Origin: a virus | Taxonomy: Duplodnaviria; Heunggongvirae; Uroviricota; Caudoviricetes | Direction: 5' to 3' (one strand) | Virus record (IMG/VR): IMGVR_UViG_3300022924_000017 | Coordinates: 22,054 to 86,053 of that record | Length of the DNA stretch: 64,000 nt | Part shown: piece after piece, positions 1 through 64,000 of the stretch | Layout: every line of letters begins with the position of its first letter | Position numbering within the stretch: position 1 is the stretch's first letter | The notes under the pieces: model-generated | Told to the model about the DNA's origin: nothing | Seen by the model: the letters and a program-made list of their open reading frames with translations, nothing else | Databases searched by the model: none | Program-made: the position numbers and the translations under genes

Positions 1-124
1 TTCATTTGTACAATGGCTAGAAATCGAAGGGTATGGCGCATTCGGTAATAATATCTTTATCAACCGAATACCGCTCAAAGCCCGAGCAGATAGCTACGTC
101 GTCACGACCAACGGTGGTCAGATA

Positions 125-406
125 GTGCGAAGACTCATCACTGGAGAAGTGGTGAAGCAGTACCTAATACAGGTACAATACCGTAACACATCGAACAAAG
201 ACGTTGATAGAAACCTATTCAACCTCGAAGAACGATTGAACGCTAAAGATTGCTTCTACCTCGAAGGTTTTGATGTCGATTACGTGTCAACTGCACAGTT
301 TGCTTCAAGTCAAGATATTGATACAGAAGAACTACAAACTGGCTTGCTCACTGTAAATGTTCAATTATACAGAGCGCCTAATAGCGCGCCAAATATAGAA
401 AGTTAA
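125..406 (+). CDS. hypothetical tail-module protein (upstream of tail tube)
   Basis: 93-aa ORF, same strand and tightly packed with the tail tube gene; no recognisable motif. Confidence 0.35.
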   Translation: MRRLITGEVVKQYLIQVQYRNTSNKDVDRNLFNLEERLNAKDCFYLEGFDVDYVSTAQFASSQDIDTEELQTGLLTVNVQLYRAPNSAPNIES

Positions 407-423
407 TAAGGAAACACAAAAAT

Positions 424-924
424 ATGTTTAAAGGTCCTTTCACTGTACGATTTGGTGCGACAACCATTACCGACGTTATGGATTACAGCCCATCTTTTGA
501 CGTGACATCTAACGATTACACAACAATTGACGGTCGTACATCAACCATTACTACAGGTATTAAAGCATCTGTAGAGCTTCAACTACGTGGGCTAACCCCT
601 TCAGCAGTTGCAGCCGTACTTCCACAATACTTCAAAGCCAACGGTGAGATTCTCTCAACAGGTCAAGAAGTTACTAACGCTGATGGTGCTATCGACATCG
701 TTCCTGCTGCATGTTCTGAAGAAGACATCGCGAACGACCTCGACATCCTTGACTGTACTGGTAACCTCGCAGTTCGAATCAACAGCGCAGTGGCAACACT
801 AAGCTCAATCGACATGCAAGACGGTGCATTGCTTACAATTACTGTAGCATTCACAGGTCAACCTGGCCAAGGCGAAGCAGTTGCACAGATTCTTGGTGGT
901 GGCGACACTACCGTCGACAGCTAA
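424..924 (+). CDS. putative major tail (tube) protein
   Basis: 166-aa ORF just upstream of the chaperone pair and TMP (canonical siphovirus order); Thr/Ser-rich beta-type composition; nested antisense ORFs ignored. Confidence 0.5.
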   Translation: MFKGPFTVRFGATTITDVMDYSPSFDVTSNDYTTIDGRTSTITTGIKASVELQLRGLTPSAVAAVLPQYFKANGEILSTGQEVTNADGAIDIVPAACSEEDIANDLDILDCTGNLAVRINSAVATLSSIDMQDGALLTITVAFTGQPGQGEAVAQILGGGDTTVDS

Positions 925-1046
925 TCTTAGTTATCGACAATCGAACACTCACCCTCGATGGCATTGCGCTATCGGGGGTGCTGTTTTTATCAAATCTATA
1001 TAATTAGAGGTGAAATACAAATAAGTCCAAAGGAGACTAACACAAG

Positions 1047-1355
1047 ATGTCACAGTACAATCTATCAGACAATATCAGCAAATCGTTCGCATTCGAGATC
1101 GACGGTAAAGTATACGATTTTCGACGACCATTGGTGTCTGAATTGAAAGCTAACCAAGCTATCCAAAAAGAACTAGAAGGCGCAAGCACAGACGAAGAAA
1201 AACAAGCAGTCTCAGAGAAGATGCAACAATTCGTGTACAGCCTTATCAGCCCAGTAGACCACAAGACATCAATTGAAGAAGCACTCGACGCTTCACCAAT
1301 CAATGTTCTACAAGCCTTTAACAAAATGACTGAAAAAGAACTTTCAGCACAATAA
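1047..1355 (+). CDS. putative tail assembly chaperone (gpG-like)
   Basis: 102-aa acidic ORF directly upstream of the TMP; position typical of lambda G. Confidence 0.5.
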   Translation: MSQYNLSDNISKSFAFEIDGKVYDFRRPLVSELKANQAIQKELEGASTDEEKQAVSEKMQQFVYSLISPVDHKTSIEEALDASPINVLQAFNKMTEKELSAQ

Positions 1356-1358
1356 AAA

Positions 1359-1676
1359 ATGGCTACCGCACCTAAAGCACCTGTATCAATCAGTGCCAAC
1401 GGTGGTTCAGTCAAAAACAAAAACCCCCAAAGCGATGATGATAGTAACAGTAACCGACGAACTTATGCGCTGGTCTGTTACTATTATCCGCAATATAAGC
1501 TCGAGGACGTTGAACAGATGCCTGCTCGAGATGTCAACTTGCTAATCAAGACAGCTCATCAGCAGAAAGCAGTCGAGTACATCAACCACGTACAGATTGC
1601 CGCAGCACCTCACTCTAAAAAGGGTGAATCAATCAAGAAACTAATCGACGAATACAAAAAACTGATCGAAATATGA
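1359..1676 (+). CDS. putative tail assembly chaperone second component (T-like)
   Basis: 105-aa ORF in the same frame as the previous ORF, separated by one TAA; its 3' end overlaps the TMP start by 4 nt. Confidence 0.4.
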   Translation: MATAPKAPVSISANGGSVKNKNPQSDDDSNSNRRTYALVCYYYPQYKLEDVEQMPARDVNLLIKTAHQQKAVEYINHVQIAAAPHSKKGESIKKLIDEYKKLIEI

Positions 1677-4600
1677 ACGACCGAGAAATCAAATATCTTC
1701 TAACTGGTGACGCGAGCAAGCTCAAGTCTGAATTGGCATCTGTACAAAAGCAAGCAGAGCAAACTGGTAAGAGTGTCGACCGCGCATTAACGAACGCTTT
1801 TAAGGGCTCTGCTGATGCACTCACTGCGACGTTCGCTAAGAACCTCGAAGCAATCAACAAAGGCCTTAACAACGTTCAAAAGGGCACTCAAAACGCCTTC
1901 AACGTGCAGAACGTCGCTGCCTACGCGAAACAACAATCGCAACTAGCAAACGAACTGCAAAAGATGGATCAGCAATACAAAACGCTGAACCGAACCGCTG
2001 ACACTTACCGACAAACTCTTATGCGAACTGGTGCAGATGCCGCTACTGCTGGCGCAATCACTGCAACCTGGGCTGACACTCAACGTGCCGCTCTTGAAAA
2101 AGCTGGTCGCTCAATGGGTACAGACCTCGGGCAACAATTCGGTGGGCTTGCAAGCGTTGCACCTACCCTTGCGGCTGGTATCAAGCAAATCGACGAAGCG
2201 TCAACAGAATCAGAGAAGTCTACTTCTCGTCTGAGCGCGGCACTCGATGGTACAAAGTCAGCACTAGACAAGATTCACAAGCAAGACTTCTCGCAACAAA
2301 GCAAGAGCGTTCTTGACTTCGGTAACAGCGTACGCAAGTCAACTGGCGACATTAGCCGTATGGGTCTTGGTATCGCAGCTGCAGTCGCGGCTTTCTCAAC
2401 AATCCCTATCCTGAAAACTGTTTCACTTATCGAGTCTGCGCAACTCGGTCTTGAAAGCCTGCTAAAGAGTACTGAAGCAGCTGGTGAAGCAATCTACAAC
2501 CTCTTCACATACGCAAACGCAACACCATACGACACCTCTAGTCTTATCGCATACGAACAAAAGCTCGTATCAGTAGGTCTTAGCGGTCAACAAGCGTTCG
2601 GTGTTATTCAACGTGTCTCAGACATTGGTGGTGCATTTGGTGCTTCATCTGACCAACTAGACCGTTTCTACTACGTGCTCTCTCAAATCTTCGGTGCTGG
2701 TAAAGCTACTGGTACTGACTTCTTGCAGATTCAAAACTCACTCCCTGGGTTCATCTCAGCAATCGGTGAAGCAATGGGCAAGAGCGCAGGTGAAGTTCGT
2801 GGCGCATTCGGTGATGGTTCAGTAACATCTGAAGTTATCGTCAAAGCATTGAACAACCTGACTAAAGCAGGTGGTACCGCCTTCGAAGGTGCGATTAAGC
2901 AGTCTTCTACATTCGCTGGTATTATGAACAACTTGCAAGACAACTTGAAGCGTGTCGGTATGGCGTTCTTCGGTGTTACCGTTACCCAAAAGGGTATGAT
3001 CGCGGCAACAGAAGGTCTATACGCTCGACTTAAAGTACTACTTACGAGCATTCTTTCATTCGTAGAAAACCCTATCACCGTTAAGGTGTTTGAAGCTATC
3101 GGTACCGCAGTTGGTAACCTGCTGACACTTCTAAACCAATACCCACAAGTTATCGCTATTATGAGCGGTTTGTTCTTGGCATTCGCTTCAGACCTTATCT
3201 CACGTATTCCGTTCATTGGTAACTTGATTGGTGAAATTGGTTACGGCACTGGTCTTATTGTCGGTCTCTTCGCAGCGTTGGTCGCTTCATCTAAAGAAGT
3301 ACAACAAGCACTTGCGGTTATGTTCGGTCTTGTCGTTCAGTTCGTTCAACAAAACAAGAGCCTATTCATCGACCTTCTCGCTAACTTCCAGACGTTGCTA
3401 CAGGTGCTCGGTCAAGGTATCGCACCTGCACTCATCATAGCTACACAGCTATTCTTGAACCTCGCACGAGCAATCCTATTCACAATCAACTTCCTTATCC
3501 AGATGGCGACTTCAATCGCTAACTTCTTGGGCCCTAACCTGACGCAAGCTATCACGCTCACAGCAATCTTCATCGGTGTCGGTCTTGCGCTTACCCCAGT
3601 CGTTCTAGCGGCAGCTAAAGCGGTACAGGTATTCGCTCTCGCGCTCGCTTCTACAGCGGGTAGAATCGTTATCGTTATCGCTGGTATCGTTGCACTTATC
3701 GCAGTAATCAGCGGTCTATTCGGTCAAAAGGTTTCAACCTCACCAATCGCGGGTCTCTCAGACATCTTCGACAGTATCGCGGTTTCAACTGAAGATACTA
3801 CTGGTGGTATTAACGACGTGACTGGTGCCCTCGGTGGTGCTGGTGACGCAGCCAAGAAAGCTACTAAGCAACTTGCCGCATTCGACAAGATGAACGTCAT
3901 CAACAGCCCTACAGCAGCCGACGCTGGTGCGGGTGGCGGTGGTGGTGGTCTTGGTGACCTTGGTATCACACCTCCTAAACTCCCTGACTTCAACAAGCTC
4001 AAAGACCAACTAAGCTCAATGCTCAAGGGTCTTGAAGGTCTTACCCCTAAAGCGAACTGGTGGGACTTCTTAATTATCCCTGCAGCGGTCATCGCTGGTA
4101 TTCTTCAACTTATCAAGATGTTTGCACCTGCAACATGGGACAAGATTATTGCTGGTCTAGCAACATTCGGTTCTAAGTTCATCGGGTTCTTCAAAACTCT
4201 CCCTGGTCTCGCAATGACAGCACTCAGAAGCCTCCCTGGTATGATTGCTCAGCTATTCGCGACTATGGGCCCTAGAATCGCTGCCGCATTCAACGGTATC
4301 TTGCCTGCTATCGGTAGAGCATTCGTGACTATCGGTCCAATCATTCTGCGAGCACTGCCTGGTATCTTGCGAGCTGTGCTGACAATCGGTGCGAACGTCG
4401 CTAAACTATTTGGGCCAATCGGTCTTGCAATCGGTCTTGCGCTAACAGCAATCATCGCGCTTATCTTCAACTGGGAAGCTGTGTCTAAGTGGTTCACTGG
4501 TGTCTTCACAGGTATCGTGAACTTCTTCACTACGCTCGGTCAACAAATCGGTGACGTATTTATGCTCGCGCTTAACGGTGCATTCGGTCCTATCCCGCAA

Positions 4601-5554
4601 ATCTTCGCTTCAATCGTAGTCTTGATTGTCGCGGTTGTAGCAACTATCTTCAACACACTAATGGCAGTCCCTGCTTGGGTTATGACGAACGTTATCACCC
4701 CACTCGGTCAGTTCTTTGGTAACTTGTGGATGGGCATCTCAGACGCATTCATTCTTGCTTGGTCACTCATCACTCAAGTAATCAGTATCTTCGCAAACTG
4801 GGTATTCGTAAACGTAATCACGCCAGTCGCTAACTTCTTTGTTGGTCTATGGCAGGGTATCGTTACGGGTGTTACCAACGGGTTCAACTCAGTGATGGCA
4901 TTCTTAGCACCGTTCTTCAACTGGATTAAGACAAAGATTATCGACCCTGTCGCAGGTGCATTCTCAGGTCTATGGAACGGTATCGTAAGCGTAGCGAGCG
5001 GCATCTTCAGCCGAATCGTCAGCGTGATGTCACCAATCTTCAACTGGATCTACAACAACGTTATTGCACCTATCTCTAACGCGTTCAACCAATTGAGTGC
5101 CGCTATCGGTCAAGTATTCACCAACCTAAAGAACACTATTACAAACGTATTCAGCGGTGTGCTTGGTGTGATTAAGGGCGTCTTCAACGGTATCATTGAC
5201 GCAATTAACGGTGTCATCAAATCAATCAACAAGATCAAGGTGCCTGACAACATTCCAGGTATCGGTGGTCTTTCACCAAACTTCCCATCTATCCCACGAC
5301 TTGCTCGCGGTGGTGTGGTTGACCAAGCGACACTCGCTATGTTCGGTGAAGACGGACGTGAAGCCGTAATGCCACTCGAGAACAACACTGGTTGGATCGA
5401 CGAACTTGCTTCTAAGCTAAACGGTCAGTCAAAGGGCAGCGATGGTCCTACAGTCATCAACGTTTACCTAGACGGTAACAAAGTTGGTGGTGCAATCAGC
5501 AATTCAATTAACGACCGTACAATGGTGACAGGAGTAAACCAAATTTATGTCTAA
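1673..5554 (+). CDS. tail tape measure protein
   Basis: 1293 aa. N-terminal coiled-coil, central hydrophobic/TM-rich region, tandem NWI..VI.P....F.GLW.GI repeats, C-terminal ...LARGGVVDQATLAMFGEDGREAVMPLE motif typical of TMPs. Confidence 0.9.
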   Translation: MNDREIKYLLTGDASKLKSELASVQKQAEQTGKSVDRALTNAFKGSADALTATFAKNLEAINKGLNNVQKGTQNAFNVQNVAAYAKQQSQLANELQKMDQQYKTLNRTADTYRQTLMRTGADAATAGAITATWADTQRAALEKAGRSMGTDLGQQFGGLASVAPTLAAGIKQIDEASTESEKSTSRLSAALDGTKSALDKIHKQDFSQQSKSVLDFGNSVRKSTGDISRMGLGIAAAVAAFSTIPILKTVSLIESAQLGLESLLKSTEAAGEAIYNLFTYANATPYDTSSLIAYEQKLVSVGLSGQQAFGVIQRVSDIGGAFGASSDQLDRFYYVLSQIFGAGKATGTDFLQIQNSLPGFISAIGEAMGKSAGEVRGAFGDGSVTSEVIVKALNNLTKAGGTAFEGAIKQSSTFAGIMNNLQDNLKRVGMAFFGVTVTQKGMIAATEGLYARLKVLLTSILSFVENPITVKVFEAIGTAVGNLLTLLNQYPQVIAIMSGLFLAFASDLISRIPFIGNLIGEIGYGTGLIVGLFAALVASSKEVQQALAVMFGLVVQFVQQNKSLFIDLLANFQTLLQVLGQGIAPALIIATQLFLNLARAILFTINFLIQMATSIANFLGPNLTQAITLTAIFIGVGLALTPVVLAAAKAVQVFALALASTAGRIVIVIAGIVALIAVISGLFGQKVSTSPIAGLSDIFDSIAVSTEDTTGGINDVTGALGGAGDAAKKATKQLAAFDKMNVINSPTAADAGAGGGGGGLGDLGITPPKLPDFNKLKDQLSSMLKGLEGLTPKANWWDFLIIPAAVIAGILQLIKMFAPATWDKIIAGLATFGSKFIGFFKTLPGLAMTALRSLPGMIAQLFATMGPRIAAAFNGILPAIGRAFVTIGPIILRALPGILRAVLTIGANVAKLFGPIGLAIGLALTAIIALIFNWEAVSKWFTGVFTGIVNFFTTLGQQIGDVFMLALNGAFGPIPQIFASIVVLIVAVVATIFNTLMAVPAWVMTNVITPLGQFFGNLWMGISDAFILAWSLITQVISIFANWVFVNVITPVANFFVGLWQGIVTGVTNGFNSVMAFLAPFFNWIKTKIIDPVAGAFSGLWNGIVSVASGIFSRIVSVMSPIFNWIYNNVIAPISNAFNQLSAAIGQVFTNLKNTITNVFSGVLGVIKGVFNGIIDAINGVIKSINKIKVPDNIPGIGGLSPNFPSIPRLARGGVVDQATLAMFGEDGREAVMPLENNTGWIDELASKLNGQSKGSDGPTVINVYLDGNKVGGAISNSINDRTMVTGVNQIYV

Positions 5555-5927
5555 CATACCAGACCAACCAATCACCATTAACGGTGTAGTGGTAGGAACC
5601 GCAGAGATCAAAGCATGGCAGATTCAATACGCTAAGCTCTGGTCAGACGCATACCGAAATATGAGTGGTGACATTGTCGCTAACTTCATCGGTATCTTCC
5701 CTAACGTGAACGTGACTATCACAGTAACGACACTTGAACGAGCGCAACAACTGCTCAACGCGGTAAACGTACCGTACTTCAACGTGACGTTCTTCGACAA
5801 CGCAACCCGCACAATGAAGACTGCAAAGTTCTACGCAGCGGACGTAACCCTTGATGCAGTAACCATCTGTCGTCTCGAAGAGTTTCAGATTCAACTCGTA
5901 CCTGTTTCAAAAGCCGCTTGGATTTAA
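5547..5927 (+). CDS. putative distal tail/tail-tip assembly protein
   Basis: 126-aa ORF overlapping the TMP stop; positional inference only. Confidence 0.35.
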   Translation: MSNIPDQPITINGVVVGTAEIKAWQIQYAKLWSDAYRNMSGDIVANFIGIFPNVNVTITVTTLERAQQLLNAVNVPYFNVTFFDNATRTMKTAKFYAADVTLDAVTICRLEEFQIQLVPVSKAAWI

Positions 5928-5928
5928 A

Positions 5929-6297
5929 GTGGTCTGGGTAAAGGTTGGCTCTAAATGGGTGCAACGCAAAAAGCGTGACATCGGTATGCTCACCCCGTCT
6001 CAGATAAAAGCAAGACGAGCCGCATTCGAGCGCAAGAAACTTACAGCTGCTTTCAAAACATGGCGACGCAAGAAGCTAATCGAACAGAAACGTCTTTGCT
6101 ATCTCTGCAAGACACCTATGACGGGTATGTACTCAGTCGACCACATCAAGCCACTCGCAAGAGGTGGTACTTCCTCATACTCGAACCTCGCACTGGCCCA
6201 CATACGATGCAACCGTAGAAAAGGTATACTAATGCAACGAAATAAAGCCCCTGCCAGCTCAGGAGAACGCGCTGGACGCATTCCACGCTCGAAATAG
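5929..6297 (+). CDS. HNH endonuclease
   Basis: CYLCK...H-N-H region: SVDHIKPLARGG...NLALAHIRCNRRKG. Confidence 0.75.
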   Translation: MVWVKVGSKWVQRKKRDIGMLTPSQIKARRAAFERKKLTAAFKTWRRKKLIEQKRLCYLCKTPMTGMYSVDHIKPLARGGTSSYSNLALAHIRCNRRKGILMQRNKAPASSGERAGRIPRSK

Positions 6298-6331
6298 CAT
6301 AACTGGTCTTCCTGTATTATAATAAGTATAT

Positions 6332-7477
6332 ATGAGCGATAAATTCACTATCGTAGTCGCAGGACTACCACACACCCACCTGACCACAGAATACTCCAGC
6401 GACGCGTACCAATCTAAGGTGCGCAATTTTGCTATTATGATGGCTCGCATAGGCTATAAAGTCATTACTTTGGGTGGTGAAGAATGCGATATTATCGAAG
6501 ATGGGCACAAACACGTCCCGATTATCACGAAAAAAGAACAAGAAAAGTTCTTCGGTGACCCGCTCGCGTACAAAAAGACGATGTACAACCTGACGTGGGA
6601 GCCTTCTGATGCTCACTGGCAGCTTTACAACAAGCGAACCATCACTTTCTTGCAAGATTATATTCAAGAACACCCAGACGAAGACGTTCTGTTCGGTGTT
6701 TTAGCTGGTTACTGCCAGAAACAAGTGACTGACGCGCTACCTAATCTGATCGCCCCTGAACTATTTATCGGGTATACGGGTGTTTATTCACCATACAAGG
6801 TGTTTGAATCAATCACTCACCAACACTATGTGTACGGTGAACACCACGATGACGACGGAAAGTTCTACGATGCGGTGATTCCACCCTACCACCCTAAAGA
6901 ACAATTCCCATTCTCTACGAAGCGTGGTGACAAAAAAGGTAATTATCTTCTCTACATCGGTCGTTTGATTGACCGCAAGGGTTACAACATCGCTCAACAG
7001 GTCGCAGAAAAGCTCGAAAAGCGTCTTATTATCGCTGGTCAGCTTAACGAAGGGCAAGAGTTTACTGGTTATGGTGAGTACATCGGTACAATCGGTGTCA
7101 AAGAACGCGGACGCTTGATGAGTCGTGCTGACGCTGTGCTTATGCCTACAACTTACCTTGAGCCAGGCGGCAACGTCCACGTTGAATCTCTCTTATCTGG
7201 TACCCCTGTTATCACTACAAACTTCGGTATCTTTGCCCAAACTGTTCTGCAAGGTGTAGACGGTTACCGTTGCAATACATTCGGTGACTTCTTAGAAGCT
7301 GTACGTAGGGCTGAAAACTTTACAACCGCGCAACGTCGTGTTATTCGTAAACGCGCTCAAGAACGATTTGCTCTGGAGCCAGTCGCTTTACAGTTCGACG
7401 CTTACCTTTCTCGGCTTCACGATCTGAAGACAGATGGTTGGTACAACCCCTCTCACCACCTCGACCACCTAGCCTAG
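6332..7477 (+). CDS. glycosyltransferase, GT-B fold (family 1/4-like)
   Basis: 381 aa; YIGRLIDRKGYNIAQQVAEKL...LIIAG and E...G motifs resembling GT4 signatures. Confidence 0.55.
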   Translation: MSDKFTIVVAGLPHTHLTTEYSSDAYQSKVRNFAIMMARIGYKVITLGGEECDIIEDGHKHVPIITKKEQEKFFGDPLAYKKTMYNLTWEPSDAHWQLYNKRTITFLQDYIQEHPDEDVLFGVLAGYCQKQVTDALPNLIAPELFIGYTGVYSPYKVFESITHQHYVYGEHHDDDGKFYDAVIPPYHPKEQFPFSTKRGDKKGNYLLYIGRLIDRKGYNIAQQVAEKLEKRLIIAGQLNEGQEFTGYGEYIGTIGVKERGRLMSRADAVLMPTTYLEPGGNVHVESLLSGTPVITTNFGIFAQTVLQGVDGYRCNTFGDFLEAVRRAENFTTAQRRVIRKRAQERFALEPVALQFDAYLSRLHDLKTDGWYNPSHHLDHLA

Positions 7478-7582
7478 CTATATCCGACCTCCCGCTATAA
7501 TAATGAGTGAACAAACACAAACATAAGAGTGGCACCATTTTAGTAGGAAAAAGCGAGAACCAGCACTGCTGGGGTAAATTAA

Positions 7583-7792
7583 ATGACAAAAAGTAACACA
7601 GACCGTATCAGCGAGCTTGAGTTTAATCAAGACAAGATTATTATTCCACAGCTCACGGAAGTGAAGCAGTTTGTTGATGCTAATAAAAGTGGTATCACCC
7701 TCGCGTCACTATTAAACAATCGGATTATTACGGTGGTGCTGGCCGCGATAGTAGCTGCAGGAATATATTTCTTAGCAAAGGGAACATTATAA
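7583..7792 (+). CDS. small membrane protein
   Basis: 69 aa with a C-terminal TM helix. Confidence 0.4.
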   Translation: MTKSNTDRISELEFNQDKIIIPQLTEVKQFVDANKSGITLASLLNNRIITVVLAAIVAAGIYFLAKGTL

Positions 7793-8562
7793 TGAGACTA
7801 AAACTAATCGGCTGGTGGAACTGGATAACTCACCGACCACTTGTACTACTAAACATAGCGTTCGTAGCTGTGATCCTCGGTGGACTATTCTACCTATCAG
7901 TCAAGCCCATCGACGTGCTGACAGACTGGAAAATTGAGCTTACTGACGTAAAAATGTACGATGGTGATAAGCCTGTATACAATCCTGGTGACACTCTCGT
8001 CTTCCAGAGCGGTTCGGTAAAACATTATAACGCAACAGGTACGAGCATTCGTACAATCATCTGTGAAGCGACTAACGGTCGAGACGCACGAGAAATTCAG
8101 CTTGACTCTATCCCTGCAACACGGCCACAAGGTTCAAACCCACCTCGTGACAACGCGATTGTTATCCCTGACGTGACACAATTCGATGGTCTACCACGCG
8201 ATTGTTATCTCAACTTCGACGTATGTTACACCGACGTAATTCTATGGCGTGACAGCTGTGAGCGAAACCGAACAGTCACATTCACAGTACAAGAAGCGGT
8301 AGTGAAACCAGAAGACGTAAAGCGACAAATCGAAGACCTACAGAAGAAAATCGACCTGCTTGAATCTGGTACTGGTGTTGACACAACAACCTCTACCCCA
8401 GCCCCTGTTACAAATAACAATACATCTCGCACAACCACTCCCGCACCTGTAACAAACAACTCAACTACGAATAACACCACAAACAACACGACTACTCCCC
8501 CAGCTGAAGAAGACACTGGCGTAATCAGTAGCATTCTAAAGTTTGTAAACGGGTTATTTTAA
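7792..8562 (+). CDS. membrane-anchored protein with Thr/Asn-rich low-complexity C-terminus
   Basis: N-terminal TM segment; C-terminal TTTSTPAPVTNNNTSRTTTPAPVTNNSTTNNTTNNTTTPP repeat. Confidence 0.45.
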   Translation: MRLKLIGWWNWITHRPLVLLNIAFVAVILGGLFYLSVKPIDVLTDWKIELTDVKMYDGDKPVYNPGDTLVFQSGSVKHYNATGTSIRTIICEATNGRDAREIQLDSIPATRPQGSNPPRDNAIVIPDVTQFDGLPRDCYLNFDVCYTDVILWRDSCERNRTVTFTVQEAVVKPEDVKRQIEDLQKKIDLLESGTGVDTTTSTPAPVTNNNTSRTTTPAPVTNNSTTNNTTNNTTTPPAEEDTGVISSILKFVNGLF

Positions 8563-8578
8563 ATAAAAAGGACGTAAT

Positions 8579-8827
8579 ATGACATTGAACATTCCATATC
8601 AACTACGCGTTGCAATCTACATTCTCACAGCAGTGGGTACACCTGTAATTGCATACCTATTGTCAATCGGTATCATCGGTGACCTAGAAGTAACTCTCTG
8701 GTCAGCTGAAGTAGCGGTTGCGGGTGCACTAGCCGCATTCAACGTTAGCCCTGCTATTGACGCAGCTAACAAAGCAGCAACAGACATTGCAGTAGATGAA
8801 GCACAAAAGGCCGGAAAAGGTCTATAA
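8579..8827 (+). CDS. small membrane protein
   Basis: 82 aa, two hydrophobic helices. Confidence 0.4.
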   Translation: MTLNIPYQLRVAIYILTAVGTPVIAYLLSIGIIGDLEVTLWSAEVAVAGALAAFNVSPAIDAANKAATDIAVDEAQKAGKGL

Positions 8828-8849
8828 GAAAAGGAGACTATCAGTAAAA

Positions 8850-9017
8850 TGTTAGGACTATTAGTAAAAGCAGCATTAGTAGGACTCGTAGCGGGTCTAA
8901 TCGTAGCAGTCGTACTCTGGCTAATCCCAGGTGGCGGTCAGTTCGGTTGGGTCGCACCAGTCGTCGGTATCTTGGTAGGTGCACACACTTACTTCACAGG
9001 TAACAAGCAACTATAAT
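8850..9017 (+). CDS. small two-TM protein (holin-like topology)
   Basis: 55-aa ORF (below the ORF-track cutoff) with strong RBS AAGGAGA 8 nt upstream; two TM helices; followed by hairpins at 9020-9095. Confidence 0.4.
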
Positions 9018-9129
9018 GAATAGCGGGCGAAACCCCCGCTTCGATCATTCAATTCGAACAGCAGTCGTACAAAGCGTACGGCTGTTGTTTCATCTGAGCA
9101 CAAAATAAACATACAACAGGGGTACACCA

Positions 9130-10161
9130 ATGAGCGAGAAGCGACTATCAAAAGAATGGGAATCAGCGGCATTTAACCGCGAAACGAACGAATGGGATCA
9201 CACAACCCTGCAGTCGTATGAGTACATAGATGACCGTGAACCATTTTCACCAGCTGTCGCAGCCCGCATAACACCAAGTAGACGAAAAGGTGTAGACCGA
9301 CCGTTCACTTCAATCGTAGCAATGGGTGACAGCCAAATCGACTATCGAAGACTTGATAGCGGTGAGCTTTTACCTATCCACGATGAGCGAGCTATGAAAC
9401 TAGCTAGGTTTATCTGCAGAGATTTACAGCCAGACCATATCGTTAACCTTGGCGACTCAGTTGACTTCGCGGCTCTATCTCGATTCAACCCCGATTCAGA
9501 CCACTTCCACAGGACTTTAGGACCTTCGCTGCAACGAATCCACGACTTCTACGCTGGTCTTCGCTCAGATAACCCTCACGCTAAGATTACAGAGGTAGAC
9601 TCAAACCACAACGTGCGTCTGAAGAACTACACGCTGAAGAATATGCCACAGATGTACGGTGTTCGACAAGCTGGCTCTAGCGATGAATACCCAGTAATGA
9701 CATACCCTTACCTCGCGAACCTACAGCACGTGGGTGTTGATTGGGTAGGTGGTTACGGTGCAGCCGCATTCGAATACGCTGATGATTTCGCATTTATGCA
9801 CGGTACTATGTCTTCAGCTAGTGGTTCTACTGCACAAAAACTGTCTAAAGAAAATCCAGACCGAAACGTTATGCAAGGTCACGCTCACAGAGCTGAATCA
9901 TTCCACCGCACAGACCGACGAGGTAAAGTGCTTGGTGCATACGTTGCAGGTGCCCTCTGCCGCACCACTGGAGAGGTTCCAGGCTTTCACAGTGCAGTAG
10001 ATGACAACAATCTACCAGTACACTACCAAGAGAACTGGCAGCAAGGAATGACACACGTTCGCGACTACGGTGACGGGCAATATCAAGTAGACCATATTCT
10101 ATTCAGAGACGGAAAAGCGTATTATGATGGTAAGGAGTATGACGGGAATGATACGGTTTAA
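9130..10161 (+). CDS. calcineurin-like metallophosphoesterase
   Basis: GDSQID, NLGDSVD (GDxxD) and GHAH motifs. Confidence 0.55.
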   Translation: MSEKRLSKEWESAAFNRETNEWDHTTLQSYEYIDDREPFSPAVAARITPSRRKGVDRPFTSIVAMGDSQIDYRRLDSGELLPIHDERAMKLARFICRDLQPDHIVNLGDSVDFAALSRFNPDSDHFHRTLGPSLQRIHDFYAGLRSDNPHAKITEVDSNHNVRLKNYTLKNMPQMYGVRQAGSSDEYPVMTYPYLANLQHVGVDWVGGYGAAAFEYADDFAFMHGTMSSASGSTAQKLSKENPDRNVMQGHAHRAESFHRTDRRGKVLGAYVAGALCRTTGEVPGFHSAVDDNNLPVHYQENWQQGMTHVRDYGDGQYQVDHILFRDGKAYYDGKEYDGNDTV

Positions 10162-10522
10162 CGAACACCACACAGCACACACGCGGGGTTTCTGGGAAGG
10201 TCACCCTGCGTCTCTAGAGATTAGAGAGAACCCGAGCATGATTGCTCATAAACTTGGTGTCGCAGCCCACAATTTGATACATAAAGAAACAATGGCGGTA
10301 CCCGTACCGTCATTGCATACTATTCAGTTTGTTGCGCGTGAACTACCACGAAACCTAGATGTTCTCGATGGTATCGACCAGTATTCATTGCTGGTCGAGA
10401 AGTCACTGCGTCACCCGAGGGTCAAGCCACTTGAGCGTGAGCTAGGGGGTCTATCTATTAGAGCGATCCGTGAACAGATACCTTACTTAAAAGACTTTTA
10501 CACGAACAAAACGATTCTGTAA
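10124..10522 (+). CDS. hypothetical protein
   Basis: 132-aa ORF. Confidence 0.3.
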   Translation: MMVRSMTGMIRFNEHHTAHTRGFWEGHPASLEIRENPSMIAHKLGVAAHNLIHKETMAVPVPSLHTIQFVARELPRNLDVLDGIDQYSLLVEKSLRHPRVKPLERELGGLSIRAIREQIPYLKDFYTNKTIL

Positions 10523-10665
10523 TTATTCAGATTCTTTTGTATTGATCTTCTTGATTAGTTCGAAGAGTTCTTTTTCAGCTTGTTCTTCGATGACATCGTC
10601 TAATTCGCTCATACTGGTAATCCCTCTGTTATGTGTTCCTATAAGTCATTATACACCTAATAAAA

Positions 10666-10690
10666 GAATAACCCCTTGTCGGGGTTATTT
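10666..10690. terminator. bidirectional rho-independent terminator
   Basis: AACCCC-TTGTC-GGGGTT followed by ATTTT; lies between convergent gene sets. Confidence 0.6.
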
Positions 10691-11035
10691 TCGTGTGAAC
10701 AGTATGTTGATGAATATCGCGACCGCTGATATTGCGAACGTGAGTGCTAACCACTCGAGAATGTTCGGTCCCAAGAACAGCGAGTATATCCCAGCTATCC
10801 AGATACTGCAACATTTGAAGCAGGTTAGACCGTCGAAGAAGTGCCCTGGTTCGTCAGAGGTATTTCTAGCTGCCCATGCTCTGAATCGGTCGAAGATAGC
10901 CCCAGGGCCTGACTCTTCTTGAATCATGTGAACTGCACGCCATACGAACAATGGCCCAAGAATGATGAATAGTAGTGACATTATGCCTTTTTCTTCGGTG
11001 CGCGACCGACGTGATAGAAGGGGCAGAAGTTGCAT
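10685..11035 (-). CDS. membrane protein
   Basis: 116 aa, multiple TM helices. Confidence 0.4.
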   Translation of the reverse strand: MQLLPLLSRRSRTEEKGIMSLLFIILGPLFVWRAVHMIQEESGPGAIFDRFRAWAARNTSDEPGHFFDGLTCFKCCSIWIAGIYSLFLGPNILEWLALTFAISAVAIFINILFTRK

Positions 11036-11205
11036 TTGTATGCTTTTACTGCGTCGCCCTTCTCTTTATTAAACTCTTTTGCAGCTTCGTATGAGGAGTG
11101 ACGTATCTTACCCGTGCAAGACGCGAGCTCCTTCGGGTTGATGTGTTTTCCGTGCTTCTGAGCATTTCGGATTGTATCCCTAATTCGCTTGCGCTTGCCG
11201 ACCAT
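10981..11205 (-). CDS. small basic Cys-containing protein (possible zinc ribbon)
   Basis: 74 aa; C..C ... CNFCPF pattern. Confidence 0.35.
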   Translation of the reverse strand: MVGKRKRIRDTIRNAQKHGKHINPKELASCTGKIRHSSYEAAKEFNKEKGDAVKAYKCNFCPFYHVGRAPKKKA

Positions 11206-11256
11206 AATCGTCCTCCCCTATACCTATGTCATATATGAACTGATTTTAGCACAGTT

Positions 11257-11835
11257 TTACTTTAGGCTGTAGATGAAGTCGTAACCACTCGCTGAGATTG
11301 TGCGAATGTTCACCTTACCGATACCGCCAGCGTAGTTCATTTCGCTAATAGTCATCTCTGTTTTATCACGAGACATACTTTCAACGATAAACACGTGACC
11401 AGCCCAACCAGCGTAACTTACGCCAATTGCCCCGATCTTAGGTTCTTTACCGATTTCATAGCCTTCTGCTCGTGCTGAAGATGTCCAACGGTTAGCGTTA
11501 CCCCAGAAACTACCTATATCAGGTCGTTGAGAGCGCGCGTACCACGTACATTGACCCCAAGCGTAACTGTTACCACCTTTGTTCGGTGAGTCGCGTCCAG
11601 GCTCAACAAAGAAGCTCTTGAGGTTAGCTACAGCATCATCTGCTGCCTTAATTTGTGCTTCGAGGGTAGTTCGCTGTGTCGCGATCTTTTCTCGTTCTGC
11701 TTTTTCTTCTGCGATTTGTTTGGTCATTTCGACCATCATTGTTTGTTGAACTCGCTGTTGTTCTAGTTGCGGGTTAGGTAACGCAGGTATACCTTGTAGC
11801 GACATCAATGAAGCAACAGCAAACTCGACTATCAT
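11257..11835 (-). CDS. CHAP-domain peptidoglycan hydrolase
   Basis: GQCTWYA...GHVFIV Cys/His CHAP signature; N-terminal coiled-coil. Confidence 0.7.
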   Translation of the reverse strand: MIVEFAVASLMSLQGIPALPNPQLEQQRVQQTMMVEMTKQIAEEKAEREKIATQRTTLEAQIKAADDAVANLKSFFVEPGRDSPNKGGNSYAWGQCTWYARSQRPDIGSFWGNANRWTSSARAEGYEIGKEPKIGAIGVSYAGWAGHVFIVESMSRDKTEMTISEMNYAGGIGKVNIRTISASGYDFIYSLK

Positions 11836-12080
11836 CTAAGTCTCGCTTCGAGCGTTTGACGCTCAGTTTCAAGGGTAGCAAGAGTTTCTTGCTTCTCCTG
11901 AAGTGAAATTAAGCCAGAATCGTTGTCTGACTGAATGGTCTTTAATTGGTTGTCCAACTGTTCAATTGTGACAGTTGGTGCTGTATCCTTGCGATCAGGT
12001 AAAACGGTGATGAAAGCTGCGATAATCAAAATTACCACGATGCCAACACCACCAAACAACACTAATTGTTTGATACTCAT
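11832..12080 (-). CDS. TM plus coiled-coil protein (i-spanin or holin-like)
   Basis: N-terminal TM helix then periplasmic coiled-coil; start overlaps the CHAP gene. Confidence 0.4.
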   Translation of the reverse strand: MSIKQLVLFGGVGIVVILIIAAFITVLPDRKDTAPTVTIEQLDNQLKTIQSDNDSGLISLQEKQETLATLETERQTLEARLR

Positions 12081-12262
12081 AATGTAGGCTTACCTCTCGT
12101 TTTCACGGTGGTAGGGAGTTCGCCTGTATTACTCCTGTATATAAATTATATGAATTACTAAGTGAAAAAGGTACTGACCGACTGGTCCGCTATGTATCAT
12201 TATACACGAAGATTGGGCACGAATGTTATTTACGAAAGCTCAAAAATAGCTATAATGAAGTT

Positions 12263-12520
12263 ATGGTAGATCAAGCGTCACTGTACCCGAGGGTACTGGT
12301 CAGTGACACGGGGGGTAGTGTTATAACTATCGACGGTGTATTAAGACCAGCGCAACCAGCGCAAATCAACACGTTAGACGTGGGTTATTACAATGAAGAA
12401 ACGGTTGCACAGATTATGCACAAGCAAAAAAGCAACTGGTTCGAGTTCAAATATCACCACAAGCTCGCGCGTCACATGTTTATTGTCAGTTCAGACCTTG
12501 ACGTAAACTTAGATAAATGA
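12263..12520 (+). CDS. hypothetical protein (moron-like islet)
   Basis: 85-aa + strand ORF among minus-strand genes. Confidence 0.4.
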   Translation: MVDQASLYPRVLVSDTGGSVITIDGVLRPAQPAQINTLDVGYYNEETVAQIMHKQKSNWFEFKYHHKLARHMFIVSSDLDVNLDK

Positions 12521-12533
12521 TATTATAATTTAT

Positions 12534-12749
12534 ATGACAGATACGAAGAACGTAAGCGATTATGCTGAAGCGAATATAACCCAAATAGACGAAATTAAGC
12601 GTCTTTATAATACGGGTCAAATTACTCGTGAAGAAGCGTATGAACGCGCTCAACCTATTTTAGATGCGATTGACGAGCGTGGTAAGGTCATCGCGAAGAA
12701 GCACGGTCGTAGATACGTTAAACTCAGCTTCGTTAGCTTAATGAGATAG
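12534..12749 (+). CDS. hypothetical protein (moron-like islet)
   Basis: 71-aa ORF followed by a strong terminator. Confidence 0.4.
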   Translation: MTDTKNVSDYAEANITQIDEIKRLYNTGQITREEAYERAQPILDAIDERGKVIAKKHGRRYVKLSFVSLMR

Positions 12750-12752
12750 AAA

Positions 12753-12785
12753 AACCCACCTGCGAGAGTGGGTTTTCTTTTTTGT
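12753..12785 (+). terminator. rho-independent terminator
   Basis: AAAAACCCACCTGCGAGAGTGGGTTTTCTTTTTTG. Confidence 0.8.
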
Positions 12786-12796
12786 TTCGATGTTTA

Positions 12797-13183
12797 TTAG
12801 AAAGGGATCGCAGATAGGTCGATAGGTTTATCCTCGATGTCGTCGATAACTACATCTTGACTTCCACTATCTTGCTTCTTTGGGTCGATGAACACGATTT
12901 CACGAGCGTTAATCTCGATCTTACTGTGCTTTTGACCATCTTTGTCCCATGTTCGTTGCTGTAACTGACCTTGCAGTAGGATTCGTGAACCCTTGCTGAA
13001 GTGGTTAGCAACTAATTCGGCAGTCTTTTCCCACGCGGTAACGTCGATAAAGCTAGTGTCGCCCTCTTTGTAGCCATTTACTGCTACAGAGAAACTTACT
13101 ACGTTCTTGCCTGTTGTTGTTGATTTTAGTTCTGGGTCTTTGGTAAGACGTCCAGTGATGGTGACGGTATTTAAGTCTGCCAT
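12797..13183 (-). CDS. ssb: single-stranded DNA-binding protein
   Basis: OB-fold SSB sequence MADLNTVTITGRLTKDPELK... with acidic C-terminal tail ending DLSAIPF; start moved to the internal ATG with RBS (track ORF extends to 13303). Confidence 0.8.
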   Translation of the reverse strand: MADLNTVTITGRLTKDPELKSTTTGKNVVSFSVAVNGYKEGDTSFIDVTAWEKTAELVANHFSKGSRILLQGQLQQRTWDKDGQKHSKIEINAREIVFIDPKKQDSGSQDVVIDDIEDKPIDLSAIPF

Positions 13184-13415
13184 TTTATTCCTTCGGCTTT
13201 CGCCCTTTACATAGTTATTACTCTTCTTATTATACACGGATTTGGGGTTCTGGCTACCCAATTGTGCAGACCAAAGTACCTCTGTTAAAGACCCAGGATC
13301 CACTTAATTGCCGCTACCGCTAACGCGATTACAACAGCTACAATACACGCAATAACAATTGCTGCGGCTGTACCTACGATTAGTGCTCCGCCTTTGTCTT
13401 CTGGTTCGTTCTTGT

Positions 13416-13697
13416 TCATACTACCTCTTTTATTTTTACGTCTATATCAGTTGCATACATCACAGTGTCACTTATCTTGGCTCCTAGGCCCTTCGTGAGC
13501 TTCCTGCTTGCACCCAAACCTATCTTCTCTTTCTCTAGGTACTGCACGAAACGTGCACCCATAACGTGAGAAAACACTACGGTCACAGCGATAATATCGT
13601 CGTGTGTATAGTGTAACGGAAGTTTACCTGCAGCGTCATCACGCATGATTTCTTCTGCAAGTCGGTGTAGTGGTTCAAGTTTCTCCGTCTGCATCAT
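13416..13697 (-). CDS. hypothetical protein
   Basis: 93-aa ORF. Confidence 0.35.
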   Translation of the reverse strand: MMQTEKLEPLHRLAEEIMRDDAAGKLPLHYTHDDIIAVTVVFSHVMGARFVQYLEKEKIGLGASRKLTKGLGAKISDTVMYATDIDVKIKEVV

Positions 13698-13877
13698 CTT
13701 TGTCCTTACCAGCCTTGAACCCTAAAGTCGGCTTCTCTTTTTCAATATCGAGCTTCAGATTGTCGATAAAGAGACTCAGAATAACCCGAGACTCCTTATC
13801 TTCAATCAGAGCGTTCGCGAGCTTTGCCTTCGCTAGTAGTTCCTTTTTATTCATATCCCTATACTACCTATCAATCC

Positions 13878-14810
13878 CTAAAACTTCAAGTCGTGGTCTG
13901 CAGCCTGAAATACCATCAAACCAAGGTCACGTCGCCACATATCAACCACCTGTGGGCGGTCGTCAAACACTGCAAGTACATTGTATTTGTCTTTGATGTG
14001 TTGCTCGTACAGCTCTTTCTTTGTGATAGAGTCCTGTCGGTCGTCATTGTCTGCACGCATAATGAGTTCATCATACGGTATTGACCATTGGTCTAACCAT
14101 GCTTCGGTTGCCGCTCGAGCACCCTCTTTACGACCACTCAATAGAATGATGTGTGTGTACTTCGTGTGCTTACGTGAAAAGTCATCACGAAACAGGTCGA
14201 TAGCGTCGAAGATGTGTGTTAATGCGTAGTTCGGTGTGTCATTCTTAACTTGCTCAAGATCGTACCAGCTACGACCAGTGAGGTTGTGAGCCAGCGTACC
14301 ATCAATGTCGCACAAGAACGCACGTGGTAGTTTGTCTTTCCAGTCAGAACGTCGTTGGTGAAAGCCTGGGTGAACGTACTTGTAATACATATCTAAGATA
14401 ACGTCTTTGCCGATGCTCTTCTCGCGGTCTTCATCACGCTTGATACATTCATCAACTGGTACATCTAAGAAGCTGTCATCAACTTCAAAGTCAACGTCAG
14501 TCTCGGTAGCCAGCATTCGAAGTTGCCCACGGTGCTTAGGGTCGAGGTTTGTGTCTGAAACGACTACACTGTTGCCAGCTCGTAGTGCGTCACGAATAAG
14601 ACGGTTGCGCTCTCGAATAACGATAGCTTCATCACCGCGTTTGTGGTTGTATTCACCGCCTTCGAACAGCTTGCTGTCTTTGCGAATAATGTCTTTTTCA
14701 ACCTGCACCCACGTTTCTTCGGGGGTACTATTGTCTGTCAGCTCGGTAGCTGCTGTGCTCTTACCTGAGCCAGGTAGACCGACCATCATGCGTAGAATAG
14801 GTTTTTTCAT
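13878..14810 (-). CDS. pnk: bifunctional polynucleotide 5'-kinase / 3'-phosphatase (T4 Pnk-like)
   Basis: N-terminal P-loop GLPGSGKST; C-terminal HAD phosphatase motif LCDIDGTLA. Confidence 0.8.
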   Translation of the reverse strand: MKKPILRMMVGLPGSGKSTAATELTDNSTPEETWVQVEKDIIRKDSKLFEGGEYNHKRGDEAIVIRERNRLIRDALRAGNSVVVSDTNLDPKHRGQLRMLATETDVDFEVDDSFLDVPVDECIKRDEDREKSIGKDVILDMYYKYVHPGFHQRRSDWKDKLPRAFLCDIDGTLAHNLTGRSWYDLEQVKNDTPNYALTHIFDAIDLFRDDFSRKHTKYTHIILLSGRKEGARAATEAWLDQWSIPYDELIMRADNDDRQDSITKKELYEQHIKDKYNVLAVFDDRPQVVDMWRRDLGLMVFQAADHDLKF

Positions 14811-14828
14811 CTTTGTCCTTTTATGTTT

Positions 14829-15740
14829 TTATGCGTCAGTACTACTATAAGCAACGCTCACGTCGTTGTCTAGTATGTCGTGAAAGACTGTTCTGATTCT
14901 GTTTGATAGTAATTTCGCGAGTTTTTTGTTATCAATCGCAGGGGCTGACCTGAATATTTCCCACGCTTCTTCAGTGATGATGTCGTGTTGCGTCATACCG
15001 ATAATACGAGGGGTGTCTGAGATTACAGCTTTGCGGCTTTCTAGTGATTCGAATTTCTTGATGATTTTCTCAACTCGAGCAAGTGTTACATAGTTAGATG
15101 TAATTCTAAGCTCGTGATATACGGGGTCACTCTTGCTGTAGTTACCAAAGAGTTCGTTATTCACTTCCTTAAACTTGTCGTTGACGTACTTCGCATAGGT
15201 AATGTCACCGAATTGGTTTCGGTATGTGTCGCTTTTGATGACGACACCTTCGTTCATAACGCCACGGTCGGTTCGTGAAGCAAACTCTTTGATCTCATCG
15301 AAGGTGAACTTACCCGTACCATAGTGGTTAGGGGTTTCTAGGTCTAGCTCTTGAGCCAGGTTTCGTACTTCTTCTTGCGTCCAGTTGGTGTCGGTTGCGC
15401 TGTTGTACACGTCAAACAGATAAACCTTACCGTAGTATCGCGGGTCGTATTTAATAGTGTGTCGCACAAGCAACTCACCATAAAAGATAATGTCTGGGTT
15501 CGCTGTTAAGAACTCGACTACCTTTGGGTTGTTTCTAATAATCTCTTGACCGCCCCTAAAGTTCTCACCGATAGGTAGCATTCTGCTTTTTGTACCACAC
15601 CTAACTTCACCTTCGTGGAAAAAGGCAGTGAAGTTAGCACCGTCTAGCTTTTCAGAGACGCTAACGACACCGTCAAGGATGCCCTTTGTCTCTTCTACGC
15701 TCATTCGGTAGATTTTTGGATACGATCTGTATATAGCCAT
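14829..15740 (-). CDS. RNA ligase (nucleotidyltransferase superfamily)
   Basis: KLDGAN (KxDG) adenylation motif; adjacent to Pnk as in T4 tRNA repair. Confidence 0.65.
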   Translation of the reverse strand: MAIYRSYPKIYRMSVEETKGILDGVVSVSEKLDGANFTAFFHEGEVRCGTKSRMLPIGENFRGGQEIIRNNPKVVEFLTANPDIIFYGELLVRHTIKYDPRYYGKVYLFDVYNSATDTNWTQEEVRNLAQELDLETPNHYGTGKFTFDEIKEFASRTDRGVMNEGVVIKSDTYRNQFGDITYAKYVNDKFKEVNNELFGNYSKSDPVYHELRITSNYVTLARVEKIIKKFESLESRKAVISDTPRIIGMTQHDIITEEAWEIFRSAPAIDNKKLAKLLSNRIRTVFHDILDNDVSVAYSSTDA

Positions 15741-15764
15741 ACTTATAGTATGGACATCAATGCC

Positions 15765-15971
15765 CTATAAGTCAACTTCTTCGAAAAACTCGTTGAACTC
15801 ATTGTGCGTGATAGACAAGAAGAACGGTCGCTCTGTGCTTGTAAGCTCAACCTTTGAACGACCAATATCGAAAGGACTGTGATAAATAGCGTCTAATTCG
15901 AACACTTCGCCCTCTTTAACTACTCGTGCATTATGTGACTTGCTCTTGAACTTTGTTTTTGCTTTGTACAT
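15765..15971 (-). CDS. hypothetical protein
   Basis: 68-aa ORF. Confidence 0.3.
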   Translation of the reverse strand: MYKAKTKFKSKSHNARVVKEGEVFELDAIYHSPFDIGRSKVELTSTERPFFLSITHNEFNEFFEEVDL

Positions 15972-16031
15972 CTTATAGCCCCTTTACAGGACTAATTATA
16001 AGTCAGAAGCCGCAACTAAATCAATAGCTAT

Positions 16032-16652
16032 TTATGCGAGTTTCGTAACGGTAAAAGTCTTACCGTCAACTATTTCAAGAACACTACAGTCACCGAAGTG
16101 GGTAAGGTCTTGGTATTGCGAGAATGTGTCAACGCACCATACGTTTTGCTGTACTTCCCAACAAGTCTTGCTAGGGGTGTGACCGAACACTTGGTTTGGT
16201 TTGTAGACGTAGCCTTGCCCAGGTCGTACCCACATGTGCCCATCATCTGCGAGTGGGTGACGGTTAGGTGTCCAGTCGTCAGTCAGACCAGCGTGTGAAT
16301 AAGTGACCCCGTCAATTTCGTAGGTTTCTGGTAGCTTTCGCATAAAGTCGGTGAGTTGAGGTTCAGCGTCAAACATCATTTGAGCTTGAGGGTCCCAACC
16401 TGAATACATACCGCTATACTTCTTGTTGAAGTAACAGAGGTCGTGGTTACCACAGAGCGCGATGATATTAGGGTGAGTTTGCACCAATCGCTGTACTCGT
16501 AGAATCATATCGAGTCGGTCGAACCCGCTAGAGCCCCAGTTGTCGAGGTAGTCACCTAAAAGAACTACTTTGTCGTAGTTTTCAGCAACTTTTTCAACCT
16601 GATCTAGAATCCATTGTTTTTGGTGTGTGTCACCTACTGCAAGAACTTTCAC
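16032..16652 (-). CDS. Ser/Thr protein phosphatase family metallophosphoesterase
   Basis: GDTHQ, GDYLDNWG, GNHD motifs (lambda-PPase/T5-like). Confidence 0.75.
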   Translation of the reverse strand: MKVLAVGDTHQKQWILDQVEKVAENYDKVVLLGDYLDNWGSSGFDRLDMILRVQRLVQTHPNIIALCGNHDLCYFNKKYSGMYSGWDPQAQMMFDAEPQLTDFMRKLPETYEIDGVTYSHAGLTDDWTPNRHPLADDGHMWVRPGQGYVYKPNQVFGHTPSKTCWEVQQNVWCVDTFSQYQDLTHFGDCSVLEIVDGKTFTVTKLA

Positions 16653-16796
16653 TCTTCAACCTCTATATCGTTAATAACATTCTTAGCGTTTTCATAATCT
16701 TCAAGACTAAGTGTACTAACACCTAGTATACGCTGCAAGCGTGCTTTGTCGTCAGGGGTAAGACCTACTTCGTAAACGTATTCGCGTTCAGTCATA

Positions 16797-17372
16797 TTAG
16801 TCCCAGAACTGTCGAGCGTGGTGAGCCCAGAAAGTCATAGCGTTCACCGCTTTGCTGTGTAGCTTTTCTACCTTAGCGTGGTGTTCGTGCATCAGCTTTT
16901 TAACGCGAGCGTCAGTCAGCTTTTTACCAGTCTTCTCTTCACGCCATTCAACGGTGATATGTGAGGTGTCTTCTTCCCCCTCTGTGATATAAGCGTCTTC
17001 AAGGTTCACGATTTGACCCGCAAGACCAGTAGCCCAGTCACCGCGATCAACTTTTAGGTAGTTATCAATATCGGTGTAGACCTGCTTGAGGTTCTTGTAA
17101 CCAAAGTTGCTGCCTTCGTCTACCCACATCTTAAACATATATTCGAAGTCGCTAACACCCTTGCTCTCGTGCCACTTCAAGCTCTCTGAGATGAGTGTCA
17201 TCAAGTGGGTGCCGCTACTCCACATATCTTTGTCGCTATAACCGCGAGTTATGCGTTGACGACGAAACTTATGTATACGTGACCACGTCTTAGGTCGTAG
17301 TACTGTTTGCACCTTGTAGCGCAGTGACATACCTTCAATTTCTTCAGCGAGTTCTTTGAGAGTCTGTTTCAT
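16797..17372 (-). CDS. hypothetical protein
   Basis: 191-aa ORF. Confidence 0.4.
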   Translation of the reverse strand: MKQTLKELAEEIEGMSLRYKVQTVLRPKTWSRIHKFRRQRITRGYSDKDMWSSGTHLMTLISESLKWHESKGVSDFEYMFKMWVDEGSNFGYKNLKQVYTDIDNYLKVDRGDWATGLAGQIVNLEDAYITEGEEDTSHITVEWREEKTGKKLTDARVKKLMHEHHAKVEKLHSKAVNAMTFWAHHARQFWD

Positions 17373-17376
17373 AGGT

Positions 17377-17616
17377 CTATTTTACCTTTTTTCGACCCTT
17401 TTTACCAATAAAGTTATGGTGGGTGCGAATTGAGTGCTGTCGGTTCGAGTCAAAATTGCCGCTCTCGCAGGTTGCACACTTGTAGGTATTCTTGTTGCGT
17501 ATGTCCCATTTAGTGAATGCAAGACAGTCGCTACATTGTCTAATGACGTAGAAGCGGTTCGCGATGTCTTCGTCGCTGAACAGCCCGTCCATGTGTAGAG
17601 TCTCAAGTCTAGACAC
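17377..17616 (-). CDS. small zinc-finger-like protein
   Basis: C..C ... C..C spacing. Confidence 0.35.
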   Translation of the reverse strand: MSRLETLHMDGLFSDEDIANRFYVIRQCSDCLAFTKWDIRNKNTYKCATCESGNFDSNRQHSIRTHHNFIGKKGRKKVK

Positions 17617-17936
17617 TAATACAGACCCGTTTCTTTACCAGCGAGAAACGCTGCCATGATCTTGTTGTTCTGCTCGCGCTGACGGTTCAACGCTTTCTCG
17701 GTCGCACCAGAGTTTCGCTTGTGCTGTACAAACCAAGTGAGCGCGCCCTCGATAATCACGAACATATCGTCTTCAGGGGTGTTTCGCTTCCGCAATTCGC
17801 TGATTGATATATCAAGCGGTAGCCCTTTGTCGGTATAAAGTTTACCAACCCACGTACCCTGTTCTTCTAGATATGCTCGGTTGGGGTTCGATAACGATTC
17901 AACTATCTTCTCAAGTATTAGTTCTTGCTGCGCCAT
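17616..17936 (-). CDS. hypothetical protein
   Basis: 106-aa ORF. Confidence 0.35.
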   Translation of the reverse strand: MAQQELILEKIVESLSNPNRAYLEEQGTWVGKLYTDKGLPLDISISELRKRNTPEDDMFVIIEGALTWFVQHKRNSGATEKALNRQREQNNKIMAAFLAGKETGLY

Positions 17937-18471
17937 AAACTTCGATCCTATTCTTCATATTAGCCCAGATGTGCGGGTTAGCGTCTATCTCTTTAATTAT
18001 AAGCTGTTCAGACGGTTCGAGCGTATTATCAGGACAGAAGAAAACGAGTAAAGCCTTGGTCTTACCCATAATCATCATATTCCACTGCACTTGGGATAAA
18101 ATCTTCGCGTCAGTCGTAACCGCGTTCAATAAGTGTCGTGCTTTCATAAAACATTTGATCTCGACCATATATACGTCTGTGTACCCGTCTGGAGAGCAGC
18201 CTGCCCAAGGGAAGTCGCTATTGGTAACGAAACCCGTCTCGAGCGTTTGAATGTCGTACACGCGGTCCAGGAGCTTCCTTGCTACAGGCTCTAAGTCGTG
18301 ACCACGTTCCGTGTATTTGTTACCAGTGAAGTTGCTCTCTTTAAGAACATACGTTGCTGGGTTACGGGCTAGTAGAAACTCATACGAAGTTGACCCTGTG
18401 AGCGGGTGGTCTTCGCGAATAGCAAACCATTCAGGCGTGTTCTGTTCAATTTTATCGTGGTAGGTAATCAT
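17911..18471 (-). CDS. YqaJ-like (lambda-exonuclease-type) recombination exonuclease
   Basis: QNTPEWFAIREDHPLTGS motif characteristic of YqaJ/PD-(D/E)XK exonucleases. Confidence 0.65.
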   Translation of the reverse strand: MITYHDKIEQNTPEWFAIREDHPLTGSTSYEFLLARNPATYVLKESNFTGNKYTERGHDLEPVARKLLDRVYDIQTLETGFVTNSDFPWAGCSPDGYTDVYMVEIKCFMKARHLLNAVTTDAKILSQVQWNMMIMGKTKALLVFFCPDNTLEPSEQLIIKEIDANPHIWANMKNRIEVYGAARTNT

Positions 18472-18752
18472 TTAATAAGTTCTTTCGTTAGGGTTTCTCT
18501 AAGCTCTTTCAACACCTTTTGCGTGTCAGGTCGAGTAAGAATCGTTAGTAACTGGTCAACGGTTTCTATTTGCTTGTTTATCGCGTATCCTTCGATAAGA
18601 CCCACTGTGATTGGGAATGCGTCATCTTCAAGGTTGAACGGGTCAATGCCTTCGTACTCGTAGCTTTGCTTATCCCATCGGTTAGCCATGTTCAAGTCAG
18701 CTTGAACGCTTTGAAAAATTCGTAGGTGACCTAATACTCGGTTTTTACTCAT
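18468..18752 (-). CDS. hypothetical protein
   Basis: 94-aa ORF. Confidence 0.3.
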   Translation of the reverse strand: MSKNRVLGHLRIFQSVQADLNMANRWDKQSYEYEGIDPFNLEDDAFPITVGLIEGYAINKQIETVDQLLTILTRPDTQKVLKELRETLTKELIK

Positions 18753-19047
18753 ACATGTGCCTTATATAATCGTGCTCGTATTCTAGTATGTCGAGTCGTT
18801 CTTTTCTTATTTTCATACCCCGCTTTGAGGTAATCAAGAACCCAGCAAGCATAGCTAACTGGGCGATGAGTGCGATAAACTTCACGGGTGCAAGTGGTAT
18901 CAATAGCGATGGGAACATAAAGACGAAAGAACCATAGAGAAAACGCTTCTCCCATTTGTCGTTCTTTTTAACAAGCGCGTCATAAAACTTACCTGAATCG
19001 TGCAAGCGGTCTATGATTTGTTTTTGCTCTTGTTCAACGTCAAACAC
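18745..19047 (-). CDS. membrane protein
   Basis: 100 aa with two TM helices. Confidence 0.35.
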   Translation of the reverse strand: MFDVEQEQKQIIDRLHDSGKFYDALVKKNDKWEKRFLYGSFVFMFPSLLIPLAPVKFIALIAQLAMLAGFLITSKRGMKIRKERLDILEYEHDYIRHMYE

Positions 19048-19048
19048 T

Positions 19049-19453
19049 TTATCCTCTTAGGTAGTCGATAGCGTACTCGAGTGTCTCCCAGTTGACCCCT
19101 ATAGTAGCATCGTGATGGTTCTTTACATATTGTAAGACTGCTCTAGCGAGTTCGTAATCGTCTTCGCTATACTCGTCTTTCTCTTTGTAATCATACATCA
19201 CGTTAAACACGTCGTCAACAGACCATACTATGTCGATGCTGTCAACTTCCTTGTCGCGTAGATAATCGTTACAAGCGTCGCGAATTGCTTCAATTTCTTC
19301 GGGTAAAACTGCCCAAGCAACGCTACCAGTTTCGCGTGGTAGCAGTTGCTCTTCGATTAGGTTCTCAGCTCGTGAACTGCCGATCTTGTCGACCAGCAGC
19401 CATAGCCCCCCACCGTTCTTATCTTCTTTGATTTGTCCAGTGAGGTTCCCCAT
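19049..19453 (-). CDS. acidic hypothetical protein
   Basis: 134-aa ORF. Confidence 0.35.
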   Translation of the reverse strand: MGNLTGQIKEDKNGGGLWLLVDKIGSSRAENLIEEQLLPRETGSVAWAVLPEEIEAIRDACNDYLRDKEVDSIDIVWSVDDVFNVMYDYKEKDEYSEDDYELARAVLQYVKNHHDATIGVNWETLEYAIDYLRG

Positions 19454-19455
19454 AA

Positions 19456-27165: not shown

Positions 27166-28038
27166 TTAAGCCGAGACGAAGTCAGGGCGGTCCTCTTTAG
27201 CTACGCGGTCTTCTTCCTCGACGTATCGTAGGTTGTTCCAACCACCACAACCACCCTTAGCTGGGTTACACCAGTATCGACGGATCATACCGTTCACGCG
27301 AGGTTCTGTACCCCGTGACTGGAAGGCTGCAGAGCTTGTACCACAGTGAGCACAAACACCTTGACGGTTGAGAATGATACCCATGTTCGGGTGAGTTCGG
27401 TCGAAGCCGCGTTGGTCAATATAGATTTGTTCAGTGATTGCAACGTCTTGGTCGTTATATTCTTTCAATAACTTCCAACTGTGCTTATCCTTTTTCTCAA
27501 GACAATCATACCACAATGCCCCAACCTTGATTTCCGATTTACCGCTGTACCCGTGGTACTTGCTGATTTCATCGAGTCGGTTAGACGGGTATTTAAAAAT
27601 ACGCCTTGCTTGCGCGAGCGTATCAACTGTCTTGTATGGTGATGGTGCGCCCAATTTGTGCTTGATGAAGTATGTGTTTGCCATCTTGATGTCGAAACCA
27701 CGGAGGTTGTGACCTACCACGATAGCCGCTTCGTCTAGGATCTTGTGCAGCGCGATAGCCACGTCTTTGTCGTCGTGCTTGTCAGCTTTGTATCGGGTCT
27801 TAAAATCTGGCAGTTGAACGTGGTGCACTTTGTCTTCGTCTAGCCACTTGTATGAGAAGCTCATTAAGATTTGGTTGTGAACGATATTGAACGTATTAGC
27901 TTGCCACATTGGGGGATAGCTGTATGCGAGTAACGGTGAGACTTCGAGGTCTACTGTCACTGTTCGCTCTTGACTTTGCATATTGAATGTTTTCCTATTT
28001 ATGTGTTTATCATAGGGCATTCGGCCTGTCAAGTCCAC
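27166..28038 (-). CDS. DEDD-family (DnaQ-like) 3'-5' exonuclease with C-terminal zinc ribbon
   Basis: VDLEV (Exo I), HNLRGFD (Exo III-like), C-terminal CAHCG...CGGW cysteines. Confidence 0.5.
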   Translation of the reverse strand: MDLTGRMPYDKHINRKTFNMQSQERTVTVDLEVSPLLAYSYPPMWQANTFNIVHNQILMSFSYKWLDEDKVHHVQLPDFKTRYKADKHDDKDVAIALHKILDEAAIVVGHNLRGFDIKMANTYFIKHKLGAPSPYKTVDTLAQARRIFKYPSNRLDEISKYHGYSGKSEIKVGALWYDCLEKKDKHSWKLLKEYNDQDVAITEQIYIDQRGFDRTHPNMGIILNRQGVCAHCGTSSAAFQSRGTEPRVNGMIRRYWCNPAKGGCGGWNNLRYVEEEDRVAKEDRPDFVSA

Positions 28039-28185
28039 TTTTTAACGATGTAGAATAAGCAACAGGGTGTTCACCTCTGTTACTTTCTGGTAAAATGAAG
28101 ATAATGAGTAAAAAGAAGAATAAGTCTATACCGCAACCGAGCAACCTGCCCGTTCTTGAGGGTCAGACTACTATTACAGACTTTA

Positions 28186-28440
28186 TTAAATAACGACTTC
28201 TATCGGTGTACCGTCTTTAGGTAGGTAGGGTTGTGTCGTTAAACCGTATTCAGAGTAACCGAGACCCTTCTCGTTTAGCTTGTTCTCAAGCTCTTGTAGA
28301 GAGTTCGCAGTAACCGCACGCACTAGGTGCAATTTCACTGGGTTGTTCTCGTCGTGATCGCCCCAAGCCTCTGCCATCTCGTCCCAACCGTACCAAGTAT
28401 CGTCAATCTGGTGTGCAAAATAAAAGTTATTTGCGCTCAT
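28186..28440 (-). CDS. hypothetical protein
   Basis: 84-aa ORF. Confidence 0.3.
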   Translation of the reverse strand: MSANNFYFAHQIDDTWYGWDEMAEAWGDHDENNPVKLHLVRAVTANSLQELENKLNEKGLGYSEYGLTTQPYLPKDGTPIEVVI

Positions 28441-28611
28441 CTTCTTTACCTTTCTCCATTATCATCTTCGCATAGTCATAAGCACCTTCAATAGGTTTGC
28501 CTAGTTTCATACCAATGGTAACTAAAAGATTGAACCGCTGGGCTTGTGTAGCTGACAGCGGTTCATAGTATTCTTCTGCTTCTTTTACTGTCATAGAGAC
28601 AGTATACAACT

Positions 28612-29778
28612 TTACTTCTTGAAAGTGAACTTTGAGAGCAAGTCGACGATCAACTTGATGACCTTAGATAGCCAGCTAGTTGCGCTTTCACCATCTTCAG
28701 GAATAGGAATCACTGGTGGTGTAGTTGGTGGTTCTACGAATGAACCGACTGCGATTAGCTCGTCAACAGCAGGAGTTGTCACTGCGTCAGACTTAACTGT
28801 TCGTGCGGTTTCGGTGCCGTTTGTGTAAGTTACTGTCCAGACGATTGTTCGAACACCCTTAACACCAGCGCGGATAACCTTTTCTTTGCCAACTGGCAGT
28901 GTAGCGTCTGTAGACTTAGTGATTTGGAATGCGACTTCTTCAGTCTTGCTTTCTTCTTTCACTTCTACGGTAGGTAGAGCTTCTAGCGTGTTTTCATCGA
29001 ACCCGTTACCAACGTTGTTAGTAGATGAGTAAGGTGTGCGTAGATAAGTCTTGCCGTTCCAGTTTGACTTTTGGTTGAGGTCGAACTCAGTACCAGCTGG
29101 GTAGGCTTTGATACCGTTACCAGTTTTTACTTCAACGAGTGTTGTACCACCAGCTTTAGCTCGCATACGACGTGGTGCGTCCATTGCTTGCCAGCTTGGG
29201 TCAGCAGGTGCAGGTGGTTGAGGTGGGTTGTTAATGTAGTTAACGATTGCGTCACGTTGTTCCATGATGCGTGCAGGACAAGCAGTACCGAGTTGCGATA
29301 CTTCGTGGTGACCTACGACTGCGGTTGCACCACCGAGAGCTTGGTCTTGTGGTCGCCAAAAAGCAGCGATAACTTTGTTGTCACCATCACGGAGAGTGTA
29401 GTTTCGGTAGTCACCTAGGTTTTCAATACCGATAGAGCGAGTGTTGATGTCCCAGTTACCAGCGTGCCAAGTGATTTGACCGAATGGGTCGCTAATGAGA
29501 GGAACGAGACGGTAACCAGCAGCCCGTTCAGCGTCTGTTGCGTCAGGAGTGCTACCATCTACTCGTTGCCCTGCAAAGTGGGCTTGTGAGTAAGAGCGTG
29601 CGCCAGTGTACGGGTTTATAAGACCAGACCAGTTACCAGCGTTTGACCCGTAAGCGCGAGCGTACCCGTTGTCGCTAAACCATTGTGCGAGCCATGCTTT
29701 AGATTTTTCAGTCCAGAGAGGAGTCACCGCGTGGTGAAGAACGAGGTAATCAACCCTTTTTCGGTTAACATCAGCCAT
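28612..29778 (-). CDS. N-acetylmuramoyl-L-alanine amidase (PGRP/Amidase_2) endolysin with C-terminal extension
   Basis: LHHAVT ... HAGNWDINTRSIGIE zinc-amidase motifs (T7-lysozyme-like). Confidence 0.8.
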   Translation of the reverse strand: MADVNRKRVDYLVLHHAVTPLWTEKSKAWLAQWFSDNGYARAYGSNAGNWSGLINPYTGARSYSQAHFAGQRVDGSTPDATDAERAAGYRLVPLISDPFGQITWHAGNWDINTRSIGIENLGDYRNYTLRDGDNKVIAAFWRPQDQALGGATAVVGHHEVSQLGTACPARIMEQRDAIVNYINNPPQPPAPADPSWQAMDAPRRMRAKAGGTTLVEVKTGNGIKAYPAGTEFDLNQKSNWNGKTYLRTPYSSTNNVGNGFDENTLEALPTVEVKEESKTEEVAFQITKSTDATLPVGKEKVIRAGVKGVRTIVWTVTYTNGTETARTVKSDAVTTPAVDELIAVGSFVEPPTTPPVIPIPEDGESATSWLSKVIKLIVDLLSKFTFKK

Positions 29779-29999
29779 TATTCAGACACCTTCCCAGGTA
29801 GTTCTTTCCAAACAGCTTCAGGTATTACGCCCTGACCGTTGTTAACAAAACCCTTGTTTTGCTTTGCTTGAGACGCTTTCTTTTTCTCGTCTGCTTTTTC
29901 AGCTTGCTCTTGCAGTTTCTTGATTTCTGCTTCTGTTGGTACGTTTGCCATATAAAATAACCTCTCTGTATATTCACTACTTATTATACAGTTTTGAGG

Positions 30000-30485
30000 T
30001 TATTCGCTATAAGATGTGATATAATCGCGAGCTTGCTGTTTCGTGTAGTACGAACCGTCCCAGTCGTTCTGAATGGTACCGTTGCACTCTTCGATCATTT
30101 CTAAGATGAGTTCTTTTTGGTGCGCGTTGTCTTTCTGAAGCATTGCGCTCATAGACCGACCGTTGTTAATGTAGTCGTCAGATAGGTTCTTGCCCTTCGC
30201 GCTGTGCAGTTCCCAGCCCTTCAGACTACCCCACTTTAAGAGTATGTAGTCGTCACCAGTTTTGAAAGATATTCGCTCGAGTTTGTCGGTTGCTTCTTTA
30301 ATGAAGTTACGCAACTCAGCAGCCAAGTCGGTAGTTACGGTTTTACCCTCTAACGACTCAGCCAGCTCGTCGATTGCTTTGATTATCTTAGACATTGTTC
30401 TTTTTGCCGCACCGTTGACAAGTAGCGTTCCAAGAAACTCGCTCTTGGTAGTACCCGTTGTATTTGTCCCAGTCGTGAAAACCAA
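30000..30485 (-). CDS. hypothetical protein
   Basis: 161-aa ORF. Confidence 0.4.
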   Translation of the reverse strand: MVFTTGTNTTGTTKSEFLGTLLVNGAAKRTMSKIIKAIDELAESLEGKTVTTDLAAELRNFIKEATDKLERISFKTGDDYILLKWGSLKGWELHSAKGKNLSDDYINNGRSMSAMLQKDNAHQKELILEMIEECNGTIQNDWDGSYYTKQQARDYITSYSE

Positions 30486-30527
30486 ACTTGCATTTCAACT
30501 TGTCCAGAAAACTCATATTTACTCTTT

Positions 30528-30944
30528 TCATTTGTTAATGCTATTAGAGTGATTATATAACTTCTCTAGGTCTTCGTCAAGACTTTTCAAACAGCGTTGG
30601 CACTTGAAACTACTGATTGCGCAGTTGGTACAAATCTGTGGTGTAGCGGTGCTCCCGTGCATCTTTGATGTCTTACAAACTGGGCATTGCCACGTGGTCA
30701 TTGCAGCCCCACCGAACCAACCGCGACTACGACAGTCTTCGCAAACGATGTCTTTGAAACGCCACGCTTTGAGCACTTCTAGCTCGGGTGCTTTCATAGC
30801 TTGCTTAACAGCTTCTTCTTTGTCCCACTGAATATGTGTCAGTAGAGACTTAAAACCGCTCTTACTGAAGCGGTAGTCTGCTTTCACGCGAGTTTTACCA
30901 ACCATATTGTATAAGTCGATGTAATACTTTAGCGGTTGTCTCAT
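30528..30944 (-). CDS. Cys-rich zinc-finger protein
   Basis: multiple CxxC pairs. Confidence 0.4.
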   Translation of the reverse strand: MRQPLKYYIDLYNMVGKTRVKADYRFSKSGFKSLLTHIQWDKEEAVKQAMKAPELEVLKAWRFKDIVCEDCRSRGWFGGAAMTTWQCPVCKTSKMHGSTATPQICTNCAISSFKCQRCLKSLDEDLEKLYNHSNSINK

Positions 30945-31214
30945 AGAAGCTCCTCTAGTTGCTTCTTCATTTCTTCAAGACGGTGCGGTAACCAGATAGT
31001 GATGACTTGCGAGAAACTGCTTGAGTCTGAGTAAAGGTTTGCCGACATTAGCATTTGCTCTAGCGTTTCGATACTAGCTTCGAGCTTCGCGATTTTGACG
31101 TGACGTTCTGAAAAGACTGGGCTTTGTAGCTTAGCTGTGCTGAACAGCATATCATCTTCGCATTCGTTCCAACCTTGCTTGTACGACTGCTTCTTAATCT
31201 CTTCGATTTCGCTA

Positions 31215-31670
31215 TCAGTCATCATTGCCTTCTTTGCGACCTTGCGTCAAACCGTGATAAAACGCGTTCTCGCGATCTTGAGCCATCAACTGAATAAGTG
31301 CGTGAACAGCTTCGGTCTGTCGACCCGTGCTAGATACCATAACGTACTCGTTAAACCAGTTGTCGAGCGGTGTAGGCTCTTCGGTGTCTTCGTCTTCAAG
31401 CGGTTCAATACCAAACGCATAGACCGCGTTACGGTAGATACGTGGGCCATAATGCTCCATACCATCGGTAATGAGATAATCGACGACCCCGTGCTGTGTC
31501 GTGCGAGCTTTCCACTCCCACTTACCGTCTACGTGTGTTGGTTCGTCGATAACCTCGAACTGAATGCTGCCGTACTGACTGCTTTCCCAAAGAATGTCAC
31601 CCCTATGAATATCACGGGGGTTAACAGGGTTAAAGTCGTATTCGTTAGGATTCGTTTGATTCATTTTCAA
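31215..31670 (-). CDS. hypothetical protein
   Basis: 151-aa ORF. Confidence 0.35.
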   Translation of the reverse strand: MKMNQTNPNEYDFNPVNPRDIHRGDILWESSQYGSIQFEVIDEPTHVDGKWEWKARTTQHGVVDYLITDGMEHYGPRIYRNAVYAFGIEPLEDEDTEEPTPLDNWFNEYVMVSSTGRQTEAVHALIQLMAQDRENAFYHGLTQGRKEGNDD

Positions 31671-32248
31671 TTACGGTACTCACTGTGAAGTTAATCTTAG
31701 CACCTGTTTGTTGTTCAATCAAGTCAACCGTATCGAGGATTACTTCTGGGTGATACGCGTTGTTCGGGATTTCACTTACGACGATTGAAGCCTCTAGAGT
31801 TGGGCGTTCGAATAATTCTTTTGGTACGTCAATGTTTAGCTTTACCGCTACTTCGTCCCAGTCAAGCGATGGTTTTTGTTTTCGTACTGATTTAACACCG
31901 TTTTTGTTGACTACTAGCCAGTTGGTCAAGATCATTTTCTTTCTCTCCTATTATTGCTTTGTAATCGTAGGATACTCTTTGTCCTCTGGTTTGTCAACAG
32001 AAGCACTGGTGCCCATCCAACTCTGCGGTTTCTCAATCGGGTATGAGTTGGGTGGGGTCGGTGTCGTGAAGATAGGGGTTATGGGTGAAAACGGTCGTGA
32101 CGGTTGCAGGGTGGGTGGTACGCTGACGGGTGCGGGTCGACGCAGTTCGTCGATAACGACTTGTGCGAGTTCACGCTTTTTGTTGCGATACAGATACTCT
32201 AGTACATCACTGATTGTTTTCGTTGCCATAGCCCCTATGCTCCCTTAT

Positions 32249-33064
32249 TTACTTAGTTGGAATGTAAAACTGTGCGTTACCACCGCTTGCGTCAGTAGTT
32301 GGTAGCACACCGTTCCACTTAGCGATCCATTGTTGTTGCAAAATCTCTGGTGTGAGTGTTTGCTGACGAAGTCGTTGAGACTCTGCCTGTGCGGTTGCTT
32401 CTGCAACTTGCTTCTCTGCTTCAACCTTTGTTGTCTCGAGCTCCTGACGAGCTTGTGCGACCTTCTGGTTAGCGATTTGCACTGCTTCGATAGCCTGGTT
32501 GAATGCTGCGCTGAACTTGAACTCAGTAATAGCTACGTCTTGAATGTTGTAGCGACCATTTTTCTCAACACGATCTTTTAGGTTGTCTACTACGTCACGC
32601 TTTACTTCAGCGCGGTTAGTAATCAATTCGCTTGCTGTGTACTTAGCTGATACAGCTTTGAATGCTTCTTGGACCTGTGGGTCAATTTCGATAGCTTGAA
32701 AGTCTTTACCGACGTTCTGGTGAATCTCTGACACCTTACCGCGATTTAGTGCATAAGTTAGTACAACTGTAGCGTTCACGTCTTGCAAGTCTTTAGTAGA
32801 CGCTGTTGCGTTAGACTGAACCTTTTGTGTCTTAGTGTCGTATTCTGTTACGCTTTGAATACCCCAAGGTGCTTTGATTGAAAGACCCTCGGTTAGTTCA
32901 CGACCAGTTACTTTACCGTAACTCGTAACAACACCGACTTTACCTGTACCGATTGACGCGAGTGAACCAGTAATCGTGATGAGAACTAGAAGACCGATAA
33001 AGCCCCAGATACCCCATTTGATATACTTTTTCACGTTAGATTGGTTATTATTGCCGTATTCCAC
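32249..33064 (-). CDS. SPFH/band-7 (prohibitin/HflC-like) membrane protein
   Basis: N-terminal TM helix then SPFH domain and long Ala/Gln-rich coiled-coil. Confidence 0.7.
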   Translation of the reverse strand: MEYGNNNQSNVKKYIKWGIWGFIGLLVLITITGSLASIGTGKVGVVTSYGKVTGRELTEGLSIKAPWGIQSVTEYDTKTQKVQSNATASTKDLQDVNATVVLTYALNRGKVSEIHQNVGKDFQAIEIDPQVQEAFKAVSAKYTASELITNRAEVKRDVVDNLKDRVEKNGRYNIQDVAITEFKFSAAFNQAIEAVQIANQKVAQARQELETTKVEAEKQVAEATAQAESQRLRQQTLTPEILQQQWIAKWNGVLPTTDASGGNAQFYIPTK

Positions 33065-33538
33065 TTGCTACTCCTCTGTAGTTTGATTTATTTGTTCGAT
33101 TAGTGTATCAAGCTCATCATAGTCTACTTCGGGGTCTGGTGCAAGATAAATAGCTTTAACAGGGGTGATAAAGTCATCGTTTAGCTTGAAAACCATCTCG
33201 TCAGCTTTCTCGTGGTCTTTCAGGAACTTCAATCTTAGCTCATCGTATTTGCTCATCGCGGTTCTCCTGCAAGTATTCTACCGCACGACGACGCACTTCG
33301 TCCACGTTTATAGATTTGTCTTCTTTACTAATGCTTTCGAGTTGCATACGCAAGAACATAGCGATAGTCATCTTGACCGCATATTCATCACGAAAGGCAA
33401 GCTCGTCGACTATAGCTTGCATTGTGCGCTTCTCAGCTCGTAGCGAATTGCGACCCGCTTGCATATTCACGTGCGCGTCACGCATAAACTTATCAAGAAT
33501 ATGTTCTATGTCGGCTATGTCTGGTACGTTTTTGTGCA

Positions 33539-33826
33539 TCAGCGGTACGTCCAGGTTTTAACTGCAGCCCACGCTTCTTCCATGGTGTTGTATTGGTGAA
33601 GACGGTGTGGCCCAAACAGGTAGGAGTAAACCTCACAACCTACTTCGGGCTTTGCGTTCAAGTAATCTTCGGTCTCGAACCAGTTAGGGTAGCTCAGCAT
33701 TAGACCTACATAGCCCTCGGTGCTTTTGCAGTGACCGTCAGTTTCTGGGTCGTTCTCCCATTCGACGTGCAAATCGTGCAAGTGTTGACGAATCTTCTTT
33801 AAGAGCCGTACGTCTTTATCAGTCAT
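33539..33826 (-). CDS. hypothetical protein
   Basis: 95-aa ORF. Confidence 0.3.
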   Translation of the reverse strand: MTDKDVRLLKKIRQHLHDLHVEWENDPETDGHCKSTEGYVGLMLSYPNWFETEDYLNAKPEVGCEVYSYLFGPHRLHQYNTMEEAWAAVKTWTYR

Positions 33827-34145
33827 CTTCTCTATCCTCGTTGACGGTTACGATTACATTGCCTACTTTTACTGATTGCTTCGATTGAGATACTTTCAGC
33901 TTTAGGTCATTTATATCATACCCTTCCACGCGCTGCAAATAGCGAACGATAGCGTGGTCGGTCACCTCTGGCACCATACCATCGTGCTTCAAGTCGTAGA
34001 TTGCCATACCAACTCGGTGTCTTCGTGAGTTCAGCTTGCGTAAGCGGTTTTCGATTGGCTTCTTCTGCTCTTGAAGTTCTTTAATTTCATTTAATAATAG
34101 TGTGTGTTCACGTTGATACTTGTTCAGTTTTTCTTCACGATTCAT
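33819..34145 (-). CDS. hypothetical protein
   Basis: 108-aa ORF. Confidence 0.3.
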   Translation of the reverse strand: MNREEKLNKYQREHTLLLNEIKELQEQKKPIENRLRKLNSRRHRVGMAIYDLKHDGMVPEVTDHAIVRYLQRVEGYDINDLKLKVSQSKQSVKVGNVIVTVNEDREDD

Positions 34146-34537
34146 TTTTCAGCTCCTTGATACGGTATTCCCAGTCGACGTTGCAGTCTTTCCACCCGTC
34201 AGCGATTGCATAGAATGTGCAGTCTGTGTCTTTGCACCCCAAATGCAAATAGTCACAACCGCAACCCTCTTCGCATTGTGACACATAGTACTCGTGTTCG
34301 TGGTCTTTACCTTTTAAGATGTCTTCGTCAGTCTTCACTTAATCCTCTTTCTACCCCAAGTCGCCCCAGCATTCGTAACGCGTATTCTCTTGCGCGCTCA
34401 GATACTTCGAGCTGGTGTTCCCAGTGTTCACGTTGCTCTGGGGTCAACTCTTTCGGTACGGGTAGGTACCTAACGTTGTCTAAATGCTCTGCCATTTGAA
34501 AGTCAGTATAGCATTTTCCAGTACAATAATATACAGA

Positions 34538-34954
34538 ATGAGTGAGATATACAGCGACAAAATAAAAACCCCGATTTATACGCCAACTGGCGATAAGCCA
34601 CATATCGACGAACTGGTCGACGACAAAAAGGTACGCGACCTCAACGAGCGTATTCGTTCATCAAATATACCGTCTGACATTCAAGTGTTCCTGCGCAAAG
34701 CTGCGACCCGACACTATGTTTATGACTATCGAAAAATCGCTGAGTATTACGCTCACGCACCTAAAGAAGTACAAGAACTATTCGAAGCGTCTCACCTCGT
34801 GATTATTGACTTTGACAAAGCAATCGAAGAGGGCTACGTTCAAATGAATAAACGCCTTATGAGCGTACGATCAAAACAAACAAATTACGACAAAGAAATA
34901 CATGGAAAACAAAAACTTCGTAGCACTGATATTGACGCACGGGCGACCGAATAA
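34538..34954 (+). CDS. hypothetical protein
   Basis: start moved to the internal ATG (MSEIYSDK); 138 aa. Confidence 0.4.
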   Translation: MSEIYSDKIKTPIYTPTGDKPHIDELVDDKKVRDLNERIRSSNIPSDIQVFLRKAATRHYVYDYRKIAEYYAHAPKEVQELFEASHLVIIDFDKAIEEGYVQMNKRLMSVRSKQTNYDKEIHGKQKLRSTDIDARATE

Positions 34955-35816
34955 CCAAGTTACCGTAAACACGCTGAAGCGTCACGGTTATACAGGTGAA
35001 TGGAAGCTCGTAGTAGACGATGAAGACGCAACATTACCCGAGTACCGCAGAGTATGGGGTGATGATAAGGTGGTCACGTTTAGCAAGAATGAAATCGCAG
35101 AGCGGTTCGATGAAGTCGACAACTCAGGTGAACGTCGCACTATATTTTATGCTCGCAACGCTTCGTTCGATATTGCTGAAAAGCTAGGGTATAAGTATTT
35201 TATCCAGCTTGACGATGACTACGACAGTTTCAGGTGGCGAATGAACGAGGATATAAATTATTCTTCGCTTATGCTATCCCCGCTACCCGAAGAACAGACG
35301 CTCGACAAGGTGTTTGACATTATGCTCGAGTACTTCATATCGGTTCCCCTGATGTACTCACTCTGCATGGCGCAGTCTGGTGATTACATCGGTGGTGGCG
35401 GTTCGAAGATGGTCACTGACCAGTTCAGACGCAAGGTGATGAACAGCTTTATTTGCTCGACAGATAGACGATTCAAGTTTGTCGGTCGTATCAACGAAGA
35501 CGTGAACACCTATACGTCACTTGCGCACCAAGGGTTCTTGTTCTTGACGACAGCATTCATTGCACTCAACCAGAAGACTACCCAAACAAACACTGGCGGT
35601 ATGTCTGAGATGTATAAATCGCTCGGTACATACACCAAGACCGCATACACAATTATCACTCACCCTTCTGGTGCAAAGTTCTCGGTTCTCTACAATACTT
35701 CAGCCATCAAGGGTGCAGGTAAAGAGAAAGACAACAACGCGTTTCGCATTCACCACCGTATTAACTGGCGCAATACCGCACCGCTTATCCTTCGAGAAGA
35801 GCATAAGAAAGTATAA
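34902..35816 (+). CDS. putative GT-A-type glycosyltransferase
   Basis: FVALILTHGRPN N-terminal strand and QLDDDYD (DxD-like) motif. Confidence 0.35.
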   Translation: MENKNFVALILTHGRPNNQVTVNTLKRHGYTGEWKLVVDDEDATLPEYRRVWGDDKVVTFSKNEIAERFDEVDNSGERRTIFYARNASFDIAEKLGYKYFIQLDDDYDSFRWRMNEDINYSSLMLSPLPEEQTLDKVFDIMLEYFISVPLMYSLCMAQSGDYIGGGGSKMVTDQFRRKVMNSFICSTDRRFKFVGRINEDVNTYTSLAHQGFLFLTTAFIALNQKTTQTNTGGMSEMYKSLGTYTKTAYTIITHPSGAKFSVLYNTSAIKGAGKEKDNNAFRIHHRINWRNTAPLILREEHKKV

Positions 35817-35830
35817 TAGGTAATAGAACT

Positions 35831-36406
35831 ATGAATAATCAACCCGACCAAAAACCCAAAGAGACCCCTGAAGAACGACGAGCCCGACTCATCGCTCAAC
35901 TTGAACGTGGTCGCGAAATTGCAAAAGAAAAGAAAGAACTTATGGAAGCTGCGGGCATGGACCCGTCAGACTATCAATTAACAAAAGACGGTGACGTTGT
36001 GCAACGTAAACCATCTGTGAAAAACCTCTCAAAAATCGTGCAAGAAGTACTTGCTGACCCTGAGTGGATTGACAAGGTGATTCGTAACCAGCCTGACTGG
36101 TGGCAAGGTCTACCCGTTAAAAATGCCGCATACATTATGACAACTAGTATGATTACTATGGCTATGTCTGGTAACCTCAAAGCCGCTGACTGGGTTCGAA
36201 AGACTGGTTTTGGTGAAAAGGTAACAGTCGAAGCTGAAGACGATTCATTCTTCGGTAAGCCAGACTTCACGATTCGTGTGGTCAACCCAACATACACTGT
36301 AGAGGAATTGCAGGGCGAAGAACCGAAATACATCGAATCAAACGCTTCTGAAATGATTGAAGAACACCTAGGCACCGAACTCGATGCAGAAGACGTTGAA
36401 TCTTAA
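35831..36406 (+). CDS. putative terminase small subunit
   Basis: 191-aa basic/acidic protein immediately upstream of, and translationally coupled to, TerL. Confidence 0.45.
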   Translation: MNNQPDQKPKETPEERRARLIAQLERGREIAKEKKELMEAAGMDPSDYQLTKDGDVVQRKPSVKNLSKIVQEVLADPEWIDKVIRNQPDWWQGLPVKNAAYIMTTSMITMAMSGNLKAADWVRKTGFGEKVTVEAEDDSFFGKPDFTIRVVNPTYTVEELQGEEPKYIESNASEMIEEHLGTELDAEDVES

Positions 36407-37812
36407 TGGCAGATGTCGTATTTTCAGACGCGCAGTTGCTCGCTTATAACGAGTTCTTAAACCCGCAAAGTACCCGTATTCTTTATGGTGGTGGTGCGGG
36501 TGGTGGTAAGTCATTCTTTATATGTCTTATTGTCGCGCTTATGTCAAGAAAGTACGCTGGTATACGCATTGGCCTAGCTCGAAAAGAGTTGATGAGCTTG
36601 CGACAAACAACACTCTCGACACTCCTCTCAAAAGTGCACCCCGCTCTCGGTATCACCCAAGACGACTATGTTATTAACGGTCGCGAAAACTTTCTCGAAT
36701 ATCGTAACGGTTCGCGGGTTCAGTTTCTTGATCTAACTGCGAAGCCATCAGACCCTGACTTTGAAAGTCTCGGTTCACTTGAATTGACTATTGCACTCGT
36801 TGACGAGGCAGGTGAAACAGATAAGCGCGCAGTTGACGTGCTTTCTTCGCGTGTAGGACGATGGATGAATCGCGAATTTGGTCTAGTCGGCACAACACTT
36901 CTTGCGTGTAACCCCTCAACTAACTGGCTTCGACAAGAGTTCTACGACCCTTACGAAGAACGCGGTATGGGACCAGTTCAAAAGTGGGAAAATGGTGAAG
37001 TATGGGTAGACGGAACAAAAGTGCCAGCTTACGACGTGTACATTCGTGCAACCGTAACATCAAACCCGTTCATCGACCCCAACTACATCGAAAACTTGAA
37101 GAAGCTACCACCACAAGAACGTAAGCGTTTGCTTGACGGTGACTGGAATTATCTCGATGACGACGACTCGCTATTCCCAATGAAACTGCTGGATAAGGCA
37201 ACGACGCTCCACCCAGACACGGACGAGCCAGAAGATGCGAAGTTCAACAAAGCAATCGGTGTCGACCTTTCAGACAGCGGCAAGGACGCAACTGTCGCAG
37301 TGCTCGTTGAAAACGGGGTTGCTACTAAGTCGGTTGAAATCAAATCACCAAAAGGTAGCGACCAAGCAATCGGTCACGCTATCGCAGAGAAACTTATCGA
37401 CTTTGCGCTCAAGAACGGGTTCACTCCCGCAGTTGCTAAGTACATCACCATTGAGGGTAACGGTGTGGGGGCTTCAGCACGCGATGCCTTGCGTTCTAAG
37501 GGCTGGAAGGTAAATGTATACATCGCAACTCAACAGACCCGCTCAGACGGCTTCTACAACCTTATGCTCGATCTAGACTCTGGACGTATGCGGTTACTCG
37601 ATGGGTCTAAAGACTTCAACGTATCAGAAGTTAAGAAAGAACTTATTGCTCACACCTACGACCTCGACACAGGTAAAACTCGGGTGGTCAAGAAAAGCGT
37701 ACTTCGCAAGAAAATCGGTCGGTCACCTGACTGGGCTGACGCGATGATGATTGCTAACATGGCTTACAACGCGTTTAAACCAAAGCCTGTTGGCGCATAC
37801 ATTAGGTGGTAA
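36406..37812 (+). CDS. terL: terminase large subunit
   Basis: Walker A GGGAGGGKS; nuclease-domain D..D residues; C-terminal DWADAMMIA. Confidence 0.85.
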   Translation: MADVVFSDAQLLAYNEFLNPQSTRILYGGGAGGGKSFFICLIVALMSRKYAGIRIGLARKELMSLRQTTLSTLLSKVHPALGITQDDYVINGRENFLEYRNGSRVQFLDLTAKPSDPDFESLGSLELTIALVDEAGETDKRAVDVLSSRVGRWMNREFGLVGTTLLACNPSTNWLRQEFYDPYEERGMGPVQKWENGEVWVDGTKVPAYDVYIRATVTSNPFIDPNYIENLKKLPPQERKRLLDGDWNYLDDDDSLFPMKLLDKATTLHPDTDEPEDAKFNKAIGVDLSDSGKDATVAVLVENGVATKSVEIKSPKGSDQAIGHAIAEKLIDFALKNGFTPAVAKYITIEGNGVGASARDALRSKGWKVNVYIATQQTRSDGFYNLMLDLDSGRMRLLDGSKDFNVSEVKKELIAHTYDLDTGKTRVVKKSVLRKKIGRSPDWADAMMIANMAYNAFKPKPVGAYIRW

Positions 37813-37813
37813 C

Positions 37814-38899
37814 GTGCTTACCCCATCAAATAACCTGTTAACCGTTGACGGTTGGAAAAACGTCACTGAATTAAATGTCGGTGATGAGATTTTAACGACC
37901 AACTTCGCGGGTCACGGTATATTCTCCCCGATACTCAACATTACAGAGTACGACTACGATGGATATATTTATGAACATGTGCATATCTTCAAGCGACAGG
38001 GTGGTATTATTAGTCACTTTTCACTTACCGAAGACAGCACGCTACCCATTAGAAAGACGCTGTTTCGCAAGAGCATTCTCACAGGTGAACGTATTGCAGT
38101 TGAACAAATCGACAATATCAAAATCAAAGACATTAAGAAGAATGTTCAAGCAATCGTCAAAAGCCCTCTTCAGTTCACAATGAAAGATAAGCGTCATCAG
38201 GCTGGAGTAATCAAAAATGGTTCACTGGATATGAGCGAGTCAGAGTATTTCAGACTTCTTGCTTATGCGGTTTTTAGGGGAGCGATTACACAAGACGAAG
38301 GTTCTCGTCACACCCTTACAATGTTCAGGGTTCGTGAAAAAGATGACCCGACACGTCTCATGGATTTGCTTGATCGCAACCGAATCGCGTATCGTACATC
38401 AAGTGGGGTGAAGAACGGTTATTTAGAACGCTTGATATTCTTGCGAAGCAGCGCAGGTGCGGCTCGTTCTTTAAAAAGGTTCATAGGTAAAAGGGTGTAC
38501 GAGCGAAAAATACCGAACGTGGTTATGCGCTCAACCTCACCTGACGCTGTTTATGCGTTCATCACGGAAGTTCTACGAATCAAGAAACCTGAGTGGGACT
38601 TTGACAACGGTATCCCTTCAAAAGGTCCACCCCTAGACTTTAGCGTGAGTAATGTAGAGCAAGCTGAACAGCTCGCAGACCTTTTCTTCAAGATTGGCTA
38701 CCCAACAACAATAACTACAACAAGCTATTCTACACAGTTGGTTGTGAACCGTCCAAAGTTCGCTAGAATAAAGGTAGAGGACATTATCAAAAAAAAATAC
38801 ACTGGAAAGGTGTACGCAGTCGATGTCATCAATGAAATGGCAGTCTGCAACCCCACAAACCTCGGCCCCCGTTTCTCAATGGTGGTCAAAGTAAATTAG
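37814..38899 (+). CDS. free-standing intein-like (Hint-domain) protein with central endonuclease-like insert
   Basis: GTG start 5 nt after AGGTGG RBS; N-terminus (M/V)LTPSNNLLTVDGWKNVTELNVGDEIL matches intein block A with Cys1 replaced by the initiator; C-terminus KVYAVDVINEMAVCN resembles block F/G. Confidence 0.55.
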   Translation: MLTPSNNLLTVDGWKNVTELNVGDEILTTNFAGHGIFSPILNITEYDYDGYIYEHVHIFKRQGGIISHFSLTEDSTLPIRKTLFRKSILTGERIAVEQIDNIKIKDIKKNVQAIVKSPLQFTMKDKRHQAGVIKNGSLDMSESEYFRLLAYAVFRGAITQDEGSRHTLTMFRVREKDDPTRLMDLLDRNRIAYRTSSGVKNGYLERLIFLRSSAGAARSLKRFIGKRVYERKIPNVVMRSTSPDAVYAFITEVLRIKKPEWDFDNGIPSKGPPLDFSVSNVEQAEQLADLFFKIGYPTTITTTSYSTQLVVNRPKFARIKVEDIIKKKYTGKVYAVDVINEMAVCNPTNLGPRFSMVVKVN

Positions 38900-38908
38900 G
38901 AGAACATT

Positions 38909-39499
38909 ATGATTACAGTACACAACCCGACCAATCTACCACTCGTCAAAATCAGTGAAGCAATACCCGTTCAGGGTGACTTGAAAGTGCTCACTCAAGA
39001 GAACTACGATAAGCTCAAACAATCAATCCTTAGTGACGGGTTCTACCTACCTATCTTCGTCTGGAAGCACGATGGTGACATCTACCTGCTCGACGGTCAC
39101 TCGCGACAAAAGGTCATGGAAAAAGAAGGTTGGGACGTTGAAGTACCTTACGTGGCTGTTGAAGCTGAAGACTACGATGAAGCTCGACGCAAAATTCTAT
39201 ACATTTCGTCACAATACGGTGTCATCACAGAAGATGGCTTCAATGACTTCGTAGTAGGCCTCGAACACTTGGATATTTCGAACATACACTTTGACGCACT
39301 TGATTATACACTTGCAACTGACGCATTCGTGGACGTTAACGAAGCTGAAGACGAAGCTCTCTCAAGTATGGTTGATGAGAAAGAGAAGACGTACTCACTC
39401 ACGATTAAGGCTGCTGACGAAGAGACAATCCTTGAAATTAACGACAGCATTCGAGACGTTCTCGACCAGTACAGCGGTATTAGCGTTCGGGTCAAGTAG
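38909..39499 (+). CDS. ParB-like nuclease domain protein
   Basis: YLLDGHSRQKVMEKEGWDVEVPYVAV ParB/Sulfiredoxin N-domain motif. Confidence 0.55.
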   Translation: MITVHNPTNLPLVKISEAIPVQGDLKVLTQENYDKLKQSILSDGFYLPIFVWKHDGDIYLLDGHSRQKVMEKEGWDVEVPYVAVEAEDYDEARRKILYISSQYGVITEDGFNDFVVGLEHLDISNIHFDALDYTLATDAFVDVNEAEDEALSSMVDEKEKTYSLTIKAADEETILEINDSIRDVLDQYSGISVRVK

Positions 39500-39825
39500 T
39501 GAAAGCTACCGTCTGCAAATACTGCAAAGCGGTTGATAAGCACTATTCGTTCCAATGCTCACAGCGACCTCGCAAAGAGGTAGAAGCGAAACCGCGCAAA
39601 GCAATCAAGCAACGCGGTAAGCACTATGATTTATGGCAAGAAGCTCGTGCTATCTTCGTGGCGAACAACCCAGATGCGAAGTGTTCGGTATGTGGTAACC
39701 CCGCAACCGATGTCGACCATATTATTAAACGTAGCGTTCGACCAGACCTGCGATATGTTCAAAGCAACCTTCAATGGTTATGCCGTAGATGTCACACCCT
39801 TAAGGATAATGGTATTCAGTTATAA
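39499..39825 (+). CDS. HNH endonuclease
   Basis: CKYCK...CSVCG...DVDHIIKRS...NLQWLCRRCHTLKDN. Confidence 0.75.
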   Translation: MKATVCKYCKAVDKHYSFQCSQRPRKEVEAKPRKAIKQRGKHYDLWQEARAIFVANNPDAKCSVCGNPATDVDHIIKRSVRPDLRYVQSNLQWLCRRCHTLKDNGIQL

Positions 39826-40323
39826 TCAGGGTAGATGACAGAGAAAGAATGGAAGTCGCCTCGCAAAATCGAAGAAGAGATAAAGCTCTATAGATTAAAG
39901 CGGTTCGAAGACTACATGCGAATGGTTGATCGTGGCGAGCTTAGTCGCTCACTTGCAATCGCAGCTCTGAGAGACGAAATTGAATATAGCACACAGCTAA
40001 CAGTGGAGACCGAACATGCTGATACCTAGAGAACCGAGCCCAGTAATCGAAATTCACACAGGTGACGAAGACTACGAACTCGACCGTGAGAATACGGTCA
40101 TTCGCCTTTACTCTGAAGAATACGAAACCATGAACCACGTGGTGCACACTCGCGAAGCCATGGGTCAAACAGCAATGAAGGCTATAATGCTGTTCAACCA
40201 GCCAGAACTTATTTCAATACTCGACGACCACGACTTCACTATGGTCTGGCAGAAATACCCTGCAGATGATGTGGTTGAGTACTATACTGAATACCAGATG
40301 AACTCACTCGACACCGACCTTAG

Positions 40324-41070
40324 TTAGTCTTTCATACTCCAGCGACCGTCTGACCATACCCACGACCACGCGCCAATACTTGCGCCAATAAGAACGATAA
40401 CCGCTACGATTGTCACGATGACATTATTCACTAGCTTGTAGCCCAGCGAGTCTTTTCTCAGCTGTTCAATAGACACAGTTTCAAGTTTCACCTGGCCACC
40501 AAAAGCAGATGCTAAGGTTCCTTCTGATGTGTTCGTCAAAAATGAAGCGGTGAACTTGAGCGGTACTACGTTATAATAGTATCTGTCGCTAAAGTCTTTA
40601 CGGTGATACCCGTCAACTCGAGTGACGAAGTTACCGATATTGAAGTTATTCGCATTGTACTCTCGCCCGAAGTAGGTGATTTTATCAGCATACTTTTCTT
40701 CACTACCAACCCTGTCCCAGCTGTAGTAGGTACGAGTACAAGTACGTGGGTGTTTGCTAGAACCGCAAGAATAGGTTTGTGTGTGTCTAGTGTAGCGTTC
40801 ATGCACCTCCTCTACGTAAGTAAACGACTCTTTTTGGTCGTCAAACTTCGTACCTTTTTTAGTTTCAAACTCACCGCGAGATAGAACGAGCCCTTGGTGC
40901 GAGTCTACGTCGTAGTTGAACTCGTCCTGTTTCTCTGCTGGTATTGCGATATTGTATTTGTAAGCGGTCTTCCAACCCTCAGTGTCAGCGTAGTCTTTGA
41001 TTAAGAAGCCTAGGCCAATGACAATTGCCGCAGCAATGAAGATGATGAGTATTCGCTTCAGGTCGTTCAT
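40324..41070 (-). CDS. membrane protein (possible partner of LemA)
   Basis: N- and C-terminal TM helices; 248 aa. Confidence 0.4.
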   Translation of the reverse strand: MNDLKRILIIFIAAAIVIGLGFLIKDYADTEGWKTAYKYNIAIPAEKQDEFNYDVDSHQGLVLSRGEFETKKGTKFDDQKESFTYVEEVHERYTRHTQTYSCGSSKHPRTCTRTYYSWDRVGSEEKYADKITYFGREYNANNFNIGNFVTRVDGYHRKDFSDRYYYNVVPLKFTASFLTNTSEGTLASAFGGQVKLETVSIEQLRKDSLGYKLVNNVIVTIVAVIVLIGASIGAWSWVWSDGRWSMKD

Positions 41071-41310
41071 TCGAACTTCTCAGCCAATCCCATATCTACC
41101 GAGTACCCACCGTTTGCAAGAGGTATTACACCTGGCCCGTACCGCTTTTCACCTGCGGTTTGCGAACAGAATGGGCACTTGTTTTGCTGGTACAGAAGTA
41201 CCTTGTCGTCACCGTCGCTCAACATAGTAGATTCGATAATCTTCGTGTTCTTGCCGAGGGCTGGGCAGTCGTGCATATAGACAGGGGTAGCTTCTGTATG
41301 TTCAGACATA

Positions 41311-41940
41311 TTATTCCTTGTCGAAAAGGTCGCGAGCTTCTGCGTTGTTTACGTTGTAGTCAAGAAGTGGTTTGCGTGATAGGTCTTTACCAAGAATGCT
41401 CAAGAATAGAGTGTTTGGGAACCCTTGAACGTACTGGTTGTAGTCTTTCACTGTATCGTTGTACTGTTCGCGGTATTGTGCAAGACGGTTTTCGGTCGCG
41501 CTAAACTCTAGCATTGTTTGCTTGTATAGTTCGGTTGACTTGATCTCAGGGTACGCTTCTGTCACAGCTTGAAGTGTCAACTGCGCTTGCTCTACGTTAC
41601 CCTTATTAGCTTGTGAACGTGCTTCTGCGATGGTTGTTTGAGTTTCTTGCTCAAATGTACGAGCTGATTGCACAGCGTCTACAAGGTTGTTAAACAGGTC
41701 GACACGTCGTTGTTCTTCTTTGCTGATGTTTGACTTTGCAGTTGCTACAGTTTCAGACTTGTTAACGTAAGTGTTGTTGTAACCTGCGAGCCCACCAATG
41801 ATGATCCATAGCAGTACAAATGCTACTCCTAAACCGATAAAAATGCTGATTGCTTTACTTGTTGCGTACCAAGGTGTTTTCGAGGGTGACATTGTATTCT
41901 CCGAGTTAATATGCTTTTCATAGATTATAACACTGCACAA
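41311..41940 (-). CDS. LemA-family protein
   Basis: N-terminal TM helix plus the LemA-like region ...RRVDLFNNLVDAVQSARTFEQETQTTIAEAR... Confidence 0.65.
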   Translation of the reverse strand: MCSVIIYEKHINSENTMSPSKTPWYATSKAISIFIGLGVAFVLLWIIIGGLAGYNNTYVNKSETVATAKSNISKEEQRRVDLFNNLVDAVQSARTFEQETQTTIAEARSQANKGNVEQAQLTLQAVTEAYPEIKSTELYKQTMLEFSATENRLAQYREQYNDTVKDYNQYVQGFPNTLFLSILGKDLSRKPLLDYNVNNAEARDLFDKE

Positions 41941-42380
41941 CTGTTTTTATAAGTGTATAATAGATGTAACGGGGGCGATATAGATTTCGACAGTAGTACC
42001 TAACAGTTAAGTTGCAAGTACATGATTAGTTCAATCACACTTAAACGCAAACACATTCGTTTCAAAAGTTAAGAACGCAGTTGCGCAATTCGTTGCCAGC
42101 CCAGTTCTTGCTACAGCTGCTTACTAGCGGTGCGTTTTATGCAAGTTCGTTATTAGCGCATAAAACGTTATACACCCTATAAATAACGTTGTCGCGGTTT
42201 CTTACTCCCACGCAAAACAAAAGGTAAGCTGAGCACACTCCTAGATGTCTGACCTTAAACAGAACAAACTTGTAGACGCTTAATTATTAAACCGCTGGAC
42301 TCGGGTGCAATACCCGACGCTTCCACCAATTAGAACCTTTACAACACGGCACGACTCACAAAGAAAAGACAAGAAAAGAA

Positions 42381-42827
42381 ATGACAAAAACACAACCTGT
42401 AGAATTAGTATTTGAAAAGAACGGCACTAGCTGGGGCCTTAGTAGCGACATCGTTAAACACACGATTGACCTACCTATACCAGAAATGGGCTTCGACCAA
42501 GGTGTTCACCTAGTCGGGGCAAAAGTAATCAGTAGTATTAGCACCAAAGACGACAAGTCGGGCGGAGCTTCAGATACTGGGTACATCAATATGGTCGCAA
42601 ACATTATCACCGACCAAGACGTATCGAACATTGTGGGATCGGTTCTCACAATCGTTGACGCAACAATCACTGATAAGGACCAACGCAAAGCGTTCAAGTC
42701 GCTTATCAAACAGGCAATCTATAGCCGATACAGTAGCGTAACCATGCGCTCAGGGCAAATCGTTGGCGAATCTGGGTACACCATTAACCCAGGGCCAGAC
42801 GGTATAACAGAACCAACAGAGAACTAA
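42381..42827 (+). CDS. hypothetical protein
   Basis: 148-aa ORF after a 440-nt intergenic region. Confidence 0.4.
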   Translation: MTKTQPVELVFEKNGTSWGLSSDIVKHTIDLPIPEMGFDQGVHLVGAKVISSISTKDDKSGGASDTGYINMVANIITDQDVSNIVGSVLTIVDATITDKDQRKAFKSLIKQAIYSRYSSVTMRSGQIVGESGYTINPGPDGITEPTEN

Positions 42828-43301
42828 TAAAATAAAATAATTGTCGTGCCGTGCTATAACGGTTATAATAGAAGTACACCAGAGCTAGACTGCCAAACAA
42901 AACGAGCGTATCTATACGAACGAATGGGGTCAGCGGGCAGGACACGGTTCTGGGTCAATGATGTATTGTCTGACCCCAGAAATTATTATGGTAACAGCAG
43001 AAGAAATCAAACAGCGTTTCGAAAACGCAAAAAATCAACCGCTTGACCCAAATCTCAGGTTTACTTGCGCTTGCGGTAAACACGCCCCAGATGTACAATT
43101 AACAGATAAAGATTATCAAGAAATTGCAGATATACTAAATGGCGAATCATAAACGAAAACCAAATTACAAGTCCAAACGTTCGTGTGGGCTTTGTAAACC
43201 ATGGAAGCGCATTGGTAACAGCAAGAAACTTGAAGACCGCAAGACGGTACTGGCTGCTATGACTTAGGTACAATCAAGTACCAATAAGCATAGGAGTTCC
43301 C

Positions 43302-43703
43302 ATGGGACAACTTAAACGCGACCACGGGGGTTATCACTCAAGTGGTCTCTGGATCAAATACCAACAACCCGCTGTGGTTGAAAACGTGTCACGCAAAGCG
43401 AAGAAAAAAGACACGAAAAAATGGTGCAAAGGTAAAGTAGGAGTCGAACACAAATGGGTGCAAACACTGCACCGCTCACGTTACGACCGCTACAGCTACT
43501 ACACCAGCAAATGCGACACCTGCAAAAAGGTGATATACCAAAAGCGAGTAAAGTCACAACCCCTCAAAATTGAAGTAGAGGGGTCTTCGGGCATTCGCTC
43601 ATTCCCTATACAAGTTAAAGTAAACGGTAAAGCGATACCAATCGACCCCCGACGTTTTACAGAAGACTTTTGCTGGCAGTGTATGGAATGGCACCAGTAC
43701 TAA
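43302..43703 (+). CDS. hypothetical basic protein
   Basis: 133-aa ORF. Confidence 0.35.
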   Translation: MGQLKRDHGGYHSSGLWIKYQQPAVVENVSRKAKKKDTKKWCKGKVGVEHKWVQTLHRSRYDRYSYYTSKCDTCKKVIYQKRVKSQPLKIEVEGSSGIRSFPIQVKVNGKAIPIDPRRFTEDFCWQCMEWHQY

Positions 43704-44109
43704 TCGCAAGTTCATACCACTCTTGTGTTTCGTTGATACAGCGAATCTTGTGAGAACGCTCCTCTTTCTTACGACGAACGAATGTTATGCGACCTTTCTC
43801 AGTTCGCCAGATCGCGTCTAAGTTAGAGTTGCAGTTCTGGTGCATAGGACGCAAGTTGCTTACGTCGTACTTGCACTGTGGGTAATCCTGTACCCGTAGA
43901 ATGTGGTCGAGTGACAGTTCGTATTTCCAGACGGGTTCACCGCAAAAAGCGCACAACCAACCAGTATCACCCTCTTCGCTGAACTCGGTGACTGGGTTTT
44001 GTTTCCCCCATTTTTGTCTGGTTAGTTTCCATTTATTTGTTGATAATACTTTTGCCATTGTGAACCTTAATTTGTTCGCATTGTACCATTTGCCCCGTTG
44101 TGTCTGCAA
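43657..44109 (-). CDS. HNH endonuclease
   Basis: CAFCGEPV...LDHILRVQDYPQ...NLRPMHQNCN. Confidence 0.7.
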   Translation of the reverse strand: MQTQRGKWYNANKLRFTMAKVLSTNKWKLTRQKWGKQNPVTEFSEEGDTGWLCAFCGEPVWKYELSLDHILRVQDYPQCKYDVSNLRPMHQNCNSNLDAIWRTEKGRITFVRRKKEERSHKIRCINETQEWYELAISTGAIPYTASKSLL

Positions 44110-44135
44110 GCATATTCCTGTATAATTAGCACCAG

Positions 44136-44504
44136 ATGAGAATAGAGGACGTAATCAAAGGTATCAAAGAGACTCGCGAGGAATTGCGCTCCCCCGATGC
44201 GATTACCGCCCCTGTTCTGCTTAGTGAGAATATGTACAAGCTCGCTCAATACGTTTCAGCCGCAGAAGAAATCGTAGCTGACATCGAGTCAGAAATGATT
44301 CTGTTTGAAGCCGAGAAGGTAAAAGAGCTGTCTCGCAACAACTGGTCAGACACAAAGGTCAACCAGAAGGTGCGGCTTGAAAGCGCAGCGAACCGTGCGA
44401 CCGTAGCACGTCTCAACAAACTAATTGACTCATCATGGCGACTTATCAACGTATCACAATCACGACGTAACCATATAGCAGAGGAGCTAAAAAACTTACT
44501 ATGA
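44136..44504 (+). CDS. hypothetical protein
   Basis: 122-aa ORF. Confidence 0.35.
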   Translation: MRIEDVIKGIKETREELRSPDAITAPVLLSENMYKLAQYVSAAEEIVADIESEMILFEAEKVKELSRNNWSDTKVNQKVRLESAANRATVARLNKLIDSSWRLINVSQSRRNHIAEELKNLL

Positions 44505-44759
44505 AAACCTTATTCGACAAATACTTCTACAAGGCTGATGACACGATTCTTATTCGTTCGTCAGTTATGCAACAAAAGACTGGTCTGGCTTTATTTCTTG
44601 CTGGTGACCGTCTACCCCCTTACATTTACAAGGTGCAGGTGACCAACCGCACTTGGCGTGGCTACACTGTCGTCGATGGTGATAACCTCAAGTACTTTGT
44701 TAAGTTCAAGTATGTTATCACACGGGAAGAAGTAGTCGAACCCGCTACGAAGAAGTAAA

Positions 44760-45419
44760 ATGGACGCGGTATATCTTTACAAGCATACGAACAGCGATGA
44801 ACTATTCTATTCGATTCGCTTGCTTCAGAAGTTCTACCCCGACCTTGGCACTATCTACGTTATCGGTGATTTGCCACCAACACGGCTGCACGGTGAAGTA
44901 GTCCATATTCTACACCGTTCAATCGTGGGTAAGTTCGCTGACCAAATGCTCAAGTTCGCACTCGCGGTTCGCATTCCAGAACTGACCGACCAATTTATTC
45001 TTATGATGGACGATGTTTATCTCACCGCACCTTTTGAGCCATACCGAATGTACGACCGTAAGTACCCAATGCTAAACGAGAAAATAAAATCTCGCGCTGA
45101 TGACCCGTACCGCAAATCACTTATCAAGACGGACGTGTACCTGAAGCAAAATGACCTCGGTACCCGTAACTACGAACTCCACGTACCTGCTCTGATTGAA
45201 AAAGAGAAGGCGTTGTATATGACAAACAACCTCATCGACACGGATTTCGACCTGCAAATTAAAAGCCTGTACTTCAACTTCTACCCTTCGCTTGACGGGC
45301 TGGGTTCAGTGCCGTATGATGATGTTAAAAACATTAAAATCGAAGACGTTAATGCCTACTTATCGACAAGCAATGTTAAGTTCGAAAAATATAGGAAGTT
45401 TTTGGATCAATTACTATGA
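44760..45419 (+). CDS. putative glycosyl- or hexose-phosphate transferase (Stealth-like), uncertain
   Basis: ILMMDDVYL acidic motif; operonic with the GT2 and MTase genes. Confidence 0.3.
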   Translation: MDAVYLYKHTNSDELFYSIRLLQKFYPDLGTIYVIGDLPPTRLHGEVVHILHRSIVGKFADQMLKFALAVRIPELTDQFILMMDDVYLTAPFEPYRMYDRKYPMLNEKIKSRADDPYRKSLIKTDVYLKQNDLGTRNYELHVPALIEKEKALYMTNNLIDTDFDLQIKSLYFNFYPSLDGLGSVPYDDVKNIKIEDVNAYLSTSNVKFEKYRKFLDQLL

Positions 45420-46810
45420 ATGAACCTGTAGTCGGGGTTGCAATATCAACCTACAAAAGACCAGATGTTTTCAAGAAAACATACAAAGAAATTAAAAAGT
45501 ATCTGCCAAAAGGTGCCGTGCTTGTCGTTGTATCAGACCACGATGAAAATGCACCCAAAGAAGCTGATTACGTCTTCCCTGAACGTGGTGGTGTTGCAAG
45601 AGTCAAGAACAAATGCCTCGAACTGCTCGAAGAACGCGGTGCGACTGACTTTTTCCTGTTCGATGATGACACATACCCAAAGGTAAAAGACTGGTGGAAA
45701 CCTTACGTCGACAGCGAAGAGCCCCACCTTATGTACCAGTTTCGGGAGTTCGCAAATAACCCAGCAAAACAGCTTACCGATATGCTTGAAATATACCGCG
45801 ACAGCACAATCGTTGCTTACTCACACACTCGCGGTTGCATGATTTATGCTAACAAGTTAGTGCTTGAAAAAGTGGGCGGCTTAGACCCTCGATTCGGTAT
45901 CTCGATGTTCGAACACACCGCATGGACTAACCGCATCTTCAACGCTGGCCTTACTACGTTCAGAGCAATGGACGTGCCTGACAGTTCGAAGCTGATCTAC
46001 AGCATGGACGAATACCAAGAGGTTTCAAGCTCAATCGAACAACACGCACGTCGAACTGGTCTTGCGAACAACGCGAAATTGTATCGCGAATCACTAAAAT
46101 CCAGCGAGTACATTGATTACCGAGAGGTCAAGAAGTCTGATAGCGCAGGAATGAACAACGTAATTATCGCTTCTTACTTTACATCGCACGAAGACCCTCA
46201 ACGCAAGGTAAACTGGTCAGCAGATTACAGTGCTATGAAGCCGCTCATTGATTCATTGCAGGGCGAAAAGCTAGTGCTTCTGCACGATTGCTTCGATGAA
46301 CCCGACACCGAGCAGGTCACACACATAAAAGTCGAGAGCGTATTAAACCCGTACTTTCAGCGGTGGCTCAGTATTTATCGCTACCTGAAACAGCACCCCG
46401 AAATTGATAATGTTTTCTGCGTCGATTCAACTGATGTCGAGGTGGTTAACAACCCGTTCAGAGACATGGAACCTGGCAAGATTTACTCTGGTATCGAGCA
46501 GGGTGTGCCTTCACAAAGCAGATGGTTGAGACAGCACTCAACCGTTGAACCATATCGCACTTTCACCGCGCGAAACCGTCAGCACATACTCAATTGCGGT
46601 GTCGTTGGTGGCTCTCGTGAAGACATTATCGACATCTGCAGGGGTATTTACACCCGATACTTCGATAGCGGTAAGAAAATAACAGTCGAAATGCCGATTT
46701 ATGGCTTTCTGCTACGAACCTTCTACGCTGGTAGGGTTGTCACTGCGGGTGTTACAAATCAATTCAAGTCGTTCAAGTCAGATGGCACCGAACGATTCAA
46801 ACATAAATAG
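45416..46810 (+). CDS. two-domain glycosyltransferase (N-terminal GT2-like)
   Basis: VGVAISTYKRPD and FLFDDDT (DxD) motifs; second domain VIIASYFTSHED ... CVDSTDVE. Confidence 0.6.
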   Translation: MNEPVVGVAISTYKRPDVFKKTYKEIKKYLPKGAVLVVVSDHDENAPKEADYVFPERGGVARVKNKCLELLEERGATDFFLFDDDTYPKVKDWWKPYVDSEEPHLMYQFREFANNPAKQLTDMLEIYRDSTIVAYSHTRGCMIYANKLVLEKVGGLDPRFGISMFEHTAWTNRIFNAGLTTFRAMDVPDSSKLIYSMDEYQEVSSSIEQHARRTGLANNAKLYRESLKSSEYIDYREVKKSDSAGMNNVIIASYFTSHEDPQRKVNWSADYSAMKPLIDSLQGEKLVLLHDCFDEPDTEQVTHIKVESVLNPYFQRWLSIYRYLKQHPEIDNVFCVDSTDVEVVNNPFRDMEPGKIYSGIEQGVPSQSRWLRQHSTVEPYRTFTARNRQHILNCGVVGGSREDIIDICRGIYTRYFDSGKKITVEMPIYGFLLRTFYAGRVVTAGVTNQFKSFKSDGTERFKHK

Positions 46811-46822
46811 AAAAGAGAGAAA

Positions 46823-47338
46823 ATGGCTGGAGTTTCAGATTTCGAAAACAAACATATTATTAGGCAGTGGTTGCTAGACCACGAAGATGACTTTAAAACC
46901 GTGCTCGACATTGGTGCGGGCGTGGGTACATATTCACTAATGGGTCGTATGCCATCTCAACACTGGACCGCGCTCGAGGTTTTTGAGCCGTATGTTGAAA
47001 TGTTCAACCTTGAAAATAAATACAATGAAGTAATTGTTGAAGACGCTCGAACTCACGAGTATAAAGACTACGATCTTATCATTGCGGCAGATATGATTGA
47101 GCACATGGAAAAAGAAGAAGCAAAAACCCTCATTAAAAAACTGATTGAGCATTCAAAAACTTTGTTGCTTTGCTTCCCTGTAGTTCATCACGACCAGCAC
47201 GCAGGAGCCGAAGGTAATGATTTTGAGACACACGTTGACCATTGGGACGTAGAAGAGATGGACGATTTCTTGGCTGATAACGATTTCACTTCTATTGTTG
47301 GTGAAGTCTGTGCTTACTACCACGTTAGCAAACCCTAA
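46823..47338 (+). CDS. class I SAM-dependent methyltransferase
   Basis: motif I VLDIGAGVGTYS; acidic residue after beta2 (DLIIAADMIEH). Confidence 0.65.
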   Translation: MAGVSDFENKHIIRQWLLDHEDDFKTVLDIGAGVGTYSLMGRMPSQHWTALEVFEPYVEMFNLENKYNEVIVEDARTHEYKDYDLIIAADMIEHMEKEEAKTLIKKLIEHSKTLLLCFPVVHHDQHAGAEGNDFETHVDHWDVEEMDDFLADNDFTSIVGEVCAYYHVSKP

Positions 47339-47828
47339 TCTTTTTTGGTGATTGTTAGAGCGTGGTGAAACAGCCCCCCCTACCCCCCAAGAACTTAAAC
47401 GTCTTGAAGGATAGGTAAGCTGAATCTTTCTCGGAGCCATGCCGTCGGAGTTTCATCAGTGTAACCACCCCCTATAAGTAGTACAATGACCTGTCACGTC
47501 AAAGGGTTACAGCGACAACCTGCTATATCATTCTGTCCAAACAGTAAACTGCAAATCAGAAGTCGATAAGAATATAGCGTCGAGGGTTTGCACCTCTTCC
47601 TGGTTCTCGTCCCAATTCATATCATACAGGGCGTCCTTTGCCAATGCTACTTTTTTCATTGTCCTGTATAATAGTAATATGGTAGAAGATAAAATACACA
47701 TCAGCAGCCCACAAAACCGTGAACAACGACGAGCGACTAAGCCGTCAGATCCAAAGTACACGAAAGCACGCTGGGCAATGCAGCCGAAAGCTGAGCTACG
47801 ACGCAAACGAAAATTAGGGAGAAAATAA

Positions 47829-48263
47829 ATGGCAAAATCAACAGAATCACGATTGCTTGCGATTGAACGAAAAGTGCAGCGCGTAATCCGCAAGAGCATT
47901 CGCAACAATGAAACCGACTACCACGTTCAAATGAGCGTTTCTTCACTAGAGCCAGGTGTCGTTAAGTACTCGCTTAACATTCAGAACCTAGACGGTACGT
48001 TCGCGCCTATCACCTCTGTGCTGACTTCGCTAGATGACCTTGAGCTTGTCGCAAAAGAGCTTGAAAGCAAGATTGACCGCGACCTACTCGAGAAGAAATT
48101 CATCCAGTCACGTATCGACATCTTCGAAAAGCAACTAGAGGGTGCAAAGCAATCTCTCGCTGACCTTGAAGAACTTGGTTACGAAGGGCTACGCGAGCGT
48201 CAAACACTTGAGTTCAACGCGAAATACAAACAAGCTGAAGAAGACGAGGAAGTAGAGAGCTAA
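47829..48263 (+). CDS. coiled-coil hypothetical protein
   Basis: 144-aa ORF. Confidence 0.4.
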   Translation: MAKSTESRLLAIERKVQRVIRKSIRNNETDYHVQMSVSSLEPGVVKYSLNIQNLDGTFAPITSVLTSLDDLELVAKELESKIDRDLLEKKFIQSRIDIFEKQLEGAKQSLADLEELGYEGLRERQTLEFNAKYKQAEEDEEVES

Positions 48264-48302
48264 ACAGCCTCTGCCACCCGTCTCCAGCGGGCAGGAACGA
48301 TT

Positions 48303-48833
48303 ATGGGTAAAAAGTTAACAGGTAACCCACATATCATCAAAGACGGGGTTTGCACCCTGTTTTTGTTAGATAAAGACGGTAAGGTACGCGCTAAGACAAT
48401 CGTTGACGAAGATGACGCTGAGCGTGTCTTAAAACGTCGCTGGTTGGTCGGTAGAAGCGGGTACGCAATCACGGTGGTTGGTGAGAAACAAATCGGTCTA
48501 CACAATTTCATTATGAATAGTCAGATGATCGACCACAAAAGCGGCAACCGTTTTGATAACCGCAAGGTAAATCTGCGAAAGGTAACTCGACAGCAGAACG
48601 CGCAGAACGTTGCCATCGGTAAGCAGAATACTTCTGGCTACAAAGGAGTCTCTTGGGACTCACGCCTAAAGAAGTGGGCTGTGTTTATTCAAATCCCTGG
48701 TATGAAGATCAAGCGGGTTTGGGCAGATGACGACCCGATACAAGCCGCGTACATCTATGACCAGTGGGCTATGCAACTATTCGGTGAGTTCGCTCGCACC
48801 AACTTTCAGTACAACAACGAAAAAGAGACCTAG
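48303..48833 (+). CDS. HNH/AP2-domain homing endonuclease
   Basis: HNH core GLHNFIM...DHKSGNRFDNRKVNLR and AP2-like SGYKGVSWDSRLKKWAV. Confidence 0.6.
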   Translation: MGKKLTGNPHIIKDGVCTLFLLDKDGKVRAKTIVDEDDAERVLKRRWLVGRSGYAITVVGEKQIGLHNFIMNSQMIDHKSGNRFDNRKVNLRKVTRQQNAQNVAIGKQNTSGYKGVSWDSRLKKWAVFIQIPGMKIKRVWADDDPIQAAYIYDQWAMQLFGEFARTNFQYNNEKET

Positions 48834-48905
48834 CCATCCACGGTAAGTCTCTCTTTCGATACGTCGCTCAGGTTTTTACCTACGCGTACGCTAATTGTAA
48901 CTCGA

Positions 48906-49640
48906 CTATTTTACTTCTGCAATAGCTTTGTCGTGAATGTTCATAATGATTGACACGTTGTCAAACCAGAACAGTTGCGCTCGGAAGATACCACCCGTAG
49001 CTTTGAAGTTATTGTAGAAACGGTCGTGTGAGAATCCTGGTGTACCAAGAGCTGAAAGATACGCTCGGATCATCTTACCTTGAATGAAGATAGGGTTGAT
49101 ACGTGCAATGTCTTCGATTTGTTGTACACGGTCTTCGATAGTTTCGTGGTCGAAGTCAGCAAGTTGGCCTAGCTTGAAGCGTCGGTTTTTACCTGATGAT
49201 TCCCCGCCAACGATAATCGCTAGAAGAATTGTTGGTGTTAACCAAGTGTGGTTTTCTAGAATGTCTGCAAAGTTCTTGTAAGTCTGTGAACCTTGTGAGA
49301 CGTAGAGGTGTAGGTAGTCCATGAGGTTCCAAGTCTTAGATGTGATGTTCATCTGTAGAGCGTCAGAAACTGTGAGACCTGGGCGCATAATGTAAGCAAC
49401 TGGGATGCCTGCTGTTTCGGCAGCTTGTAGACGGTGTTGACCATCAATGACTTCCATCTTTTCGTTTACAGTAATAGGTGAGATTTCTGTAATGTTAGTT
49501 GGTTTACCTTTTGCGTCTGGTTGTTCGATTTGCGCGATAAGACGCTTAACGTGCTTTTGGTCAACGTTTCGGTTACCACCAAGCACCTTAAATTGTTCGT
49601 AGTCTGTTGTAGACTGAACTTGATTTGTTGTTCGTGACAT
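48906..49640 (-). CDS. ParB-like nuclease domain protein
   Basis: EISPITVNEKMEVIDGQHRLQAAETAGIPVAYIM ParB N-domain motif. Confidence 0.55.
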   Translation of the reverse strand: MSRTTNQVQSTTDYEQFKVLGGNRNVDQKHVKRLIAQIEQPDAKGKPTNITEISPITVNEKMEVIDGQHRLQAAETAGIPVAYIMRPGLTVSDALQMNITSKTWNLMDYLHLYVSQGSQTYKNFADILENHTWLTPTILLAIIVGGESSGKNRRFKLGQLADFDHETIEDRVQQIEDIARINPIFIQGKMIRAYLSALGTPGFSHDRFYNNFKATGGIFRAQLFWFDNVSIIMNIHDKAIAEVK

Positions 49641-49720
49641 ATTGTCTCCTTGCTGAAAGCAATTTTATATTCTTCTTCTTATACACCGTAGTTTAGAGAC
49701 ATACCGCTCAGGTCATTTTG

Positions 49721-50134
49721 CTACTCTAATGTTCGAGTTCGTGGTCGTACGTAGCCTGGTCGTTTACCAGTACCAAGTCGAATATCTGCTGAACGAGCTG
49801 CTGGTTTATAAAACTTGTAGGTGTAATCTTCACCTTCAACTTTTACGTACTTGCCGCGTGGCGCAATACCGCTCTTAGCAAAACGAATTGAACGTAGTGT
49901 GTGGTTAGTCTTACCGTTTCGGGTCATAGACTTTAAGTAACCAACGCCTAGGTGTTCTTTTGTTGCTACTGGTTCAAACTTGACAATGCCTTCTTCTGGG
50001 TCGAAAAGAATCTTTGCGAACTCGAAGTCTGGTTTGTCTTGTCCGAAGTAAAAACCGTCAACTGTGTGACTGACGATATTCTCATCGTGCGATTTAGGGT
50101 CTCGCTTCCCGACTGTAAACTCAGTTAGTGCCAT
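49721..50134 (-). CDS. hypothetical protein
   Basis: 137-aa ORF. Confidence 0.35.
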   Translation of the reverse strand: MALTEFTVGKRDPKSHDENIVSHTVDGFYFGQDKPDFEFAKILFDPEEGIVKFEPVATKEHLGVGYLKSMTRNGKTNHTLRSIRFAKSGIAPRGKYVKVEGEDYTYKFYKPAARSADIRLGTGKRPGYVRPRTRTLE

Positions 50135-50502
50135 TATGTATTCACCTCTTTCTTGAGTTGTTTATTGGTTTCTCGCAGAACTGCAGCCTGTTGCATTTTC
50201 TCTGCGTGTTTCTGTGTGTATAGCTTAGTGCCGAATGGTAACTTGTGTTTAGCAAGATACTGGGTTCGGTTTAGCTTATGCACACGAGATACATGTAACA
50301 TCAAGTTAGTCTCAGACTTGAAGTCACACTTTTTTTCTAGACAGTAGGTGTTGTCTGCCGCTTGTTGCCAAGCATTGCGACCACCTTGCCTATACATTCG
50401 TGTAATCTGTGATTGAAAACTTGTGATAACACACCTCCTGTGAACTACCGATATTTTAATGTACACACCTATCGTACCACCCATAAAACGAGGTGTCAAC
50501 AC
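50134..50502 (-). CDS. hypothetical basic protein
   Basis: 122-aa ORF. Confidence 0.3.
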   Translation of the reverse strand: MLTPRFMGGTIGVYIKISVVHRRCVITSFQSQITRMYRQGGRNAWQQAADNTYCLEKKCDFKSETNLMLHVSRVHKLNRTQYLAKHKLPFGTKLYTQKHAEKMQQAAVLRETNKQLKKEVNT

Positions 50503-50610
50503 ATTTTTACCACCATTTTCACCACGAACGTGCCGCCTCTCCGTAACCCCTGTTTTTCACCTTTATATATACTAGATATAGATAAACAAGATATAGAAAG
50601 AGACGACAAC

Positions 50611-50904
50611 ATGTCCGTGACTAACCCACAATTACTCTTAAAACTTAGCAAGAATAAGTTTTACAAGTTGACAAAAGCAGAACAGGAAATCTTAGACGAT
50701 TTTTTAGCGAAAAACTCGGAAAGCGATACGACGAACTCTCCGAAGACGAAATCACGCAAGCTCGCAAAGACTACCCCTGCAACTGTCAGCACAACCCCTG
50801 ATGAAACACCTACGTTCACACGCAACTACTTCGAACGCGAAACTGGCGAAATCCCAGAAGAAGATGTAGTGAATCTGCGAGATGACGACAATGCAGGTAA
50901 ATAA
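50611..50904 (+). CDS. hypothetical protein
   Basis: start moved to the internal ATG (MSVTNPQ); about 97 aa. Confidence 0.35.
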   Translation: MSVTNPQLLLKLSKNKFYKLTKAEQEILDDFLAKNSESDTTNSPKTKSRKLAKTTPATVSTTPDETPTFTRNYFERETGEIPEEDVVNLRDDDNAGK

Positions 50905-51130
50905 CTTCCACGAAATTCGTTGCCCATACGAGAAGCTATCTCGAACTAACGGTCAAAACTACAAATGTAACTCACTTTGTGTAAAAGTATCTGACGGCTC
51001 AGCTGGTGAAGCTCGATGCCGCAAATGCTACGCTAACTTCATCTTTAGCGTTGTAGACGGTAACGTGCAAACTCAGACTATTCAACAGGTCGTAAGCGCG
51101 AACCACACTAAGAAATAAGTAGACCTATAG

Positions 51131-53659
51131 ATGAAGATCGTCCGACCAGACAAGCTCCGCACTATGAAGCAGACTATCAAGCGTATTCACTACGCTACTG
51201 CTTTCTATTCCGAAACAGCGGTCGACTCAGTAGAATACTACGAGCAAGGTACTGACGCTCCGACAATCATCTCAAGCAATATCACCACTGCTGGCTCATT
51301 CAACTCTGCAGTTGGGTCACGAAATGTGCTTAAAATACACGGTATTGTTGACCAAACAGAAGGATTGAGCGCAGACTCAGCACTTTTGGTGCAAAAAGAG
51401 ACTCTTGCGGTCATTTATAACGGTGACTTTCAATCTACGGATACTTGGGATACCTCAACCGTCGCTGGTTGGTACCTAAAAAACGAAGGGGGCTCAAGTC
51501 TCGCTTCAATCTCAACAGCAGAACACCACAGCGGTACGAAATCACTGCAATTACACGTTGACGAAGACGATAATTATGTTTCAGCTGGTGTATCTGACGC
51601 TCTCGACACAGCAAACATCATACGGCTTACACCTGAAGGTCTATACACCTTCTCTTTCTGGCACAAATCTACCGAAGAGGGGGTTTTGAACCTCGTTCTT
51701 ACAATGCAACGAGCAAATGGGGATACAGTTTACCTGCAAGCAGATGGTACTTGGGGTGACACACCTAACATCGCTATCTCAACAAGCGATACCTGGACTA
51801 AATATACGATCAACTTCGAAGCTCAAGACCGAGTTCGACTAATGCAATCACCACTTATGGATCTTTACTTGCAAACTGGTAACGGTTCTGCGGGTATCGA
51901 CTACTTCTTAGATGACGTGGTTCTTGACCCACAGGTAGCAAACAACGCTGACCTGGCTTACTTCGACCGTTTTATCCTTCACCGTGGGGAAGTAACGAAG
52001 GTTGAAAAAGACGAAGACGCACCTAGCACTACAATCACCATTGATGACGCTATCGTTGTCGCGGCTTCAACTCCGTACGGTGGCCTTAACATTGATTACC
52101 CAGTGACAATCGAGGGTCTGATTAACGCAATCGCAACGTCAGTTATTACAAATGGTAGCGCGGTTTATCCAGACAACCTACCAAATCTCGACTACTCACT
52201 CCCATCAGATGCCTTCGCAAACATTCAGAACTATATGGTTCGTGACTTCATCGCGGACATCGCAGAAGCGACAGGGTCAACTGCTCGAATTACACCTCAA
52301 AATCAGCTCGAGTTTACCCCAATCACCATGAACCCAGTCGACACACTCGACCACAGCACCCTTAGTAAGCTCAAAGTTATCGCTACAACTGGTAGGGTCA
52401 ATCAATTGTCACTATCTCGTCAACCACAAGATGACAACATCGTAGAAACTAACGAAGTATCAGCAGTCGCAGACGGTTTGACTACATACCGTATCGTAAA
52501 CAACTGGATTATGGACCCGAACCGAGCCGCTTTCATTGTCGACCTATTCAATGACGTATATGACGGTGTTGAATACTACACAGGTAGAGCAGAAACAATC
52601 GGGCTATGTGCTTATGACGTAGGTGATGTAATCATCATGGACAACGGTGGCGACGAATACAATATGTTCATCAACGAAATCGACCTAGTCATGGAAGGTG
52701 GTAGCATCAAAGAAATTCTCGTCTCAGTTCCATTTGACGACGGTACGACAAACCAACAAACTGCTGGTAATGTCTTGACTACGCTTTACAACACAAAGAT
52801 TCAGGTAGACCACCAAAACAACAGCATCACCTCTCTCGTGGCTGAGTACACATCATTTGCAAACGAAACTACTTCGCAATTTACTCAGGTGCTTCAAACT
52901 CTCGAAAACATCACATCAACGATTCAATCGACTGGTGGCGGTAACTTAATCCAAAACTCTGTTGGCTTCTCTCGCGAAGGTACAGCCCTATCTCACTGGA
53001 TCGAATCTGGTACGGGTACACTTAGCTCTCAAGACGCTCCATCTTCACTCGCATACGGTGCGGTATCAGGTCACTCTATTATGCTTACAGGCAGCAGCAA
53101 GAAAATAAGCCAGCGCGTACCAGTTACGCTTGGTGGTGAGTATTCATTCTCAGTCTACGCAAGCAAAACAACTGCAGGTAATGCTCATATCCGTCTTTCA
53201 AACTCAGTAGACAGCTACGAATTTGACCTACTTTCAGGGCAAATCTACACTTGGACTTTCTTCTACACGGAAGGTATAATAGCTTCAGACGTATACTTCG
53301 ACATCGAAATCGAGTCAGACGGTGCGTCCGCATTTTACATTACTGACCCAATGCTCGTGACTGGTGTATATCGTCAGGTTTGGTCTCAGTTTAACGGTGA
53401 AATCCTTAACACGAGTGTCCAGATCGACACACGCGGTATTCGGGTATACTCAGATGAGAACGTTGGTTCATACACAATGATGACACCAAGCGAGTTCGCC
53501 TCATACGACTCAAACAACGAAGTCGCGTTCCGAGCTAACAACGACACTATCGAAATGAACAATATGCTTGTAAATGGTGATACATATTACCAAAACTCGC
53601 GAGTATTCATTCGACAGGACAGCGACGGTCTATCATATTACATTAGAGACCCAGCATAG
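51131..53659 (+). CDS. tail fibre / receptor-binding protein with carbohydrate-binding-module-like domains
   Basis: 842 aa, Ser/Thr/Asn-rich beta-type composition; first gene of the late fibre operon. Confidence 0.5.
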   Translation: MKIVRPDKLRTMKQTIKRIHYATAFYSETAVDSVEYYEQGTDAPTIISSNITTAGSFNSAVGSRNVLKIHGIVDQTEGLSADSALLVQKETLAVIYNGDFQSTDTWDTSTVAGWYLKNEGGSSLASISTAEHHSGTKSLQLHVDEDDNYVSAGVSDALDTANIIRLTPEGLYTFSFWHKSTEEGVLNLVLTMQRANGDTVYLQADGTWGDTPNIAISTSDTWTKYTINFEAQDRVRLMQSPLMDLYLQTGNGSAGIDYFLDDVVLDPQVANNADLAYFDRFILHRGEVTKVEKDEDAPSTTITIDDAIVVAASTPYGGLNIDYPVTIEGLINAIATSVITNGSAVYPDNLPNLDYSLPSDAFANIQNYMVRDFIADIAEATGSTARITPQNQLEFTPITMNPVDTLDHSTLSKLKVIATTGRVNQLSLSRQPQDDNIVETNEVSAVADGLTTYRIVNNWIMDPNRAAFIVDLFNDVYDGVEYYTGRAETIGLCAYDVGDVIIMDNGGDEYNMFINEIDLVMEGGSIKEILVSVPFDDGTTNQQTAGNVLTTLYNTKIQVDHQNNSITSLVAEYTSFANETTSQFTQVLQTLENITSTIQSTGGGNLIQNSVGFSREGTALSHWIESGTGTLSSQDAPSSLAYGAVSGHSIMLTGSSKKISQRVPVTLGGEYSFSVYASKTTAGNAHIRLSNSVDSYEFDLLSGQIYTWTFFYTEGIIASDVYFDIEIESDGASAFYITDPMLVTGVYRQVWSQFNGEILNTSVQIDTRGIRVYSDENVGSYTMMTPSEFASYDSNNEVAFRANNDTIEMNNMLVNGDTYYQNSRVFIRQDSDGLSYYIRDPA

Positions 53660-53679
53660 AAATAAACAGGTATATATAA

Positions 53680-56600
53680 ATGGCAGGTTCATCAACTCAA
53701 CGAAATGGCTCAGGTTCTTTTGCGAACTGGGGTCTTCGTATTGTCTGGAGTTCTTATGTCGACGTACCAAACAACCGCTCACGTGTTGACGCAACCCTCC
53801 AGCTGATTATCCCTGGTGGTGCCTCAATCGCCGCTACAGAGTCTGGTGCAATCAACATCAACGGTCAGTCATTCGGTTTCTCTCGTGGCTCAACTACCCG
53901 TGGTGCAGGTACGCATAACCTCTACTCTTACTCAACTTGGGTGCCGCACAATGGTGACGGTACAAAAGGTATCTACATCGGTGGTTCATTCAGCTCTGGT
54001 TGGTCATTCTATAACAACTCGGGTGGTCCACGCGATGTCGGTGGTAACTTCGGTCTTGATAATATCCCACGTAACCCTAACATTCAGGGTGCTTCTGACT
54101 TCAATGACGAGGGTACCCCTAGCGTCTCTTACGCAAACCCAGCAGGGAACACTGTTACTGGGTTCTTTATGCTACCAAACATTACTGGTGGTACTCAATA
54201 CGCATGGCGAAACTTCGGTGCGAACGGTGGTCAAACGTATAACTGGTCACTAAGTGCTGGTGAACGCAATGCAATCCGACAAGCAATGGCTAATACTGCA
54301 TCGACAACTGTCCGCTACTACATCGGTAACGGTCTTGGGTCTGACCAAACCGTCGACCGAACCGTCTCTATCGTGGGTGGTGAACCTACATTTAGCACAT
54401 TCGGCTACTACGACAACAACCCTGATACGGTTGAAATCACAGGTAACGATCAATACTTAATCCAGAGCTACTCAGAACCACACATTACAATCGAGTACCC
54501 GTCTCAAGCAGCCACAGCGAACAAATACGCTACAATGAACTCATACCTTGCGGTTACCCCTTGGAACTCAGTCAACATACCCTTTGACGACGAAGACATC
54601 GACGTTGGTGTAGACATCGCTAACTACGGTGACAACTTCAACTTTCAAGTAAGCGCAAAAGACTCACGTGGTAAAATGACCCTCGCAAGCAAAACTGCGA
54701 ACCTATTACCATACAACTCACCTATCTTGAACATTGGTGTTGAACGTATCGACTCTGGTGAAGGCGACTTTGACGCAATTCAAATGCAAATCGGTGGTCG
54801 TTTCTCACCTCTAACTGTTGGTGGATCACCTAAGAATGCGGTAAACGCTTCAAACGGTGTATCATACCGCGCTCGAAACCTCACATCTGCGGGTGAATGG
54901 GGTGCTTGGGACAACGTGGATAATACCAGCGATGCTTCGGGTAACGTAACTGTACCAGACTTCACGGCTACTACTTTCGCTGCGGGTGAAACTACATACG
55001 CAGAAGCAAACACATATCAAATCGAAGTGAAGATGACTGATAAGCTCGAAACAAAGTCTTACTTCTTCACCCTAGAACGATCAATCCCTCTATTCAAAAT
55101 CGGTAACGATGACGTTATTTATTACAAGGGTATCGCAATGGACGACTACATTGTATCTGTCGCCCCTGAAGGCCCATCTGGTGCAACTGGTTCTCAAGGT
55201 GCAACTGGGGTCGGTCCAACTGGTCCCCAAGGTCAACTCGGTAACACTGGGGCTACAGGTCCAGCTGGTGTCCGTGGTTTCACGGGTGTAACTGGTGTAC
55301 GTGGATTTACAGGTGTCACAGGTGCTACTGGTGTCGGTGAAACTGGGCCAACTGGTGCGACTGGTATCCAGGGCCCGAGCGGTGCAACAGGTGTCGAAGG
55401 GCCAACAGGTCCTCTCGGTTTCACTGGTGTTACTGGTCCATCGAACTATGACGTATGGGTAGCTCAAGGTGGTGTCGGTGGTACTGGTGCGTTCTTGATT
55501 ACAGCTCGCGGTGCTACTGGTGCGGTTGGTAACACGGGTACTTCTGGTCTAACTGGTGCAACAGGTATTCAAGGTCAAACAGGGCCACGAGGGTTCACTG
55601 GCGCAAATGGTAATACTGGTGCTACAGGTACTGGTATTCAAATCGTTGGTACGGTTCCTACTGCTTCTAGCCTTCCTGGTTCAGGTGCAGACGGTGACGT
55701 ATACATTGCTACTGATACTGGTCACGGTTGGACATATAACGGCACAACTTGGGTTGACATCGGCCCACTAACAGGGCCAACAGGTCCTGCAGGTGCTACT
55801 GGTGCTGGTCGAACTGGTGCTACTGGTATTCAAGGTGTACAAGGGTTCACAGGGCCAATCGGTCACTCAGGTCCAACAGGGCCAATGGGTGCTTCTGGTG
55901 TCGGTGTTCGTATTCTTGGTACGGTCGCAACCGTAGAAGACCTACCTGACGATGCCGCTATCGGTGACGGTTGGATGGTTGATGGCGAGCTTTATATCTG
56001 GGACGGTGACAGCTGGGAATCTGTGGGACGCATTATGGGTCCTACTGGTGCTACAGGTGTTCGCGGTTCAACAGGTGTTCAGGGTCCTTCAGGTCCTTCA
56101 GGTGCTTCTGGCCCTCTTGGTTTCACAGGAGCAACTGGCCCTATGGGTCGGGGTGTTACGGTTAAGGGTACAGTTATCGTAGAGTTCGACCTTTACGGTA
56201 TCCCTTCCCCAGCAACAGGTGACATCTACATTGTAGAAAACCCTGACCACGACGCTTGGATTTGGAACGGTGTAGTCTGGGAAAACCTAGGTCCTATAAC
56301 CGTTGGTGCAACTGGTACTCCTGGTGCTCCTGGTTCGCCAGGTGGTGCCACGGGCCCTCGTGGTTTCACTGGGGTTCAAGGTCCGACTGGTCCACAAGGT
56401 GCGACAGGTTCAGGTGCTACAGGTACCCCAGGGCCAACAGGTGCCACAGGCCCAGTAGGGGCAACGGGTACGCCAGGTTCAATCGGTACAATCGGTCAAA
56501 CTGGTCCTTCTGGTGCCGCTGGTAATACTGGTGCAACAGGGGCAGCGGTCGGGTTCAGAATGTCTTACATTGGGGACTCATCAACAGACCTAGACCCTAC

Positions 56601-57549
56601 ATCAGGTAAGTTCTCAGCTGACGCGGCTGCATTCGCTTCAGTTACTAAACTTCGCCTCGACACACTCGACTTCTCAGGTCAAGACCGAACTTCACTATAT
56701 GAACTTATTGACACCTCACTGGTTTCGCCAAAGGGATACTTCTACGCAACACGAAGCACTGGGTCATTCCAGACAAATGTGTTCGCAATTGACGACGTTC
56801 AAAATATGGGTGGTTGGTATAGCTTTGCGGTTACTCCAATATCAGGTACAGCTCTTTCAACAAACGACTATACCTTCATCTATATCCCTAACTCAGCAGA
56901 AGGCCCTCCAGGGCCAGTCGGTGCAACGGGTATCCGTGGTCTTAGCGGTGTCCCAGGATCAACAGGGCCACAGGGTTCTCCTGGTGGTGCTACTGGTCCA
57001 ACAGGGCCAGCTGGTGCGACTGGTGCAATCGGTCAAACTGGTATTCGTGGGTTCACGGGTGTACAAGGTTTCACTGGTTCTGGTGCAACAGGTCCGCAAG
57101 GTATTCAAGGTCCTCCAGGTGCGACTGGTACAGCTGGTTTAGCTGGTTCTACTGGTCCGCAAGGTGCAACGGGTGTCGGTGCTACTGGTGCGACAGGGCC
57201 TGCTGGTTCAAATGTCGTAGCGGCTAAGGGTGACTTAATCGTAGGTGACGCAACTGCAACACCTCAACCATTCAGTGTGGGTATAAACGGTCACGTTCTA
57301 ACTGCAGACTCAGCTCAGCCACTCGGTGTGAAATGGGCACCACCTTCAGGTGGCGGGGGCGGTGGTGGTTCACTCGGTGAAATTCGTCACGCTCAAGCGA
57401 CTATTTATGACTATATGGGTACAGCGCCAATCTCAACTTCAGAGTCTGATCCAGTTTGGTCACTCACTCGATTAACATTAACTTCACCAGTATTAGTTGA
57501 AGTAGCATACGATTCCTGGGATAACCGTGCTACAGCAACGTACTCATAG
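53680..57549 (+). CDS. collagen-like repeat tail fibre protein
   Basis: 1289 aa; long uninterrupted runs of Gly-X-Y triplets ([30 protein letters not shown]...) from about aa 490 to 1180, flanked by globular N- and C-terminal domains. Confidence 0.8.
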
Positions 57550-57563
57550 GTATAATAGAATAA

Positions 57564-58931
57564 ATGGCTAACATTTCTTCAGGTGCAAACGGTCCTTGGT
57601 CTTCACCCTCTACATGGACGGGTGGGGTTGTTCCTGGCGCGGCTGACAACGTAACTATTGCAAACCACACAGTTACAATCGACCAAAATGTGACCTGTAC
57701 CAACTTCACCACGCAATCAAGCGGGTACGTTCAATTTGTCGGCACGACAAGCTACACGTTCACTTCAACGGGTACTACTACTATGGCCGCTGGTGCTGGT
57801 GCTATGTTCTGGACTGAGGGTTCATATAATGCGAACAGTTCTCTTATTTTCAACGCGGTTGTCATACAAGCTAAGACCTCAACTGGTACGACATACAACG
57901 GCTTTACTCGACTTATGGCAGGGTCTACTGGCACCTTAAATATCACAATGCAATCATTTGTCGGTGACAGCAACCAATCTGGTGCGAACCCAGCAATTAT
58001 ATGGACTAGTGGCGTAAGCTCAATTGATATTCTGCCTGGGGTAATCATCACTTGCTGGTCATGGACGATGAACTTCAGCCCAGTCTTCTACAGTAACGCA
58101 TCTACAGGCACTCCAGCATTCTTCATTATCAACACTAATGACCAGCCTATCAGTGTTGGTGGGTACTTTATTCACACTTCACAGAGTGGCGGTCGTCGAT
58201 ATGTAACTGTCAACGGTGACTTTATCATCAATAGCACGAACACGTCTGCGGGCATCAATATGACGAGCACTGAAGCAGAAGTAATTATTAACGGAGACTT
58301 TATCCGAACTAATACAGCGGGTATTGTATACGGGGGCTCTCTCGTCGGTTCGACAACTATCTTCAACGGGAATATCGAGCAAACGGGTTCAAACACTGGT
58401 GGCACAATGGTTAGCGCAAGCCAATGGGAAGTTACAATCAACGGAGACGTTATCGCTCGCTCAACTACGACAAATGCGGGTATAGTAAGCTCTACTGGGG
58501 CAACGTTCTTCCTATCGGGTAACGCCATTTCTGAGGGAACCGCTTCGGCATTCTACCTAACCAACACAGCAAAAGTAATTGTTGGTACTGCTAACGCTGG
58601 GGTCACCCACAGATTAGAGTCCCTAGGTACTGGTTTAGCGGTATGGGGACAGATGATTATGACATCAGGGAACACTTACGAAATCACTCAGCGTCACGTA
58701 GATGGTTCGCTACTACATCTCACCGAACACGGTGCGGGGCCAACTACAGCGAATGTTCGAGAAGGTGCGACTTATGCAATCGGTGACAACACAGGCGATC
58801 TAAAGATGCCAATGCCACATTCTGTACGAGCTGGCGTGACATACGATGATACAAGCGTGGGTACTGCATTAGCAGATAACAACGACCTAGCAAATATAAC
58901 GGGTGGTCAAATAGCCACATTAAGCGAGTAA
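57564..58931 (+). CDS. tail fibre/spike protein, paralog A (predicted beta-helix)
   Basis: N-terminus MANISSGANGPWSSPSTWTGGVVPGAADNVTIANHTVTIDQNV and C-terminus ...ITGGQIATLSE shared with the next gene. Confidence 0.55.
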   Translation: MANISSGANGPWSSPSTWTGGVVPGAADNVTIANHTVTIDQNVTCTNFTTQSSGYVQFVGTTSYTFTSTGTTTMAAGAGAMFWTEGSYNANSSLIFNAVVIQAKTSTGTTYNGFTRLMAGSTGTLNITMQSFVGDSNQSGANPAIIWTSGVSSIDILPGVIITCWSWTMNFSPVFYSNASTGTPAFFIINTNDQPISVGGYFIHTSQSGGRRYVTVNGDFIINSTNTSAGINMTSTEAEVIINGDFIRTNTAGIVYGGSLVGSTTIFNGNIEQTGSNTGGTMVSASQWEVTINGDVIARSTTTNAGIVSSTGATFFLSGNAISEGTASAFYLTNTAKVIVGTANAGVTHRLESLGTGLAVWGQMIMTSGNTYEITQRHVDGSLLHLTEHGAGPTTANVREGATYAIGDNTGDLKMPMPHSVRAGVTYDDTSVGTALADNNDLANITGGQIATLSE

Positions 58932-58936
58932 TATAA

Positions 58937-60595
58937 ATGGCAACTATTGCATCTCAAGCAACTGGTAACTGGTCTAGCACTTCAACATGGAGTGGTGGTG
59001 TCTTACCAGGCGTAAATGACGTTGCTCAAGTGGTCGCTGGCCACGTTGTTACTATCGACCAGAATGTCGCGGTGCAAAGTCTATCTAACACGGGTAACGG
59101 TAAGTTCGTATTAACTGGCTCAACCCCTCGAACTATCACTTGCTCAATCTCAATGATTCTTAACACAACAGCTACGGGTACCTGTCTATTAGAAATTGAT
59201 GGTTCTTATAGTGCGACTGGTTCTACTATCAATACGGGTCTTGTCTCAATCGGTTCGCACACTGGGACAACTGCGCTGGCTGCAATCAACATTTTAGCCG
59301 CTGCTACAGGTTCTATTTCATTTACTGGTACAAGCTGGCAAGCAGACAACAACGCGACAGGTCTTGAACCAGCGGTACTGCTAAACGCATCAACAGCCAC
59401 CCTAGACATCAACCTCACTACAGCCATCCAAGGTAACGGTACGGCATTTGGTCAGGCACTCGTTTCAACAGGTGACAGCGAGATGACTATAACGGTGCCT
59501 CTAATATCTGCAGGCCTAAGCATTTCGGGGGGTACCACCCTAGTCCCTTATGTAAAACCAGTCACAATAAATACTGGCTCTATCGTCGGTATAGTTGGTG
59601 CTGGTACAGGGTTTAGCGGTGCACGCACAACCGCTGGTGTTATCACAGTCAATGGTAATATCGGGCCAGGTAGCTCACCAAGTCTGAGTATTACGGGTGC
59701 AATCCAACTCATCATCAACGGCAATGTTTCTGGCGGTAACACCTCGAGCGGTAGCGCAACTGGTATAACACTTAACGGTTTCAACTTCGATATTACCGTC
59801 AACGGCAACGTAAGCGGTGGTACGTCCAACTCGAGTGGTGCAGTAGGTATCCTAGGAAGCAGCGTTGGTGGTAGAATTACTGTCAACGGTGATGTACAAG
59901 CTAACCAACTCACGGGTGGCTCGGGTGCTAGTGGTATTAGCTTCAACACCATTAACACGTTCACAGGTATCAGCTATATTACTGTAACTGGTGACGTTCG
60001 TGGTGGCCCAAACGCTGGCGGTATTAGCGCGGGTGGTAGCTCAGCTGGCGGTGTTCAGGTATGGGTGGGCGGTAGCGTCTACGCTGGAGTTAGCGCATCA
60101 ACAAACTTTCTTGGTGTGGGTATTCAACTTAACAACAACGGCTCAAACCTTGTCGTTGAAGGCCCTGAGATTTCTACGAGCGGTACATCTGGATCCCCTG
60201 CGATTTACTGTACAACTCAATTTGTTGGTGATGTCACTATTGGTAAAGCGAATCAAACTACGACCATCACGAATACAGCTTATGCAGCCGCAATCGCAGT
60301 GCCATATCTAGTAGCAGATGACGCTCATCTCGTCTGGCGTTATCTTTCGAATAACAATTACCAAGATGTCGAGGTTTTACCACCGCTATCAGATGTCGAC
60401 TCAGATATAGCCGTAACAGACGTTCGTGCTGGGGTGGTCTACGATAATGACGACAAAGTTGGTACAATGATTGTCCCTGAACCTGATGACGTTCTCTATG
60501 GCGTACCTGTCGACGACGTAGTCGGTCTTGCTCACGTTACATTAGCAGACGCTGCTGCGATCACGGGTAGCCAGATTGCTTCACTCAGCACATAA
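58937..60595 (+). CDS. tail fibre/spike protein, paralog B (predicted beta-helix)
   Basis: same conserved N/C termini; Gly/Ser/Thr-rich repetitive core. Confidence 0.55.
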   Translation: MATIASQATGNWSSTSTWSGGVLPGVNDVAQVVAGHVVTIDQNVAVQSLSNTGNGKFVLTGSTPRTITCSISMILNTTATGTCLLEIDGSYSATGSTINTGLVSIGSHTGTTALAAINILAAATGSISFTGTSWQADNNATGLEPAVLLNASTATLDINLTTAIQGNGTAFGQALVSTGDSEMTITVPLISAGLSISGGTTLVPYVKPVTINTGSIVGIVGAGTGFSGARTTAGVITVNGNIGPGSSPSLSITGAIQLIINGNVSGGNTSSGSATGITLNGFNFDITVNGNVSGGTSNSSGAVGILGSSVGGRITVNGDVQANQLTGGSGASGISFNTINTFTGISYITVTGDVRGGPNAGGISAGGSSAGGVQVWVGGSVYAGVSASTNFLGVGIQLNNNGSNLVVEGPEISTSGTSGSPAIYCTTQFVGDVTIGKANQTTTITNTAYAAAIAVPYLVADDAHLVWRYLSNNNYQDVEVLPPLSDVDSDIAVTDVRAGVVYDNDDKVGTMIVPEPDDVLYGVPVDDVVGLAHVTLADAAAITGSQIASLST

Positions 60596-60652
60596 ATAAA
60601 GCCCCTGTGACTTCACAGGAGCTCGCTGGCTGCATTTTACGATCAAAGATGG

Positions 60653-61258
60653 TTACCAGTCGAGGTTCTCATCAATGTGCATGATTCCACCCTGCGCAAG
60701 TCTTGATTTTGCAAAGTCATCAAAGTAACTATCGCTGCGTTTCAATCCCTTCATAACCGTGTGACGTTCACCAGAAAGTGATATTATGTCTTCGGTTTCA
60801 ATCTCGAATGTAGTGTTAGCTCTCAGCTCAGCTTCACCGTGGTGCCATGTTGTGTCCCATTGAGGGGGATATGGTGTAGAAACCGAGATTGACTTGTGGC
60901 GGGCAAGGTCAAACGAATGTATTAACCCCCCAGTGTGGTCTACCATCTCAACTTCTCCAGAATCAAGCGTCGTGATTGTATAGGCGCTTCTCGAATGTTT
61001 CAACTGACCCATTCTTCCCTTAATCATGTGTTCAATGTTATTTTTCTTCCCGCGATCAACTTTCGCGGGTTTCTTCATCTCAAAAACAAACGGGTTGTCG
61101 TGTTCAACAGGTGGTCGAAGAAAGATGTCGTTCTTTACTGGTCCAGTATAGTGATTAGCTTTGCGAAAACCGTCCCAAGAACCAGAAAGTTTCTGCCGCC
61201 AGGGGGCAGGGCTAGACAAATGCTTTTGCATAATTTCGTACATCTCTTCTTGAGTCAT
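60653..61258 (-). CDS. hypothetical protein
   Basis: 201-aa ORF. Confidence 0.4.
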   Translation of the reverse strand: MTQEEMYEIMQKHLSSPAPWRQKLSGSWDGFRKANHYTGPVKNDIFLRPPVEHDNPFVFEMKKPAKVDRGKKNNIEHMIKGRMGQLKHSRSAYTITTLDSGEVEMVDHTGGLIHSFDLARHKSISVSTPYPPQWDTTWHHGEAELRANTTFEIETEDIISLSGERHTVMKGLKRSDSYFDDFAKSRLAQGGIMHIDENLDW

Positions 61259-61569
61259 CAGCCTATTGCCGCCACTTCTGGGTTATCGTTCACAAGGAGG
61301 TAACACCCCGTGCGACTACGCCTGAACAGATACCGCTCCAGCTTAAAGAACTTGAACTGCCCTATATCGGGTTTCGCTGGTAACTGAGCCTGATAAAACT
61401 TGTTCTTCAGTACGATATGCCGCGCTGGTAGCTCGATAATATAGTCGAACATCAGCCCATTACCACCAAGTGTTTTCGATTGTGCCTTTGTACATACTGC
61501 AACCTGCCGTGTCGAACGAAACGACCCGTAGTGTGCCCGTGCCGCCAGACCGCTCTCCCCCAAGGGCAC
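61258..61569 (-). CDS. hypothetical protein
   Basis: 103-aa ORF. Confidence 0.3.
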   Translation of the reverse strand: MPLGESGLAARAHYGSFRSTRQVAVCTKAQSKTLGGNGLMFDYIIELPARHIVLKNKFYQAQLPAKPDIGQFKFFKLERYLFRRSRTGCYLLVNDNPEVAAIG

Positions 61570-61751
61570 CCGAGTACCTTTTCAATCGGTGGTAGCTGTA
61601 TAGCAAAATCAAACATTTACCCTATTATACTACAGGGCACGTACCGCGTCAACAGAGGTCACGGCTTGTCTACCCAGTTGGAGTCGGTCGTGGATTTATT
61701 GGAGATGCGAAGGTTTCTTCATAAAAAAATCTCTAAAAAAAGTGTGTGTAC

Positions 61752-61810
61752 CGTTTTTACCCCTTTGACCCTAATGACCCCTTTTTACCCCTTTTACCCC
61801 TTTTCACCCT
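61752..61810. repeat. iteron-like short direct repeats (TTTACCCC/TGACCC units)
   Basis: cgTTTTTACCCCtttGACCCtaaTGACCCCtttTTACCCCtTTTACCCCtTTTCACCCt. Confidence 0.5.
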
Positions 61811-61967
61811 ATAGGAACATCTCCTTTTGAATTGTCAAATTATACCAATCGTGGATTCATTAGGAGACTCTATACACCATAGCGTAACGTGGGTGGTGTG
61901 GGGCGGTCACAGGCTACAGGACGCAGCGGGGTTTTAAGCCAAAGAACACAGGCTTGGCTGCAGCAAA

Positions 61968-62006
61968 AGAAAATCCGCAGCTTTTACACTGCGGTTTATT
62001 TTCTTT
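61968..62006. terminator. bidirectional rho-independent terminator
   Basis: AAAATCCGCAG-cttttacac-TGCGGTTTATTTTCTTT. Confidence 0.6.
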
Positions 62007-62745
62007 AAGCGAACTTGGTAAGGTTATATTCCTTATCGACGTTCTTGACAATACATTCGTGCAGGTCTAAGAACATCGCTGCCTTCGAACCTATAGCAAG
62101 TCTTGACGCATAATCATTCTGTGCTTTGAACGCAATCGTAGTCATCATCGAGTCTTTGATTCCGTTATCGTATATCTTCTTGTGTGCCGTCTGTGAAATC
62201 AGCACGAGAAAAATATTCATTCCCGCACCCTCTGCAATAAGTCGTTCAAGAGCAATCTTAGCTCCTTCGCCACACTGCTTTATAAAGGTTGCAAACTCGT
62301 CAATCACTATATACATAGGTACGCTGTTATCTTCAACAGTGTCCCCCTTCTTCATACTAGCCTTCCAGCTCGCTCGGTTACGCTTTTCAAGTTCACCGAC
62401 TGTACGACGTAGAACTCCTCTAAAAGCGTCAACATCGCTGTTTACATAAGCTCCTTTTGCGAACTTTGCATAGTCTTGTGCCTTTGGTGACCAAATCGCT
62501 ACTTCTGCAATCTTGACCATATCTTCAAGCATAAACTTTACCATCGTTGACTTTCCAGACCTAGACATACCAGAGATAAGGGTGTGCCCCATTTGTCGTG
62601 GTCCCATACTTACGACTGTACCAATCTCGGTTTCACCAAGTCGTATCTGTGCCGTTTCGGTTTTCTTGACCTTATAATCTTTCATCATATCATCGAATAC
62701 ATTTCTACTCATAACATCTCCTTTCTGGTTATTCAAACCATTCAA
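62005..62745 (-). CDS. FtsK/SpoIIIE-like P-loop ATPase (small)
   Basis: Walker A GMSRSGKST; Walker B YIVIDEF. Confidence 0.5.
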   Translation of the reverse strand: MNGLNNQKGDVMSRNVFDDMMKDYKVKKTETAQIRLGETEIGTVVSMGPRQMGHTLISGMSRSGKSTMVKFMLEDMVKIAEVAIWSPKAQDYAKFAKGAYVNSDVDAFRGVLRRTVGELEKRNRASWKASMKKGDTVEDNSVPMYIVIDEFATFIKQCGEGAKIALERLIAEGAGMNIFLVLISQTAHKKIYDNGIKDSMMTTIAFKAQNDYASRLAIGSKAAMFLDLHECIVKNVDKEYNLTKFA

Positions 62746-62956
62746 TTAACGTGTGAGTGCTGACTTCTACGTTGCCGTGATCGTCAGTACCCTCGTATTC
62801 AGTTTCTTCGTATCGGTAGCCCATTTTGTCACAGTGGTCGCAGTATAATCGCTGACCGTCCTCTTCGTAATCAGAGTGCTGACACTCTAAGTAGAAAGGG
62901 TTGCCATAACTGGCCCACTCACCTGTCGCTATATAATTGACTTTAATCTGTTTCAT
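62729..62956 (-). CDS. hypothetical protein
   Basis: 75-aa ORF overlapping the ATPase start. Confidence 0.3.
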   Translation of the reverse strand: MKQIKVNYIATGEWASYGNPFYLECQHSDYEEDGQRLYCDHCDKMGYRYEETEYEGTDDHGNVEVSTHTLIEWFE

Positions 62957-63341
62957 ATACTAACTATAGCACCTTTTCTGATAAAATACAATACCTTTTA
63001 TCTAATCTAAGCTATTGTACCACTCAGAGTCGCTAACAGCGCCCAACTTTTCAATAAAAGGGGCAAATTCATCGACTCGCAAGCAAATACCACCAGGGCT
63101 GCACACCAAACCACCGTTCACCCATAAGCTGAACCTGATATGTGCAGGGGTCTCGTCTGTAATCCTGTACGTAATACGTTCAATCATCACTCGATCTCCT
63201 CTTCTTCGGTGGTTTCAACCACTTCTTGAGCTTCTTCAATCAAATCCTCGAACTCAGACTGCTTCGATAGCAGCCATAAAGCGTCTTGGTAATTGTTAAT
63301 ATCATACTCAGCCCCTTCAAGGACTTCTCGCAAACTTACGC

Positions 63342-63650
63342 TCATTGCATTCTCCTTAAACATTTCATACACGTTACTTTTCTATCGTTAGTGGTTACGT
63401 TCATATCCTGTGTAACCCATTGACCGCATAGCAAGGCCCATTTACCTTTAGTGCCGAACATCTTATCGTACTTGCTCTTTACGCGCCCACGACCTTTTCT
63501 ACGATGGACGATGACCCGATGCGAACTAATCCTGGGACGGGGGCAGGCTCGAACAAATGCTTTCACCGCCTCACGCAGACTCATCTTCGTCCTCGTCATC
63601 GGCAAGGCCATCACAGCAGGACCGTGGGTACCCAGGCTCTTCACCGTCAA
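63342..63650 (-). CDS. hypothetical basic Cys-containing protein
   Basis: 102-aa ORF. Confidence 0.3.
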   Translation of the reverse strand: MTVKSLGTHGPAVMALPMTRTKMSLREAVKAFVRACPRPRISSHRVIVHRRKGRGRVKSKYDKMFGTKGKWALLCGQWVTQDMNVTTNDRKVTCMKCLRRMQ

Positions 63651-64000
63651 TCAACGTGCCGCAGGTCATACAACATAAACCGTCCTGCACATAATCTTCA
63701 AAGAAACTCATACGGGTTCTCCTGTAATCGCATCTTTGAAATCGCTCAACTGAGCCAGTATGTGAGAGCTTGCAGGCAACCACGTGATGTGTTCTCCCGC
63801 AGATAGCATTTCACCGTTAGGCATAACAAGAACGTCTAGCTTTGCCAGTACCATCTTGCCCTTAGTTAGTTCTTTGTAGTCGTTCATACTGTTGCCTCGA
63901 TACCGTAAAAGTTGCACCAGAACTCTTCTCGCCTTGCCCTGATCTGCCTGTCTTCTGGGTAGTCTTTCACACTCTCCATATAATCAGGTGTACAGGTTGG

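Follow-up and report, generated by a model that had tools for sequence, protein, structure and literature searches.

Adjacent phage genes for a T4-type polynucleotide kinase/phosphatase and a divergent Rnl2-like RNA ligase: a probable RNA repair cassette

Two adjacent genes of the window (the whole 64-kb stretch of phage DNA that was analysed) were assigned to a T4-type polynucleotide 5'-kinase/3'-phosphatase (Pnkp; 13878–14810, minus strand, 310 aa) and to a divergent Rnl2-like ATP-dependent RNA ligase (14829–15740, minus strand, 303 aa), and the pair probably constitutes a phage "heal-and-seal" RNA repair cassette. The sequence data support the view that the two proteins would supply the two activities needed where an RNA break has left a 2',3'-cyclic-phosphate terminus and a 5'-OH terminus; the mending of host-cut RNA is the most likely task of the cassette. 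Repair of this kind is the classic phage answer to anticodon nucleases, such cassettes are already known, and conceptually little is added by the locus. Interest in tRNA-targeting defences (PARIS, retrons, Schlafen-like nucleases) is growing, and two points are of use: the ligase is Rnl2-like rather than of the Rnl1 type, which corrects the assignment made in the preliminary description, and it belongs to a clade of Rnl2-like ligases that is large, monophyletic and nearly always operonic with Pnkp.

Sequence comparison confirmed the predicted product of 13878–14810 as a complete T4-type Pnkp in which every known T4 catalytic residue is kept. An N-terminal P-loop kinase domain (GLPGSGKST, residues 11–19) is followed by a C-terminal DxDxT HAD phosphatase domain (DIDGTLA, residues 168–174), the ORFs of the pair lying at the stated coordinates on the minus strand, and both domains were matched in Pfam: HAD_PNKP, 7e-41 (140 bits, cut-off 27.6 bits); AAA_33, 1.9e-18. 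Matches were also obtained to PHROG phrog_505 "polynucleotide kinase" (1.9e-81) and, over the full length, to the PDB sequences of Pnkp1 (4xrp, 6.9e-33) and T4 Pnkp (1ltq, 2.5e-27). The kinase residues K17, S18, D40, R43 and R129 were aligned with K15, S16, D35, R38 and R126 of T4 Pnkp, which were reportedly identified as essential by Wang and Shuman in 2002. On the phosphatase side, D168, D170, R180, R227, D260 and D284 were aligned with T4 D165, D167, R176, R213, D254 and D278, and K264 and D283, counterparts of further T4 catalytic residues, are also in place; all 3'-phosphatase residues of T4 Pnkp are thus present, and the earlier claim of a bifunctional enzyme was borne out. Asp165 has been named as the nucleophile of the T4 phosphatase (PMC3592404).

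The ligase gene lies upstream of the Pnkp gene, adjacent and co-oriented as had been described, and direct reading of the 18-nt spacer (14811–14828, minus strand) from ligase stop to Pnkp start gave a Shine-Dalgarno sequence, AAAGGA, before the Pnkp ATG. Its product is predicted to be an RNA ligase that is Rnl2-like and divergent from Rnl2 proper, composed of a nucleotidyltransferase domain (residues ~1–200), with EKLDG at residues 30–34, and an all-helical C-terminal domain (~205–295). Profile searches gave RNA_ligase PF09414 (1.5e-22) and PHROG "RNA ligase" (3.2e-38); no match to PF09511 was found in Pfam, and BLASTP against T4 Rnl1 gave E 0.038 over 37 residues, which is not significant. 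The Rnl1 type was ruled out by these last two results, and from the earlier assignment as a KxDG RNA ligase of the Rnl1 type the motif and the enzyme class were retained. When the ligase family (31 sequences) was compared with T4 Rnl2 by hhalign, a probability of 96.9% was obtained (E 1.9e-10; Rnl2 residues 23–307 of 334). An AlphaFold model of the ligase (pLDDT 90; helices 188–290) was searched with Foldseek against the PDB, and full-length T4 Rnl2 (2hvr) was the best match (E 3.8e-13, 342 columns); Rnl1 structures ranked under Rnl2, Rnl3 and Rnl5.

The residues K31/D33/G34 (motif I), E89 (III), Y107/D110 (IIIa), E164 (IV), K184 (V), R222 and D253 were invariant in the 31-sequence alignment, and at all loci that were compared the motifs could be aligned with those of T4 Rnl2, which is in the same family as trypanosome REL1. 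R222 and D253 were aligned by hhalign with T4 Rnl2 R266 and D292, which form a structural salt bridge of the C domain (PMC4599027). Motif I is KLDG, with Asp invariant in the same alignment, and not KxHG, the Rnl2 signature in which His stands two residues past the motif I Lys (PMC1807946). In motif V, K184 corresponds to T4 Rnl2 K225 and V186 stands at the position of K227, Val or Leu being found there in nearly all relatives; ligases with one essential motif V lysine exist (PMC1807946). The missing KxHG histidine and second motif V lysine count against the cassette. The K-x-V form of motif V was considered as a marker special to the Pnkp-linked clade and was dropped because it is also common to distant ligases. 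Against the NCBIfam Rnl2 equivalog TIGR02307 the ligase scored 32.9 bits (cut-off 197.15), close to its score against the Rnl3-like TIGR01209 (29.6 bits).

T4 Rnl2, the characterised enzyme nearest to the present ligase, works best on nicks in duplex RNA (PMC3884662); its preference for these over anticodon-loop breaks is a point against the cassette. Such a preference would suit general RNA repair, for example of base-paired nicks made in rRNA, tRNA stems or phage transcripts by collateral RNases (HEPN-, Schlafen-type), the fold and the C domain of the present ligase being Rnl2-like, and phages often carry several RNA ligases, which are thought to be answers to different RNases (PMC7824862). 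Because motifs I and V depart from those of Rnl2, however, the transfer of Rnl2 specificity is risky, and in several relatives tRNA genes abut the ligase or Pnkp gene (in three of them they abut the ligase or sit between the two); general repair is considered rather unlikely.

For the clade comparison, 164 ligase loci were taken from viral and genome collections, 50 of the close clade and 114 more distant. A full Pnkp gene was found within 6 kb of the ligase in 42 of the 50 close-clade loci and a partial or kinase-only gene in 4, always on the same strand; near the more distant ligases a full Pnkp was never encountered (0/114). When a neighbour-joining tree was built, the 37 non-redundant ligases linked to Pnkp were all placed inside one clade of 44 tips, with no linked ligase among the 99 tips outside it. 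The order ligase then Pnkp was kept in 35 of the 37 pairs, the gap was 100 nt or less in 20 of them, often with a 4-nt overlap, and the pairwise identities of the ligases and of the Pnkp proteins were correlated (r = 0.54; 0 of 2000 permutations as high). Clustering of all surrounding ORFs gave Pnkp as the sole recurrent neighbour (45 of 48 clade loci); no conserved third partner gene was found at these 48 loci, the other recurrent ORFs being antisense shadows. Another healing enzyme was sought beside ligases from outside the close clade (phage K ORF21, Jenst), and no clear RNA-repair partner was found; the neighbouring genes encode PhoH, a protein resembling nucleoside deoxyribosyltransferases, and unknowns. 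The clade is populous (E ≤1e-30 is attained by ~725 clusters at 50% identity), and its members lie mostly on viral and metagenome contigs. These data show that the Pnkp-linked ligases form a monophyletic clade, almost always operonic with Pnkp.

It is possible, though doubtful, that this clade is a distinct RNA ligase subfamily (Rnl2 scaffold, KxDG motif I, single-Lys motif V) recruited as the dedicated sealer of Pnkp for nuclease-broken tRNA. If this were true, the clade would be a functional analogue of Rnl1 on an Rnl2 fold, and Rnl2-type phage ligases would gain a clear biological role, which T4 Rnl2 itself still lacks. What phage ligases of the Rnl2 type do in vivo was never settled, and the clade offers a clean experimental entry: the two genes of the pair are small and often translationally coupled, are co-expressible and can be tested against defined ribotoxins.

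In the course of repair proposed for the cassette, Pnkp would use its HAD domain, in which D168 is the nucleophile and D170 also takes part, to strip the 2',3'-cyclic or 3'-phosphate, and the P-loop kinase domain (K17, S18, D40, R43, R129) would phosphorylate the 5'-OH; we infer these end-healing steps because all residues essential in T4 Pnkp are conserved. The ligase would be adenylylated on K31, AMP would be transferred to the new 5'-phosphate, and this end would then be joined to the 3'-OH; the Rnl2-like helical C domain, stabilised by the R222–D253 salt bridge, would recognise the broken RNA. The data show which two enzymes are encoded, that their active sites are intact and that this type of ligase is genetically coupled to Pnkp throughout the clade; an RNA target, a host nuclease and a cooperation with the tRNA array of the window are further parts of the scheme that we infer.

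The pair is located in a leftward packed block of ~18 genes (12797–20602, minus strand; ORF list with Pfam and PHROG matches) that includes genes for Gp157-like, RecT, YqaJ exonuclease, phosphoesterase, ligase, Pnkp and SSB proteins, and the gene order was the same in the relative L004, a contig of 82.7 kb. A bidirectional terminator-like hairpin at 12751–12776 closes the block; apart from it the promoter/terminator scan gave nothing informative. A recombination/replication block of this kind (RecT, YqaJ, SSB) also fits a DNA role and in this respect counts against the RNA repair cassette. In such a role, on DNA or on RNA–DNA junctions in replication or recombination and not in counter-defence, DNA ends bearing 3'-phosphate and 5'-OH would be cleaned by Pnkp, and nicks that have a ribonucleotide at their 3'-OH side would be closed by the ligase. 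The cassette indeed stands between RecT/YqaJ and SSB, in MW202692 it comes after DNA polymerase and primase-like genes, and a homologue of the ligase is labelled "ATP-dependent DNA ligase" in GenBank; no other ligase was found within the window, which is part of a genome, so that a DNA ligase may sit elsewhere. The DNA role is nevertheless held to be improbable. DNA ligases were matched by Foldseek far more weakly than Rnl2 (E 5e-6 or weaker, against 4e-13) and over ~210 columns of the nucleotidyltransferase core only, the C-terminal part of the model is without the OB fold of DNA ligases, and the Rnl2-type C domain is conserved, so that the ORF groups with RNA ligases and not with DNA ligases; the link of the clade to RlaP and the tRNA genes at some loci are further points against a DNA role.

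Megablast of 13000–17000 against GenBank phages gave no match; the phage is not near any deposited genome. For its terminase, relatives only ~30% identical were found, in phages of Bacteroidota, and tblastn of the endolysin against phages, run for host inference, gave no match. In a scan of genome contigs close relatives of the ligase were found in 3 metagenome-assembled genomes only, the taxonomy of which is mixed and probably unreliable. A CHAP protein and the endolysin, which has an Amidase_2 + G5 make-up, may hint at a Gram-positive host.

Upstream of the ligase gene, at a distance of 290 nt, stands a calcineurin-like metallophosphoesterase gene (16032–16652, minus strand, 206 aa; Pfam Metallophos, 7.5e-09; no match among PDB sequences); of the clade members, only the 5 closest have it upstream of the ligase. 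Calcineurin-like phosphoesterases have been reported alongside phage RNA-repair genes (PMC7824862), and the protein is a possible accessory end-healing enzyme of the cassette, of uncertain membership; its co-occurrence in the 5 closest relatives could be plain synteny. Between phosphoesterase and ligase a 68-aa ORF with no assigned function (15765–15971, minus strand) was found; it gave no match in Pfam or PHROG, and a counterpart 46% identical to it occupies the equivalent place in L004. An RlaP nucleotidyltransferase gene (PF10127, 2.2e-17) is added in 5–6 clade loci; the RlaP family has been linked to RNA repair (PMC12776372), and these loci, together with the tRNA genes beside some others, count for the cassette. 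A search for an RlaP homologue in the window gave nothing significant.

The tRNA gene array (21208–24760, plus strand) comprises 22 genes called by ARAGORN, all 22 with an encoded 3' CCA, and 3 tRNA-like Rfam matches, and it spans nearly all amino acids. The first gene is tRNA-Lys(UUU) (21208–21282, plus strand; ARAGORN) and tRNA-Lys(CUU) is encoded at 22551–22627 (plus strand; ARAGORN), with the canonical anticodon loops CUUUUAA and CUCUUAA, respectively. The earlier account of an array led by tRNA-Lys(TTT) and also containing tRNA-Lys(CTT) was accurate in both genes and their order; its placing of the array next to the cassette was loose, as the array lies on the opposite strand, has its start 5.5 kb away from the ligase and is divergent from the cassette block. 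The preliminary description had read the locus as a T4-like Pnkp/Rnl1 system dedicated to PrrC-type cuts in tRNA-Lys and layered with replacement tRNA-Lys(UUU)/(CUU) at the head of the array. The T4 precedent (PMC3400036), the neutralisation by a phage tRNA-Lys of PARIS, a tRNA-Lys-cleaving defence (PMC11464382), and the syntenic array of L004, again with Lys(ttt) first, favour this reading; against it stand the ligase, which is not Rnl1, and the distance and strand of the array. With 22–25 tRNAs for nearly all amino acids lysine is not singled out, and most related, cassette-bearing loci are without nearby tRNA genes (~13 of 41 have them within 6 kb), an observation that also counts against the cassette. 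As far as can be judged from sequence, nothing in the locus points specifically to lysine tRNA or PrrC, and no sign was seen that the phage tRNA-Lys would be nuclease-resistant, evading replacements, both loops being canonical; a dedicated response to PrrC is held to be quite unlikely. A combination of repair and replacement of cleaved tRNAs is plausible, and the idea has been published before (PMC5511906, PMC7824862, PMC10264068, PMC11464382).

Among known systems, the bacterial Pnkp1-Rnl-Hen1 of Capnocytophaga gingivalis (4xrp/4xru) contains in Pnkp1 the best solved-structure match of the window Pnkp (6.9e-33, full length), and in both cases Pnkp and ligase are on separate polypeptides; a Hen1 methyltransferase was not found in the window, and the 4xru ligase chain was absent among the sequence and fold matches of the window ligase. 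Mycobacteriophages Omega/Cjw1 and those of Cluster E carry T4-like Pnkp and RNA ligase genes near each other and few tRNAs, and the Cluster E Pnkp proteins are ~36% identical to that of the window. In PMC5511906, which cites Zhu et al. 2004, the Pnkp, ligase and tRNAs of these phages are read as a counter to host defences. No mycobacteriophage match was obtained by tblastn with the window ligase, so the two sets of ligases are from different clades; the ligases of actinophages have been described as outside Rnl1 and Rnl2 (PMC7824862). In MW202692, the closest GenBank relative, RlaP, ligase and Pnkp genes stand in a row, as in 5–6 clade members, whereas in the window the phosphoesterase is found upstream of the ligase instead of RlaP. 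RlaP-associated RNA ligase operons of this type were reportedly described by Burroughs and Aravind in 2016 and by Iyer et al. in 2021.

The T4 enzymes are the nearest point of reference. T4 Pnkp (pseT) has the same two domains as the window Pnkp, which keeps all its catalytic residues, and in both phages a separate ATP-dependent RNA ligase gene stands upstream of Pnkp in the same orientation. T4 Pnkp and Rnl1 (rnlA) are established as a counter to the PrrC anticodon nuclease (PMC3400036; PMC3884662). Four genes lie between rnlA and pseT, as against 18 nt in the window, and the window ligase is homologous to T4 Rnl1 in the shared nucleotidyltransferase core only; the locus is thus not literally the T4 Pnk/Rnl1 arrangement, as it had been called. 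T4 Rnl2 (rnlB), which prefers nicks in duplex RNA and has no known biological role (PMC3884662), is the best profile and fold match of the window ligase over both the nucleotidyltransferase and the helical C domains, at ~21% identity; its motif I is KIHG and its motif V K-x-K, in place of KLDG and K-x-V. The gene rnlB does not adjoin pseT, whereas the clade of the window ligase almost always adjoins Pnkp.

The ligase gene (14829–15740, minus strand; 303 aa) and the gene of the polynucleotide kinase/3'-phosphatase (Pnkp; 13878–14810, minus strand; 310 aa) are adjacent and co-oriented, the former being the upstream gene of the pair; the positions agree exactly with the preliminary description. 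Direct reading of the sequence gave a gap of 18 nt from ligase to Pnkp and an AAAGGA ribosome-binding site 8 nt 5' of the Pnkp ATG. The cassette is located inside a leftward, densely packed block of about 18 genes (12797–20602, minus strand; ORF list, Pfam, PHROG) in the order Gp157-like, RecT, YqaJ exonuclease, calcineurin-like phosphoesterase, 68-aa ORF, ligase, Pnkp, three small ORFs, SSB. A second, larger metallophosphoesterase-like protein is encoded outside this block (9130–10161, plus strand; phrog_20266, 1.2e-51; without Pfam match).

The KxDG motif noticed earlier was located as EKLDG at residues 30–34 of the ligase, and the protein matched PF09414 (1.5e-22). Its initial assignment as an Rnl1-type enzyme was abandoned: PF09511 (Rnl1 family) was not matched in the Pfam search and BLASTP against T4 Rnl1 gave no significant match; T4 Rnl2 was matched instead over the full length (E 1.9e-6, 21% identity). 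A profile of 31 homologues was aligned with T4 Rnl2 residues 23–307 of 334 (probability 96.9%, E 1.9e-10), a stretch that includes the nucleotidyltransferase domain as well as the helical C-terminal domain, the latter distinctive of Rnl2. The AlphaFold model (pLDDT 90) showed an N-terminal domain of mixed alpha/beta structure, followed by helices across 188–290; the best PDB match (Foldseek) was full-length T4 Rnl2 (2hvr, E 3.8e-13, 342 columns), followed by archaeal Rnl3 (ca. 1e-9), Naegleria Rnl5 (ca. 1e-8) and T4 Rnl1 (5e-8). DNA ligases appeared at 5e-6 or weaker, with the alignment confined to the nucleotidyltransferase core; the grouping with DNA ligases that the preliminary description had allowed for was not found. 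Action of the cassette on DNA or RNA–DNA junctions in replication or recombination would suit its RecT/YqaJ/SSB context and is considered improbable.

The ligase active site is intact; K31 (motif I), E89 (III), Y107 and D110 (IIIa), E164 (IV) and K184 (V) are invariant in the 31-sequence alignment, and R222 and D253 align exactly with T4 Rnl2 R266 and D292, a salt-bridged pair of the C domain (PMC4599027). Motif I is KLDG versus KxHG, the signature of Rnl2 and DraRnl (PMC1807946); valine replaces the second motif V lysine (T4 K227), and the score against the NCBIfam Rnl2 equivalog was 32.9 bits (cut-off 197 bits). The protein is a divergent Rnl2-like RNA ligase, not a typical Rnl2.

Pnkp carries the motifs read at the outset, GLPGSGKST at residues 11–19 and DIDGTLA at 168–174, and matched AAA_33 (1.9e-18), HAD_PNKP (7e-41, 140 bits; cut-off 27.6 bits) and PHROG 505 "polynucleotide kinase" (1.9e-81). 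End-to-end matches among solved structures were Capnocytophaga Pnkp1 (6.9e-33), which belongs to the Pnkp1–Rnl–Hen1 repair system, and T4 Pnkp (2.5e-27). In pairwise alignment, the T4 residues that we take to be essential are all conserved: kinase K15, S16, D35, R38 and R126 as K17, S18, D40, R43 and R129; phosphatase D165, D167, R176, R213, D254, K258 and D277/D278 as D168, D170, R180, R227, D260, K264 and D283/D284. Since every one of these phosphatase positions is present, the earlier reservation that 3'-phosphatase residues might be missing is removed.

Among GenBank phages no close relative of the window phage was found; a profile search of metagenomes gave ligase homologues in 725 clusters (50% identity) at E 1e-30 or better. 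A relative, L004 (82.7-kb contig), has a 78% identical ligase and the same gene order and tRNA array. The comparison set comprised 164 ligase loci from viral and genome contigs, neighbours being scored within 6 kb. In the close group (ligase at least 150 bits vs the query, n = 50) full-length Pnkp was found in 42 loci and a partial match in 4 (three stand-alone kinase-domain genes, one truncated by the contig end), always on the same strand and within 6 kb; the 4 loci without a match include contigs ending at or just past the ligase. Full Pnkp was found near none of the 114 distant ligases. A neighbour-joining tree with T4 Rnl2 as root placed the 37 non-redundant Pnkp-linked ligases, without exception, in one 44-tip clade, and none of the 99 tips outside it was Pnkp-linked. 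Spacing was at most 100 nt in 20/37 pairs (a 4-nt overlap being common), and the order was ligase then Pnkp in 35/37; pairwise identities of the two proteins were correlated (r = 0.54; 0/2000 permutations as high), and clustering of neighbouring ORFs gave Pnkp as the sole recurrent partner in the clade, RlaP (a nucleotidyltransferase) and calcineurin-like phosphoesterase occurring at 5–6 loci each. Linkage counts, single clade, spacing, order, identity correlation and neighbour clustering are together strong evidence that ligase and Pnkp form a conserved two-gene functional module, operonically coupled across the clade.

The genes of RlaP, ligase and Pnkp follow one another in MW202692, the sole GenBank phage with a close ligase homologue (39% identity); RlaP (7315–8001; PF10127, 2.2e-17) lies directly upstream of the ligase there and at about 5 other clade loci. 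The GenBank label of the MW202692.1 ligase, "ATP-dependent DNA ligase", looks like a misannotation. In clade members L013, L016 and L028 the gene beside the ligase resembles Pnkp over the kinase half alone (residues ca. 4–146); it is apparently a polynucleotide kinase gene standing by itself, with the phosphatase perhaps provided separately. Homologues P0076, P0105 and P0219 bear inteins with an HNH or LAGLIDADG endonuclease domain (Intein_splicing 1e-12 to 4e-6), which account for the length of ca. 540–560 aa of some family members; the ligase match is interrupted near profile position 90–93, beside motif III, in P0076 and P0105, and after position ca. 173 in P0219. On two related viral contigs, phage tmRNA genes lie a few kb from the cassette, at L044 (3094–3392) and L046 (539–837), with tags ending in ILA and VLA.

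ARAGORN gave 22 tRNA genes (21208–24760, plus strand) spanning 18 amino acids. As described initially, tRNA-Lys(ttt) is first and tRNA-Lys(ctt) is present (22551–22627); "next to" the cassette is loose, the array starting 5.5 kb from the ligase on the opposite strand, divergent from the leftward block. The array is near-complete and lysine is therefore not singled out; L004 keeps tRNA-Lys first, yet its tRNA-Lys(UUU) body is quite different. The window tRNA-Lys anticodon loops are canonical (CUUUUAA, CUCUUAA), and no signs of nuclease resistance were seen in these sequences. A PrrC-type, tRNA-Lys-specific system, as first proposed, is unlikely. Three tRNA-like genes were matched by Rfam and not ARAGORN (21374–21444, 21815–21885, 23804–23874), the extra matches appearing Ile(UAU)-like and Tyr-like; two have odd T-loops, GGCAGAA and GGCAGTA (vs GTTCRA), with apparent anticodons UAU and GUA. 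A Thr(GGU)-like sequence (ca. 21893–21970), where L004 has tRNA-Thr, was called by neither program; its anticodon loop is seemingly 6 or 8 nt. tRNA-Met(CAU) (21536–21620, 85 nt; also in L004) and tRNA-Trp(CCA) (23303–23385, 83 nt) are unusually long for tRNAs of their kind and may contain an extended variable arm or an insertion.

Elsewhere in the window, a TET-associated glycosyltransferase (34902–35816, plus strand; PF20691, 6.9e-33) lies immediately 5' of the terminase genes; together with two more glycosyltransferases, a Stealth-like protein and a methyltransferase (6332–7477, 44760–45419, 45416–46810, 46823–47338), it suggests DNA hypermodification or glycosylation capacity. An Amidase_2 + G5 endolysin (28612–29778, minus strand) and a protein matching an L004 CHAP-domain protein (11257–11835, minus strand) hint at a Gram-positive host; for both, no relative was detected among GenBank phages.

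Heal-and-seal RNA repair is the probable function of the cassette. Pnkp would strip 2',3'-cyclic or 3'-phosphate and phosphorylate the 5'-OH, and the ends would then be sealed by the ligase after its adenylylation on K31, with substrate recognition expected from the Rnl2-like C domain. The inferred RNA target is most likely tRNA; the action of a host nuclease and cooperation with the tRNA array are putative. tRNA genes lie within 6 kb in about 13 of 41 cassette-bearing relatives, most having none in that range; they abut the ligase in L014 and L026 and lie between ligase and Pnkp in L023. Repair of non-tRNA or duplex RNA is rather unlikely.

Joint counter-defence by phage Pnkp, RNA ligase and tRNAs has already been proposed for Cluster E mycobacteriophages (PMC5511906) and jumbo phages (PMC7824862), experiments showed that phage tRNAs can take the place of cleaved ones (PMC11464382, PMC11555353, PMC10264068), and Rnl1/Rnl2 ligases with PNK-HAD, RlaP and calcineurin-like phosphoesterases were described in phages by comparative-genomic surveys (PMC7824862). 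Layered repair and replacement, as the preliminary description had it, is plausible, neither new nor specifically supported by this locus. A further reading, judged less likely than not, treats the clade dedicated to Pnkp as a separate subfamily of ligases and would thereby provide phage ligases of the Rnl2 type with a defined role in biology; if true, this would supply what is still lacking for T4 Rnl2 in vivo (PMC3884662). The cassette would work in the same way as T4 Pnkp/Rnl1, but with a ligase of Rnl2 architecture instead.

Follow-up and report, generated by a model that had tools for sequence, protein, structure and literature searches.

What kind of protein is encoded by the open reading frame (ORF) that begins immediately past the large terminase gene (terL) of this tailed phage, and what has kept it there? 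In the window, which is the whole 64,000-nucleotide stretch of DNA that was analyzed, the ORF occupies positions 37814 to 38899 of the plus strand, on which all the features described here lie, and runs from a GTG start to a TAG stop (38897-38899), encoding 361 amino acids. The gene upstream encodes a complete, intein-free TerL of 468 residues (36406 to 37812) that matches PHROG 2 across residues 10 to 455 (E = 4.9e-31), along with a weak match to Pfam Terminase_3; its C terminus reads ...AYIRW and is followed by a TAA stop at 37810-37812. A single C (37813) separates this stop from the GTG at 37814, so that the junction spans 37810 to 37816, and the AGGTGG Shine-Dalgarno sequence of the downstream gene (37804 to 37809) is made of the codons for Arg467 and Trp468, the last two of TerL. 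Although a mechanical ORF list places the start farther upstream, at a TTG at 37751, the position of the MLTP/MAF N terminus is where 11 homologues and 25 distinct loci all start, with ATG in most, and we therefore assign the start to the GTG at 37814. The junction pattern AGRTGG-TAR-N-RTG is kept in 24 of 25 distinct loci, as is the 1-nt spacer (24/25), and the ORF lies in the +1 frame relative to terL. This geometry suggests that translation of the gene is coupled to that of TerL by termination-reinitiation. A scan for promoters and terminators performed no better than on shuffled sequence. The ribosome binding site and GTG start given in the original prediction stand, and the N- and C-terminal sequences that it quoted are correct.

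Annotation by standard databases was uninformative. Pfam returned Intein_splicing for the 361-aa protein only below threshold (E = 0.08; 13.2 bits against a cutoff of 35.8 bits), a PDB sequence search with the same protein found nothing, and neither its family (family 1) nor a second free-standing family (family 2, the sister family) had any above-threshold match in Pfam, PHROGs, NCBIfam, or PADLOC. A family profile matched 164 proteins in a set of 1.84 billion, most of them genuine inteins embedded in larger proteins, with hosts that include four TerLs, ThyX, GARS, a phosphoesterase, and a prohead protease. When compared by hhalign with 11 genuine phage inteins, the family aligned end to end (probability of 99.9%; E = 7e-33), pairing M1 with Cys1, S75 with the block B His, and R155 with the catalytic Glu of a ...SEG motif. 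The AlphaFold (AF2) model of the 361-aa protein (pLDDT 80.7) was matched by Foldseek to PI-SceI, TliVMA, PhoVMA, and PI-PkoII as whole intein endonucleases (E = 1e-11 to 1e-9), and the top 50 matches of a BFVD fold search were all inteins. The sister family gave a model with a pLDDT of 90.9 that matched TliVMA (E = 9e-17); by hhalign it aligned with true inteins at an E value of 3e-40, and its ORF covers intein positions -1 to +1. The ORF boundaries are those of an intein, with Cys1 replaced by Met in family 1; exteins are absent on both sides, and 25 distinct loci have their own start and their own stop. Predicted secondary structure and fold matches also revealed the two-subdomain architecture of LAGLIDADG proteins, the second subdomain being somewhat irregular. 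The gene has the architecture of a whole intein, in which a double LAGLIDADG domain interrupts the Hint fold. The original prediction had described a free-standing gene resembling an intein, distinct from an in-frame one; intein profiles and folds were indeed found, the gene is bounded by start and stop codons of its own with no exteins, and fusion to TerL occurs in none of the homologues.

The conserved splicing and nuclease residues were examined by subdomain. In the Hint N-lobe (residues 1 to 120; 37814 to 38173), Met1 stands in block A where Cys1 belongs, and block B reads T72-E-D-S75 in place of TxxH, with Ser or Thr at the His position in 12 of 12 family members. The sister family keeps a block B TPxH and has Ala, rarely Ser, at intein position 1 after its initiator Met. 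The central LAGLIDADG-like double domain (residues 138 to 315; 38225 to 38758), which is hypervariable, matched I-DmoI (E = 3e-6) and WhiA in Foldseek. On the basis of the model and the alignments, its first LAGLIDADG helix, YFRLLAYAVFRG (38237 to 38281), has Arg155 at the position of the catalytic acid; this position is Arg or Lys in 12 of 12 family members, with Arg155 nearly invariant, and the corresponding residue of the sister family is basic in 17 of 20 aligned members and His or Ser in three. The second helix, AFITEVLRIKK, and its loop, WDFDNG (38540 to 38611), do not conserve the motif 2 acid, which is Asn265 here and acidic in about 7 of 12 homologues. The Hint C-lobe (residues 316 to 361; 38759 to 38896) contains the block F-like KVYAVDVINEMAVCN and ends in ...MVVKVN. 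The terminal K-V-N-stop includes an invariant Asn361 but lacks a penultimate His and a +1 residue; from strand order, Asn361 would be the terminal Asn of the intein. Judging from these residues, the protein cannot splice, as it has no exteins, Cys1, block B His, or penultimate His, and it probably cannot cut DNA, with Arg for the motif 1 acid and a variable residue for the motif 2 acid. Residual nicking would be conceivable, because about half of the homologues keep an acidic residue in the second LAGLIDADG region. The Hint lobes are the most conserved parts of the protein, above the presumed DNA-contact domain: residues 1 to 57 are 84 to 98% identical among relatives with a whole-protein identity of 65 to 91%, and for residues 316 to 361 the identity is 83 to 100% in six of the eight pairs of relatives compared but falls to 48% for the most divergent one. 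The alignments and fold matches bear out the suggestions that block A has its Cys1 replaced by the initiator, that the C terminus resembles blocks F and G, and that the center is a degenerate homing endonuclease insert.

We then considered how the gene is distributed. At each of the 26 distinct loci whose TerL shares about 53% identity or more, the gene sits at this same junction; the count covers distinct clade loci with enough downstream DNA and includes both free-standing families (TerL identity of 76 to 100% in family 1 loci and 53 to 62% in family 2 loci). The second family is the larger, with at least 72 clusters, and the two together comprise at least 83 clusters at 90% identity. In complete loci the ORF is intact and encodes 331 to 373 aa, although protein identity falls to 14%, and none of the 26 distinct loci showed a copy disrupted by frameshift or truncation. 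In sister phages without the gene, a portal gene, small ORFs, or an empty site comes after terL, and in relatives lacking the downstream gene TerL ends in the same AGGTGGTAG, as expected if the TerL of the window is complete. Ordinary P-loop inteins occur sporadically in terL itself, at full size in loci L044 and L075 and as mini-inteins in L041 and L043. Searches of GenBank phages by megablast and tblastn yielded no homologue of either family, nor did a prophage copy turn up in either of two scans covering 185,579 species genomes. The known carriers are uncultured phages. Downstream, a ParB_N-like gene encoding 196 aa (38909 to 39499), identified by Pfam and PHROG searches and locus comparison, starts 9 nt past the stop of the intein-like gene. 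It is linked in family 1 only and is absent after family 2 genes; since the downstream neighbor differs between the families, linkage to TerL is the only conserved linkage.

Rates of substitution point to a gene under constraint that is also diverging rapidly. Its dN/dS ratio is 0.07 to 0.105, similar to those of neighboring genes, and by subdomain the ratio is 0.00 to 0.20 in six subdomains and reaches 0.28 for a 17-residue linker. Nonsynonymous divergence is 3 to 5 times that of TerL, making this the fastest-evolving gene in the operon. Pairwise protein identity ranges from 14 to 96%, and in some pairs the TerLs are 96% identical, compared with 43% for the intein-like protein; broadly, the two proteins codiverge with a Spearman coefficient of 0.91. 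Sequence identity collapses exactly at the junction between terL and the gene. Nucleotide diversity peaks in the LAGLIDADG-like domain at 0.26 to 0.33, compared with 0.02 to 0.17 across terL, and within terL itself diversity is lowest over the final 150 nt (0.02 to 0.07). Synonymous divergence is raised in the central domain, which points to exchange of segments between alleles. The rapid divergence and the loss of identity at the junction would also fit a selfish or arms-race element.

Among known systems, the closest analogue appears to be the HO/WHO group of yeast. The WHO ("weird HO") genes adjoin the essential gene FBA1, on its downstream side, and their alleles share 24 to 55% protein identity (Coughlan et al. 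2020, eLife, PMC7282813). HO and WHO proteins carry a C-terminal zinc finger domain and are active nucleases as far as tested, and WHO clusters are polymorphic in content, with duplicated 3' fragments of FBA1, tandem WHO genes, pseudogenes, and a hyperdiverse FBA1 3' end (PMC7282813). Like these, the phage gene is intein derived, free-standing, without exteins, and devoid of splicing motifs; it lies directly downstream of a conserved gene (terL here, FBA1 for WHO), and identity between alleles is low (14 to 96%, versus 24 to 55% for WHO). It differs in that the protein stops at the Hint C terminus without a zinc finger, lacks the conserved LAGLIDADG acids, and is encoded in a bacteriophage rather than a eukaryote by a fixed, single-copy gene with no terL duplicates or 3' hyperdiversity. 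Canonical phage inteins (among them those of P0013, P0022, P0116, and P0121 in TerL, with PI-SceI and TliVMA as structures) share the fold, the domain order, full-length profile homology, and the motifs GWK, L-x-x-N, DY-G-x-Y, and GKVY. However, they are sporadic and inserted in a host protein, whereas the phage gene is independent and fixed, with Met for Cys1, Ser for the block B His, and replacements of the LAGLIDADG Glu/Asp. WhiA (DUF199), which is among the fold matches, and maturases such as bI3 likewise have a LAGLIDADG scaffold kept by selection without its catalytic acids, and they provide a precedent for reuse of the scaffold in nucleic acid binding. WhiA has an extra helix-turn-helix, absent from the phage protein, and no Hint domain, while maturases are intron encoded and act on RNA, and no intron is present at the phage gene. 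BIL domains and stand-alone Hint modules also have a Hint fold without standard splicing (2lwy was a weak fold match of the sister-family model), but they have no endonuclease insert, lie within larger variable proteins, and retain autoprocessing residues. In split inteins, the Hint fold is divided over two extein-fused polypeptides; here one ORF holds the whole fold, no partner is present, and TerL is complete, so the earlier suggestion of a split-intein remnant finds no support.

Could the separate ORF be an artifact or a product of recoding, that is, an in-frame TerL intein, a frameshift fusion to TerL, or the N-terminal half of a split intein? The +1 frame and the AGGTGG ahead of the stop are superficially prfB-like, and the next gene lies in the same frame within the window. 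There is almost no chance that this reading is correct, given that the succession of stop, 1-nt spacer, and start recurs in 24 of 25 loci from independent metagenomes, that TerL ends in ...IRW in gene-less relatives too, and that one ORF holds a complete Hint fold with no C-extein and no Cys1. We rejected a prfB-like +1 frameshift fusion because a P-site UGG should be unable to re-pair in the +1 frame, the C-extein is missing, and AGGTGG is more simply read as a ribosome binding site. TAG read-through into the ParB-like gene was set aside because the shared frame is not conserved, L002 being out of frame, and an intein at the extreme C terminus of TerL because TerL has this IRW end even in relatives that lack the gene. 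It is also very improbable that an old invasion left the gene behind as a relic without function, kept for downstream expression or for want of time. Its catalytic residues are gone and no gene of the operon evolves faster, as would suit a relic, but a full-length ORF persists in 26 loci, across TerL identities down to 53% and protein identities down to 14%, and frameshifts and truncations were not observed, while true inteins in the same genes decay to mini-inteins. The dN/dS values (0.07 to 0.10) strongly disfavor such a relic; together with the presence of the gene in all 26 distinct loci, they argue that it is not decaying.

A more substantial alternative is that homing continues and that the gene is a selfish element, equivalent in phages to WHO, that cuts or nicks terL or the junction in relatives with another allele and spreads by gene conversion, its fast divergence reflecting a race between target and specificity. 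Intein homing endonuclease ancestry, the invariable position directly after an essential conserved gene, the contrast between TerL (96%) and the protein (43%) in some allele pairs, the abrupt drop at the junction, the seemingly exchanged central segment with its raised dS, and the acidic residue that persists in the second motif of about half of the homologues would all be compatible with this. We nevertheless regard ongoing homing as distinctly unlikely. With few exceptions, members of both families have a conserved Arg or Lys in place of the first acid, and the position of the second acid is variable; empty sites within the clade number 0 of 26 loci; tblastn and blastn searches of each locus found no duplicated terL 3' fragments and no tandem or pseudogene copies; the 3' end of terL is its least diverse part; omega is about 0.1 across subdomains; and the real terL inteins are sporadic and decaying, which this gene is not. 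With these hallmarks absent, WHO-type homing was rejected as the current mechanism, and the idea of a Hint-domain homing element that targets terL finds no support as an ongoing activity, lacking presence/absence polymorphism, LAGLIDADG acids, terL duplication, and 3' diversity. Homing into terL is plausible as the route by which the gene first arrived. Alternatively, the protein could have been exapted as a partner that binds TerL through its Hint lobes, as a regulator, chaperone, or packaging-motor assembly factor, and not as a DNA binder. The Hint lobes are the best conserved regions (residues 1 to 57 at 84 to 98%; residues 316 to 361 at 83 to 100% in most pairs), and terL, with its fixed 1-nt junction, is the sole conserved genomic link, genes farther downstream differing between the families. 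However, the full LAGLIDADG double domain is retained under purifying selection (omega of 0.05 to 0.20), which is hard to explain if the Hint lobes alone matter, and the splicing blocks of ordinary inteins are also their most conserved parts, so that the pattern may be partly inherited. A TerL partner that dispenses with DNA binding is, in our view, unlikely.

Inteins are commonly viewed as purely selfish elements bound for decay and loss, with yeast HO/WHO as the classic exception. For the phage gene, we lean somewhat toward exaptation: a stand-alone former intein homing endonuclease that has lost splicing and the canonical nuclease residues and has been kept as a working protein. Of the possibilities raised originally, a domesticated or escaped intein is favored by the fixation of the gene in the clade, the purifying selection acting on it, and the loss of its catalytic residues. 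Under exaptation, an intein homing endonuclease would have settled directly past the terL stop in the clade ancestor; protein splicing and the canonical nuclease residues would then have been lost, and the protein retained for a new use. It would be made late in infection by termination-reinitiation, its synthesis tracking that of TerL, and would act noncatalytically, most likely through sequence-specific DNA binding by the LAGLIDADG saddle and the Hint surface, a model with parallels in PI-SceI and WhiA. Such a protein might serve in or beside genome packaging or in contests between coinfecting relatives, and its fast-diverging, allele-swapping central domain could confer a lineage-specific DNA target.

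Our literature search turned up no description of a phage that carries a whole intein as a free-standing gene. The gene may represent the first domesticated intein in a virus or prokaryote, namely, a catalytically silent, clade-fixed, and lineage-specific factor, translationally coupled to TerL, for DNA recognition or TerL partnership in packaging or phage competition, a tentative proposal to which we give slightly less than even weight. If it is true, intein exaptation extends to viruses, and an unannotated protein family joins the phage packaging modules. The locus also offers a natural comparison within one neighborhood between sporadic, decaying terL inteins and a fixed, free-standing one, and the family is predicted to be a set of naturally diversified, noncleaving LAGLIDADG-Hint scaffolds of possible use in DNA targeting.

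Two other neighbors are conserved around terL. Upstream, a 191-aa ORF (35831 to 36406) overlaps the terL start and is kept in the same place in relatives; it gave no match in PHROG or Pfam, and its position makes it a possible small terminase subunit. Downstream of the ParB_N-like gene, a 108-aa HNH endonuclease (39499 to 39825; Pfam HNH, E = 1.8e-8) is conserved in relatives, being 66 to 97% identical across family 1 loci, and is probably terminase associated.

The gene boundaries, a structural model and profile alignments all bear out the original prediction that a free-standing intein-like ORF lies right after TerL. TerL (36406-37812, 468 aa, C-terminus ...AYIRW, stop codon TAA) is complete, with a PHROG 2 match of 4.9e-31 across residues 10-455. 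The intein-like ORF (37814-38899, plus strand, 361 aa) starts with GTG one base past the TerL stop codon and ends with TAG at 38897-38899, and the AGGTGG at 37804-37809 is made by the final two TerL codons. An upstream TTG was taken as the start by the ORF lister; the MLTP position is the start in every homologue, where it is usually ATG. The gene contains an A9 homopolymer (38789-38797, codons for Lys326-328), a potential slippage or sequencing-error site at which the frame is intact and basic residues are conserved in relatives.

The Pfam Intein_splicing profile scored the intein-like protein at an E value of 0.08, which did not reach its cut-off, and no match was found in PHROGs, NCBIfam, PADLOC or the PDB sequences. 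Its 11 homologues (36-92% identity, 356-373 aa) are free-standing in every case. An AlphaFold2 model built from the homologue alignment (pLDDT 80.7, pTM 0.77) had as its top structural matches the whole intein homing endonucleases PI-SceI, TliVMA, PhoVMA and PI-PkoII (E values of 1e-11 to 1e-9), and its central domain matched I-DmoI and WhiA. In a structural search of BFVD, the best 50 matches were all inteins inside larger viral proteins, with none free-standing. The family profile retrieved 164 proteins from 1.84 billion representatives, mostly long proteins with an internal match; the 10 inspected included intein-bearing TerL (four), ThyX, GARS, phosphoesterase, transglutaminase and prohead protease. 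When aligned by hhalign with 11 true inteins excised from host proteins found by this profile, the family matched over nearly its full length (probability 99.9%, E value of 7e-33), pairing Met1 with Cys1, T72..S75 with TPNH, and Arg155 with the catalytic Glu of the first LAGLIDADG motif.

The protein has neither exteins nor Cys1, and its block B His is replaced by Ser. Asn361 at the C-terminus is invariant, with neither a penultimate His nor a +1 residue. The first LAGLIDADG helix, YFRLLAYAVFRG, carries Arg or Lys at the acid position in 12/12 sequences, and the second, AFITEVLRIKK, ends without an acid. The GDG of true inteins falls on the loop WDFDNG in the hhalign alignment, where the residue is Asn in the window protein and acidic in only ~7/12 homologues. 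Judged from these missing residues, splicing is excluded and double-strand DNA cleavage is unlikely, while residual nicking is conceivable. Non-catalytic proteins built on a reused LAGLIDADG scaffold have precedents in WhiA and the intron maturases.

The result that goes furthest beyond the original prediction is the distribution of the gene. All family 1 contexts (the window's protein and its free-standing homologues) share the order glucosyltransferase, 190-aa ORF, TerL, intein-like gene, ParB-like gene and HNH. The same profile search yielded a larger, sister free-standing family, family 2, of 320-355 aa and at least 72 clusters at 90% identity, for which we found no annotation (for example L026:6001-7044 and L027:6001-7011; proteins P0012, P0020, P0024 and P0159-P0226). 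Its members start M-A/S-F..., keep TPxH and end P-x-W-x-x-P-K, and their genes likewise lie directly 3' of terL; the neighboring terL is 57% identical to that of the window, with the same ...YIRW end. A family 2 model (pLDDT 90.9) matched TliVMA with an E value of 9e-17, and hhalign gave E values of 3e-40 against true inteins, with the ORF corresponding to intein positions -1 to +1, and 1e-30 against family 1. The unannotated family that includes the intein-like gene comprises at least 83 clusters.

TerL scans gave a graded series of relatives. Among loci with enough downstream DNA, the free-standing gene was present in 26/26 distinct loci whose TerL is at least ~53% identical to that of the window, with the junction AGRTGG-TAR-N-RTG in 24/25 loci. 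Phages with TerLs of 39-47% identity lack it: the portal gene comes next after terL in L045, L046 and L086, and small ORFs do so in L078-L087. L077 (4040-4560) has an empty site, where terL shares the ...ATTAGGTGGTAG ending and AT-rich non-coding DNA lies beyond it. Given this presence and absence, a single acquisition placed the free-standing gene directly behind the stop codon of terL, and it has been retained ever since. An HNH-like ORF also lies past terL in L077, on the opposite strand.

Ordinary inteins also occur within terL, and inside the clade they co-occur with the free-standing gene. At the TerL P-loop (GGGAGGGK|...|T), the intein is full-size in L044 and L075, where its LAGLIDADG motifs are intact, and reduced to a mini-intein in L041 and L043; the W/C/T pattern of these four suggests class 3. 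Sister-clade TerLs (43-45% identical to the window's, without the free-standing gene) have inteins at the P-loop in L082-L084 and after residue ~361 in L087. The in-frame inteins are sporadic and decaying, as a homing cycle predicts, whereas the free-standing gene behaves otherwise.

The intein-like gene is not a pseudogene: its pairwise dN/dS is 0.07-0.105, inside the range of its neighbors (0.00-0.12), and omega is 0.00-0.20 in six subdomains, with a 17-residue linker reaching 0.28 in one pair. Its protein nevertheless diverges far faster than those of its neighbors. Between the window and L001, identity is 76% for TerL, 73.5% for the ParB-like protein and 38% for the intein-like protein; between L034 and L035, it is 96% for TerL (C-terminal 250 aa) and 43% for the intein-like protein. 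Pairwise identities of the two proteins are correlated overall (Spearman 0.91), so the gene has been inherited in a broadly vertical manner. In some pairs, nucleotide identity collapses at the terL/intein-like junction. Divergence in close pairs is confined to the central LAGLIDADG-like segment (63-82% identity, versus 98-99% in the 3' flank and upstream terL). That segment also has a raised dS, 1.6 versus 0.07-0.4 in the Hint lobes, the splicing-domain parts on either side. This points to swapping of diverged allele pieces rather than positive selection. Nucleotide diversity peaks mid-gene (0.26-0.33) and falls to its minimum at the 3' end of terL (0.02-0.07). Together, these data show a free-standing, non-splicing gene of intein origin that is fixed in the clade and that selection maintains; of the origins originally proposed, a domesticated or escaped intein is the supported one.

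In the literature, we found no phage described as having a whole, free-standing intein. The nearest analogue is yeast HO/WHO, free-standing intein-derived genes of which WHO lies just 3' of the essential gene FBA1 (PMC7282813). A WHO-like or ectopic-homing insertion is a reasonable origin for the phage gene. Of the WHO hallmarks, the phage loci tested showed no duplicated piece of the target gene's 3' end, no tandem copies or pseudogenes and no hyperdiverse target-gene 3' end, that of terL being the least diverse; a zinc-finger tail was absent from both the sequence alignment and the predicted model, and the catalytic acids are not intact. The case would be one of intein exaptation of the HO/WHO type, but in phages and with catalysis lost. 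The gene would be translated by reinitiation after TerL, and its product may be a non-cleaving, sequence-specific DNA binder in which swapping the central domain would set lineage specificity. Alternatively, it might bind TerL through the highly conserved Hint lobes. Its role could lie in or beside packaging, or in rivalry between related phages.

The window derives from an uncultured siphovirus-like phage of ~84 kb, with a tape-measure gene at 1673-5554 and tail-fiber genes at 51-57 kb; no near relative was found among GenBank phages. Its clade has a rearranged packaging operon: no portal gene lies beside terL at 36406-41000, whereas it directly follows terL in the sister phages L045 and L086. 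Downstream of the intein-like gene are a plus-strand gene for a 196-aa ParB_N-like protein (38909-39499), with PHROG matches to ParB-like nucleases and methyltransferase N-terminal domains and found there in family 1 only, and a plus-strand HNH endonuclease gene (39499-39825), whose start overlaps the ParB-like gene's stop. The latter, probably of the terminase-associated HNH type, is kept in all family 1 relatives (66-97% identity). Over 36406-39825, comparison with L008, L010 and L011 gave dS of 0.13-0.17 for the 191-aa ORF and terL and 0.38-0.67 for the glucosyltransferase, intein-like, ParB and HNH genes; such several-fold differences between adjacent operon genes indicate mosaic recombination among these phages. 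The viral DNA is probably hypermodified by the phage itself, which encodes a homologue of the TAGT-like glucosyl-hydroxymethylcytosine glucosyltransferase (34902-35816; phrog_842, 1e-59) and two more glycosyltransferases (6332-7477 and 45416-46810).

Follow-up and report, generated by a model that had tools for sequence, protein, structure and literature searches.

Virus-encoded glycosylation systems

Glycosylation of the virion has been described in the Cluster F mycobacteriophages, where it involves Che8 gp108-110, PMC gp100 and gp103 and Rita gp101 and gp103 (Freeman et al. 2023, Cell Host Microbe, as far as it is presented in PMC11256854, PMC12363180 and PMC12619734). The capsids of Che8 and Rita are reported to bear glycans, the evidence for Rita being a poster cited in a genome announcement (PMC11256854). 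In Che8, the glycans are carried by the C-termini of the capsid and tail-tube subunits (PMC12619734) and glycosylation of the capsid is described as strictly requiring gp110 (PMC12363180). This transferase shares 91% identity with PMC gp103 and 33% with ECP1_023 of an Escherichia coli phage. Capsid glycosylation in giant viruses (PBCV-1 A64R and related) likewise relies on virus-encoded cytoplasmic GT-A enzymes that build a capsid glycan, but PBCV-1 is a eukaryotic virus with atypical N-linked glycans, and its enzymes have only a shared fold in common with those reported here. Methylated sugars occur in the PBCV-1-type capsid glycan.

Other phages modify their DNA with sugars (T-even phages; TET/5mYOX-associated GT-A and GT-B enzymes; Pyle et al., bioRxiv 10.1101/2023.12.21.572611), by sequential glycosyltransferases whose GT-A members carry R...DDD...E-type motifs. 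The locus described below has features in common with both kinds of system, and a first-pass annotation had listed three roles for it without ranking them: DNA hypermodification, glycosylation of virion proteins or modification of a host surface glycan. Glycosylation of virion proteins is the best supported of the three.

Organization of the locus

The locus lies within a window of 64,000 nucleotides (the whole stretch of DNA that was analysed) from a siphophage known from metagenomes only, with a genome of about 86 kb, a GC content of 45% and 22 tRNA genes. A nucleotide search with positions 44000-48000 against isolated phages gave no match, and this phage is without a sequenced close relative among isolates. 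It looks lytic, since it has these 22 tRNA genes and no integrase was noticed among its annotated genes. The host is probably Gram-positive, given an Amidase_2+G5 endolysin and a CHAP protein, and it is not an actinobacterium, in view of the GC content, the G5-domain endolysin and a terminase whose nearest relatives belong to Bacteroidota phages.

ORF calling in the window delineates three genes of the + strand, A (44760-45419), B (45416-46810) and C (46823-47338), which overlap or abut: A and B share an ATGA overlap and 12 nt separate the stop of B from the start of C. Two ORFs located 5' of A on the same strand are coupled in the same way. The features of this block are as follows.

44136-44504, + strand: protein of 122 aa, function unassigned; first gene of the coupled block, its stop overlapping the next start by ATGA
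44501-44758, + strand: protein of 85 aa, function unassigned; stop 1 nt before A
44760-45419, + strand: A, minimal Stealth-like transferase of 219 aa, putative hexose-1-phosphate transferase (Stealth profile and fold matches)
45416-46123, + strand: N-terminal domain of B (residues 1-236), GT-A/GT2-like glycosyltransferase (R15, D83-D-D85, E166-H167; phrog_2456, 2.6e-54)
46142-46810, + strand: C-terminal domain of B (residues 243-464), sequence-orphan alpha/beta domain (conserved residues and model)
46823-47338, + strand: C, class I SAM-dependent methyltransferase of 171 aa, small-molecule or sugar O-methyltransferase type (Pfam and motif I)

Neither of the two small proteins matched any Pfam or PHROG family. 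The related phages L006, L008 and L009 all have a 122-aa ORF two genes 5' of their A homologue, and relatives carry a small ORF of 64-85 aa at the place of the second one. A, B and C are predicted to be soluble, without transmembrane segment, and acidic to near-neutral (pI 4.6-6.5). The operon had been placed just upstream of the tail-fibre genes, which holds loosely: the fibre-like genes begin at 51131, about 3.8 kb further on, beyond an HNH gene and three minus-strand genes. A promoter and terminator scan of 41800-51200 gave the same counts as shuffled sequence and is therefore uninformative on transcription units, and the 490-bp gap 3' of the operon has no Rfam match.

Enzymes encoded by the operon

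A had been annotated as a Stealth-like or unknown transferase, and Pfam, PDB profile and Foldseek comparisons all bear out the former. Its best profile and structural matches belong to the Stealth family, which includes the GlcNAc-1-phosphotransferase GNPTAB, the meningococcal capsule polymerases CsaB and CsxA and CpsY of Mycobacterium tuberculosis. The Stealth_CR2 profile (PF11380) matches A over positions 2-102 of 108 with an E-value of 2.4e-7, at 31.3 bits and thus below the cut-off of 39.4; it was the only Stealth region reported, CR1, CR3 and CR4 giving no Pfam match at E up to 1, and several homologues of A carry a precomputed PF11380 match. A profile built from 12 homologues retrieved only Stealth structures from the PDB (7dxi, 6.7e-5; 7s6n, 6.8e-4; CpsY 8j2n, 0.1). 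When the AlphaFold2 model of A (pLDDT 87.7) was compared with the PDB using Foldseek, the best 13 matches were all GlcNAc-1-phosphotransferase or CpsY (probability 1.00, E 7e-9 to 2e-6), followed by GT6 enzymes. The motifs MMDDV (D84, D85) and ELHVP (H141, P143), which do not vary across 12 close and 2 distant homologues, align with LNDDV and AHMPHM of GNPTAB, i.e. the 'NDD'-type acidic pair of CR2 and the H-x-P of CR3. Known Stealth members have about 320-1250 aa, whereas A, with its 219 aa, is shorter than the 300 aa that members usually exceed. Moreover, their known acceptors are sugars in capsules, exopolysaccharide or N-glycans, not protein, and they have no phage context. The close family of A is tiny (11 clusters) and a metagenome scan with its profile recovered close relatives only. 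NCBIfam has no match for A or B. The only phage protein found by tblastn of A is gp105 of Gordonia phage BrutonGaster (27% identity), encoded among replication genes with no glycosyltransferase nearby, an uninformative context.

B (464 aa) matches the PHROG family phrog_1579 'glycosyltransferase', to which the Cluster F PMC gp100 type belongs, over its full length (E 1.7e-124; residues 5-463 on profile positions 21-481 of 482). The DDD of residues 83-85 is kept without change in 40 homologues, and B homologues carry PF00535 and PF02709. These matches agree with the earlier description of a GT2-like enzyme with a DxD motif plus a second domain. A profile of the N-terminal domain has weak PDB matches to heparosan and chondroitin synthases, B4GalT7 and ppGalNAc-T2. 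The C-terminal domain has no PDB or Pfam sequence match and no detectable relationship to the N-terminal one; its model includes a high-confidence beta-alpha-beta arrangement, and D260, Y313, D337-x-T-D340, N393/G395/G398 and the terminal H463-K464 are invariant in the 40 homologues. It is probably a second nucleotide-sugar transferase. Two nucleotide-sugar-transferase-like domains per chain also occur in the chondroitin polymerase K4CP of E. coli K4, the Pasteurella heparosan synthase and LARGE1. Unlike these enzymes, B has a second domain without detectable PDB or Pfam sequence relative, nothing indicates that it is a polymerase, and its relatives in L006 and L008 have the N-terminal domain split off as a stand-alone gene of 237 aa adjoining A (42-47% identity).

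C scores just above the Pfam cut-offs (Methyltransf_23, 30.0 bits; Methyltransf_25, 29.4 bits; cut-off 27 each) and has the glycine-rich SAM motif I (VLDIGAGVG), in agreement with its annotation as a class I methyltransferase. Its nearest PDB sequence is 3dtn (1e-4), and it weakly matches RfbT of Vibrio cholerae (2.2e-4), UbiG and BioC. Judged by its sequence, C is a small-molecule-type methyltransferase and not a DNA methyltransferase.

The sequences of A, B and C define no acceptor, and GT-A and class I methyltransferase folds serve many substrates. The acceptor could also be a non-structural protein of host or phage, the tail fibres alone, or a metabolite, antibiotic or other small molecule that becomes glycosylated and methylated. 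The position of the operon on the same strand as the fibre genes, 3.8 kb before them, and the BrutonGaster gene lying among replication genes away from any glycosyltransferase would agree with such acceptors. We nevertheless regard them as quite unlikely, as nothing positive speaks for any particular one, and as the conserved pairing with other glycosyltransferases and the variable elaborating enzymes point to an oligosaccharide rather than to a single-sugar tag on a small molecule.

Other glycosyltransferases of the phage and the possibility of transfer to DNA

Two further glycosyltransferase genes are present in the window.

6332-7477, + strand: GT-B (GT4-type) glycosyltransferase of the tail module, after the tape measure gene (Glycos_transf_1, 8.2e-15)
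34902-35816, + strand: TAGT-like GT-A glycosyltransferase, directly 5' of the terminase genes (TAGT, 6.9e-33, 114.7 bits; phrog_842, 1.2e-59)

Their matches uphold the view that this phage carries a large glycosylation toolkit, to which they possibly belong together with A, B and C. The TAGT-like gene, found at the same place in all relatives, passes the TAGT cut-off, and its TET partner is absent from the parts of the genome examined. As to the terminase region itself, a frameshift considered after the terminase (37959-38899) was rejected, this sequence being part of a single ORF (37751-38899).

A strong TAGT-family gene adjoining the terminase raises the question of whether A, B and C add a sugar or sugar-phosphate, methylated or not, to a DNA base and thereby counter restriction. 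The N-terminal domain of B has a match to phrog_842 'beta-glucosyl-HMC-alpha-glucosyltransferase' (1.7e-5), and B a faint one to TAGT (PF20691; E 0.042, 14.2 bits for a cut-off of 27.5). Its R...DDD...E residues recall the R...DDD...EDY/F motif of DNA GT-A enzymes, and proven DNA-glycan pathways use sequential glycosyltransferases. However, these pathways cluster their glycosyltransferases with enzymes that make a hydroxyl acceptor base, and glycosyltransferase matches without them were judged less likely to act on DNA. Here, the glycosyltransferase genes lie apart from those of DNA metabolism, and a Pfam search of the genes called in the window and in 13.7 kb of flanking sequence, together some 90% of the roughly 86-kb genome, found no TET/5mYOX/JBP protein, no thymidylate-synthase-like hydroxymethylase, no C5 or other DNA methyltransferase, no kinase and no DNA polymerase, hence no enzyme making 5hmC or 5hmU. 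Furthermore, C resembles small-molecule O-methyltransferases, homologues of the TAGT-like protein occur in small temperate phages without known TET, and the full-length homologues of B in Cluster F mycobacteriophages belong to phages whose reported glycans are on virion proteins. DNA hypermodification, one of the roles first listed, is thus very improbable.

Relatives and gene neighbourhoods

B shares 38% identity over its full length with PMC gp100 and Rita gp101 (E 2e-99 for the latter) and 34% with ECP1_022 of E. coli phage ECP1 and gp32 of Cronobacter phage ENT39118. In these phages, the B homologue always occurs together with a Che8 gp110-type transferase. No such transferase was found here when the window and flanking sequence were searched by tblastn with Che8 gp110, PMC gp103, ECP1_023 and ENT gp17 (no match at E up to 0.01), so that the initiating step is without homology support. 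A, which stands in the partner position, may replace the gp110-type initiating transferase. The glycosyltransferase genes of ECP1, ENT39118 and the Cluster F phages lie just 5' of the terminase. Other relatives are found inside head modules: L023 has a B-family gene between its portal/MuF and protease/capsid genes, and L031 has an A homologue (27% identity), immediately followed by a GT2 gene, between its capsid and adaptor genes. In L006, L008 and L009, A and the first GT-A domain are kept while the downstream genes are exchanged for those of an FkbM methyltransferase, a SAM synthetase, a GT32-like enzyme or a sugar nucleotidyltransferase; such a conserved core with swapped downstream genes fits a diversifying glycan.

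Across 72 IMG/VR loci with A-like genes, 55 of the 78 neighbouring genes encode glycosyltransferases. The largest A-like clade has the context of a general sugar-metabolism island and not of a head module, and most A-like genes share their island with genes for an epimerase/dehydratase, PIG-L, an FkbM methyltransferase and a nucleotidyltransferase. Such islands are typical of polysaccharide pathways and would suit an operon that modifies or builds a polymer of the host envelope during infection (wall teichoic acid, capsule or another glycan), which could block superinfection or keep the progeny from being trapped on debris, in the manner of prophage-encoded TarP or of the cyanophage islands for 'cell wall synthesis and modification'. 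Islands of this kind in cyanophages have been interpreted as host-surface modification (PMC12801897), Stealth enzymes build phosphodiester-linked capsular polymers (PMC5974469), and the endolysin and CHAP protein make a Gram-positive host probable. Against this, enzymes anchored in the membrane are absent, as are a flippase, a polymerase and a transferase acting on a lipid carrier, and A, B and C lack transmembrane segments; serotype conversion would be of no obvious benefit to a phage that looks lytic. Genes of the B family and A-like genes are found inside head modules, and the closest characterised relatives of B belong to phages with reported virion glycosylation. We consider a role on the host envelope unlikely, though it deserves to be kept in mind.

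Ser/Thr tags at the C-termini of structural proteins

The structural proteins of this phage include candidate acceptors, one of which is encoded in the window.

424-924, + strand: probable tail-tube protein of 166 aa, just 5' of the chaperone and tape measure genes, candidate acceptor; ends in ...GGGDTTVDS

The capsid protein, encoded outside the window (L011:4419-6704), ends in ...SISSSES, and two head-tail connector proteins end in ...NIES and ...PEES; in the window, 7 of 104 ORFs are Ser-terminal. In a survey of homologues, whose phages may not all carry glycosyltransferases, about 45 of 48 capsid proteins (39-82% identical) are Ser-terminated, as are 20 of 31 full-length representatives of the tail-tube family, and the capsid homologues extend 14-18 aa beyond the end point of HK97 gp5. 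The tags of capsid and tail tube match within a phage: LTPATP and LTPATPTP in L024, GATT and PATT in L023, TGS and DGS in Che8 (...KTGS, ...SDGS), SGS and SGS in ECP1. L025, whose assembly is fragmented, gave no further capsid/tail-tube pair. The ...SGS ends of the ECP1 proteins were considered as a marker of glycosyltransferase-bearing phages and rejected with HK97 as control: this phage has no glycosyltransferase genes, yet its capsid protein has the same end as in ECP1 (...SSGS). A terminal Ser thus fails to single out glycosyltransferase-bearing phages.

A model for glycosylation of the virion

Glycosylation of virion proteins is favoured by the homology with the Cluster F system, by the relatives located in head-gene modules and by the Ser/Thr tags. 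We propose, with a probability of roughly 0.55, that the genes of 44136-47338 form an operon, expressed late, for the assembly of a glycan that becomes attached to structural proteins of the phage itself. The sequences establish the enzyme families, the gene coupling, the homology with Cluster F glycosyltransferases, the variable cassette and the C-terminal tags; we infer what the enzymes act on, in which order they do so, by which sugar-phosphate chemistry and to what benefit (shielding or surface properties). The following scheme can be drawn. The soluble enzymes would draw on host nucleotide sugars in the cytoplasm. A would transfer a hexose-1-phosphate, either directly onto a C-terminal Ser/Thr tag or onto a first sugar, and thus create a phosphodiester link. 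Each of the two domains of B would then add one sugar and C would cap the glycan by SAM-dependent O-methylation of a sugar. The likeliest acceptors would be the Ser/Thr-ending extensions of the major capsid (...SISSSES) and tail-tube (...DTTVDS) proteins, and perhaps the connector proteins. As the elaborating enzymes are swapped among relatives around a core made of A and the first GT-A domain, the surface glycan would differ from one relative to another.

This model resembles the Cluster F system in several respects: soluble enzymes are encoded by the phage in a cluster among late genes, the homology of B with PMC gp100 and Rita gp101 spans its full length, a short Ser-terminated tag is present on both capsid and tail tube, as in Che8, and glycosyltransferase sets vary among related phages. 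It differs in that a Stealth-like enzyme, and no small gp110-type transferase, stands at the partner position, the operon includes a methyltransferase, the last two residues of the tags are [D/E]-S and not G-S, and the phage, of about 86 kb with 22 tRNA genes and a lytic look, has a non-actinobacterial host. In addition, virion glycans have been reported in Cluster F, whereas for the present phage they are predicted from its genes. A bolder version, which we hold to be improbable, is that A phosphoglycosylates the structural proteins by placing a sugar-1-phosphate on the C-terminal Ser tags of capsid, tail-tube and connector proteins, its extension and methyl-capping then giving a lineage-variable virion coat resembling teichoic acid or capsule. 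To our knowledge, no Stealth-family enzyme of a phage or a bacterium has been described that O-phosphoglycosylates protein Ser.

Biological significance

We know of no phages other than mycobacteriophages for which virion glycosylation has been shown, and it was reportedly thought, by Freeman and colleagues in 2023, to be rare outside them. If the proposed model is true, this trait is also present in an unrelated, large, tRNA-rich metagenomic siphophage, in which a Stealth-like enzyme, probably a sugar-phosphate transferase, stands in for the known partner transferase. The exchanges of elaborating enzymes among close relatives would be those expected of a surface glycan under diversifying selection. 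B-family homologues are likewise present in phages of the HK97 group that can be cultured on E. coli and Cronobacter, and if A does phosphoglycosylate structural proteins, virion glycosylation would extend far past the actinobacteriophages, to ECP1 and other phages of E. coli among them. Glycans protect virions against antibodies, which gives the question relevance for phage therapy. Should the model hold, the co-varying C-terminal tag could serve to predict glycosylated phages from sequence and guide engineered glycan display.

Operon organization and genomic setting

The first-pass annotation had described an operon of three genes, and this is confirmed: their coordinates match ORFs, all on the + strand. 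The stop codon of A overlaps the start codon of B (ATGA), and 12 nt separate B from C. As two small ORFs located upstream are coupled in the same way as A and B, the unit really comprises five genes. None of the five products carries a hydrophobic segment, and the pI values of A, B and C are acidic to near-neutral.

Genes of the operon and landmarks of the genome (window coordinates, except for the last line)
44136-44504 (+), upstream small ORF, 122 aa
44501-44758 (+), upstream small ORF, 85 aa
44760-45419 (+), A, Stealth-like transferase, 219 aa
45416-46810 (+), B, two-domain GT-A-like glycosyltransferase, 464 aa
46823-47338 (+), C, class I SAM methyltransferase, 171 aa
1673-5554, tape measure gene
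36406-37812, large terminase gene
51131-57549, fibre-like genes
L011:4419-6704, major capsid protein, 761-aa fusion, about 4 kb upstream of the window start

The window represents about three quarters of a siphophage genome of metagenomic origin, about 86 kb in size; the exact B protein is carried by an 86,053-bp contig and the contigs of relatives reach 78-84 kb. No isolated phage is related to it at the nucleotide level, and its terminase shows only distant kinship to those of Bacteroidota phages. An Amidase_2+G5 endolysin is encoded within the window, while the portal, capsid and connector genes lie just outside its start (L011, the locus covering this DNA). In the capsid fusion, a long Glu-rich, scaffold-like linker joins an N-terminal domain to an HK97-type capsid domain. 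On the 3' side of the operon, a gene-free stretch of 490 bp (47339-47828) contains C-runs (CCCCCCCTACCCCCC) and an extended -10-like sequence, TGTATAAT, and matches no Rfam family.

Protein A

A had been proposed at first pass to be a Stealth-like or unknown transferase, and its only Pfam match is Stealth_CR2 (E 2.4e-7), with a score of 31.3 bits that lies below the cut-off of 39.4. Three independent lines back this match. A PDB profile search using 12 close homologues retrieved Stealth enzymes only, i.e. the Drosophila and zebrafish GlcNAc-1-phosphotransferases and CpsY of M. tuberculosis. The 13 best Foldseek matches of the predicted AF2 model (pLDDT 87.7) are all GlcNAc-1-phosphotransferases or CpsY. 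Finally, the 'MMDDV' acidic pair and the 'ELHVP' motif are invariant in A homologues, even at 27-30% identity. As A is much shorter than the known Stealth proteins and fails the curated Pfam cut-off, we describe it as Stealth-like without assigning it to the family. Hexose-1-phosphate transfer is the activity of Stealth enzymes, whose products are phosphodiester-linked glycans (PMC5974469).

IMG/VR contains numerous A-like genes that are more distant (at least 395 stretches). In 72 loci, glycosyltransferases account for 55 of the 78 genes flanking them, the other neighbours including methyltransferases, a sulfotransferase and ATP-grasp enzymes. The largest clade of these minimal Stealth genes belongs to a phage sugar island (IMGVR_UViG_3300023184_003179 and about 50 similar loci) that encodes GT1-like and RXYLT1_C-like proteins, a PIG-L deacetylase, an FkbM methyltransferase, an NAD epimerase/dehydratase, a nucleotidyltransferase-HAD fusion and a tryptophan halogenase.

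Protein B and its partner gene

The two-domain glycosyltransferase with an acidic motif suggested initially is well founded: phrog_1579 matches B over its full length (E 1.7e-124), and the N-domain displays D83-D-D85 together with R15 and E166-H167. The C-domain, which has no sequence relatives in PDB or Pfam, carries its own invariant set (D260, Y313, D337-x-T-D340, N393/G395/G398, H463-K464). B has at least 715 homologues, many of them 440-490 aa long, 40-53% identical and carrying Pfam GT2 or Glyco_transf_7C matches.

Gp100 of PMC and gp101 of Rita, two Cluster F mycobacteriophages, are 38% identical to B from end to end, and the counterparts from the HK97-like phages ECP1 (E. coli) and ENT39118 (Cronobacter) are 34% identical. 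In these four phages, the B homologue is always accompanied by a transferase of the type of Che8 gp110. No gp110-type gene was found in the window or its flanks, unlike in the Che8 system; in its absence, A occupies the conserved partner position. From this position, we infer that A may be the initiating enzyme, or an early one, of glycan assembly.

In the culturable phages ECP1 (KY979108; loci L004/L018) and ENT39118 (locus L002), the B-family and gp110-type genes are sited between the lysis and terminase genes. The ECP1 annotation calls them 'hypothetical protein' and 'HNH endonuclease', respectively. We know of no report of virion glycosylation for either phage.

Protein C and the variable cassette

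C retains its initial assignment to class I methyltransferases, being of the generic small-molecule O-methyltransferase kind; it also matches the RfbT family of Pfam (V_cholerae_RfbT), though weakly. A core made of A and the B N-domain is common to three related phages (L006, L008 and L009), the stand-alone version of the N-domain being 42-47% identical. In the phage studied here and in L009, the C-domain of B is fused to the N-domain and followed by C. The core is followed in L006 by genes encoding an FkbM-family methyltransferase, a 312-aa protein without assignment and a SAM synthetase, and in L008 by those of a 402-aa protein matching Gly_transf_sug (PF04488) and of a sugar-1-phosphate nucleotidyltransferase-like enzyme. 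A conserved core to which interchangeable elaborating and capping enzymes are added is typical of an oligosaccharide undergoing diversification.

Other genes of the window

A GT4-type (GT-B) glycosyltransferase gene (6332-7477, +) that directly follows the tape measure gene, within the tail module, may be part of the same glycosylation toolkit. A strong TAGT-family GT-A gene (34902-35816, +) immediately precedes the small and large terminase genes, here as in all the related phages; no TET partner for it was found in the surveyed parts of the genome. Small temperate phages infecting E. coli, Salmonella, Lactobacillus and Nocardia carry homologues with 38-48% identity, as does the haloarchaeal virus HHTV-2; a ParB-like nuclease is annotated beside some of them.

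Two separate ParB-like nuclease-domain proteins are encoded here (38909-39499, +; 48906-49640, -), the first resembling the N-terminal part of ParB-methyltransferase fusions without the methyltransferase domain. The window also includes a gene-poor stretch with 22 clustered tRNA genes (21208-24760, +); such a cluster is unusual in a siphophage genome of this size (about 86 kb). LemA-family (41311-41892, -) and Band_7/SPFH-family (about 32249-33064, -) proteins are encoded as well. A polynucleotide kinase/phosphatase gene lies beside an RNA ligase gene (13878-15740, -), the two forming a tRNA-repair pair like T4 Pnk/Rnl. In the B-family locus L022, the same kinase/ligase pair adjoins the glycosyltransferase gene.

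Acceptor of the glycan

Three roles had been put forward at first pass: DNA hypermodification, glycosylation of virion proteins and modification of the host surface glycan. In proven DNA-glycan pathways, glycosyltransferases are clustered with DNA-hypermodification enzymes, and action on DNA is considered less likely for those lacking such partners (bioRxiv 10.1101/2023.12.21.572611). Across all called genes of the window and its flanks (8.3 kb on the upstream and 5.4 kb on the downstream side), together all but about 8 kb of the genome, the precomputed Pfam annotation lists neither TET/5mYOX nor a thymidylate-synthase-like hydroxymethylase, a DNA methyltransferase or a DNA polymerase, and our own domain scans gave none of these either. 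With no enzyme type forming hydroxylated bases among the annotated genes surveyed, DNA is an unlikely acceptor, and we give very little credence to the operon enzymes acting on phage DNA.

Virion proteins are better supported, first by the end-to-end homology of B to the Cluster F proteins. Papers citing the Cluster F work describe gp110 as essential for capsid glycosylation in Che8 (PMC12363180), glycans on the Che8 and Rita capsids (PMC11256854), and glycan sites on the C-terminal ends of the subunits that form capsid and tail tube (PMC12619734). Furthermore, relatives of the operon genes are found in head modules: in L023, portal/MuF genes on one side and protease/capsid genes on the other flank a B-family gene, and in L031 an A homologue (27% identical) directly followed by a GT2 gene lies between capsid and adaptor genes. 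This placement, the absence of membrane or export components and an apparently lytic lifestyle argue against the main rival, i.e. modification of a host envelope glycan, even though Stealth enzymes build capsules and a general sugar-metabolism island is the commonest context of A-like genes; we regard this rival as rather improbable. The acceptor may also be something other than virion proteins, host glycan or DNA.

The Che8 capsid and major tail protein end in ...KTGS and ...SDGS. Here, the capsid ends in a Ser-rich tail (...SISSSES; C-terminal stretch ...VVTEPELVASISSSES) and the tail tube in ...DTTVDS (...ILGGGDTTVDS), and two connector-region proteins end in ...NIES and ...PEES. Only 7 of the 104 ORFs of the window are Ser-terminal. 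Among 48 capsid homologues (39-82% identical), about 45 have Ser as their last residue, on a variable extension of 14-18 residues past the RGSFFRGG motif, which corresponds to the very end of HK97 gp5; 20 of 31 tail-tube representatives are likewise Ser-terminal. Capsid and tail-tube tags match within a phage in L024 (GLTPATP and SLTPATPTP; its capsid was picked beforehand as an exception), L023 (NFGATT and VEPATT) and ECP1 (...TFSSGS and ...IYASGS, i.e. SSGS/ASGS). As HK97, which has no glycosyltransferase genes, shares the capsid end of ECP1, these putative tags fit a shared acceptor but fall short of proof. In L024 (GCA_031554185.1, contig JAVBKE010000023.1), both the capsid and the tail-tube tag are mucin-like Thr-Pro sequences; other products of this locus are a sortase and a portal fusion of 1282 aa that includes a 2',5' RNA ligase domain.

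Taken together, virion glycosylation is the favoured role of the operon, with a probability slightly above one half (about 0.55). This model gives clear mass-spectrometric predictions. If A acts first or early in glycan assembly, a sugar-phosphate linkage would be expected.
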